Assembly (NCBI GenBank): GCA_903813345.2
Contig: CAIIXF020000001.1
Span: 13,330,001 to 13,394,000, forward strand
Reading direction: 5' to 3'
DNA length: 64,000 nucleotides
DNA from: Owenia fusiformis
Lineage: Eukaryota
Shown here piece by piece: positions 1 through 64,000 of this stretch. Positions within the stretch are counted from its first letter, which is position 1, and the number at the start of each line of letters is the position of its first letter. A program made the position numbers and the translations under genes. The notes beneath the pieces were generated by a model, which had not been told where the DNA came from, made no database searches, and saw nothing but the letters and a program-made list of their open reading frames with translations.

Positions 1-98
1 CTTTCTTCCATTGAACACTCTATCTACACATTATAAAAATCATGAAGATTCCTTCATTATTGAGAGTTATTCCAAAAATAGAGGCTTGGGTCACCCTG
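1..98. mobile_element. Probable end of a Tc1/mariner-type MITE
   Basis: Ends ...GGGTCACCCTG followed by TA. A similar TA-CAGGGTGAC terminus occurs at ~46926. Confidence 0.4.
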
Positions 99-2283
99 TA
101 GTTTTCCCTAAAAGTTCTTGAAAATTTCGCCGAACATGCTAAATTGTACTTGGTGCAAACGGATTAGGCGAAGTTGCAACGTTTTATGGTATTTTTAATT
201 ATGGATTTAATTTGCTTGGGCGGGATGGCGCTCCAAAACACCAACCATTTCAAAATGTTGATAGCGTCCATCCCCGTTTTGACAACCCAAAGCTAAGAAA
301 CCTTCTTTTACCATTTCCTCACACGACATTTTATGCTAAGAGTCATAAATGGTGAAAGCCATACCTATCAATTATTCTAGAGTTAGTTCTTATATGAGCA
401 TAAAACTAGATCTTGACTGATAATTCCGTACAAATTGGTAAATGTCTTTTGATAAAGGTTGAAGCCTTGCAATATCATTATAATAAACAATAATGGCTCA
501 TTGTTCTTTTATGCGTCCGGAAACAATACACCGCAATAATGAATTTATCATGTTTAGGGAAATTAAAAAGGAATTGCAACATCAATACGTAGATTAATGA
601 GATGGTGTTAACGTTGTAGTTTATATACTCTGGCGTCTTCTGGGGGAGGACATAGCCCTTTTTGATATTAGATTCGTTTCTTTGTTAAATGTTCAATGCA
701 ATGCCTTACCAATACCCGGGAATTTATCGGTTCGTCCAGTACTTGTTTGTGATAGCGCCCTCTGTAGGTCACTATGCTTATAGCCTACAGTAATACGGGG
801 TAGGATATCGGGAATTCGGTCAGTTTCTATCCGTCGATTTCGCTATGAATTGAAGCAAGTGTGACCACTTTATCCACTTAAACAATTTGATAATTGATTA
901 AATCTTTAAACAAAATCGATAAACACGTTATACACTTCCTATCTCCTTAGAAATTAGCATGTATTTATGGATTGTGTTTTCGAACAAGGCTCGACCCACC
1001 CCAATAGGGAAATCCTTATGCTAATTAGTATGACGTCATATTTTCCTGGGGAATCCTAGATTTCAAGGCCTCAGTCTGTTATTGTGTCAAATGTAAACGC
1101 TCTTGGGACGCTCTTTTGCAGACAGAAAATTGACAGATTAGCTTTTAACTTTCAGCTTTGATGTTTAAATATTCTGTATTTCTACCGGACTTCTTGCTGA
1201 ATATCATATATGTTATAACTTGATTTGGATCATTGCCTGATTGATCATTCTGAAATTTTGATTGTGATTCATGATTGATTGGCAAGAAAAATAATTCCTA
1301 TTGTTTTCCAGCGAAGTCAAAATGTTACAGCATGAGTTATAATGTCGAGTTTGCATCATGTTAAATTCTGCTAGTGATTAGAAGTCCATGCACAAGCATA
1401 CACATAAGAGACAAACACACCCAGGCTCCAGGCCGTGGATGGAAATATAAAACTATTTAAGGCACAAACTGGTATTAATAGACCGATATGTAGTGTCTGC
1501 CATGTATTGAAGGTAAACCAATCTGTATTATTAATGTTTCTTCTATCAATACATGGGTTGTGCAATAGAAAAGCAATGGCACAATCAAAAATGTGCATAT
1601 CAATCGTGAATATCTCTCGGTTCAAAGCTTATTTCCAACAGAATCGTGTCAAAATATGTGTCTGAGTAACAGTTATACATTATAAGATCGCAAACTCTTA
1701 CCAATTATCAGCCGAATGGCTCATTTTCAACGAGATGTCCTTAAGACAACAGCCCTGGGTCGCGCCTGAGACCAAAAACTACTTCAAATAGCCCTCCCCT
1801 AATTATATTGGATAATCACATTTATGCGTGCGCGCGCAGCTCATCCAATGAACGAAACGCCACTTCCCGCTGAAATCACCGGGTATTGATCTTTCCCTTG
1901 GCCTTACCTTGTCAATGCTTATTGTTTGTCGTGGAATGAAATGAAGTTTTGGGGGACATAAACGAAAGCATTGTTTTTGGGTTAATTCGTTTTAAAATTC
2001 GCTAAAAGTGGCTAAAAGGTTTTAAAATATTGTCATATATACTGGTACTGCACTCTTAAACTAGATAGCGAAGCGGATCCGTTTCCGTATGAAAATGTCG
2101 GAACCTCAAAGATTTGGTTTTCCTTTTTCCTCATTTCACGAATTGTTGGCAGAATTTCCACATCACAAACGTGTGTCAGTATCTTTAAGAAATCTTATGT
2201 TTAAGAAAATCTAAACGTTCGCGAACAAATAGTTCAGACGTCTTGAAATTTACTGCCGGGGAAAGATCGATCTGAAGGTTATT

Positions 2284-2643
2284 TCAACCCAGCAAAATGA
2301 TAGATTGCGAATTCAAGACATTATGAATTATGCAAATATAAAACGTCAAATTCAAATAATGTACCTCATATAGAATATTCCACTTTTGTTTAAATGTCAT
2401 CCCCTCAATCGCTACATGGTGTAGGTCAACAATATCCTCTGTACCCCTTCCCTCTAGCTCAATTTCGAGCGTAAATCGGCTCTCTGAGTACTTATCCTTA
2501 GAAGGTGACGAAGCATCAGGCCCAGCTTCCTCATTGTTAGCAACGGATTCCAATTCCGTCTCGCCAAAAAATTCTGTCGTTGACGATGACGATGGAAAAT
2601 TGTCCAGCTCTCCAGACCTCTTTAGCTTTCTCAAGAAAAACAT
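2284..2643 (-). other. Acidic, Ser-rich ORF of unknown status; truncated copies at 12194-12460 and 22663-22929
   Basis: 119-aa ORF with a protein-like N-terminal part. The duplication breakpoint cuts the other two copies after ESRF. No family recognised. Confidence 0.3.
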
Positions 2644-5600
2644 TTTAGTTATTAAAGAATTGCAATTTCAACACAGACATTGGTCTCCTTAGCAGTGATT
2701 GATTTTAGTGTTTATAGTTCGCTCTTGCATTTAACCAGTTAAGTGAACACCAATGCAATAACAAATGAATTCCAAATGTGCTCATGCTCTGGCGTAGTAA
2801 TTATGAATATTACTGTAATCGAGGTCACCTCTATCCTCCAATGCATACGACTTATGGTACTACTAACATCTCTGATACCACACATCAATGCTTGATTCAG
2901 CAATGTATTGTTTTAAAAATATTTGTTCGAAGTGGAATTCACGAAAGCTCTTACTAAGGGGATAACTGAGGTACATTTATCATACATTATTCAATGATAG
3001 CGCATTAACAAGATCATGTTCAATGATGATGGGTCCATTAACGATCAAATAACAAAACATGCGATTACTAGACGTGCCAATCATACAGTCATATAGGCCA
3101 ATGAATTGTGATGCATAATGCATCATGTAATTCACGATCATCTTTCGTTGATCACCGATGCTCCTGGGATTTTAGACAAACTGTTCTGCAGCATTCAAGT
3201 TTTTATAGGATAGAATGGTTTGATGATCTTGATCATATTGACCATAAAACATGTTATATTAAATGTTGAGTGAAGAAACTAAGAAAAAATGTGGCAAAAG
3301 AAGAAAAACACTGAAACCAACTGTAACAGGTACCCTTCTTGGCTTCATTATGATTTTTATTTAGTACCATAACACTAACTGATTTGATTAAAAGGGAGCA
3401 GATGACAACATCTTGTCCATTCCTGGAGGGATCACCACAGTTTCGGTGAAGAGGGCTCTTCCGCTTATAACTTTGTTAAGCTGATATTGTTCAATTATGT
3501 GCACAATTGCGTCGGGTGCTGGTTCACATACGTACAACTGAATCCTCGGTTTAACGGGTAACCGTCGAACCATTTCGTTGAATAACGAGTTTGCTATCGC
3601 ATTAAATTTGTGTTTGCCATGAACGGAGCCACTATAAAGACATGGCCAGCCCCTCGAACTGTTAAGTATCCACAAGCATTACCACCGATTTTTGCGATTA
3701 AAAAAATATCACTATCCCTGTTTCCATTTTCTTCAAGAAATCGCCTTCTACTATATCCTTGATATCCTGCTGTTATGGCCTCATCGTATGCAATGACGTC
3801 ATCCATATGGGTTGAATCGCCAATAATGACGCTTCCATCAAATATTGCTGGTTCCAGAGTGATTTCACTGTTAACAATACCATTATATATACCAATGGCA
3901 TACCCTTCGTGTATTTATCCGCACTTGTCTTTATACAATCCAGCAATGGCGTCCACGGAGTTAACCATAAGGTTGCGATCTCCTAAACATGTTTTAGAAG
4001 CAGCTACAAGTTGTCGTGCGATACCACGATTTCGCATGTCATCTCTCACAATTATTCTCGTTCCTATACCAAGTGATGGATTTAAATCACACCATTGCGC
4101 AAAACCTAAAAATGCAACAATGAGATTATATTGACGTAACACCTTAATCTTAAAGCAGACGGACGGACGAATGCAAAGACGAGAACCCGACAAATGAACA
4201 CTGGACAGTAGACGTACAATCAAATTGGTAAACAAATGTGTTAAACAAATGTGTGTACCTATGGGCCTATCACTATCATCAACAGCTACAATCCCTTTAT
4301 CTCCATAAACTCGCAGATACATCTAAAAATATAAGTACAACTTTAATAAGCTAGTGATTGTTACGCGGAATATGGCATATATTCATGGTTGCGCGGTATT
4401 TGTGATAGGAGTGAATACTGCCATACTGACCTGTGGTATATGGCATATTCTGCAGGTGAGTATGGCGTATTCCGCAGTGAATATGCGATACATTTGTTTC
4501 AGTGAAAACATTGATCTAATGGTGAAAACAGTAATCAAACAAACAGAAATGTAAAAACTCTAAATGTTAATCGATATGTAACAATTAATATGTACAAATG
4601 TAAATAATCTGTTAATGTGAATTGTCTGTAATTATATGTAATGTTTAAATCTTCACCTATGTGGAGGAAATAAAGACACTGAACATATAGTGGTGAAAAC
4701 GCGATACAGAAAGCCTCGATTTGATTGGTCAAAAGAATCGATTCTAAATATAAAACTATGCTGGATTACCAATGTTGTTAGCGCTTCGAGTACTAATATG
4801 TAACGCCTGAATTGACCTTTTCCATATAATGGAAAAAAAGATGGCATCATTGGTACTGGTAGGGCTAGAATCAAAGTTGTTTTGATAGAAAATTACACAC
4901 AGAATTCAAATATGCCATCAAATAGAAGAAAATGTTTGTTTTTAATGGTTAAAAATGCAGATCTCCAAAAATCTCATTAAAACTAGATTTTAACGAGATT
5001 TCAAAGCTATATGGAAAAAGGACCATTGATTAAGCACGTTTATTACGTGTAATTGCTAAATGATAATTCTGGAAGTATCAGAAATGTGTAAACTGTGATA
5101 GCCAATACAAGAATACATAAATACTCGTATTTTTTAGGTTTTCATCTGGTCTATGTCAACTGTTGATTTGGTTATTAAAATCATTCATCACTCATAAGCT
5201 CCACGAATGTAGGTTCGTTTATTTATGCCTTTATAATGTTTCCCTTGAATTAATGTGTATTTGCGTGTTACACATACATAAAACAACATCAAACAACAGC
5301 AGGTACCACTAGTGCACTGGTGTATGTTATTCAATTGTATTAGTTTATATGTTCAGTGCACTGGCCTGTTGATTCGGCAATCTTTGTGATAATTTATAAA
5401 TCTTTGCCCGTTTGTGCATTAATGCAATATTGACAACTGCGTACTTCCGTATCGCGTTCTCATGGATTAGTGAGTATGCCATAAACCGCAGGGGAATCTG
5501 TCATACACCACAAGTGTATATGCCATATTCGTCGCGGGATATGACATATATTTGTATTGTGTTAACCGCGTAACAGTGATCGCCAATGTATACTGTGAAC

Positions 5601-6070
5601 TGTCAACTCGCTTCAAATTGACCAAAGACCTAAACAATAGAAAGAATGTCTAAATTACTTTTTGTCGACACTCATTATAATTATCAGGCTTTGTTGACAG
5701 TTGGAGACCTCTCTTGAAGTCAATTGGCAAAATTGCATACTGATACTGTAAACCTTGAAAGTACTTTTGACCGAGACCGGATGTCGAGATCAACAGTACT
5801 CTCAGGGTTTACTGTTGAGGAATACACTTTTGCCAGTTGAACGAATAGAGAGCACGGTTAACATTTGTTTTGTTAGTCCGGAGAATATAATAATTGGAAG
5901 GATATATTACCGAATATCACGTGAACATATTTGGTATCATATTTTAGCAAAAAATCCCCAAACCGTAGACCGTAACCGTAAGTTATTTTTTCAATTTGTT
6001 TTCAAAATTAAAAAATTCAACATTTATTCAAAACTAGCAGTCAACAGTACCTAGTAGCGGTCAACAGTAT

Positions 6071-6463
6071 ACAAATAGTGACTGCCATTGAGGGCAATAT
6101 GGCAAACTATTTTCTCCGAGGGAATATCCTGTCCACTGACATGTTCCCGAGGCCGCAGGAGATTTGATAATGTTTTTTGTAGCCAAAGAATCGGCTTGGT
6201 CCATCAATTCATCCAAATCATCGTCATTTATCGTTTCGAAACGACCAGCCTTATTGTCGTCTGAACTGAACTTTGAATGCGCACTAATTATGCGCAGTCG
6301 TTTTCCTGGGATTTCAATGACGTCATCGGTCATTAGTAGCTTTTATCTTCCCCGTAATCTGCGAAAGCGGGGATTTAGTACTTTCCAGGGAATTAGTCTA
6401 TCTATTTCATGTGACCATGAATTGACCAATAAGCGTATAGAATACATATGAGGTATGCAATAA
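6071..6463 (-). mobile_element. Unit-1-specific insertion with a Crypton-like peptide remnant
   Basis: Absent from the paralogous sites near 15890 and 29785. The minus-strand peptide RFETINDDDLDELMDQADSLATK resembles the N-terminal motif of Crypton/DUF3504-type tyrosine-recombinase proteins (recognised from memory). Confidence 0.5.
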
Positions 6464-6505
6464 TACATATTGCTGACCGCTCATCAACCAATCAGAATTG
6501 AGTAT

Positions 6506-6883
6506 TATAACATACTTATGATGATGTATAGTGCAAATTGTATACAAGACAGCGGGCCAATATAAGTTTTGAAAAGCCCGCGCCCGCTAACTTTCTGATT
6601 GGTCAAGGCGCTGACATCATAACCAATCAATCGAAGATAAAACTGCGCGAGCAATTTTTCTAAACTCATTTCAATCATTTTCAAACCATTTGTTTGTCAA
6701 TTCTATAAGAAAACGGTACTGTCTGACCAGTCTACATCATCATAGGTATGTTATAAATCGTTTATGTCACTATCGTGGCACTTATGCCCTCGGTTCTCAG
6801 AGATCAATGTCCCTCCCAAGGTCGGGCCATATATCACTGAGACCTTGGGCATATATGCCACGATAGTGACATAACCTCTAATT
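6506..6883. mobile_element. Non-autonomous hairpin element, unit-1-specific
   Basis: Absent at ~15931 and ~29822. Inverted repeat CATACTTATGATGATGTA (6511-6528) / TACATCATCATAGGTATG (6733-6750), followed by a long palindrome at 6762-6874. Confidence 0.7.
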
Positions 6884-7334
6884 ATTATTGAGGTACTAAC
6901 AATATCAGTTATTACCTCGAGTAGTTCCTTATCTGCGTTCCAATGGTTTTCTTGCATCCATCTTGCCGGCTCTGCTAGATCCTCAATACGAGCAGGACGA
7001 ATCTTAACACCGTCTACATTGGCCATGCTAAAATATCGTTGTACATGTAGGTTATTCACTTATCTTATGCAGATATGTCAATAGTTTGACTTCGTGTCAA
7101 TATAGTCTCTAGTCATGTACACGTCTGGGGTTTAATTTAAGTTACTTACAGTATACTTCCTTATTTACCATATTCAGACTGTATGTGCCAGTTAGATTGT
7201 AGTCTACAAACTCTGACCTGGAATCATGTACTGATGTATATGCATAGTTGCATACGATGTGGCTGCATACGATGTTTTGTTTTGCAACCCTCATAGCCTA
7301 AAACCTCTTTCAAAGGCTGACTGATCTGATAGAA

Positions 7335-7828
7335 CAATTAGAAAACAACAACTCCATGCTATTTGCACCAAATCCCACCGAACAAAACATGTTCTGATAA
7401 ATAGCGGTTATTTTGAAAATTTCTTCATGAACAGAGCTCCCTTGCCCCTAGGTTTCAGCATATTTTGAACCAAATCCGTCTGGTATTTGAGTTATCAAAG
7501 ATTATTTTCTAAGAAAAATGGCAGCCATTTTGAATTTCAGCTGCCATCTTGAAAACTTCTCCTTGAGCAGAGCTCCTTTGTCCCTAGGCGTCAGCATATA
7601 AATTTTGAATCAAATCCATCCGTTAGTATTTGAGTTAGAATTCAAATTGCGGCCATTTTGAATTGAGTAGCCATATTGAACATTCCTTCTCGAGCAGAGC
7701 TTATAAAATTGTAATCAAATCCGTCAACCGGTATTTGAGTCATCGCCCGGACACACGAATGGACGAACGGGCGGACGTGTTGGACGGATTGCTTTTCAAT
7801 CCCCCTCGAACTTCGTTCGGTGGGATAA
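7335..7828 (-). mobile_element. Helentron/HINE-like non-autonomous element (paralogous copies ~16405-16903 and ~30286-31350)
   Basis: GGAC-type microsatellite, terminal hairpin CGAACTTCGTTCG...GGGAT and internal repeats with GCCATTTTGAA. Shares its terminus with the 23210-25902 element. Confidence 0.6.
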
Positions 7829-8615
7829 TCAGGTCCTTGCATGAAAGAGGTAAACCTAAATTGCTCCTTATTTCTCAATCTCATTTGGCGTTATCTCGCA
7901 GAAGAAATATATACTTCCGTTAGAATATGTAACCCATAAAGTTCGTTTTATACTCCAAATAGAAATCATCTCAACGACTTGCAATACACTTAAAGTTTCT
8001 TAGGGTAGTTATGTTCAGAAATGTTCGTGGATACCTGGGGATCTGATGGGCTATTACAAATCATGTGAATAGACACGACAGATGCCATGGATAATGCATA
8101 TCAATAATAACTCACAGAGCATACAAGACCTTGTGGGTATGTGTGTACGTGTAGCTAAACTAAACTGGAAATGAAAAATGACAAGAGGAGAAACAAAAAC
8201 TAATTTAATGTTAAATCATGAAATCGAACGTGTCGAATAAACATGATAAATGTGTCATAAAGCATAGGAGCAAAACTCAATTCGTCGCAAATCCCTTTTG
8301 GGAATCTTAATTATGAAACGAAAAATAATTTGTTTAATTGTATCGTTGTAAGGAACCGAATCCAGTGGTATTGAAGAATGATATCAGAGTAGTATATCTT
8401 GCAATATATTCATCATGTTTTTATTTCACCTTTGACTTTCAAAGTTCATTGCTGATTTGCTACGCATACGTGTTTTTGTAAATTTTATACAAGCAGTATT
8501 TTAAACAATGATTTGACGAAACAGGGCTTGCAAAAACACTTTAAGTCGAACGATCCAACATCTATACGAGTTTTCAGTCTCATTGATCATGGGTGTACCA
8601 CTAGTTCCTTAACAT

Positions 8616-10094
8616 CTAAAAGGGGGCAAACGAATAGATTTTCTCCATGGGGAAGTTTACACTGTTTTTACTGAATAGCGCCAACGCACTGCCCATCTTC
8701 TTCAATTTATATTTCTCAGTGATATACTCGATGGACTCGGTAACAGTAAACGTGTTGAGCTCAATGGTAGAACCTTCGGGAATCTCCGATGATAGGAATT
8801 GAATCAGCCTATTAGCAATTTTTGCAGTATTAGCATAAAATGGTGCAACTCTGTAAACGTTGTTGATAAGATGTGCTATAAGGAACCCAACGATAATACC
8901 ATCTGTAGTCGCAGATATGAGATAATTTTCAGAGCCAACAGCAAACTCAGTTAGGAAAGCTTTACGATCTTGGAGTCCGGTGATTTCCTCATCATACGCT
9001 ACTATATCATCAATTGATGCAGCAACACCACGACGGACAACTTCCACCGTTGAATCCACATCTAACGCCACATCTCTGTGTAACGAACCAAGAAATATTT
9101 CTGCATTGTAACCTTCGTGGACAAATCCATACTTCTTGTAAAAATCAACAGCATGGATTTCGGCGTGTAGCCATGCATTACGATCCCCAATGCAGGACTT
9201 GTAGGCACATACTAGTTTCTTTCCAATGCCCTTACCACGGTGTTCTTTCTTCACAATGATTTTTGCTCCAAGTCCAATATCGGGACCTAAGATATTCCAT
9301 GTAGCAAATCCTATAAGATTGAAAACTTAGGTATAACTAGACATTTGAATTAGCTATTGCTACTAGTAATTTGTTCAGGCCCATTTATGAGATTATTTGG
9401 GGTCAATAAAATGTAAAATCTGAAAAATATATGAGCATATGGTAGATAATAGATGTTAATGAAAAAATATATTGAATTTCAACTTTTGAAGGTCACAAAG
9501 GGTAAAAAGGTCAACTCTCAAAATTGAGATCGGGTCAATCCTTGGGAATTCGTTTTATAGGTTTTTAGGTCAATATTTGTTAAAACAAGTTGAAATTTGA
9601 TGAACTCACCAACGGGGCTGCCTGTATTATCTTCGGCAACAATGACCCCATCTCCATAGACTCTCTTGAACAACTAAAAATGATAATAAGATTTGAATTT
9701 TCGTTGAAAATTAACAGACTTTGACAAATAATCTAATAGGGACATCGCCAACCATTTTTGGAATAAGTAAGGTCACGTTACACTGAACCATGTATTTCCA
9801 ATCTGAAATTATTTAACGTTAGGATTCGATGATAATTTTATCAATTTACTGCCTATTCATAGCCTAGATGACAATTCATTACCGTTACCTTGTTGAAGGT
9901 GAATCTGAATGGAATAGTAATGACCTAATTACACAAAGCTCTGAGAACAATAGAACAGTCTACATAAGAGACTGAGTATTGTGCAAAATATTTACCTTGA
10001 GATCTTCAACATCATCTACCCATCCATTCTCTTGATGCCAAGCAACAACCTCTTCAAAGTCCTCTTCCCGAGCTGGACGGATGGTTACATCCAT
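8616..10094 (-). CDS. GNAT acyltransferase paralog B, copy 1 (~285 aa; N-terminal GNAT plus probable YitH-like C-terminal domain)
   Basis: Exons 10094-9996 (MDVTIRPAREEDFEEVVAWHQENGW...), 9673-9610 and 9310-8616, with GT-AG introns of phase 0 and 1. Acetyl-CoA-binding motif HRGKGIGKKL, DFYKKYGF, and C-terminal YDEEITGLQDRKAFL and VAPFYA. Confidence 0.88.
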
Positions 10095-10435
10095 TCTTTA
10101 TTTTTAGATGATCGGTCTTATCGGTTTATTCTATTCCTGAATAAATCAGTAGTGGAGGAACTCATACAACGTGTTGCGTAATCGACCTTCTGTCTAAATG
10201 TAGTGTCAAGTGTTGATTAGAGAAAATGGGCCGAGCCATAAGTTTTAAAGGACCATATTACATTTTAAGAAAAATGTTTTCGTGTGGAATTTCGTTCTGG
10301 AAATCAGAAACTCGTTCAAAATTGTTATAGTTCAAAATCTACACGAGAGAAAGAAGCGAACGAGTACATGTCAATATCACCGTGTATATTAAAATTGTAT
10401 TCCAAAAATATCATAGGATGTTATTTTGTACTTAA

Positions 10436-11817
10436 GGTATGAGTACCGTAATCCAACACCAAATTCGAAAATTCATATACACGTCGCACGAAACTGGGGA
10501 CAATTAGCGTAACATTATGGCGTCAAAAAAAACAAAACAAAACAATGAGCAGTATAGGGCGCAAACAGCCTTACAACGTCAAAAACGACAAGCGTCACAT
10601 TTTTTACAAGTTTAGTCAGCCTCAAAATAAAATACTTTATCCTTATCTAATCATTACAAAATTTACAGGGTAGCAAGATCTCGAGGACAATATTTCTAAA
10701 ATGTTTTTGAATTTTGAAAAACGGTCAAGAAATCCACTTGGGGCGTTAGTAAAAATTGATATGTATGGAATTTGTGGTAAAAAATCGATGCGTCACATTT
10801 TTTCAAGTCTCGAAAACCAGCTCTTATTTTGATATTATTTGCAAAATAAACAAACCGGTTATTGTTTTGTAAATTTCGCCATGACAATATTGTGCAGTTA
10901 AATTTTCTTTCAAATCAGACCTAAATTAGAAGGTTAAATGAAGGTAAACTTATTGCTCGTCCCATTCGCCTTCAAAACCTTACACAATTTTGAAAATTTT
11001 AAAAGCGTTCGTATAAGATAATTTGAAGTGTAGCCGTTAAGCAATTGTGACGTCATAAATGCAAATGTTCCATTGAATAAATTGTGAAATTTAAGTGGGA
11101 TTTTGATCATTATTTCAAAAGTTATCTCAATTTCAACGAGCCCTGTAAGCGTAAAGTGTTACGTCTTACAGCGTATTTGACGATGTCTGAGTATATTTAA
11201 CTTTAAAAATGTGTTGGATCCCATCAAAATTTTGAAGGAAAAATAATTTCATTGAAATGCGAATAAAAAATACTTTAAAATGATATGTAAAACACATAGT
11301 TGGCTTTTTAAATAAGGCAGAGATTAACGTTCAAAGCTGAGATAAGCCCGCATTTCCCGAATTGTCCCCAGGTCCGTGCACGTCATAATAACAATACTTT
11401 GCACATATGGCGTTCGTGACCAACTATAAAACGCTTACCCCCCATAGTGTTATATATCAAAATGTACCTGTTCATATAGGGGTTCGATTGATCTACATCA
11501 AATTATAGGGAGTCAGGTTACTTTTTGAGATATCAGCGTCCATTTATTGTAACTCGCGTTTGCCACCACTTCCTCAATTCTTATATGACGGGCAAACGCG
11601 TAGTAAACATGCTCACGTCGGAACTATTTTTGACCTACATCGCTATTTTCGTAATTCAAATGAAAGTTAAACTCCTCCTCTTTATTTTGATACCAAATAG
11701 TGGCATACTAGGTACCCTAGAAGCCAACTATGGCGTTATTTAGAACAATACCACAGGTTTTTAAATGGACTATATAGGGGTCATACCTTTTGGCGGATGG
11801 ATATGGAACCTCATACC
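10436..11817. mobile_element. Solo 469-bp direct-repeat unit (TTAA-GGTATGAG...CTCATACC-TT) interrupted by a nested MITE
   Basis: Near-identical to 19514-19982 and 20774-21242 once the 913-bp nested insertion (with its TSD) is removed. Confidence 0.85.
10478..11387. mobile_element. 910-bp MITE nested in the solo repeat
   Basis: Empty sites at ~19553 and ~20813 read TTCATAACAAT; the filled site duplicates ATA. Imperfect TIRs ...GCACGAAACTGGGGACAATT / AATTGTCCCCAGGTCCGTGC... Confidence 0.8.
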
Positions 11818-13206
11818 TTTAATGTATAGATATATCCTATGATCACATGATTAGGAGTGTCTAAGAATTTTGATTGGGATCAATTGTGATGATGTCTATT
11901 CCGTATCAAATGACACGTGACTAATTTTCATGTGATACGGTGGGCTGTATCACTACGGAGTCAATAGCAACGATGTGACGTCACTGATTATACCACTTAA
12001 GGAAAACAATATGACGTCATACTATTTCACAGACACGTACAAATACAACGGTATGACGTCATATTGTTTCAAAGCGAAATCAAAAATTATAATAGTTACC
12101 AGGAGTACAGGGTACTGAACACAATCATCTGACCAAATCAAAATGCTTCAAAATCCCTAGACATGTGATAAAATCGTCATCACACGTTTCAGCTTATGTG
12201 ATACAGGAAATATTCCACTCGGGTAAGAATGTATCACCACTCAAGCTTCGCTTTCGTGGATGATACAATATAACCTTTCGTGGAATATTAAATCGGCTCT
12301 CTGAGTACTTATCCTTAGAAGGTGACGAAGCATCGGGCACAGCTTGCTCATTGTTAGCAACGGATTCAAATTCCGTTTCCCCTAAAAATTCTGTCGTTGA
12401 CGATGACGATGGAAAATTGTCCAGCTCTCCAGACCTCTTTAGTTTTCTCAAGAAAAACATTTTAGTTATTAAAAAATCGCAATCCCAGCGACCTTATTCA
12501 GTATAACACAGACATTGGTCTCCTTAGCAGTGATTGATTTTAGTGTTTATAGTTCGCTCTTGCATTTAACCAGTTAAGTGAACACCAATGCAAGAACAAA
12601 TGAATTCCAAATGTGCTCATGCTCCGGCGTATATTACTTTAATCGAGGTCACCTCAATCCTCCAACGCATACGACTTATGGTACTACTAACATCTCTGAT
12701 ACCACACATCAATGCTTGATTCAACAATGTATTGTTTTAAAAAACATTTGTTCGAAGTGGAATTCATGAAAGCTGTTATTAAGGGGATAACTGAGGTACA
12801 TTTATCATACATTATTCAATGATAGCGCATTAACAAGATCATGTTCAATGATGATGGGTCCATTAACGATCAAATAACAAAACATGCGATTACTAGACGT
12901 GCCAATCATACAGTCATATAGGCCAATGAATTGTGATGCATAATGTAATTCACGATCATCTTTCGTTGATCACCGATGCTCCTTGGATTTTAGACAAACT
13001 GTTCTGTAGGATTCTGGTTTTCATAGGATAGACTGGTTTGATGATCTTGATCATACTGACCATAAAACATGTTATATTAAATGTTGAGTGAAGAAACTAA
13101 GAAAAATGTGGCAAAAGATTTAAAAAACACTGAAACAAACTGTAACAGGTACGCTTCTTGGCTTCATTATGATTTTTATTAATTACCATAACACTAACTG
13201 ATTTGA

Positions 13207-16076
13207 TTAAAAGGGAGCAGATGACAACATCTTGTCCATTCCTGGAGGGATCACCACAGTTTTGGTGAAGAGGGCTCTTCCGCTTATAACTTTGTTAAGC
13301 TGATATTGTTCAATTATGTGCGCAATTGCATCGGGTGCTGGTTCACATACGTACAACTGAATCCTAGGTTTAAAGGGTAACCGTCGAACCATTTCGTTGA
13401 ATAACGAGTTTGCTATCGCATTTAATTTGTGTTTGCCATGAACGGAGCCACTATAAAAACATCGCCAACCCCTCGAACTGTTAAGTATCCACAAACATTA
13501 CCACCGATTTTTGCGATTAAAAAAATATCGCTTTCCCTATTTCCATTTTCTTCAAGAAATCGCCTTCTACTGTATCCTTGATATCCTGTTATGGCCTCAT
13601 CGTATGCAATGACGTCATCCATATGGGTTGAATCGCCAATAATGACGCTTCCATCAAACAATGCTGGTTCCAGAGTGCTTTCACTGTTAACAATACCATT
13701 ATATGCACCAATGGCATACCCTTCGTGTTTATATCCGCACTTGTCTTTATACAGTCCAGCAATGGCGTCCACGGAGTTAACCATAAGATTGCGATCTCCT
13801 AAACATGTTTTAGAAGCAGCTACAAGTTGTCGTGCGATACCACGATTTCGCATGTCATCTCTCACAATTATTCTCGTTCCTATACCAAGTGATGGATTTA
13901 AATCACACCATTGCGCAAAACCTAAAAATGCAACAATGAGATTATATTGACGTAACACCTTAATCTTAAAACAGACGGACGGACGAATGCAAAGACGAGA
14001 ACCCGACAAATGAACACTGGACAGTAGACGTACAACCAAATTGGTAAACAAATGTGTGTACCTATGGGCCTATCACTATTATCAACAGCTACAATCCCTT
14101 TATCTCCATAAACTCGCAGATACATCTAAAAATATAAGTACAACTTTAATAAGCGAGTGATTGTTACGCGGAATATGGCATATATTCATGGTTGCGCGGT
14201 ATTTGTGATAGGAGTGAATACTGCCATACTGACCTGTGGTATATGGCATATTCTGCAGGTGAGTATGGCGTATTTCGCAGTGAATATGCGATACATTGGT
14301 TTCAGTGAAAACATTGATCTAATGGTGAAAACAGTAATCAAACAAACAGAAATGTAAAAACTCTAAATGTAAATCTATATGTAACAATTAATATGTACAA
14401 ATGTAAATAATCTGTTAATGTGAATTGTCTGTAATTATATGTAATGTTTAAATCTTCACTTATGTGGAGGAAATAAAGACACTGAACTGAACTGAACATA
14501 TAGTGGTGAAAACGCGATACAGAAAGCCTCGATTTGATTGGTCAAAAGAATCGATTCTAAATATAAAACTATGCTGGATTACCAATGTTGTTAGCGCTTC
14601 GAGTACTAATATGTAACGCCTGAATTGACCTTTTCCATATAATGGAAAAAAGATGGCATAATTGGTACTGGTAGGGCTATGGTAGGGCTAGAATCAAAGT
14701 TGTTTTCATAGAAAATTACACACAGAATTCAAATATGCCATCAAATAGAAGAAAATGTTAGTTTTTAATGGTTAAAAATGTAGATCTCCAAAAATATCAT
14801 TAAAAACGAGATTTTAACGAGATTTCAAAGCTATATGGAAAAAGGACCATTGATTAAGCACGTTTATTACGTGTAATTGCTAAATGATAATTCTGAAAGT
14901 ATCAGAAATGTGTAAACTGTGATTGCCAATACAATAATACATAAATACTCGTGTTTTTTAGGTTTTCATCTGGTCTATGTCAACTGTTGATTTGGTTATT
15001 AAAATCATCCATCACTCATAAGCTCCACGAATGTTGGTTCGTTTATTTATGCCTTTATAATGTTTCCCTTGAATTAATGTGTATTTGCGTGTTACACATA
15101 CATAAAACAACATCAAACAATAGGTACCACTGGTGTATGTTATTCAATTGTATTAGTTTATATGTTCAGTGCACTGACCTGTTGATTCGGCAATCTTTGT
15201 GATAATTTATAAATCTTTGCCCGTTTGTGCATTAATGCAATTGACAACTGCGTACTTCCGTATTGCGTTCTCATTGATTAGTGAGTATGCCATAAACCGC
15301 AGGGGAATCTGTCATACACCACAAGTGTATATGCCATATTCGTCGCGGGATATAACATATATTTGTATTGTGTTTACCGAGTAACAGTGATCGCCAATGT
15401 ATACTGTGAAGGTCAAGAAGGTCTCAACTCGCTTCAAATTGACCAAAGATCTAAACAATAGAAAGAATGTCTAAATTACTTTTTGTCGACAATCATTATT
15501 ATCAGGCTTTGTTGACAGTTGGAGACCTCTCTTGAGGTCAATTGGCAAAATTGTATACTGATACTGTAAACCTTGAAAGTACTGTTGACCGAGACCGGAT
15601 GTCGAGATCAACAGTACTCTCAGGGTTTACTGTTGAGGAATACACTTTTGCCAGTTGACCGAATAGAGAGGTTAACATTTGTTTTGTTAGTCCGGAGAAT
15701 ATAATAATTGGAAGGATATATTACCGAATATCACGTGAACATATTTGGTATCATATTTTAGCAAAAAATCCCCAAACCGTAGAATATTTGTAATTTTTTT
15801 CAAAAGTTATTTTTTCAATTTTTTTTCAAAATTAAAAAAATTCAATATATATTCAAAACTAGCGGTCAACAGTACCTTAGCGGTCAACAGTACATATTGC
15901 TGACCGCTCATCAACCAATAAGAATTGAGTATTATTATTGAGGTACTAACAATATCAGTTATTACCTCGAGCAGTTCCTTATCTGCGTTCCAATGGTTTT
16001 CTTGCATCCATCTTGCCGGCTCTGCTAGATCCTCAATACGAGCAGGACGAATCTTAACACCGTCTACATTGGCCAT
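13207..16076 (-). pseudogene. GNAT acyltransferase paralog A, copy 2 (frameshifted)
   Basis: Exons 16076-15966, 14125-14062 and 13921-13207. Exon 3 is 715 nt (+5) because of an insertion near 13421-13427 that gives a stop after APFMANTN. Confidence 0.85.
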
Positions 16077-17690
16077 GCTAAAATATCGTTGTACATGTAG
16101 GTTATTCACTTATCTTATGCAGATATAATAGTTGGACTTCGTGTCAATATAGTCTCTAGTCATGTACACGTCTGGGGTTTAATTTAAGTTACTTACAGTA
16201 TACATGTGTACTTGCTTATTTATAAAAAGAATCCATATTCAGACTGTATGTACCAGTTAGATTGTAGTCTACAAACTCTGACCTGGAATAATGTACTGAT
16301 GTATATGCATTATGCATAGTTGCATACGATGAGGCTGCATATGATGTTTTGTTTTGCAACCCTCATAACCTAAAACCTTTCAAAGGCTGACTGATCTGAT
16401 AGAACAATTAGAAAATAGCAACTCCATGCTGTTTGCACCAAATCCCACCGAACAAAACATGTTCTGATAAATAACGGTTGTTTTGAAAATGTCTTCATGA
16501 ACAGAGCTCCGTTGTCCCTAGGTTTCAGGATATAAATTTGAACCAAATATGTCTGGTATTTGCGTTATCAAAGATTATGCTTTTTAAGAAAAATGGCAGC
16601 CATTTTGAATTTCAGCTGCCATCTTGAAAACTTCTCCTTGAGTAGAGCTCCTTTGTCCCTAGGCGTCAGTATATAAATTTAGAATCAAATCCATCCGTTA
16701 GTATTTGAGTTAGAATTCAAATTGCGGCCATTTTGAATTGAGTAGCCATATTGAACATTCCTTCTCGAGCAGAGCTTATAAAATTGTAATCAAATCCGTC
16801 AACCGGTATTTGAGTCATCGCCCGGACACACGAATGGACGAACGGGCGGACGTGTTGGACGGATTGCTTTTCAATCCCCCTCGAACTTCGTTCGGTGGGA
16901 TAATCAAGTCCTTGCATGAAAGAGGTAAACCTAAATTGCTCCTTATTTCTCAATCTCATTTGGCGTTATCTCGCAGAAGAAATATATACTTCCGTTAGAA
17001 TATGTAACCCATAAAGTTCGTTTTATACTCCAAATAGAAATCATCTCAACGACTTGCAATACACTTAAAGTTTCTTAGGGTAGTTATGTTCAGAAATGTT
17101 CGTGGATACCTGGGGATCTGATGGGCTATTACAAATCATGTGAATAGACACGACAGATGCCATGGATAATGCATATCAATAATAACTCACAGAGCATACA
17201 AGACCTTGTGGGTATGTGTGTACGTGTAGCTAAACTAAACTGGAAATGAAAAATGACAAGAGGAGAAAAAAAAACTAATTTAATGTTAAATCTTGAAATC
17301 GAACGTGTCGAATAAACATGATAAATGTGTCATAAAGCATAGGAGCAAAACTCAATTCGTCGCAAATCCCTTTTGGGAATCTTAATTATGAAACGAAAAA
17401 TAATTTGTTTAATTGTATCGTTGTAAGGAACCGAATCCAGTGGTATTGAAGAATGATATCAGAGTAGTATATCTTGCAATATATTCATCATGTTTTTATT
17501 TCACCTTTGACTTTCAAAGTTCATTGCTGATTTGCTACGCATACGTGTTTTTGTAAATTTTATACAAGCAGTATTTTAAACAATGATTTGACGAAACAGG
17601 GCTTGCAAAAACACTTTAAGTCGAACGATCCAACATCTATACGAGTTTTCAGTCTCATTGATCATGGGTGTACCACTAGTTCCTTAACAT

Positions 17691-19172
17691 CTAAAAGCCG
17701 GGGGCAAACGAATAGATTTTCTCCATGGGGAAGTTTACACTGTTTTTACTGAATAGCGCCAACGCACTGTCCATCTTCTTCAATTTATATTTCTCAGTGA
17801 TATACTCGATGGACTCGGTAACAGTAAACGTGTTGAGCTCAATGGTAGAACCTTCGGGAATCTCCGATGATAGGAATTGAATCAGCCTATTAGCAATTTT
17901 TGCAGTATCAGCATAAAATGGTGCAACTCTGTAAACGTTCTTGATAAGATGTGCTATAAGGAACCCAACGATAATACCATCTTTAGTCGCAGATATGAGA
18001 TAATTTTCAGAGCCAACAGCAAACTCAGTTAGGAAAGCTTTACGATCTTGGAGTCCGGTGATTTCCTCATCATACGCTACTATATCATCAATTGATGCAG
18101 CAACACCACGACGGACAACTTCCACCGTTGAATCCACATCTAACGCCACATCTCTGTGTAACGAACCAAGAAATATTTCTGCATTGTAACCTTCGTGGAC
18201 AAATCCATACTTCTTGTAAAAATCAACAGTATGGATTTCGGCGTGTAGCCATGCATTACGATCCCCAATGCAGGACTTGTAGGCACATACTAGTTTCTTC
18301 CCAATGCCCTTACCACGGTGTTCTTTCTTCACAATGATTTTTCCTCCAAGTCCAATATCGGGACCTAAGATATTCCATGTAGCAAATCCTATAAGATTGA
18401 AAACTTAGGTATAACTAGACATTTGAATTAGCTATTGCTACTAGTAATTTGTTCAGGCCCATTTATGAGATTATTTGGGGTCAATAAAATGTAAAATCTG
18501 AAAAATATATGAGCATATGGTAGATAATAGATGTTAATGAAAAAATATATTGAATTTCAACTTTTGAAGGTCACAAAGGGTAAAAAGGTCAACTCTCAAA
18601 ATGGAGATCGGGTCAATCCTGGGGAATTCGTTTTATAGGTTTTTAGGTCAATATTTGTTAAAACAAGTTGAAATTTGATGAACTCACCAACGGGGCTGCC
18701 TGTATTATCTTCGGCAACAATGACCCCATCTCCATAGACTCTCTTGAACAACTAAAAATGATAATAAGATTTGAATTTTCGTTGAAAATTAACAGACTTT
18801 GACAAATAATCTAATAGGGACATCGCCAACCATTTTTGGAATAAGTAAGGTCACGTTACACTGAACCATGTATTTCCAATCTGAAATTATTTAACGTTAG
18901 GATTCGATGATAATTTTATCAATTTACTGCCTATTCATAGCCTAGATGACAATTCATTACCGTTACCTTGTTGAAGGTGAATCTGAATGGAATAGTAATG
19001 ACCTAATTACACAAAGCTCTGAGAACAATAGAACAGTCTACATAAGAGACTGAGTATTGTGCAAAATATTTACCTTGAGATCTTCAACATCATCTACCCA
19101 TCCATTCTCTTGATGCCAAGCAACAACCTCTTCAAAGTCCTCTTCCCGAGCTGGACGGATGGTTACATCCAT
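17691..19172 (-). CDS. GNAT acyltransferase paralog B, copy 2 (~286 aa)
   Basis: Exons 19172-19074, 18751-18688 and 18388-17691. Open frame; ends FAPGF because of a 3-bp insertion. Confidence 0.88.
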
Positions 19173-19513
19173 TCTTTATTTTTAGGTGATCGGTCTTATC
19201 GGTTTATTCTATTCCTGAATAAATCAGTAGTGGAGGAACTCATACAACGTGTTGCGTAATCGACCTTCTGTCTAAATGTAGTGTCAAGTGTTGATTAGAG
19301 AAAATGGGCCGAGCCATAAGTTTTAAAGGACCATATTACATTTTAAGAAAAATGTTTTCGTGTGGAATTTCGTTCTGGAAATCAGAAACTCGTTTAAAAT
19401 TGTTATAGTTCAAAATCTACACGAGAGAGTGAAGCGAACGAGTACATGTCAATATCACCGTGTATATTAAAATTGTATTCTGAAAATATCATAGGATGTT
19501 ATTTTGTACTTAA

Positions 19514-21242
19514 GGTATGAGTACCGTAATCCAACACCAAATTCGAAAATTCATAACAATACTTTGCACATATGGCGTTCGTGACCAACTATAAAACGCT
19601 TACCCCCCATAGTGTTATATATCAAAATGTACCTGTTCATATAGGGGTTCGATTGATCTACATCAAATTATAGGGAGTCAGGTTACTTTTTGAGATATCA
19701 GCGTCCATTTATTGTAACTCGTGTTTGCCACCACTTCCTCAATTCTTATATGACGGGCAAACGCGTAGTAAACATGCTCACGTCGGAACTATTTTTGACC
19801 TACATCGCTATTTTCGTAATTCAAATGAAAGTTAAACTCCTCCTCTTTATTTTGATACCAAATAGTGGCATACTAGGTACCCTAGAAGCCAACTATGGCG
19901 TTATTTAGAACAATACCACAGGTTTTTAAATGGACTATATAGGGGTCATACCTTTTGGCGGATGGATATGGAACCTCATACCTTAATGTTTTATGGCATC
20001 ACACTGATTTTTGTCTCTGCAACTTTTTTTGGTAGAAAATATCATTTTTAGTTCAAAAATGCATAAAAACGTCGGAACTGGCTGAATATGTGAAAAATTT
20101 ATCCATTTAGGCTAGAAAGTGTTAATTTGCCCTACCCCAAATACGTCTAAATATGCTAGTCTAACTTTGCCACTGTGACGTCACAAATCTAACCTGACTA
20201 TCTCTGAGTTTATTGAAGGAAATGATACGTCTGACAAACAGCTTTCATTCCCTATATGGCACACCTTCTACTAAGAGTTGCATCATTGACTAAATCTGAG
20301 ACAAAGGCCCTGTGTCCCGAGGATTTTGACTGAAATCTGGCCATTTTCGCCCAAATCTAAATAAATTGCAGTTTCCCTCACACCTGTATTTTGAAATAAA
20401 TATTGCTACAATGTAGCAATTTAAAGATCACACATGCTTACTGTTTCTGTCGACCTGACACGTGTATCTAGCCTGTAAAAATGAAAAATCGCTACATTGT
20501 AGCAATTTCACTGAGATATGGGCCCTGAAAATCATGTAATTTTAGCAAAAAATGAAGAAATAACCTGCAATTTTGACGGAATTTCAGAGGGCTTTCTTTC
20601 ATGCATGACCCTTCACGGGCCTCTTATGACCATTCTTATCCTCACAGAAGGGTTGAAAGTGATTTCAAATCATTGTTTGCCCTACGCAGAACGAAAAAAT
20701 CGATTCTGTTCTCAAATTATGCTAGAATATTGGTCTCTGGCCAACTAGCAGACAATTTTAGGCCTCATATTAAGGTATGAGTACCGTAATCCAACACCAA
20801 ATTCGAAAATTCATAACAATACTTTGCACATATGGCGTTCGTGACCAACTATAAAACGCTTACCCCCCATAGTGTTATATATCAAAATGTACCTGTTCAT
20901 ATAGGGGTTCGATTGATCTACATCAAATTATAGGGAGTCAGGTTACTTTTTGAGATATCAGCGTCCATTTATTGTAACTCGCGTTTGCCACCACTTCCTC
21001 AATTCTTATATGACGGGCAAACGCGTAGTAAACATGCTCACGTCGGAACTATTTTTGACCTACATCGCTATTTTCGTAATTCAAATGAAAGTTAAATTCC
21101 TCCTCTTTATTTTGATACCAAATAGTGGCATACTAGGTACCCTAGAAGCCAACTATGGCGTTATTTAGAACAATACCACAGGTTTTTAAATGGACTATAT
21201 AGGGGTCATACCTTTTGGCGGATGGATATGGAACCTCATACC
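19514..21242. mobile_element. Non-autonomous element with 469-bp long terminal direct repeats (Kolobok/KolobokP-like)
   Basis: Repeats at 19514-19982 and 20774-21242, each with an 8-bp TIR GGTATGAG/CTCATACC and TTAA on both sides. Non-coding 791-bp middle; no TG...CA ends, PBS or PPT. Confidence 0.75.
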
Positions 21243-21257
21243 TTAATGTATAGATAT

Positions 21258-22298
21258 GGAATTATTACGCCAAAAGTAGTGCGAAATGGCCTTTTCACGT
21301 GTTGGCATAAAGTTTTGATGACATTTAAAGACATAGTTCCTCTTTCACGTATATCATCTCATGGAAATGGGCATACCAGCGCAAAGATCTTTGTTCCGTG
21401 GTGAAGAAAAGCCATCAAACATTGTCTGAAGAGCAGATTTATCTCCGTAATTCTACTTTTAACATGGCGACCTTGACCTTGAAAAAATATAGCCATTTGG
21501 GCGATAATAGGTGATTCAAAAGTGAAAATGAGTGCTTTTTTCGTAGTTTTACTTTGACCAAGCCTAGAAAAAAAATCGAAGTGGTAAACCTACCCCCAAT
21601 TTTTAATATTTTCGTTGTCTAGAAGTGTCCTAGATGATATCAAAGTTTAAGAAAATTTGTATGTCTAGAAATATTTTATAAATTAGTGCCAATATGGTGG
21701 GTTTGGGTGTTTTTTTGCTCTCATTTTTTACCCCATTTCTACGGTTGCCATGGCAACTATAAGGCTTTGGTAACCATGCCAACTTGATTTTTGAAGGACA
21801 TCCACCTGATAGTAGTTGGGCCAAGTTTGATGGAAAATGGGCATGGTTTGATATGCTGGCAGTGAGGTTGATTGTGGCATGTAGTAAAACGGCAAAACAA
21901 TGGTGGAGTCATACCATTATTTTGCCGCATTTTGATGCTTAATTTTCAATTTATAATCGTTTGGTACCATCGTGACGTCACAATAAAGCGTCTGGCCTCA
22001 TGATATGGGTACCAAATTGAAGAGGACGTGACAAGCTTTAAGATGGTACCAAACATGTGGCCATTCATTTGATTAAAATGCTAACTTGAATAAGCCCAAA
22101 AGGTGTGTCACTCCCCTACCCCATCCATTTTCAGGCCAGTGAAAAACACCAAAATCTCAAATAATCCAGGCATCTTCAGGGGTCGTTTTTTGGCCCCGTT
22201 TTATTCAAAATATCATGTTTATGGATACCATTTTTATCAGAAATGTCTCAATTACCTAAAAACAGTTACACTAGTGCTGAATAAGAAAACATGTCTCC
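21258..22298. mobile_element. 1041-bp non-coding insertion with GGA...TCC ends and an ATAT duplication
   Basis: The empty site at ~11828 reads AGATATATCC; the filled site reads AG-ATAT-GGAATT...GTCTCC-ATAT-ATCC. Confidence 0.8.
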
Positions 22299-23209
22299 AT
22301 ATATCCTATGATCACATGATTAGGAGTGTCTAAGAATTTTGATTGGGATCAATTGTGATGATGTCTATTCCGTATCAAATGACACGTGACTAATTTTCAT
22401 GTGATACGGTGGGCTGTATCACTACGGAGTCAATAGCAACGATGTGACGTCACTGATTATACCACTTAAGGAAAACAATATGACGTCATACTATTTCACA
22501 GACACGTACAAATACAACGGTATGACGTCATATTGTTTCAAAGCGAAATCAAAAATTATAATAGTTACCAGGAGTACAGGGTACTGAACACAATCATCTG
22601 ACCAAATCAAAATGCTTCAAAATCCCTAGACATGTGATAAAATCGTCATCACACGTTTCAGCTTATGTGATACAGGAAATATTCCACTCGGGTAAGAATG
22701 TATCACCACTCAAGCTTCGCTTTCGTGGATGATACAATATAACCTTTCGTGGAATATTAAATCGGCTCTCTGAGTACTTATCCTTAGAAGGTGACGAAGC
22801 ATCGGGCACAGCTTGCTCATTGTTAGCAACGGATTCAAATTCCGTTTCCCCTAAAAATTCTGTCGTTGACGATGACGATGGAAAATTGTCCAGCTCTCCA
22901 GACCTCTTTAGTTTTCTCAAGAAAAACATTTTAGTTATTAAAAAATCGCAATCCCAGCGACCTTATTCAGTATAACACAGACATTGGTCTCCTTAGCAGT
23001 GATTGATTTTAGTGTTTATAGTTCGCTCTTGCATTTAACCAGTTAAGTGAACACCAATGCAAGAACAAATGAATTCCAAATGTGCTCATGCTCCGGCGTA
23101 TATTACTTTAATCGAGGTCACCTCAATCCTCCAACGCATACGACTTATGGTACTACTAACATCTCTGATACCACACATCAATGCTTGATTCAACAATGTA
23201 TTGTTTTAA

Positions 23210-25902
23210 CCAGAACAACGGCAACGCCAAAGCGTAGCGAATCCCATCGAACAGCCATGGAGGGCATTTTTACAAACAAAGGATATAGCAAAATGGCAGC
23301 CATTTTTCAAAATGGCCGCCTTCTACCAAAAGTGTCATTAGACCATGTGCCATGCTTATGGTATTCACATACCAAATATGAACAAAATCGCTCCACTACT
23401 TTTCAAGTTATAGTAAAAAACGTTAAAATGGCGGCCATTTTTCAAAATGGCCACCTTCTACCAAAAGTGCCATTAGGATATAGTCCTGAGTAAGGACACT
23501 AGCGGTTACCGTTAGTGATTTGGTTTTCTGTATAAAAAGTCATTTTTCTCCTTTCCTACCCCATTGGAGCGCCATTTGGCGTTTGGGAAGTGAATTGGGA
23601 CTAAATATTTATAAGGTAGGTCCTGATTTATCTGAAAACATGCCAAAGTTCAGTGGGAAATCTCATTTTAAGCTGGCGGCGGAGTGATTTTGACCTTGGT
23701 GATTTTACCAGAATTCTCTGAGAAATCTGACGATAGAGGGGGTTAGTGTCTTCAAGTTTATTTATCTCAAAAATTCGGTGGACATCCCATGGTAAGATTG
23801 TTATAGCAGTCTAGGCGAGTCTCTCCCGAACACTGTGGTATGTTGCACTAGGCTTGGATACTAATCGTTAATAAGATACAGGGTAAAATGTTATAATGGC
23901 CACCTATGGGAAACTCTACTGTGGTCTTCAACCTATTAGAAGGCGCATTTTTGGGGTATTTTGTAGGTTTTGTCCCCTTTTGAGGTTTTTAAGTTCATTA
24001 AGAAGCCTAATAGCGCATATCATATTAAAGGAATGTATCTTAGCTGAACAATGGTACCAAAATCGTGACATTTTGAAGCAACTTTAGTGTTTTGGGGGCG
24101 AGGCCATTGTGCCAAGTACCCCGAATTCCATTCTCCCGTGCCATTCAATTGTCTTCTGGGCAGTTTTGAATGAACCTTTGTTTCTCCCTAACGTTATGAC
24201 GTCATAATATGCAATTGAACGCCTTGACATGGATATCACTCGAAAGATAGTAGAAATCGCTTTCCAATGATACCCCATATGGCCATGTTCCCCTCAGTTG
24301 GGTGTACTCAATCTGTGATGCAAACTGTAAGGTGCACCCCTACCCCAAGGAAATCTCAAAATCAAATTTCCTGAATTTTGCTAAAAGGACCTGTGTCTAT
24401 AAGGATTGAATCTTCCCCCGTGCATTTTCTCAAATATAGCATTGATATATACCATTGTGATCGGGATAATGCCTACAATGCTAATATAACCATGTTGAAA
24501 GAAAACAAACTAATTCAGTTTACTATTAGGATATAGTCCTGAGTAAGGACACTAGCGGTTACCGTTAGTGATTTGGTTTTCTGTATAAAAAGTCATTTTT
24601 CTCCTTTCCTACCCCATTGGAGCGCCATTTGGCGTTTGGGAAGTGAATTGGGACTAAATATTTATAAGGTAGGTCCTGATTTATCTGAAAACATGCCAAA
24701 GTTCAGTGGGAAATCTCATTTTAAGCTGGCGGCGGAGTGATTTTGACCTTGGTGATTTTACCAGAATTCTCTGAGAAATCTGACGATAGAGGGGGTTAGT
24801 GTCTTCAAGTTTATTTATCTCAAAAATTCGGTGGACATCCCATGGTAAGATTGTTATAGCAGTCTAGGCGAGTCTCTCCCGAACACTGTGGTATGTTGCA
24901 CTAGGCTTGGATACTAATCGTTAATAAGATACAGGGTAAAATGTTATAATGGCCACCTATGGGAAACTCTACTGTGGTCTTCAACCATTAGACAGTGTGC
25001 CGTGCTTATAGTATTCACATACCAAATATAAACAAAATCGCTCCTCTACTTTTCGAGTAATAGTAAAATACGTTAAAATGGCGGCCATTTTGAAAAATGA
25101 CCGCCTTCTACCAAAAGTGTCATTAGACAGTGTGCGATGCTTACAGTATTCACATACCAAATATGAACAAAATCGCTTCACTACTTTTCGAGTTATAATA
25201 AAATACGTTAAAATGGTGCCAATTTTTAAAATCTTTTTCAAAATGGCCGCCTTCTACAAAAAGTGTCATAGGACAGTGTGTCATGCTTATAGTATTCACA
25301 TACCAAATATGAACAAAATCGCTCCACTACTTTTCGAGTTATAATAAAATACGTTAAAATGGTGGCCATTTTGAAAAATGGCGTCCATTTTTCAAAATGG
25401 CCGCCTTCTACTTAAAGTGTCTTAAGACAGTGTGCAATGTTTATAGTATTCACATACCAAATATGAACAAAATCGCTCCACTACTTCTCGAGTTACAGCA
25501 AAAATCGTAAAATAATGAATAAAGACCGCCATTTTTCAAGATGGCTGCCATGTGCTTCTTTAATATCTAAATTTCTAGCTTTATTAATGTCCTATATAGT
25601 TTTTTTACATCTAAAACATATTGCTATTACAGTTTTACATATTGCACCTAAATTACTGTAAATTCGGCACTAAAATGGCCGCCATTTTGAAATGAGTGGC
25701 CATTTTGAAAATCGGCTTTCGAGCAGAACTTCTACCCCCATAGGGTATATGTGTACAAAATATGAACAAAATCGGGCCAACGGTATTTGAGTTATTGCCC
25801 GGACGGACGGACGTACGTACGGACGGACGGACGGATGGACGTACGTACGTACGGACGGACGGAGGCGTTCCCTATATCCCTCCGAACTTCGTTCGATGGG
25901 AT
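23210..25902 (-). mobile_element. Helentron/HINE-like element with ~120-140 bp core tandem repeats, unit-3-specific
   Basis: Inserted in an A-run (empty site TTTTAAAAAACATT at ~12735) with no clear TSD. (GGAC/GTAC)n at 25801-25862, terminal hairpin at 25882-25897, and core repeats AAAATGGCCGCCTTCTACCAAAAGTG. Confidence 0.75.
23476..24986. mobile_element. Non-coding element with 458-bp long terminal direct repeats and an ATTA target duplication
   Basis: Repeats at 23476-23933 and 24529-24986 (GGATATAG...CTTCAACC) look identical by eye, with a 595-bp middle. It splits the host core repeat CATTAGACAG. Confidence 0.8.
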
Positions 25903-26378
25903 AAAAAACATTTGTTCGAAGTGGAATTCATGAAAGCTGTTACTAAGGGGATAACTGAGGTACATTTATCATACATTATTTAATGATAGCGCATTAACAA
26001 GATCATGTTCAATGATGATGGGTCCATTGACAATCAAATAACAAAACATGCGATTACTAGACGTGCCAATCATACAGTCATATAGGCCAATGAATTGTGA
26101 TGCATAATGCATCATGTAATTCACGATCATCTTTCGTTGATCACCGATGCTCCTGGGATTTTAGACAAACTGTTCTGTAGGATTCTGGTTTTCATAGGAT
26201 AGACTGGTTTGATGATCTTGATCATACTGCTGACCATAAAACATGTTATATTAAATGTTGAGTGAAGAAACTAAGAAAAATGTGGCAAAAGAAGAAAAAC
26301 ACTGAAACAAACTGTAACAGGTACCCTTCTTGGCTTCATTATGATTTTTATTTAGTACCATAACACTAACTGATTTGA

Positions 26379-29300
26379 TTAAAAGGGAGCAGATGACAAC
26401 ATCTTGTCCATTCCTGGAGGGATCACCACAGTTTTGGTGAAGAGGGCTCTTCCGCTTATAACTTTGTTAAGCTGATATTGTTCAATTATGTGAGCAATTG
26501 CATCGGGTGCTGGTTCACATACGTACAACTGAATCCTCGGTTTAACGGGTAACCGTCGAACCATTTCGTTGAATAACGAGTTTGCTATCGCATTTGTGTT
26601 TGCCATGAACGGAGCCACTATAAAGACATCGCCAACCCCTCGAACTGTTAAGTATCCACAAACATTACCACCGATTTTTGCGATTAAAAACATATCACTA
26701 TCCCTGTTTCCATTTTCTTCAAGAAATCGCCTTCTACTGTATCCTTGATATCCTGTTATGGCCTCATCGTATGCAATGACGTCATCCATATGGGTTGAAT
26801 CGCCAATAATGACGCTTCCATCAAATATTGCTGGTTCCAGAGTGATTTCACTGTTAACAATACCATTATATATACCAATAGCATACCCTTCGTGTTTATA
26901 TCCGCACTTGTCTTTATACAGTCCAGCAATGGCGTCCACGGAGTTAACCATAAGATTGCGGTCTCCTAAACATGTTTTAGAAGCAGCTACAAGTTGTCGT
27001 GCGATACCACGATTTCGCATGTCATCTCTCACAATTATTCTCGTTCCTATACCAAGTGATGGATTTATATCACACCATTGTGCAAAACCTAAAAATGCAA
27101 CAATGAGATATATTGACGTAACACCTTAATCTTAAAACAGACGGACGGACGAATGCAAAGACGAGAACCCGACAAATGAACACTGGACGGTAGACGTACA
27201 AATTGGTAAACAAATGTGTTAAACAAATGTGTGTACCTATGGGCCTATCACTATCATCGACAGCTACAATCCCTTTATCGCCGTAAACTCGCAGATACAT
27301 CTAAAAATATAAGTACAACTTTAATAAACTAGTGATTGTAACGCGGAATATGGCATATATTCATGGTTGCGCGGTATTTGTGATACGAGTGAATACTGCC
27401 ATACTGACCTGTGGTATATGGCATATTCTGCAGGTGAGTATGGCGTATTCCGCAGTGAATATGCGATACATTGGTTTCAGTGAAAACCCGATACTCATTG
27501 CGGTATATGTCATATTCTCCTGCGGAACATGGCATACTCACCTGCGGAATATGCCATATAGCGGTGAAAACGCGATACAGAAAGCCTCGATTTGATTGGT
27601 CAAAAGAATCGATTCTAAATATAAAACTATGCTGGGTTACCAATGTTGTTAGCGCTTCGAGTACTAATAAATAAAGCTTGAATTGACCTTTTTCCATATA
27701 ATGGAAAAATAGATGGCAATATGGGTACTGGTAGGGCTATGGTAGGGCTAGAATCAAAGTTGTTTTGATAGAAAATTACACACAGAATTCAAATATGCCA
27801 TCAAATAGAATAAAATGTTAGTTTTTAATGGTTAAAATGCAGACCTCCAAAAATCTCATTAAAAACGAGATTTTAACGAGATTTCAAAACTATATGGAAA
27901 AAATACCATTGATTAAGCACGTTTATTACGTATAATTGCTAAATGATGATTCTGAAAGTATCAGGAATGTGTAAACTGTGAGAGCCAATACAATAATACA
28001 TGAATACTCGTGTTTTTGTAGCTTTTCATCTGGTCTATGTCAACAGTTGATTTGGTTATTAAAATCATTCATCACTCATTAAGCTCCACGAATGTTGGTT
28101 CGTTTATTTATGCCTTTATAATGTTTTCCTTGAATTAGTGTGTATTTGCGTGTAACACATACATAAAACAACATCAAACAATACAGGTACCACTGGTGTA
28201 TGTTATTCAATTGTATTAGTTTATATGTTCAGTGCACTGACCTGTTGATTCGGCAATCTTTAATTTATAAATCTTTGCCCCTTTGTGAATTAATGTACTT
28301 GACAACTGCGTACTTCCGTATCGCGTTCTCATTGATTAGTGAGTATGCCATAAACCGCAGGAGAATCTGTCATACACCACAAGTGTATATGCCATATTCG
28401 TCGCGGGATATGACATATACTATTGTGTTTACCGCGTAACAGTGATCGCCAATGTATTAGCACCTCAACTGAAACACTCGATTCTGATTGGTTGATTAGC
28501 GAAAAAACATGGTAGACGGACATTTTGTAAACGTTGATGGAAGTGATATTTTGACTTTACTAGACGACAAATAGAAATGTAAAATTAACATTAATTTACT
28601 AATGAGTACGCATTGCTGGAATGGTTCGGAGGAAATATTGTGAAATGAAGCCATGCCGATTGATGATTGTCGTCTTTATGTGTATTATTAGTTTCTTCGG
28701 ACTAACAAAACAATTGTAGACCTCTCCATTCGGTCAACCGTCAAAATCATATACCTCGACTGTAAATCTTGAAACTACTGTTGACCTCGACCTTCAGTCT
28801 CTGTCAACAGTAGTTTATCGGTTTACAGTCTCGGTTTACAATTTTGCAGGTTGACCTCTGGAGAGGTCAACAAGTGTATACTGTGAAGGTCAAGAAGGTC
28901 TCAACTCGCTTCAAATTGACCAAAAACCTAAACAATAGAAAGAATGTCTAAATATCCCAGATGCGAGTAAAAATAATCTTGATTTACGTCATTAAAAATT
29001 CACAATTCAGTCAAACTGATGTCATATTTGGAAATGGGTTTTGAAAAGAGTTTATCAACTTTGAAAATTTAATTTTCTTTGAAAATGTGACTTCTAGGTC
29101 GGGGAGATTCCCCATAGACCCCATGCTGTAAAACCATGCTGTGTTGGGTAGATAATATTTTCTTTTACTGGACATATTTTAATTTGTATAACTATCAGAT
29201 ACATAAAGGTAATATGAAAAGTGAACCACTAAAGCTGATGCATATTCAAGTTTAAAGGAATTTTGTAATACCTTGCCATGTTAATTCCCCCGAATAAGCC

Positions 29301-29968
29301 ACCTGGTGGCGGAACAGGTAACTACCAACTCGCATCTGAGTAATTATTTTTTGACGAATTTCGGCCTCGTTTCTGGCTACACTCATTTATTATCAAGCTT
29401 TGTTGACAGCTGGAGATCTCTCTTGAGGTCAATTGGCAAAATTGTATACTGATACTGTAAACCTTGAAAGTACTGTTGACCGAGACCGGATGTCGAGATC
29501 AACAGTACTCTCAGGGTTTACTGTTGAGGAATACACTTTTGCCAGTTGACCGAATAGAGAGGTTAACAATTGTTTTGTTAGTCCGGAGAATATAATAATT
29601 GGAAGGATATATTATCGAATATCACGTGAATATATTTGGTATAATATTTTAGCAAAAAATCCCCAAACCGTAGAACATTTGTAATTTGTTTCACGAGTTA
29701 TTTTTCAATTTTTTTCAAAATTAAAAAAAATTCAACATTTATTCAAAAGTAGCGGTCAACAGTACCTAGTAGCGGTCAACAGTATATATCGCTGACCGCT
29801 CATCAACCAATTAGAATTGAGTATTTCAATTGAGGTACTAACAATATCAGTTATTACCTCGAGTAGTTCCTTATCTGCGTTCCAATGGTTTTCTTGCATC
29901 CATCTTGCCGGCTCTGCTAGATCCTCAATACGAGCAGGACGAATCTTAACACCGTCTACATTGGCCAT
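26379..29968 (-). CDS. GNAT acyltransferase paralog A, copy 3 (intact, ~294 aa)
   Basis: Exons 29968-29858, 27300-27237 and 27088-26379 splice in frame. Motifs MRNRGIARQL, YDEAITGYQGYSRRRFL and VAPFMA. Intron positions and phases match paralog B. Confidence 0.88.
28458..28878. mobile_element. Hairpin-type insertion, unit-3-specific
   Basis: Absent at ~15401 (AATGTATACTGTG). Contains an imperfect palindrome GACCTCTCC...GGAGAGGTC (~28719-28868). Confidence 0.65.
28953..29342. mobile_element. ~390-bp MITE, unit-3-specific
   Basis: TIR CAGATGCGAGT / ACTCGCATCTG with TA-like flanks. Absent at ~5652 and ~15473. Confidence 0.7.
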
Positions 29969-30684
29969 GCTAAAATATCGTTGTACATGTAGGTTATTCA
30001 CTTATCTTATGCAGATATGTCAATAGTTGGACTTCGTGTCAATATAGTCTCTAGTCCTGTACACGTCTGGGTTTTAATTTAAGTTACTTACAGTATACTT
30101 CCTTATTTATAAAAAAATCCATATTCAGACTGTATGTACCAGTTAGATTGTAGTCTACAAACTCTGACCTGGAATCATGTACTGATGTATATGCATAGTT
30201 GCATACGATGTGGCTGCATATGATGTTTTGTTTTGCAACCCTCATAACCTAAAACCTCTTTCAAAGGATGACTGATCTAATAGAACAATTAGAAAACAGC
30301 AACTCCATGCTGTTTGCACCAAATCCCACCGAACAAAACATGTTCTGATAAATAACGGTTATTTTGAAAATGTCTTCATGAACAGAGCTCCGTTATCCCT
30401 AGGTTTCAGCATATAACTTTGAACCAAATCCGTCTGGTATTTGAGTTATCAAAGATTAGGTTTTTAAGAAAAATGGCAGCCATTTTGAATTTCAGCTGCC
30501 ATCTTGAAAACTTCTCTTTGAGCAGAGCTCCTTTATCCCTCGGCGTCAGTATATACATTTTGAATCAAATCCATCCGTTAGTATTTGAGTAACAATTCAA
30601 ATTGCGGCCATTTTGAATTGAGTAGCCATATTGAACATTCCTTCTCGAGCAGAGCTTATGGAATTTTAATCAAATCCGTCAACC

Positions 30685-31243
30685 TTACTCACGTCGAGAG
30701 CTACCATGTTAGATTTTGAAAGTATAGCTCTCCATCGTGAGGATCTCCAGCTGAAGAATTGTGACATCTAAATTTGATCAGCGCCAGTCAGCGGCTTACT
30801 GTTTGTCTCAAACTGTAGCCTACATATGGGCTCATATGTGTCTACTTTCCCCGTGCATGTAGGATCGCGGATGTGCTTCTATGGCGATCAGGAGTTCTAA
30901 TCGTTTTTTGTTCGATACCCATTTCCAATATGGCGGTTAAACGGAAATATTATCGACGCATGCGCAACTTGGGAAACGTCAAGCCGCCATATTGAATATA
31001 CCTGGCCAAAACTTTTGACACGACCAATAAAATGAAGTCCTGATCGATACATAGGGCAGTGAGACGTTCTATAGTTGAGCTGAATGAAAGATGGCGATGT
31101 AGGATACATTTTCAGGTATATAATGTGCAACATGAGTCAGCTGAATTCCCTGAAATTTTCTTTGAAGTCAGGATTCCTAATCTGTTGATTCTAGCAATAG
31201 AGAGCTATACTTTCAAAATCTAAGTAGCTCTCGACGGGAGTAA
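30685..31243. mobile_element. 559-bp MITE with an 8-bp TSD (CGTCAACC)
   Basis: TIRs of about 45 bp: TTACTCACGTCGAGAGCTAC...TTAGATTTTGAAAGTATAGCTCTC and its reverse complement. Empty sites at ~7722 and ~16797. Confidence 0.88.
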
Positions 31244-32054
31244 CGTCAACCGGTATTTGAGTCATCGCCTGGACACACGAATGGACGAACGGGTGGACGT
31301 GTCGGACGGATTGCTTTTAAATCCCCCTCGAACTTCGTTCGGTGGGATAATCAAGTCCTCGAAAGAGGTAAACCTAAATTGCTCCGTATTTCTCAATCTC
31401 ATTTAGCGTTTCCTCGCAGAAGAAATGTATATTATTTCCGTTAGAATATGTAACCCATAAAGTTCATTTATAGTCCTAATAGAAATCATCTCAACGACTT
31501 GCAATACACTTCAAGTTTCTTTACGTGGTTATGTTCAGAAATGTTCGTGGATACCTGGGGATCTGATGGGCTATAAAAAATCATGTGAATAGACGCGATA
31601 GATGCCATGGATAATGCATATCCAAAATAACTCACAGAGCATGCAAGACCTTGTGGGTATATGTGTAACTGTAGCTAAACTAAACTGGAAATGAAAAATG
31701 ACAAGGGGAGAAATAAAAACTAATTTAATGTTGAATCTTGAAATCGAACGTGTCGAATAAACATGATAAATGTGTCATAAACCACATGAGCAAAACTCAA
31801 CTCGTCGCAAATCCCTTTTAATTTGGAAATCTTAATTATGAAACGAAAAATATAAATTGTTTAATTGGATCGTTGTAAGGAACCGAATCCAGAGGTGTGG
31901 AAGAATCATATCAAGGTATATCTTGCAACATATTCATCGTGTACTCAGTATTTATTTCACCTTTGACTTTCAAAGTTCATTGCTGATTTTTCCAAAACCA
32001 TAGATATGCACGGGCCTAAAACCGCTACGCATTCGTGTTTTTGTAAATTTTATA

Positions 32055-32520
32055 GTTAGTTAGTTAAATATTTATTAGAGTCTCACGCTGTAAAATATAT
32101 CAAAAACAAGAAATACAATTAAAATATAACTTGTTTTGCACTAAAATTGAGTAAAGATAAAACAAACAGCCCAGCCGGCACCGGCTTATGTGAGACTTTA
32201 AACAGTTCATAACATTGAAGAATAGTTTTAAACTTTAAGAGTCTACTTTGCTAGTATGCGTTGCAATGGGGGGTGTACATTCTATTACAGTATTTCCCTA
32301 ATGATGGAAGGTTTTCAAAGTCAGGAATTGTATCTCTAGCTCTTTGAAAAAGGATAAAACATAATGTTTCATGTAAGGGACAGTCAATTAGAAAGTGTTG
32401 CTCGTCTTCAAGAGACTCATTTGAACAAGAACAAGTCCTATCCGCACGGGGTGTGGCACTGTATCTCCCTTCTATTTTTAATGGAAGTGCCCCTGGGCTA
32501 TGTTACTTCTTTGTCAAAAA
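32055..32520 (-). mobile_element. 5'-truncated non-LTR retrotransposon (LINE) 3' fragment
   Basis: The minus strand reads LPLKIEGRYSATPRADRTCSCSNESLEDEQHFLIDCP (C-terminal zinc-knuckle-like motif of LINE RT ORFs) and ends AATAAA...(TAAC)n. Absent from units 1 and 2. Confidence 0.8.
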
Positions 32521-32643
32521 AGCAGTATTTTAACAATGATTTGACGAAACAGGGCTTGCAAAAACACTTTAAGTCGAGCAATCCAGCATCTATACGAGTT
32601 TTTATTCTCATTGATCATGGGTGTACCACTGGTTCCTTAACAT

Positions 32644-34111
32644 CTAAAAAGGGGCAAACGAATAGATTTTCTCCATGGGGAAGTTTACACTGTTTTTACT
32701 GAAAAGCGCCAACTCACGGTCCATCTTCTTCAATTTATATTTCTCAGTGATATACTCGATGGACTCGGTAACAGTAAACGTGTTGAGCTCAATTGTAGAA
32801 CCTTCGGGAATCTCCGATGACAGGCATTGAATCAGCCTATTAGCAATTTTTGCAGTATCAGCATAAAATGGTGCAACTCTGTAAACGTTGTTGATAAGAT
32901 GTGCTATAAGGAACCCAACGATAATACCATCTTTAGTCGCAGATATGAGATAATTTTCAGAACCAGCAGCAAACTCAGTTAGGAAAGCTTTACGATCTTG
33001 GAGCCCGGTGATTTCCTCATCATACGCTACTATATCATCAATTGATGCAGCAACATCACGACGGACAACTTCCACAGTTGAATCCACATCTAACGCCACA
33101 TCTCTGTGTAACGAACCAAGAAATATTTCTGCATTGTAACCTTCGTGGACAAATCCATACTTCTTGTAAAAATCAACAGCATGGATATCGGCGTGTAGCC
33201 ATGCATTACGATCCCCAATGCAGGACTTGTAGGCACATACTAGTTTCTTCCCAATGCCCTTACCACGGTGTTCTTTCTTCACAATGATTTTTCCTCCAAG
33301 TCCAATATCGGGACCTAAGATATTCCATGTAGCAAATCCTATAAGATTGAAAACTTACGTATAACTAGACATTTGAATTAGATTTTGCTAATTTGTTGAG
33401 GCCCATTTATGAGATTATTTGAGGTCAATAAAAGGTAAAATCTGAAAATAAATGAGCATATGGTAGATAATACATGTTAATGAAAAAATATATTGAATTT
33501 CAACTTTTCACAAAGGGTAAAAAGGTCAACTCTCAAAATTGAGATCGGATCAATCCTTGGGAATTCGTTTTACAGGTTTTTAGGTCAATATTAGTTTAAA
33601 CAAGTTGAAATTTGATGAGCTCACCAACGGGGCTGCCTGTATTATCTTCGGCAACAATGACCCCATCTCCATAGACCCTCTTGAACAACTAAAAATGATA
33701 ATAAGATTTGAATTTTCGTTGAAAATTAACAGGCTTTGACTAACAATCTAATAGGGACATCGTCAACCATTTTTGAAATAACTAGTAAATTCACGGTAAA
33801 CTGAACCATGTATTTCCAATCTGAAATTATTTAACGTTAGGATTAATTCGATGATCATTTTAATCAATTAACTGCCTACTCATAGCCTAGATGATAATTC
33901 TTTACCGTTGAAGTGTTGAATCAGAATGGATTAGTAATGACCTAATTACACAAAGCTCTGAGAACAATAGAACAGTCTACATAAGAGACTGAGTATTGTG
34001 CAAAATATTTACCTTGAGATCTTCAACATCCTCTACCCATCCATTCTCTTGTTGCCAAGCAACAACCTCTTCAAAGTCCTCTTCCCGAGCTGGACGGATG
34101 GTTACATCCAT
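32644..34111 (-). CDS. GNAT acyltransferase paralog B, copy 3 (~285 aa)
   Basis: Exons 34111-34013, 33688-33625 and 33338-32644. Open frame. Confidence 0.88.
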
Positions 34112-37100
34112 GCTTTATTTTTAGATGATCGGTCTTATCGGTTTATTCTATTCGTGAATAAATCAGTAGTGGAGGAACTCACACAACGTGTTGTTCAATC
34201 GATCTTCTGTCTAAATGTAGTGTCAAGTGTTGATTAGAGAAAATGGGCCGAACCATAAGTTAAAAGAACCATATTACATTTTAAGAAAAATGTTTTTGTT
34301 TGGAATTTTGAAGGGGTTTTAATAGGTGAAAGGGGGTTCTGGAAATCAGAAACTCGTTCTGGTCCCAAATCGTTTAAGTTCAAAATCTGCACGAGAGAGA
34401 TAGGATGTTCCTATTATCCTACACTTAGTGTACTAAATGTTTAGAAATATCCTAATAAAGGAAATATCCTATATGGTTTTGAAAAAAATATCATTTATAT
34501 CTATGAGTGTATTGGTATCTTCACGAATGAGCGCACCGAATGAGCCCAATTGAGTGAAGATTGATACCCATGCTATTGATATCCATGTGTGGATATAATC
34601 GATATTTTCGAAAAACCATACAAGTGTCCGTTTATCTCTTTAAAATGATTACCCCCCCGTTTATCTCATTAAAATTATTACCCAGCAAAAAATGTTGAGA
34701 AATGTGAAAAAGATTTTGAGAAAATTTGAAAAATGAGGAAAAATTTGTGTGGATATAATTGATATTTTTGAAAAACATTTAAGTCTCCGTTACCTCATGG
34801 AAAATTATTACCCAGCAAAAAAATGTTGAAAAATTTGAAAAGATATGAAAAGAAATTTGAAAAATTGTAGAAAAATGGAATGCTTTTTAATTTTGGGAAA
34901 ACCTTAATATGCTTGCAAGTATGGAATAAAAACAAATTCACCGGCCTGTTTACGCAAACACCTGTAAAATAGACTTAAAGGGACGCGGGGTGGAATCATG
35001 GGCTCTGATAGAGCCCATGGTGGAATCAAAGATTTGTCCGCTGTTGGGCAGCAAGCTATTTTTCATAAAAACACCTACAAAAAGTTCATATTATTTTCTA
35101 ACTCGTATCTTTGTACGCACCAAAGAAAATTACAAATGTACCTGTCCTATGCATGCATGGGTATATCATTTGCGGGTAACCTTCACTTCTATTTGAAGTT
35201 CAGTAAGCTAGGAGTAAAAGCCGCTTGAAAACGGTGCTAGAGTATCATACTCTAAAACGTACCATTTTTTAACGTTTTAATGGCTTTCAGTGTCTGAAGG
35301 TATCCTAGAATCTAGATGTTTTGGGGGTTTTCATTTGTATTTATAAAAATTAATGATTAAATCACTCTCGGGATAGTTATCAGTGCACCAAATAAGAAAT
35401 GAAAATAAACACTGGATTTTTGAATTGATTAAATAAATATTATCTTAAATTATCTTATCTGTCATTACATTGGGCACATTTTCTGAAAACTGGCAGTGTG
35501 CCTTTCTGTTTAGAGATCTTTCCGAAAGGATAAATATTTTTCAGTCACAACTTCAGAGGGCTCAAAAAGCTGTTCCATCCTCAGGCCATCCTGTTTTGGA
35601 TAACTTTAACCATGAAAATTGCAATCCTGGTTATGTATGTTTGTTTATGTTTAAACAAACGTATGAGACGCTAAAGTTGCTCCGATTTGATGGAAAAACT
35701 TTCTAAAGTCCGTTTACACTCCCCTTAAATGATTGATGAGTGCCTGCCGGGTGCGAGGTCGGGCCCGGCCGAGTGAGGACCTCTTGTTGTAAACGCCCCA
35801 TCCACTGTGATATACACAGTGGAACACCCGTAACAGAACACCTTCCCCAAGGTTGGTGCCTGGTAGTTAAATAATACCAATGCAGACTTCATCAATTGGT
35901 CAAAATAATAACTTACAAGAGGATTGCAGGTTTGATACTGTGCATTCCCTCATTGTAAAACTCCCAATTACCGGCCAAGTGCAAGTACCGATCGACAACC
36001 AAGGATAGGTATAAAAGGGTCAAAAGTTTAAAAAAATTATTGATGGAGCCAACTGGCATTTCGCCTTAGCCACAGCCATCTTGAACATGTAAATGATATG
36101 TCTAGTGAAACTTAGTAAAAATGACTTTAAGCTATGTTCACACCAACGGCGAATGCCACGCTTTAAATCGGCAAGCAAAGCAACCATTGCATCTTTGACT
36201 CGAGAACACGATGGCAGAACAAGATCCAAAAATTCCAGATGGACCACAGCATGACCTATCTGAAGAAGACATGATGTTTGTCGTACGGCGTGAAAGAGCA
36301 CGAGAGCGTGAGGAAGCTTGTCAAGCGTAACAAAGCCTAACAAAGCGTTTCAATCCTTGATTAAAGCGTCTCAATTCGTTGGAAAGCTTGAAAGTCCTTC
36401 ATGAAAGCGTAACAAAGAGTGTCAGATATTGATGAAAGCGTCTGACATCGTGTCAGATCTCATGCCAGATCGTAGCAAATCTTGAGACATCTTAACGAAG
36501 CGTGTCAAGTGGTAAGCCTAACAGACGGTGAAGAGAATGGGGTCCCCGCTTTGAACCAAGCTCTGTTTAGCTTTCCTACGCTTAAGGTCAAGCTTTGCTG
36601 AGCTTTGTTACGGTTTGTTAAGCTTTGATACGCTCTCGGCGCTTAGGCCTAAATCAATTCGTAACAGCACGGGTAACAGAAGGCCCAAAATTTTTAAACA
36701 GTTTAAAAGTTTTTGGCGCTCTTGCCGAATACCCCGCTTTACTCCGAGCTTCGCTAAGACCTATTACGGCCCTTGATCAAGATTTTTTACGCTTTGGTGC
36801 CGCTTTATAAGCCGCTTTGAAGGGCCATAAAAAGCGCCGTTGGTGTGAACGTAGTGTAACGACCCATCAGTCTGTCTTCTCTTTTCAATGGCTTATATCT
36901 GGCCTGATGTGCCGTTACTGAGCCTTATTATTGCATTGCTTTAGTCAAAATAACTAACAATTTCACTGTTCACCAGTATGGAGTTTTACTGTATTATATA
37001 TGTCCTGTATTTGCATGTATTCTGTGGCCAGCGCCTTCATAGCGCCAATGCTAGTTTTGTTTACAGTTAATGCAGAGTGCATCTGTACTTTGCTGGCTAA

Positions 37101-38267
37101 GCCTATAGCGACTGGACATCGCCTTGTAATTGTATGAATTTTGTCTGTTAACTTTAGTAAGAGTCACCATGAGTCATAGGCTGTGTAGCCCGTCCACTAC
37201 TTCAGTTTTTGCAGTTACTCAGCTTAAGGATATAGTTCCATTGTTTATATCGCCTTGTTGTGATTATTTTGACCTATGTACGCTATTTAGTGTGTCTAAT
37301 TTATTGTATACATGTTTATATATATGTACATAACTCTACTGTGCTTCGAATTGTCTTATTTTAAAGTGTAGTTCATCTTGTTATGTGAGTAGTGATATGT
37401 AATCATGTTGTGTGATCAGTCTCTTGGAAATCTCAAAATGGTGGAACACAGGTTGCTAATTTCTCTTCAATTAAATTGGATTTATAGCAGTTTCCGTTCG
37501 TTAATCGAGGTGAATGGTGTTCTAAGGTAATTATGAAGTAGTTATTTAATTGGTCAAGAAGTTTCAACGCATTTCATTAACTGATTCAGTTGTTATTTAG
37601 AGTCAAACTTTTGATGTGATTTCCATGTAACTTTGAGTTTAAATCATGTCTTTTCTTGTTAAAATCTACCTCTTATTACGGTAATTATGCTTAATTGTTA
37701 GTGTTAATTATACCCAGTATACCGGTAGAACACGTATTGGTACCAGGGTCCCGTTTTGGAGTGAGTTTTGGGGTGATTCAAGCCATCCCAATGTACGGTA
37801 ATGGAAGCTGCAGATGGCTGTCAGGTTGCTAGCCAAATGTAGCTAGGCTCTAGTTGGAGCCATTTGCAGCCATGTAGGAGTTGCATGGTATTTGGGTATA
37901 TTTTACACTACATAAGTCAGATCTTATTCGTTATGTAACATAACTTGTATTAATGAATGATTTCCAATTGAAATAGAATTAATTAATGTTAATCTTTAAT
38001 TGCTTTTATTATGTTGTTTTATTGTGTTGGTGAGATTAACACTTATACATACACCCCCCCCCCCCCCCCCCCGACTAACATTGACTATTAACATGGACTG
38101 CGACATTTAGACTTCCCCTAATCAACGCCCCCTCCCTCAGTCACACTGGCTGTTATGCCGTATGTGACTAGTCACTCACCCCCCTCACATTCGCACTTTC
38201 CCAGATACGAGCTACAAGTGGCTACACAATTGGTGTGTGAATATAGGTGACCAGGCTGACCCCCCCT

Positions 38268-39290
38268 GGCTACATTTAGCTGCAGCCCTATAGTAACTAG
38301 TTAGTTGTCCCACACCACCCTTGGTCCGAGGCTACATTGGGCTGCAACCCTATATTGACTATTGAGGTGTCCCATACCACCCTATACCCGGGGCTACATT
38401 AGGCTGCAACCCTATATTGACTAGTGAGGTGTCCAATACCACCCTATACCCGGGGCTACATCAGGCTGCAACCCTATATTAGCTAGTGGGTTGTCCCATA
38501 CCACCCTTGGTCCAGGGCTACATTAGGCTGCAACCCTATATTAACTAGTGAGGTGTCCAATACCACCCTATACCCGGGGCTACATCAGGCTGCAACCCTA
38601 TATTAACTAGTGAGGTGTCCAATACCACCCTATACCCGGGGCTACATCAGGCTGCAACCCTATATTAACTTGTGAGGTGTCCCATACCACCCTATACCTG
38701 GGGCTACATTAGGCTGCAACCCTATATTGACTAGTGAGGTGTCCCATACCACCCTATACCCGGGGCTACATTAGGCTGCAACCCTATATTGACTAGTGAG
38801 GTGTCCCATACCACCCTATACCCGGGGCTACATTAGGCTGCAACCCTATATTGACTAGTGAGGTGTCCCATACCACCCTTTACCCGGGGCTACATTAGGC
38901 TGCAACCCTATATTGACTAGTGAGGTGTCCCATACCACCCTATACCCGGGGCTACATTAGGCTGCAACCCTATATTGACTAGTGAGGTGTCCCATACCAC
39001 CCTATACCCGGGGCTACATTAGGCTGCAACCCTATATTGACTAGTGAGGTGTCCCATACCACCCTATACCCGGGGCTACATTAGGCTGCAACCCTATATT
39101 GACTAGTGAGGTGTCCCATACCACCCTATACCCGGGGCTACATTAGGCTGCAACCCTATATTGACTAGTGAGGTGTCCCATACCACCCCATACCCGGGGC
39201 TACATCAGGCTGCAACCCTATACCAACTAGTAGGGTCCCCATACCACTCTATTCCCTGGGCTACATTGGGCTACACCCCTCTGGTATCAA
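38268..39290. repeat. 62-bp tandem array (~16 units) in the 5' LTR
   Basis: Unit GGGGCTACATTAGGCTGCAACCCTATATTGACTAGTGAGGTGTCCCATACCACCCTATACCC, with degenerate units at both edges. Confidence 0.95.
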
Positions 39291-39576
39291 GTGAGGTGAC
39301 CAATACCATTTCTCATCCTTGACTACACATAGTTATAACCCCAATGTATGTAGCAGGATGATCCTATTGACTTATCCTTACTGACTACATGTGACTTTAC
39401 TCTCACATATTAATACGGACTTAATACAGACTTATAAACCCACATGTAATTGTTTTATTATTAAATGATAATGTTGAAATGATACTGCTTTGGGAATAAG
39501 ATAACAGTCTGGGACTGTGTTATGCCAAGGCCATGCTACACTTGTATGGCAGATACATGGCCCAGGATTGTTACAC

Positions 39577-39594
39577 TGGTGGCAGCGTCGGGAT
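39577..39594 (+). other. Primer-binding site, probably for tRNA-Leu
   Basis: Lies 1 nt after the 5' LTR and is near-complementary to a tRNA-Leu 3' end (...AUCCCACCGCUGCCACCA). Confidence 0.7.
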
Positions 39595-42500
39595 TTAATT
39601 ATTACCTAATAATTAGACCCACTTTATGTTTTTATTAAATATTCTAAAGTAGTGTTGTTTTCAGTTGTTTAATGGTGTCAACTTTTTGTTTGATGCTAAT
39701 TTAATCTTGTTTTCCACACTGGTGCGTGTGGATGGCCATTTTGGGATTTTCAGAGACCCAGTCCATGTAGCATTCCACAGGACTGTATCGATTTAGGTTG
39801 GTGAAGTAGCCCGTTGTTCTACTTCCAAGTGTAAAGTGGTACGTATCTTTACCACAGACCCTCTGGTTTGGTATGTAGGTGGGACCTAATATACAAACAT
39901 ATCAAATCTTCCCAAGCCAAAATTGTAGATCCCAGTTGTAAAACCCTGTCTTATCATGACCCACCAGAACATCTAGAGTGTCATGTCTTGAAAGCACATA
40001 CATTATGCATTTGTTGGTGTGGATGTCTCCTGTACCCTGTTCTCGTCCTGTTAGTGAGTTTCTTTCGATGATGGTCATGCTGGGCATGATTATAATCGAG
40101 AGATAGCTTGGGTAGACGTACCCATACAGTGACCCGAATATGCCCCTCCCCTTACATTCCACTTGCCCGAAATGTGTGTGATGGTACGATCCTCTTGTGC
40201 TTTCCTGGTTGATGAGGAAACGTTGTACTATATCTCCCTACAACTGGAGATCTCCATAGCCATATCAGAACGTCTGGTATACTTTTTCTTTTGCCTACTC
40301 CAACAAAAGACCCCAGCAAAACCTGTCCGACTGGTATAGAGCCATTGACTTGGGTAGGGTGGTCCAGGAAGCCCCTGCCCAGTGATCATACTTCTAACCA
40401 GTCCCAACATATTTGTGTGCACCTGTCCCATATCGTATATAGGTGACTAGGAAAGTTGTCTATTGGGAAATAGTCATTATATGACTGATAATGGGAGTAG
40501 CGATAATGGAATGTCCGAAGGATGACCTAATTGGTCTGATCAAGTCCAACTGGCAAACCTATTCAACTTTGTAGAAGTAGGTCACCATGCATACAACCAT
40601 CTTATGTGTCAATGGTGGTCCCTTTCATTGAACTGATTTGGGATCTGTTATTTATACGGTCTGATAGATATTTGAGCTACTGCCTCGATCTTGGCAAGTG
40701 GTATTGCCAAGATTAGTTACCAAAATGTTGATAGTGGACTGTCAGTGGAAGTGAGCATGTCTGGACATAGCTTTTGCTGGCGTCAATCAGCTTTTGTTCC
40801 AAGGAGGGCTGATTGTCACAAGTCCCCTATGTGGAGTGTTATCAGTCAACAATCCATGTACCATCTGATGTGGCTGACATTTACCACATATGTATGTGGC
40901 ATTTACTACGAGAGTAAATGTCATTTGCTATGTGTGTACATGTATCCTTGGCGACTTATATTTCCTGAGAAGCCGCGGGGTTGTTGTGTTTCTTAAGAGT
41001 GGAACCCTAATTATAGCTAGATGGTTTGAGTGGCCTGTGCTACCTGTTGTCCCTACTGTCTCTGATTGCCAATATCATGTAAATATTGATTAATATTGAC
41101 ACATTGAATAAAGCTTCCCTTAGCGTTCCCCCCTTTAGTGATGTTGATACCTCCACACGGGAAGATGGTTCCCATAGATCCGAAGAGTTGCTAAATAAAC
41201 CCCAAGTTTACATCTCTGATAATGATGGCGTCAGGATAATGTACAGTCTCTGGTGCCTCATTGATTTATCCTTTCCATTATTGATTACCAACTGAAGTAA
41301 TGAGAAAAGACTGTCTACCCAAACTGTTACCTTGTTGCCCTAGTAGATGACCTAGGCTCAACCGTTACACAATTGGAGTAATTGTGAACGTAATGTTTGA
41401 GGCAGAGTTCCCTTGTACATAGTGTATATAATTGTGATGGTGCCGAAAGCTGTCAGTAAAACATTGCACCAACTGTAAAATGTTATCTCCATCCCTCAAT
41501 GGTCCCTAAATGCCTAACTCCAGCAATGTCACTTAGCTGTAGCCTATTTTGTCTTGTCCCACAGTCTTAAGGTAGGCGGACATTGAATATGTGTGTGGTT
41601 ACCATGGTTGACGATCCCTGGAGCTAGTATAGATATGAATGTCTATGTAACGTGTCTCCACAAGAGACTTATTCGTTGGCTGGCAATGGGAGGAAGTTGT
41701 AGCTATTGTAGATTGGAACATCCGCATAGCAATGATACGAGAGTGGAGTTTCTCTTCCAGGTTTAGAGATGTCGACCACAAGCCAACAATATAGAGAGAC
41801 ATTAAGAGGACATTCTGTAACCATACACCAAGGATTATTGGAGAAGCTTACTACATATATTTGATCTTCATACTGTATTTGATGTGCTATATATGAACTT
41901 ATGACTATCTCTGTTATACAGAGGCGTTACCAGGGTACGCAGTGTTCTGGATACGACTAGTGCCAACTTAGTATAAAATGACTAAACATTCATTGGAATT
42001 CTAAGAAGAAAACAATCTTAATGACTATAGCTACAAAATACATGTGCTATTCTGAACTCTTGATATTAATATAAATGTGGTTTCTTCATACGAATATTGT
42101 AATGACATGTTTTTTCAGGTGATGCAAGTCATAAATGTATAACCATGTAAACTACTGTATTATTATGCACCTTTGAGATCATATCTTCACATTGAATTAC
42201 AAACTTATCATGTATATTTTTGATTTATCTTTTAATTATTTTGTAACAATTGTGTAAAAGTTCGGGACGAACTTATTTCAAAGAAGGGGGCAGTGTAACG
42301 ACCCATCAGTCTGTCTTCTCTTTTCAATGGCTTATATCTGGCCTGATGTGCCGTTACTGAGCCTTATTATTGCATTGCTTTAGTCAAAATAACTAACAAT
42401 TTCACTGTTCACCAGTATGGAGTTTTACTGTATTATATATGTCCTGTATTTGCATGTATTCTGTGGCCAGCGCCTTCATAGCGCCAATGCTAGTTTTGTT

Positions 42501-43700
42501 TACAGTTAATGCAGAGTGCATCTGTACTTTGCTGGCTAAGCCTATAGCGACTGGACATCGCCTTGTAATTGTATGAATTTTGTCTGTTAACTTTAGTAAG
42601 AGTCACCATGAGTCATAGGCTGTGTAGCCCGTCCACTACTTCAGTTTTTGCAGTTACTCAGCTTAAGGATATAGTTCCATTGTTTATATCGCCTTGTTGT
42701 GATTATTTTGACCTATGTACGCTATTTAGTGTGTCTAATTTATTGTATACATGTTTATATATATGTACATAACTCTACTGTGCTTCGAATTGTCTTATTT
42801 TAAAGTGTAGTTCATCTTGTTATGTGAGTAGTGATATGTAATCATGTTGTGTGATCAGTCTCTTGGAAATCTCAAAATGGTGGAACACAGGTTGCTAATT
42901 TCTCTTCAATTAAATTGGATTTATAGCAGTTTCCGTTCGTTAATCGAGGTGAATGGTGTTCTAAGGTAATTATGAAGTAGTTATTTAATTGGTCAAGAAG
43001 TTTCAACGCATTTCATTAACTGATTCAGTTGTTATTTAGAGTCAAACTTTTGATGTGATTTCCATGTAACTTTGAGTTTAAATCATGTCTTTTCTTGTTA
43101 AAATCTACCTCTTATTACGGTAATTATGCTTAATTGTTAGTGTTAATTATACCCAGTATACCGGTAGAACACGTATTGGTACCAGGGTCCCGTTTTGGAG
43201 TGAGTTTTGGGGTGATTCAAGCCATCCCAATGTACGGTAATGGAAGCTGCAGATGGCTGTCAGGTTGCTAGCCAAATGTAGCTAGGCTCTAGTTGGAGCC
43301 ATTTGCAGCCATGTAGGAGTTGCATGGTATTTGGGTATATTTTACACTACATAAGTCAGATCTTATTCGTTATGTAACATAACTTGTATTAATGAATGAT
43401 TTCCAATTGAAATAGAATTAATTAATGTTAATCTTTAATTGCTTTTATTATGTTGTTTTATTGTGTTGGTGAGATTAACACTTATACATACACCCCCCCC
43501 CCCCGACTAACATTGACTATTAACATGGACTGCGACATTTAGACTTCCCCTAATCAACGCCCCCTCCCTCAGTCACACTGGCTGTTATGCCGTATGTGAC
43601 TAGTCACTCACCCCCCTCACATTCGCACTTTCCCAGATACGAGCTACAAGTGGCTACACAATTGGTGTGTGAATATAGGTGACCAGGCTGACCCCCCCCT

Positions 43701-44723
43701 GGCTACATTTAGCTGCAGCCCTATAGTAACTAGTTAGTTGTCCCACACCACCCTTGGTCCGAGGCTACATTGGGCTGCAACCCTATATTGACTATTGAGG
43801 TGTCCCATACCACCCTATACCCGGGGCTACATTAGGCTGCAACCCTATATTGACTAGTGAGGTGTCCAATACCACCCTATACCCGGGGCTACATCAGGCT
43901 GCAACCCTATATTAGCTAGTGGGTTGTCCCATACCACCCTTGGTCCAGGGCTACATTAGGCTGCAACCCTATATTAACTAGTGAGGTGTCCAATACCACC
44001 CTATACCCGGGGCTACATCAGGCTGCAACCCTATATTAACTAGTGAGGTGTCCAATACCACCCTATACCCGGGGCTACATCAGGCTGCAACCCTATATTA
44101 ACTTGTGAGGTGTCCCATACCACCCTATACCTGGGGCTACATTAGGCTGCAACCCTATATTGACTAGTGAGGTGTCCCATACCACCCTATACCCGGGGCT
44201 ACATTAGGCTGCAACCCTATATTGACTAGTGAGGTGTCCCATACCACCCTATACCCGGGGCTACATTAGGCTGCAACCCTATATTGACTAGTGAGGTGTC
44301 CCATACCACCCTTTACCCGGGGCTACATTAGGCTGCAACCCTATATTGACTAGTGAGGTGTCCCATACCACCCTATACCCGGGGCTACATTAGGCTGCAA
44401 CCCTATATTGACTAGTGAGGTGTCCCATACCACCCTATACCCGGGGCTACATTAGGCTGCAACCCTATATTGACTAGTGAGGTGTCCCATACCACCCTAT
44501 ACCCGGGGCTACATTAGGCTGCAACCCTATATTGACTAGTGAGGTGTCCCATACCACCCTATACCCGGGGCTACATTAGGCTGCAACCCTATATTGACTA
44601 GTGAGGTGTCCCATACCACCCCATACCCGGGGCTACATCAGGCTGCAACCCTATACCAACTAGTAGGGTCCCCATACCACTCTATTCCCTGGGCTACATT
44701 GGGCTACACCCCTCTGGTATCAA
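43701..44723. repeat. 62-bp tandem array (~16 units) in the 3' LTR
   Basis: Same unit, same apparent copy number and same order of variant units as in the 5' LTR. Confidence 0.95.
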
Positions 44724-45204
44724 GTGAGGTGACCAATACCATTTCTCATCCTTGACTACACATAGTTATAACCCCAATGTATGTAGCAGGATGATCCTAT
44801 TGACTTATCCTTACTGACTACATGTGACTTTACTCTCACATATTAATACGGACTTAATACAGACTTATAAACCCACATGTAATTGTTTTATTATTAAATG
44901 ATAATGTTGAAATGATACTGCTTTGGGAATAAGATAACAGTCTGGGACTGTGTTATGCCAAGGCCATGCTACACTTGTATGGCAGATACATGGCCCAGGA
45001 TTGTTACAGTAGCTTTAACTAAGAATAAGACGCTGTTATCTTCGTATCCAGCATGTTTTTCACTACCTACCAGTGTTTGGTACAATTCTGATAACTACCC
45101 AAAGGTTAAATAGATAGGAGAACGCAGAATTCCCGATACATACCTCTAACTTGAATTTTGCGATTTCTTTTTAGAAGAATTATCGTAGTGACACCTTAAT
45201 GTGA

Positions 45205-45265
45205 CACGTGACCCGGAAGTAGGTATCATGTGATAGCTCAAAATGGCGGCTCGAATTGGAGGTGT
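45205..45265 (+). promoter_or_regulatory. Probable WASHC5 core promoter and non-coding first exon
   Basis: E-box CACGTG (45205), ETS-type CCGGAAGT (45213), YY1-type AAAATGGCGGC (45240) and donor GTAAGA (45266). The acceptor TTTCAG at 45653 precedes the ATG exon. Confidence 0.6.
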
Positions 45266-45775
45266 GTAAGATTTCATCCTATTCCTTGACAATTTCTTCA
45301 CACTTCTCAATTATAGGCTGTAATATTACCTTAAATTCTCAACTTTAATCATTCTTTTATATTTACAACATATCAGCATTGACAAATAGCTGCGGCGGCC
45401 ACTAAAGTAGGTCGTCGTACAATCCAATTTCATTTTCATTCAATTCTGAATTCATGTTTTACTGAGTTTTACTAAGTCCTACTCTAGATCTTCAGTGAGA
45501 GTGAATGGGGGTCTGCTATTTGATTTAGAATCGATTATGTATTCAGGATTTATATAAAGATTAGGAAAACTAAAAAGTTAGCATTGGATGAATTTGTTTC
45601 AGTTGGACTCTCAGTTGAATCAGATAGATCAACTCTACATTTTCTAATTTCAGGCAATATACAATTATGGAATGATGCAAAGAAGAATTAAAGCTAGATC
45701 TACTACTATAACGTACACATGGTATTGTTACAACGATTAAAAGAATATATTCAACGCACAACCTAAAAATCCAAG

Positions 45776-61083
<15,308 letters not shown>

Positions 61084-61777
61084 TCCATGTCAGGAACTAG
61101 ATGGGGGAAAGTGTATCCTGTATATGTATCATGGTTAAGTTTTTACATTTTCCAGTGGAATATTCTACAGGAATTCTTTATATCTTCATATTTCAAATAA
61201 TACTTCCTCCCAGATATGTATGGAATAAACATTGACAATTCAATTGACAGGAGTAACAGTAGTTTTGTTATGTGGAAGTCAGAGAATTTCAATTCTCAAC
61301 ACTTATCTTAGTTCCTGTGACTTTGTGCAATACATAACAGTGTAGGTTGTGTATAATGTAATAAATGAAGTTTGTATTACTGCCGCATTATTTTTCTTCA
61401 ATATTGTACATTCAAAATTTGAGAAATATGTACTATTATATTCATGATACTGTATGGTTGCTATATACCTAATGAATTTCCGTATTTGTACATAAATATA
61501 TAATGTAAATAAATAAAACATATAAATTGGAATAACCCAATGTCCTATTTGAAATACAAAATACAATGTATGTGTAAAATAGTTTTTCTTTTTGATATGT
61601 TAAACTTTACTCTTCCATTTGGTAGATATACCCCCAGACCTTGTTACATACTTTTACTTTCAACCTTTCATCTAAGTAATCATCAGTCAGAATATGTGTA
61701 TAAGGAATTTCCTACTTGAGCATGTCCTACTTCATCATTGAAAAACATTTGGTAGGAATTCTCCTACTTAAAAATGA

Positions 61778-62046
61778 CATTGTTGAAAATATTAATAGAA
61801 ATTATTTTACTTGAATATATGGCATTGTTGAAACTATGGGTAAAAAATTGTCCCTGGCTTGAAAGTGGCATAGCTGAAAATATGGGTAAAAATTGCCCCA
61901 CTTGAGTATGGCATTGTTGAAAATATGGGTAAAAAATTGTTCCTGGCTTGAAAGTGGCATAGCTGAAAATATGAGTAAAAACTGTCGCACTTCAGCAAGG
62001 CATTATAAAAATGGGTAGAAATTGTCCCATTTGAACACTGTTGAAT
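61778..62046. repeat. Minisatellite between WASHC5 and ENOSF1 (~89-bp period built from ~40-48-bp subunits)
   Basis: GGCATTGTTGAAAATATGGGTAAAAAATTGT-like subunit repeated about 6 times. Confidence 0.8.
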
Positions 62047-62359
62047 CATCTTAGTTGTTGATTTATAGAAATTATAGTCTAACTAAGCACTCGCTCACGT
62101 TATTAGTACCCATTATTTACTCATTTTGTACAAATTGAGTAATCAGTATATCTCCTTTTGTATTTCTCACATATCCTCTCACTTTGGCAATCATCCTGAC
62201 CCCACAACATAAATATTTACTATTATTATTATGCACTAGTATCGCATAGTAGTCATATTGCACATTTTAACTGATCTGAAGAAGTGCTTGGAATGTTTTT
62301 GCAGAATTAGCTTGCACTTCAAATGCTGATTTCTCTTCATACTTGGCTCACTTGGTGAG

Positions 62360-63724
62360 TTATTGCTTCAGATGAAACTCGTCAACATCTAGTGGTACAA
62401 ATTCTCCTTCCTTAAAGAGTCGCTGCCATTCATTACCTTCGGGGTATGTGTAATCAGCTATCGAGGCAGGGCTCAACTCTGTACTGTAGCCAGGAGCCTG
62501 AAACAGAAAATGACCTTTTTTCATTCGAATAGCATAGGTTGGTGAAAAACAGATTTTAAGAATATTTAGAAAAAAATACCTCTGAATTAAGTGATTACAC
62601 ATTCCCTAGGGGTAATATATTTCCTCAACAAGGAAACACATTGATGGAGTATATTCAGGTATTATGTTTCCTCATTGATACACAGATTTGATGACGACAT
62701 CATCAAGAAATACCACAATTGTACACAATGGATTTCAGATTTTCTGTAGCATCTCAGATCATGATTCCAGTATAAAAAGGTGATCATTTACCAATGGAGC
62801 AGTGTAGCAGCCATTCTTCATGACGACTGGATTAACAAAGTGTTCAAAAAGATGATCAGCGCTCTCAGTCATTCTGAAAAAAATATAACATTAGTTTTTG
62901 AACACCTCTCTAATCAGAAGATCTCTCAATGTGAATACTTTTCAGTCAAATTTTTATCTATCATAAACTTTTATGTATTGTTGAAAAACCTTGAAATGTG
63001 AACACCTGCCAATCCGAACACTTTTGGCTGGTCTAAATGGTGTTCAGATGAGACAGGTTCTACCGCAAATTCATTTCGTTGATGTAACCTTAGAAATCAA
63101 AACTTTATAGTATGAGTTCAGGAACACTTCTGGTAATACACCCCCAGACTATTTTATATATTTTACTTGTAGGCAGATACTGCTCACCATGTGAAAACAG
63201 TTTCAAAGTGTTTCCCTGGGCCCGATCCTAAGTGGAATATATTCTTACACACGTTCAAATCATTTTTGTTTTCATGGTACATGAGGCAACCAGGATTAAT
63301 AATTGCAAATCTTTAATTTTTCTTATTTGTATTAACACAGCATTAATATGCAAAATGTCACCACCTGCCATTTGTTACATACGCCGGATGACAACCAACA
63401 TCACAAAAAAGTTGGAGACCATAAGAATATGCCACCACTTTTGGCGGTGACATAAAAATCATAGATTAGTACAAGTTCATGAGCCTGTGGTTGAATGCAT
63501 TTGTATGGGCGATTGGTCATACGTATAGGTTGGAGTTTCGATTCTATATGCAAGCTTAAACTCCCTTATACCTCTAGGCTTCCCAAATAGATTTACAGTC
63601 TGAAGCAACTTGCAATTTTCATACCTACTCTCCAAGGTAGCTGATATACTGATGTAATCAAATATGGACAGATGTTGTACCATCTCACAGAGACCCACCC
63701 CTCCTGCATGAGGACACACTGGCA
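62360..63724 (-). CDS. ENOSF1: Enolase superfamily member 1 / L-fuconate dehydratase, last three exons (5' part outside the window)
   Basis: Exons 63724-63625 (PVCPHAGGVGLCEMVQHLSIFDYISISATLES), 62873-62792 (MTESADHLFEHFVNPVVMKNGCYTAPL) and 62497-62360 (APGYSTELSPASIADYTYPEGNEWQRLF...*), with consistent phases. Confidence 0.93.
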
Positions 63725-64000
63725 CTGAAAGAAGCACACCAGGTGTATGTATTCCATAATAATATTGACTAGACTACTGTCTTTGGTACGTAAGAAGTGG
63801 GAATTTAGGAGTACATGCTGTTACTTTGAAGCAAGGTCTTAAAGTTACAATACAAGAGCTCTCCTAATTCATGAAAGTTTCTGTATATTGAAATTGACTT
63901 ATTTGGTTTTAAAGAGGTTACATACACAGGTCAGTTTGATACTAAAACATGTTTGTTTGATGTTGAAAAGTGAGAGGAAATACTTTAGAAAAGTGGTCCT

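Follow-up and report, generated by a model that had tools for sequence, protein, structure and literature searches.

The window, the whole 64-kb stretch of DNA analyzed here, contains three tandem units of ~9-10 kb each, which start at about positions 2472, 12289, and 22758. Two GNAT acetyltransferase-like frames lie on the minus strand of every unit. In the second unit, positions 19514 to 21242 are occupied by a 1,729-bp element in which two 469-bp long terminal direct repeats (LTDRs) flank a 791-bp internal region (INT, or I) (Table 1).

The element and its paralogous sites

An earlier note made from the sequence alone had described this repeat-middle-repeat arrangement, with each repeat a TTAA-bounded mini-transposon in its own right, and both the layout and the inverted ends bear the description out. 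Each LTDR starts with GGTATGAG and finishes with CTCATACC, and TTAA brackets each repeat. The inverted ends match perfectly over 8 bases, or over 12 nucleotides when TTAA is counted, and agree at 13 of the first 19 bases. The two LTDRs are 99.6% identical, without indels; the only substitutions between them, at 19722 (T/C) and 19837 (C/T), are the two that the same note had counted. Because repeats of 469 bp are this similar, a chance origin of the pair is of no concern. The 3' end of the INT (CCTCATA-TTAA) is similar to the 3' end of the LTDR (CCTCATACC-TTAA), and its 5' end has no match to the LTDR 5' end past the common TTAA. Measured from stop to stop, no frame that overlaps the element exceeds 92 amino acids. 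Within the window, the LTDR is found three times and the middle once.

The third LTDR is located in unit 1, 9,078 bp upstream, where the same outer flanks as at the full element enclose a single LTDR between positions 10436 and 11817. The earlier note recognized this solo copy correctly but missed two of its features. First, the interval is 1,382 bp long rather than 469 bp, owing to a nested 910-bp element positioned directly after LTDR position 42. Second, the right junction reads CC-T-TTAA, with one T more. The difference between the full and solo sites amounts to precisely one LTDR+INT period of 1,260 bp, and both TTAAs are present at each. The solo LTDR differs from either LTDR of the full copy by one substitution and carries the family consensus base at both of their private sites, and the three LTDRs form a star with pairwise differences at one or two sites.

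In unit 3, 17 of 19 bases of the right flank are found directly after a single 4-mer, TAAA; the match is short and diverged. The left flank, judged by eye, is represented by its last four bases (GTAC) only. This arrangement is probably an empty site.

Two other insertions lie nearby. The LTDR and internal motifs of a second, unrelated KolobokP element (23476-24986) match the KolobokP-2N1_OwFu consensus in the supplement of PMC9587614 only when reverse-complemented, and its plus-strand motifs gave no matches among the consensus records of that supplement. A 1,041-bp insertion with an ATAT duplication is present in unit 2 at 21258-22298; in the motif look-up, three 14-nucleotide motifs from its ends had no matches, and one 11-nucleotide motif had a single unrelated match.

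Table 1. Coordinates of the full element, the solo copy, and related features in the window
Feature	Position	Strand	Remarks
Solo LTDR, piece 1	10432..10477	+	TTAA plus LTDR positions 1-42
Nested 910-bp TIR element inside the solo LTDR	10478..11387	.	3-bp ATA duplication; TIRs match at 20 of the first 28 bases
Solo LTDR, piece 2	11388..11822	+	LTDR positions 40-469, then T-TTAA
Left TTAA target-site duplication, full element	19510..19513	+	Same TTAA and left flank at the solo copy
Left LTDR	19514..19982	+	469 bp; GG...CC termini; 8-bp perfect TIR
Internal region (INT/I), noncoding	19983..20773	+	791 bp with both terminal TTAAs, 783 bp excluding them
Right LTDR	20774..21242	+	469 bp; 2 substitutions relative to the left LTDR
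Right TTAA target-site duplication	21243..21246	+	4 bp
Second, unrelated KolobokP element	23476..24986	-	LTDR 458 - INT 595 - LTDR 458; ATTA duplication; LTDRs identical
Probable empty paralogous site, third tandem unit	34430..34454 (about)	+	GTAC-TAAA-TGTTTAGAAATATCCTA

Assignment to a published transposon family

The earlier note had pointed to a KolobokP subgroup with long terminal direct repeats, and this lead proved correct. KolobokP elements were described by Kojima and Bao (2022, Mob DNA 13:24; PMC9587614) and are defined there by an internal region between two LTDRs of ~450 or ~660 bp. The LTDRs have their own short TIRs and 5'-RR...YY-3' ends, target-site duplications (TSDs) measure 3 to 5 bp depending on the family, and solo LTDRs and multimers are plentiful (PMC9587614). 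The element in the window has the same LTDR-INT-LTDR architecture (469-791-469 bp), an LTDR length within the first of the two classes (469 bp), an 8-bp perfect TIR belonging to the LTDR itself, and GG...CC ends, and the full copy, like the solo copy, is flanked by TTAA on either side. The text of the paper gives TIRs of 11 to 18 bp for the oyster families, and Table S1 lists a TIR of 8 for KolobokP-4N1_OwFu (PMC9587614). In a literature search, KolobokP as a name occurred only in Kojima and Bao's article and in a 2026 review.

Motifs from the window were looked up as text in supplementary file 3 of PMC9587614, where they match the records KolobokP-4N1_OwFu-LTDR (1 to 469) and KolobokP-4N1_OwFu-I (791 bp). 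The comparison with these records was made by eye rather than with an aligner, with all 7 LTDR lines and all 12 I lines visible, and the match extends over the full length of both. By this count, the left LTDR differs from its consensus at 9 of 469 positions and the middle at 17 of 791, in both cases without indels, making the window copy ~98% identical to both parts. Eight of the LTDR departures are common to all three LTDRs in the window. Each LTDR of the full copy has one further, private difference, and the solo LTDR has the eight only.

The entry for KolobokP-4N1_OwFu in Table S1 gives a full length of 1729, an LTDR of 469, a TSD of 4, and a TIR of 8; the family is listed as nonautonomous, and the species is the annelid Owenia fusiformis (PMC9587614). 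From these sequence matches, 19514-21242 is almost certainly a full-length, plus-oriented copy of KolobokP-4N1_OwFu, a published nonautonomous KolobokP family of Kolobok. The window copy shows no difference of kind from the family; it has 8 LTDR and 17 INT departures from the consensus and is adjoined by a paralogous solo copy. A nonautonomous compound element, as the earlier note had proposed, fits both the absence of any frame longer than 92 amino acids and the listing of the family. The family, its consensus, copy numbers, and solo repeats, and models for the origin of these states are already in print (PMC9587614).

The autonomous partner, KolobokP-4_OwFu, is known here from its row in Table S1 (4,421 bp, LTDR 469/466, TSD 4, TIR 8) and from consensus passages (PMC9587614). 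In those passages, the last 49 bases of its LTDR are the same as in KolobokP-4N1_OwFu, the first 18 differ at one position, and related stretches are present in the 5' part of the internal region. The window copy differs from it in having no long frame. Since the LTDR of KolobokP-4_OwFu has the same terminal sequences in the passages compared, we infer that the window copy would have been moved in trans by the DDD/E transposase of this partner.

Two better-known systems resemble this organization. The solo LTRs of LTR retrotransposons likewise retain one terminal repeat and the target duplication of the original insertion once the two direct repeats have recombined, an analogy that is drawn in PMC9587614 too. 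The present element, in contrast, is a DNA transposon with no reverse transcription, and each of its repeats has TIRs of its own and may be mobile by itself. In bacterial composite transposons and IS26-type pseudo-compound elements, an internal segment is enclosed by two copies of a small TIR-bounded unit in direct orientation, and the entire structure is mobilized through its outer ends, a comparison also discussed in PMC9587614. In KolobokP, however, it is the internal region of the autonomous partner, not the flanking units, that carries the transposase, and the architecture is described as belonging to an old and stable lineage and not as having been assembled opportunistically (PMC9587614).

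Direct terminal repeats, a short noncoding middle, a 4-bp duplication, and a solo repeat would also suit a small LTR retrotransposon (TRIM-like) or a retrozyme-like element, yet the probability of either is negligible. The consensus matched here belongs to a family of DNA transposons, and the autonomous partner is described as encoding a DDD/E transposase (PMC9587614). The ends are GG...CC with an 8-bp TIR rather than TG...CA, and inspection by eye revealed neither a tRNA-type primer site 3' of the left repeat nor a purine tract 5' of the right repeat, which sets the element apart from LTR retrotransposons and TRIMs. Across the whole window, no match to an Rfam family attained its gathering score, and no ribozyme was found among the Rfam matches up to E = 5 in 19300-25200. 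As Rfam detected no hammerhead ribozyme in the repeats, the element does not qualify as a retrozyme. PiggyBac elements have a TTAA duplication and CCC...GGG termini; here the TTAA is present but the termini are GG...CC.

The single occurrence of the middle within the window would be expected if two independent MITEs had inserted on either side of single-copy host DNA and a local deletion had followed in unit 1. The earlier note had named this alternative, in which the middle would be single-copy and never flanked by the repeats elsewhere. The middle is not single-copy, since Table S1 lists 347 copies of the I consensus, alongside 673 copies of the LTDR (PMC9587614), and raw reads agree, with middle depths in the hundreds. 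The internal region also recurs joined to LTDRs elsewhere, lying between them at many loci of the authors' list (PMC9587614). Listed copies, read depth, and LTDR-flanked loci all contradict the two-MITE scenario, which is left with next to no probability.

Part of the stretch is contained in 17 of 22 public runs. Reads of a second sample bearing the same species label (three raw-read runs) and the Logan contigs of run X1 were placed at 90% likeness on 18900-20769, a stretch with one LTDR only; the X1 contigs yield no usable depth. In the raw reads, depth per column was ~0-1 in most bins of the left flank and ~1-4 in the last flank bin, rose to ~280-570 over the LTDR, and was ~100-420 over most of the middle, falling to ~1 in its last 170 bp. 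About 400 reads per run extend past the LTDR 5' end, where they have a sequence in common, with an agreement of 0.83 to 0.85. This common sequence resembles the 3' end of the INT, from which it differs at 5 of 30 positions by eye. Going by this resemblance, many LTDRs in the read sample have on their 5' side a related internal region whose own 3' end has diverged.

At the private sites of the window copy (e.g., 19729, 19834, 19996, 20033, and 20120), most reads have the consensus base. Most placed reads are only 90-95% alike (6,240 of 8,255 placed reads in X20). Given this likeness and the near absence of the flank, the read sample differs from the source of the window, and depth is therefore not convertible to copy number. 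The read sample seems to lack the locus or to have diverged there.

The states of the family across loci were counted by eye in supplementary file 4 of PMC9587614, in one of about ten parts, which covers 105 of the 1,020 KolobokP-4N1_OwFu rows. This part holds 54 loci, and the two incomplete loci at its ends were left out. Among the 52 loci counted, 34 were solo LTDRs, 7 were LTDR-I-LTDR monomers, 3 were (LTDR-I)2-LTDR dimers, 2 were LTDR-I-I-LTDR, and 6 were one-sided combinations of I and LTDR. The sampled solo LTDRs were mostly 94-96% identical to the consensus, with 5 of 34 reaching at least 97.5%, and in 6 of the 7 monomers the LTDRs were at least 97.4% identical to it. Within this 52-locus sample, the figures suggest that solo copies are older than monomers.

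Relationship between the full and solo states

Insertion of the copy into its TTAA would postdate the separation of the third tandem unit. In unit 1, recombination or unequal exchange between the two LTDRs of a full copy would then have deleted 1,260 bp and left the solo LTDR. We favor this order, with some reserve, because exactly one LTDR+INT period is gone and both TTAAs are kept. Direct-repeat recombination is also the first route named for solo LTDRs in PMC9587614. Plain homologous recombination would not be expected to add a T at the right junction, as seen in the solo copy, and the consensus base of the solo LTDR at both sites where the LTDRs differ fits either direction, from full to solo or from solo to full. 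There is a small but appreciable probability that neither direction applies.

The reverse order, in which the solo LTDR is the older state and the full copy of unit 2 arose by integration of an LTDR-INT circle or by nuclease-induced repair copying one period, is unlikely, although it holds a real share of the probability. These routes, models b1 and c of Fig. 5 in PMC9587614, were proposed by the authors of that paper and leave the TTAAs unchanged, as observed, and a star of LTDRs separated by one or two sites per pair leaves the order of events unset. A crossover with a foreign circle, however, predicts reciprocal chimeric LTDRs. The private differences of the full copy (LTDR position 209 on the left and 324 on the right) cannot be placed around one crossover, and both must then be later mutations. 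Moreover, the incoming LTDR must carry all eight departures from the consensus; the donor would therefore be a very close relative, most simply at this same locus. Finally, the circle model is called speculative in PMC9587614, where no circle is reported as demonstrated for the KolobokP lineage.

The shared departures also bear on the possibility that the same TTAA was hit twice, the solo LTDR and the full element having inserted independently in the two paralogous units. The family is abundant, with its 673 LTDR copies, and solo LTDRs have been argued to be able to transpose alone (PMC9587614). Nevertheless, the three LTDRs have the same eight departures and differ mutually at one or two sites, and no strong target preference is reported in PMC9587614, which makes two hits on the same tetranucleotide unlikely. 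We consider independent insertion very improbable.

The earlier note had envisaged a collapse to a solo repeat either by recombination or by excision using the inner TIR. The first of these matches the loss of one 1,260-bp period; the second would not yield a solo LTDR and has only the faintest chance of being correct. The similarity between the 3' ends of the INT and the LTDR, together with the 1-bp change at the right junction of the solo copy, would be in keeping with transposase excision at an inner end. However, the INT 5' end lacks any match to the LTDR 5' end beyond TTAA, and pairing of a left with a right end removes one LTDR or the whole element, leaving INT-LTDR, LTDR-INT, or an empty site. 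The LTDR excision products reported in PMC9587614 are INT-LTDR, LTDR-INT, and solo INT, with 1 to 5 bp lost on one side, whereas here an LTDR is left with both TTAAs and 1 bp is gained rather than lost.

Recombination between the LTDRs of a full copy is retained as the preferred origin of the solo state. Taken as a whole, the reading of the locus as a full-length KolobokP-4N1_OwFu copy with a related solo LTDR in unit 1 is very probably correct.

Sequence exchange between the two sites

The solo and full copies lie at the left edge of a ~2.3-kb block that is nearly identical between the junction of units 1 and 2 and the junction of units 2 and 3. Beginning with the LTDR, the block continues through a junction filler of 449 bp and 451 bp into the following unit, where it ends at a 2.7-kb insertion in unit 3; farther to the right, identity between units 2 and 3 is 95.9%. 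Within the block, the only differences are the 1,260-bp period, one insertion in each unit (the nested 910-bp element in unit 1 and the 1,041-bp insertion in unit 2), the one-base T, and two private substitutions.

The last 1,500 bp of the left flank differ between units 1 and 2 by 11 substitutions (99.3% identity); a comparison of the sequence left of the LTDR that counts gaps gave 97.8%. At the rate of 11 substitutions in 1,500 bp, 10.2 substitutions would be expected in the 1,387 bp made up of the LTDR and 918 bp of right flank, as opposed to the single substitution found (Poisson P of ~4e-4). The step in identity at the left edge of the LTDR is significant but modest. The deficit of substitutions indicates that the two sites exchanged sequence recently, and an account built on insertion, duplication, and collapse is therefore incomplete.

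Because of the pattern of the near-identical block, we retain as a doubtful possibility, of low probability, that the LTDR is a recombination hotspot which also homogenizes neighboring host DNA between paralogous units. If this were true, breaks made in or at the LTDRs by the His-Me nuclease of the family and repaired from the paralogue would amount to flank co-conversion, as in intron homing, with an LTDR-INT period being gained or lost as a by-product of repair.

With the family and the models already published (PMC9587614), the locus has little discovery value. It does illustrate that a reader's lead can be checked directly against the supplementary consensus file of a paper. Its worth, which is modest, is that of a worked example, in which one insertion is found full and solo at paralogous sites, with a probable empty third. 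In the near-identical block, three changes the size of transposable elements (the 1,260-bp period and the 910-bp and 1,041-bp insertions) stand against only two or three changes of single positions, which shows that tandem gene arrays of young age can be remodeled fast by such elements.

Tandem gene units and their insertions

The features surrounding the two KolobokP elements are listed in the table. Two GNAT acetyltransferase-like frames lie on the minus strand of each tandem unit, in all three units (1, 2 and 3, starting at about 2472, 12289 and 22758), and between-unit identity is a mosaic that ranges from 90% to 100%. The stretches 11830-12740 and 22299-23209 are identical across 911 bp. 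Both copies of the 2.7-kb duplication contain a tandem array with a 62-bp period, repeated 16.8 times.

Features of the window in addition to the full-length copy of KolobokP-4N1_OwFu (LTDR, long terminal direct repeat; INT, internal region)
Feature	Position	Strand	Remarks
Tandem unit of about 9-10 kb, three copies	2472-34454
910-bp non-coding element	10478-11387		nested in solo LTDR (unit 1)
1,041-bp insertion	21258-22298		unit 2 only; 11 bp to the right of the TTAA of the full element
2.7-kb insertion	23210-25903		unit 3 only; carries second KolobokP element
Second KolobokP element	23476-24986	minus	LTDR 458 - INT 595 - LTDR 458
2.7-kb direct duplication	36853-39575 and 42292-45008		99.7% identity
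99-bp x 5 array	46403-46897		separate from the 2.7-kb duplication

Two further insertions lie within the solo LTDR and beside the full element, respectively. The nested 910-bp element has a 3-bp ATA duplication and terminal inverted repeats (TIRs) that agree at 20 of the 28 first bases. The 1,041-bp insertion is bordered by a 4-bp duplication, ATAT, and has GG...CC termini; no clear TIR was seen at its ends, and a motif look-up found no match for it in the KolobokP supplement of Kojima and Bao (2022; PMC9587614).

A second KolobokP element in unit 3

Besides the second KolobokP element, the insertion specific to unit 3 contains 2.8 copies of a 146-bp satellite and, close to its right end, a GGAC/GTAC-type microsatellite. 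The 146-bp satellite is the host of the element, which is flanked by an ATTA duplication; ATTA occurs once in the uninterrupted satellite copies. Motifs of both the LTDR and the internal region match KolobokP-2N1_OwFu in the PMC9587614 supplement, where that family is given as 3,784 bp long with an LTDR of 458, a TSD of 3 and copies of LTDR 0 / I 3, and where LTDR copies are present inside the printed internal consensus. The 1,511-bp length of the monomer in the window has no counterpart among the Table S1 lengths covered.

A palindromic word, TGACGTCA, is present exactly or nearly in the INTs of both KolobokP elements (positions include 20174-20183 and 24208-24217). It or a close variant also occurs in the 910-bp nested element, in the 1,041-bp insertion and, near 11975, in the host flank. 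The recurrence may be due to chance or to a regulatory role common to these sequences.

The internal region in raw reads

Raw reads of one other sample labeled as the same species (runs X20-X22) were compared with window 18900-20769 at 90% likeness. Read depth was about 1 over the last 170 bp of the INT (20601-20769) as opposed to 100-420 over the remaining INT, and LTDRs in these reads are preceded by a diverged form of the 3' end of the INT; the sample therefore carries a different subfamily of the element. The host flank of the full element is almost absent from it.

Likeness of paired LTDRs

The LTDRs of the second KolobokP element differ at 0 of 458 positions. Among the 105 of 1,020 hit rows of KolobokP-4N1_OwFu in part 302 of supplementary file 4 (PMC9587614), four of seven monomers have two LTDRs that are equal in both identity value and score when compared with the consensus, even though the copies with equal-scoring LTDRs stand 0.4-2.4% off that consensus. 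Thus, the two LTDRs of one copy seem to be kept alike, in the monomers of this part as in both elements of the window. Simple cut-and-paste transposition would not reset the LTDR pair.

Follow-up and report, generated by a model that had tools for sequence, protein, structure and literature searches.

Anatomy of the element

The window analysed here is a 64-kb stretch of DNA from the annelid Owenia fusiformis. Between positions 23476 and 24986 it holds two direct repeats (23476-23933 and 24529-24986) that are identical at 458/458 positions, by repeat tests and by direct reading, and a core of 595 bp (23934-24528) that separates them. The longest stop-to-stop frame lying wholly within 23476-24986 is 69 amino acids. 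In the terms used for the KolobokP transposons, with which the element is compared below, the repeats are LTDRs and the core is INT. The element is on the minus strand, which makes the repeat at 23476-23933 its right LTDR. Its parts, with the flanking duplications, are as follows.

23472-23475, no strand: left target-site duplication ATTA; intact monomers have just one CATTAGAC, and reads across the empty site support the assignment
23476-23933, minus strand: LTDR of 458 bp, right LTDR of the probable KolobokP-2N1_OwFu copy; 457/458 against the published LTDR
23934-24528, minus strand: INT of 595 bp, non-coding; compared with the first 605-nt INT unit of KolobokP-2N1_OwFu-I
24529-24986, minus strand: LTDR of 458 bp, left LTDR of the same probable copy; identical to 23476-23933
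24987-24990, no strand: right target-site duplication ATTA, from direct reading of the junctions

Read directly, the outer junctions are ...GTGCC-ATTA|GG...CC|ATTA-GACAG and the inner junctions CC|TATTAG... and ...ACTATTA|GG. Both LTDRs have the termini GG...CC. On the element's own strand, INT starts with TAATAG and ends with CTAATA, and is bordered by TAATA at both sides. The termini of the whole element form a perfect inverted run of only 2 bp (GG/CC), with 12/20 positions in agreement. A preliminary description of this DNA, made from the letters alone, had reported the identical 458-bp repeats around 595 bp of non-coding DNA, the TATTA at both inner junctions, the weakly matching ends and a clean insertion between two copies of ATTA in a host repeat, and each of these observations is borne out, the last by the intact monomers and empty-site reads described below.

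Searches for further landmarks were negative within their scopes. No PBS or PPT adjoining the repeats was found by eye (the abutting sequences are TATTAGAAGGCGC... and ...CAGTTTACTATTA), and ARAGORN found no tRNA genes in the window. There is no Rfam match at the gathering score in the whole 64 kb, and the 8 matches at E<=5 across 19300-26000, all weak and of miRNA or cis-regulatory type, include no ribozyme, hammerhead among them. A Penelope-like element or retrozyme was rejected on these two results. The 64-kb window contains neither a further copy of the 458-bp repeat or of the core, nor a transposase-type ORF or autonomous partner, and a metagenome scan with a 24-mer from the repeat's end returned no matches.

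Insertion site

The host sequence is a tandem repeat with a period of 135-150 bp, whose uninterrupted monomers read CATTAGAC at 23336 and 25121. When the element and one ATTA are deleted, the 50-nt segment across the restored junction agrees with the intact monomers at 44/50 and 45/50 positions. The empty site is also crossed by reads and contigs from the same organism, which read ...CATTAG|ACAGTGTGCC and show up as loose ends at 23476. The element is inserted cleanly in one satellite monomer with a 4-bp duplication of ATTA. Some letters at the junction are common to host and element, and the boundary can slide within CCATTAG; a 4-bp duplication is read here because the ends are GG...CC, as the published consensus confirms. 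Table S1 of Kojima and Bao (PMC9587614) gives a target-site duplication (TSD) of 3 for this family against the 4 (ATTA) in the copy at 23476-24986, for which a 3-bp TSD would require that one end brought an additional A with it.

The satellite is itself part of a larger insertion.

23210-25902 (to about 3 nt), minus strand: satellite-carrying insertion of 2.69 kb, the host of the element; absent from paralogous copies

The window contains three diverged copies of one 9-13-kb segment, and these therefore provide exact empty sites for insertions. For the host insertion the empty sites lie at 12738-12740 and 2915. It has a 12-bp subterminal inverted repeat, and its anatomy is Helentron-derived (HINE/DINE-1-like). 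One of the two paralogs without it shows 100% identity across the 911 bp that adjoin. The identity of the two LTDRs, and their location in a host insertion that is missing from a paralog with identical flank, point to a recent insertion of the element.

Family assignment

Kojima and Bao (2022, Mob DNA 13:24; PMC9587614) described KolobokP as a Kolobok lineage with the plan LTDR-INT-LTDR, spread over 7 animal phyla and including the annelid Owenia fusiformis. As given in their text, LTDR lengths are binary (~450 or ~660 bp), and each LTDR carries its own short TIRs of 11-18 bp, perfect or imperfect, with Table S1 values of 1-2 for the KolobokP-2 group. Termini are 5'-RR...YY-3', and TSDs measure 3-4 or 4-5 bp depending on the family. 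The lineage is rich in solo LTDRs and in (LTDR-INT)n-LTDR multimers. The same short word stands at both INT ends, abutted INTs share one copy of it, and LTDR-INT, INT-LTDR and solo-INT forms are attributed to excision of LTDRs. For three molluscs the authors report no strong preference of target, and they leave the question of a circular intermediate open (PMC9587614). Table S1 lists ten families from Owenia fusiformis, among them the following.

KolobokP-2N1_OwFu: full length 3784, LTDR 458, TSD 3, TIR 2
KolobokP-4N1_OwFu: full length 1729, LTDR 469, TSD 4, TIR 8
KolobokP-1N1_OwFu: full length 1705, LTDR 658, TSD 4, TIR 15
KolobokP-2_OwFu, autonomous: full length 4618, LTDR 459, TSD 3, TIR 1

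With its 458+595+458 bp, the element has the LTDR-INT-LTDR plan, an LTDR of the ~450-bp class and a short TSD, and its GG...CC repeat termini follow the 5'-RR...YY-3' rule. Its LTDR length of 458 and TIR of 2 bp equal the Table S1 values for KolobokP-2N1_OwFu, the TIR being weaker than the 11-18 bp of the paper's text. The published consensus (Data S1) runs on the strand opposite to the window's plus strand, and we compared the two by eye on 70-nt minus-strand lines. Line by line, the repeat agrees with KolobokP-2N1_OwFu-LTDR at 457/458 positions, the sole difference being at 23785. Against the first 605-nt INT unit of KolobokP-2N1_OwFu-I, the core agrees at 592/595 aligned positions and has one 10-bp deletion near 24350; the three mismatches lie at 24445, at 24033 and next to that deletion. 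On this evidence, the element at 23476-24986 is very probably a monomeric, non-autonomous copy of KolobokP-2N1_OwFu, LTDR-INT-LTDR, of 1511 bp on the minus strand.

Read data agree with the consensus where the window departs from it. At 23785, 24033 and 24445, which are three of the four single-letter differences, nearly all of the depth carries the consensus letter, and loose read ends at 24350 carry the 10 letters deleted from the window's INT. These changes are therefore private to the copy at 23476-24986. The published KolobokP-2N1_OwFu-I has the structure INT-INT-INT-LTDR-INT, so that the published reference of 3784 bp is a multimer, LTDR-(INT)3-LTDR-INT-LTDR, whereas the window copy is a plain monomer of 1511 bp.

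The autonomous KolobokP-2_OwFu, which encodes a transposase together with a nuclease of the His-Me finger type according to PMC9587614, resembles the window copy in a 459-bp LTDR whose relationship can be seen by eye from end to end, and in the start of its INT, where the words TAATAG..., GGGGTAGGGG and TGACGTCA are common to both (again by eye). Its LTDR differs from that of the window at many positions by eye, and it encodes a transposase, whereas the window copy has no coding capacity.

Both the architecture and the exact family are thus already known and published with consensus sequences (Kojima and Bao 2022, PMC9587614). The preliminary description had recognised a compound element with the same architecture as a 469-bp element nearby, and both do correspond to KolobokP LTDR-INT-LTDR monomers. 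It had also named a Kolobok-like transposase as a possible mobiliser, which fits the placement of the family in the Kolobok lineage in PMC9587614. Its suggestion of an undescribed family has to be given up, KolobokP-2N1_OwFu being published and the 469-bp element being the likewise published KolobokP-4N1_OwFu. Where it allowed that the element might match a described TRIM/LTR family, the match to a described family was found, though to a DNA transposon instead of a TRIM or LTR element. Beyond the annotation of 23476-24986 the significance is slight. The small additions to PMC9587614 are the 1511-bp monomer of 2N1, the 4-bp duplication and an RNA-read depth several-fold higher over the LTDR than over INT. 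The composite-like architecture of KolobokP could be recognised by an unaided reader from sequence alone.

Neighbouring KolobokP elements

Two other KolobokP families occur within 4 kb of the element.

19514-21242, plus strand: KolobokP-4N1_OwFu monomer (the 469-bp element); LTDR 19514-19982, INT 19983-20773, LTDR 20774-21242
21258-22298 (1041 bp), minus strand: KolobokP-1N1_OwFu, INT-LTDR form; minus-strand print compared with the published 1N1 LTDR tail and whole INT

All four junctions of the 4N1 copy carry TTAA, and its TIR, GGTATGAG, is perfect over 8 bp, the value given in Table S1. The start and end words of its LTDR match the published 4N1 LTDR, with one mismatch by eye over the first 210 nt, and its parts (469+791+469) sum to 1729, the full length given for KolobokP-4N1_OwFu in Table S1. 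At the paralogous place the 4N1 repeat is solo, and is itself split by a 906-bp TIR element. On the plus strand, the 1N1 insertion comprises an LTDR at ~21258-21915 and an INT at ~21916-22298 that is without its first few letters. Its ends are GG...CC, and the paralogous empty site at 11822-11825 shows ATAT to be duplicated, exactly 4 bp.

These two families share with 2N1 the LTDR-INT plan, RR...YY ends, 4-bp AT-only duplications (TTAA and ATAT) and short words in their INTs. Unlike 2N1, they have LTDRs of 469 and 658 bp with unrelated sequences, and the 1N1 copy is without one LTDR. When the window's modules were searched against one another in local pairwise comparisons, LTDRs of different families showed no similarity. 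Distant collinearity links the INT of 2N1 with the right 589 bp of the 1041-bp insertion of 1N1, a part that comprises the 1N1 INT and ~200 bp of LTDR. The global alignment of the INT with this 589-bp part scores 24.5, against 4.8 +/- 2.0 for 40 dinucleotide shuffles (z ~10), and four control pairings stay at |z|<1.6. The similarity of the core to the 1041-bp insertion is INT-to-INT homology between KolobokP families. Within 15 kb, then, three KolobokP families are found in three states (monomer, solo LTDR and INT-LTDR) beside exact empty sites, and the locus is a convenient natural example of the variants that the 2022 paper describes.

Other copies in read and contig data

The stretch is contained in 20 runs of one organism from 6 studies, and four of these were examined over 23380-24528, which covers one repeat and the core. 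LTDR and INT are both present in all four, with many variant letters and a high summed depth. Record numbers are for the full 23380-24528, with the satellite flank counted in.

X1, contigs: 12,927 records
X4, contigs: 15,680 records
X8, contigs: 4,017 records
X22, RNA reads: 5,873 records

The ratio of repeat to core depth is ~1.3 in X1, ~1.2 in X4, ~3 in X8 and ~10 in X22 (raw RNA reads), where the depths are sums and not copy numbers. Ratios well below 2 fit the multimer reference LTDR-(INT)3-LTDR-INT-LTDR. Among the matches listed, several contigs have internal LTDR deletions of ~300 bp with both ends kept, two of them with filler letters, and one diverged contig again joins the end of INT to the start of LTDR. 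For 2N1, Table S1 and Data S2 give 0 full LTDR and 3 full INT matches, against the high read depth found here. The published lists appear restricted to matches that cover nearly the full length of the multimer reference, and for that reason we see no conflict between those counts and the depth.

Mobilisation and alternative explanations

By extension from PMC9587614, the DDD/E transposase of an autonomous relative would act in trans on the outer ends of both LTDRs, and the relative that supplies it may be KolobokP-2_OwFu. As each LTDR has RR...YY ends of its own, single LTDRs could also move or be excised, and recombination or unequal crossover between LTDRs would generate solo LTDRs and multimers (both after PMC9587614).

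Other routes to the same structure deserve consideration. A short non-coding core between two long direct repeats, a 4-bp duplication and RNA reads over the 458-bp repeat would also suit a TRIM-like LTR retrotransposon, non-autonomous and with atypical ends, that is copied via RNA by the reverse transcriptase (RT) and integrase of a retroelement. In bivalves there are reports of TRIMs that lack a recognisable PBS, and of TRIMs arranged in tandem arrays (PMC6934838). That origin is very improbable for the element at 23476-24986, whose termini are GG...CC and not TG...CA, whose repeats are abutted by no PBS or PPT detectable by eye, and which shares ~99% identity with a family that has autonomous relatives coding for a DDD/E transposase instead of RT. 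Terminal letters, the missing landmarks and the consensus match to a DNA transposon together uphold the preliminary description in setting aside a TRIM or LTR element. We would give scarcely more than a token chance to a Crypton-like element, in which a tyrosine recombinase crosses over at a shared AT core, ATTA. Such an enzyme, also proposed in the preliminary description, would accord with ATTA at all four junctions of the element and TTAA at all four junctions of its 4N1 neighbour. However, an additional T is present at one inner junction (CC|T|ATTA), no such enzyme is associated with the family in PMC9587614, and the autonomous relatives described there carry a Kolobok transposase, which leaves that part of the proposal without support. 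A recombinase core shared by three families was also considered, the third case being CC|A|ATAT|GG at about position 452 of the 1041-bp insertion. This word falls inside the 658-bp KolobokP-1N1 LTDR and is thus a chance pattern, and the idea was dropped.

A different question is whether the two-repeat form arrived complete or was built on site, with a solo LTDR inserted at ATTA first and INT and a second LTDR added later, either by way of a circular LTDR-INT "translocatable unit" or by gene conversion or unequal crossover involving another copy. PMC9587614 proposes such routes for the origin of multimers and for the restoration of monomers from solo LTDRs; at the 4N1 site, one paralogous copy holds a solo LTDR and the other the form LTDR-INT-LTDR, and the duplicated ATTA is the same word that borders INT. 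Assembly on site is nevertheless unlikely in our view, since both LTDRs are identical, a single clean duplication surrounds the whole element as transposition of a monomer gives, and no circle junction or intermediate occurs among the joints listed; two steps within a very young host insertion are also the less economical account. Transposition of the complete KolobokP monomer remains our preferred reading.

On the element's strand, the target duplication of the 2N1 copy is TAAT, the word found at the INT borders (TAATA), and the 4N1 neighbour likewise has one word, TTAA, outside and inside; for the 1N1 copy, the outer ATAT and the INT border word ATAAT do not agree. That these worm families choose targets matching their own inner border word is a proposition we think quite improbable. 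If true, it would be expected were the integrating form an LTDR-INT circle with the ends abutted across the word.

Comparison with known systems

The bivalve biv-TRIM elements (PMC6934838) are like the window element in having direct terminal repeats, a short non-coding core, solo repeats and tandem arrays. TRIMs differ in being retroelements with a PPT and TG/CA-type logic, and biv-TRIM, with repeats of 202-218 bp and a core of 77-80 bp, has no sequence relation to the window element. Another structural parallel, drawn in PMC9587614, is with bacterial composite transposons and the pseudo-compound units of IS26. As in KolobokP, a middle part is flanked by units that have their own inverted ends and can move alone. 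KolobokP differs from the bacterial composites in that the transposase is encoded in the middle and not in the flanking units, and in that the repeats are always direct.

A segment in three copies with variable transposon content

Three copies of a 9-13-kb segment are spread across 2472-34308, each containing GNAT-type acetyltransferase ORFs, for example:

8616-9326, minus strand, GNAT-type acetyltransferase ORF
17691-18404, minus strand, GNAT-type acetyltransferase ORF
32644-33354, minus strand, GNAT-type acetyltransferase ORF

Identity among the copies ranges from 90% to 100%, varying over adjacent stretches, and the copies differ in the presence or absence of many transposons. They could represent a true tandem duplication with gene conversion, or they could be haplotypes that were assembled in tandem.

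Other tandem repeats in the window include two near-identical arrays of a 62-bp unit (38139-39368 and 43572-44801), both inside a duplicated 2.7-kb block (36853-39575 and 42292-45008), and a separate 99-bp array at 46304-46996.

The insertion that hosts the KolobokP-2N1 copy

The KolobokP-2N1_OwFu copy (23476-24986) lies within a larger insertion that is missing from both paralogs, where the empty sites are 12738-12740 and 2915.

23210-25902 (boundaries +/- ~3 nt), minus strand, 2.69-kb insertion hosting the KolobokP copy
7372/7815, inverted pair of ATCCCATCGAAC-like words, first paralogous segment
16442/16890, inverted pair of ATCCCATCGAAC-like words, second paralogous segment
30323/31337, inverted pair of ATCCCATCGAAC-like words, third paralogous segment
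30685-31243, 559-bp MITE with inverted ends TTACTC(A/C)CGTCGAGAGCT and an 8-bp duplication, CGTCAACC

This insertion is built like a non-autonomous element derived from Helentrons (HINE/DINE-1-like): its 12-bp subterminal inverted repeat, ATCCCATCGAAC (25891-25902 / 23241-23252), is perfect, its 5' end carries a nested hairpin, it contains a (CCGT/ACGT)n microsatellite (25800-25862) and tandem repeats of 135-150 bp spanning 23283-25560, and its target is T-rich. With one mismatch, the ATCCCATCGAAC word has 8 matches against 0.19 expected, and all three paralogous segments contain it as an inverted pair with a spacing of ~450 bp. These pairs probably mark a small related HINE. The third pair is interrupted by the MITE, which is present in this paralog and absent from the other two.

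Neighbouring KolobokP copies

Two further KolobokP families lie nearby, and one of their copies is itself interrupted.

21258-22298, INT-LTDR (internal region, long terminal direct repeat) form of KolobokP-1N1_OwFu; ATAT is duplicated exactly, and the empty site in the paralog is 11822-11825
10482-11387, non-coding insertion of 906 bp, bounded by a TA/ATA duplication and ending in ~26-bp terminal inverted repeats

In the KolobokP-1N1_OwFu copy, five or six letters (ATAAT...) are missing from the start of the INT. This truncated start fits the excision footprint of a lost LTDR, as described by Kojima & Bao (2022, Mob DNA 13:24, PMC9587614); alternatively, the GG where the INT begins may have served as a cryptic end.

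KolobokP-4N1_OwFu occurs as a full monomer (19514-21242) in one paralog and as a solo LTDR (10436-10481 + 11388-11817) in another, with identical outer flanks. The solo LTDR is interrupted by the 906-bp insertion, and both LTDRs of the other paralog provide the empty site. Two single-letter changes separate the LTDRs of the monomer, and the solo LTDR has neither, so it does not polarise them.

Shared internal words and RNA coverage

The INTs of several KolobokP families (23934-24528, 19983-20773 and 21916-22298) have in common TGACGTCA, a CRE-like palindrome, and GGGGTAGGGG. Both words also occur in the INT starts of the published autonomous KolobokP-2 and KolobokP-4, and may be promoter or protein-binding sites retained by the non-autonomous derivatives.

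In X22, an RNA raw-read run from the same organism, depth over the KolobokP-2N1 LTDR (23497-23925) is ~10x that over the INT (23965-24528), these being depth sums, not copy numbers. RNA depth steps sharply at both LTDR borders. First mates of the LTDR reads lie mainly on the minus strand, and the flanking satellite has the opposite strand bias.
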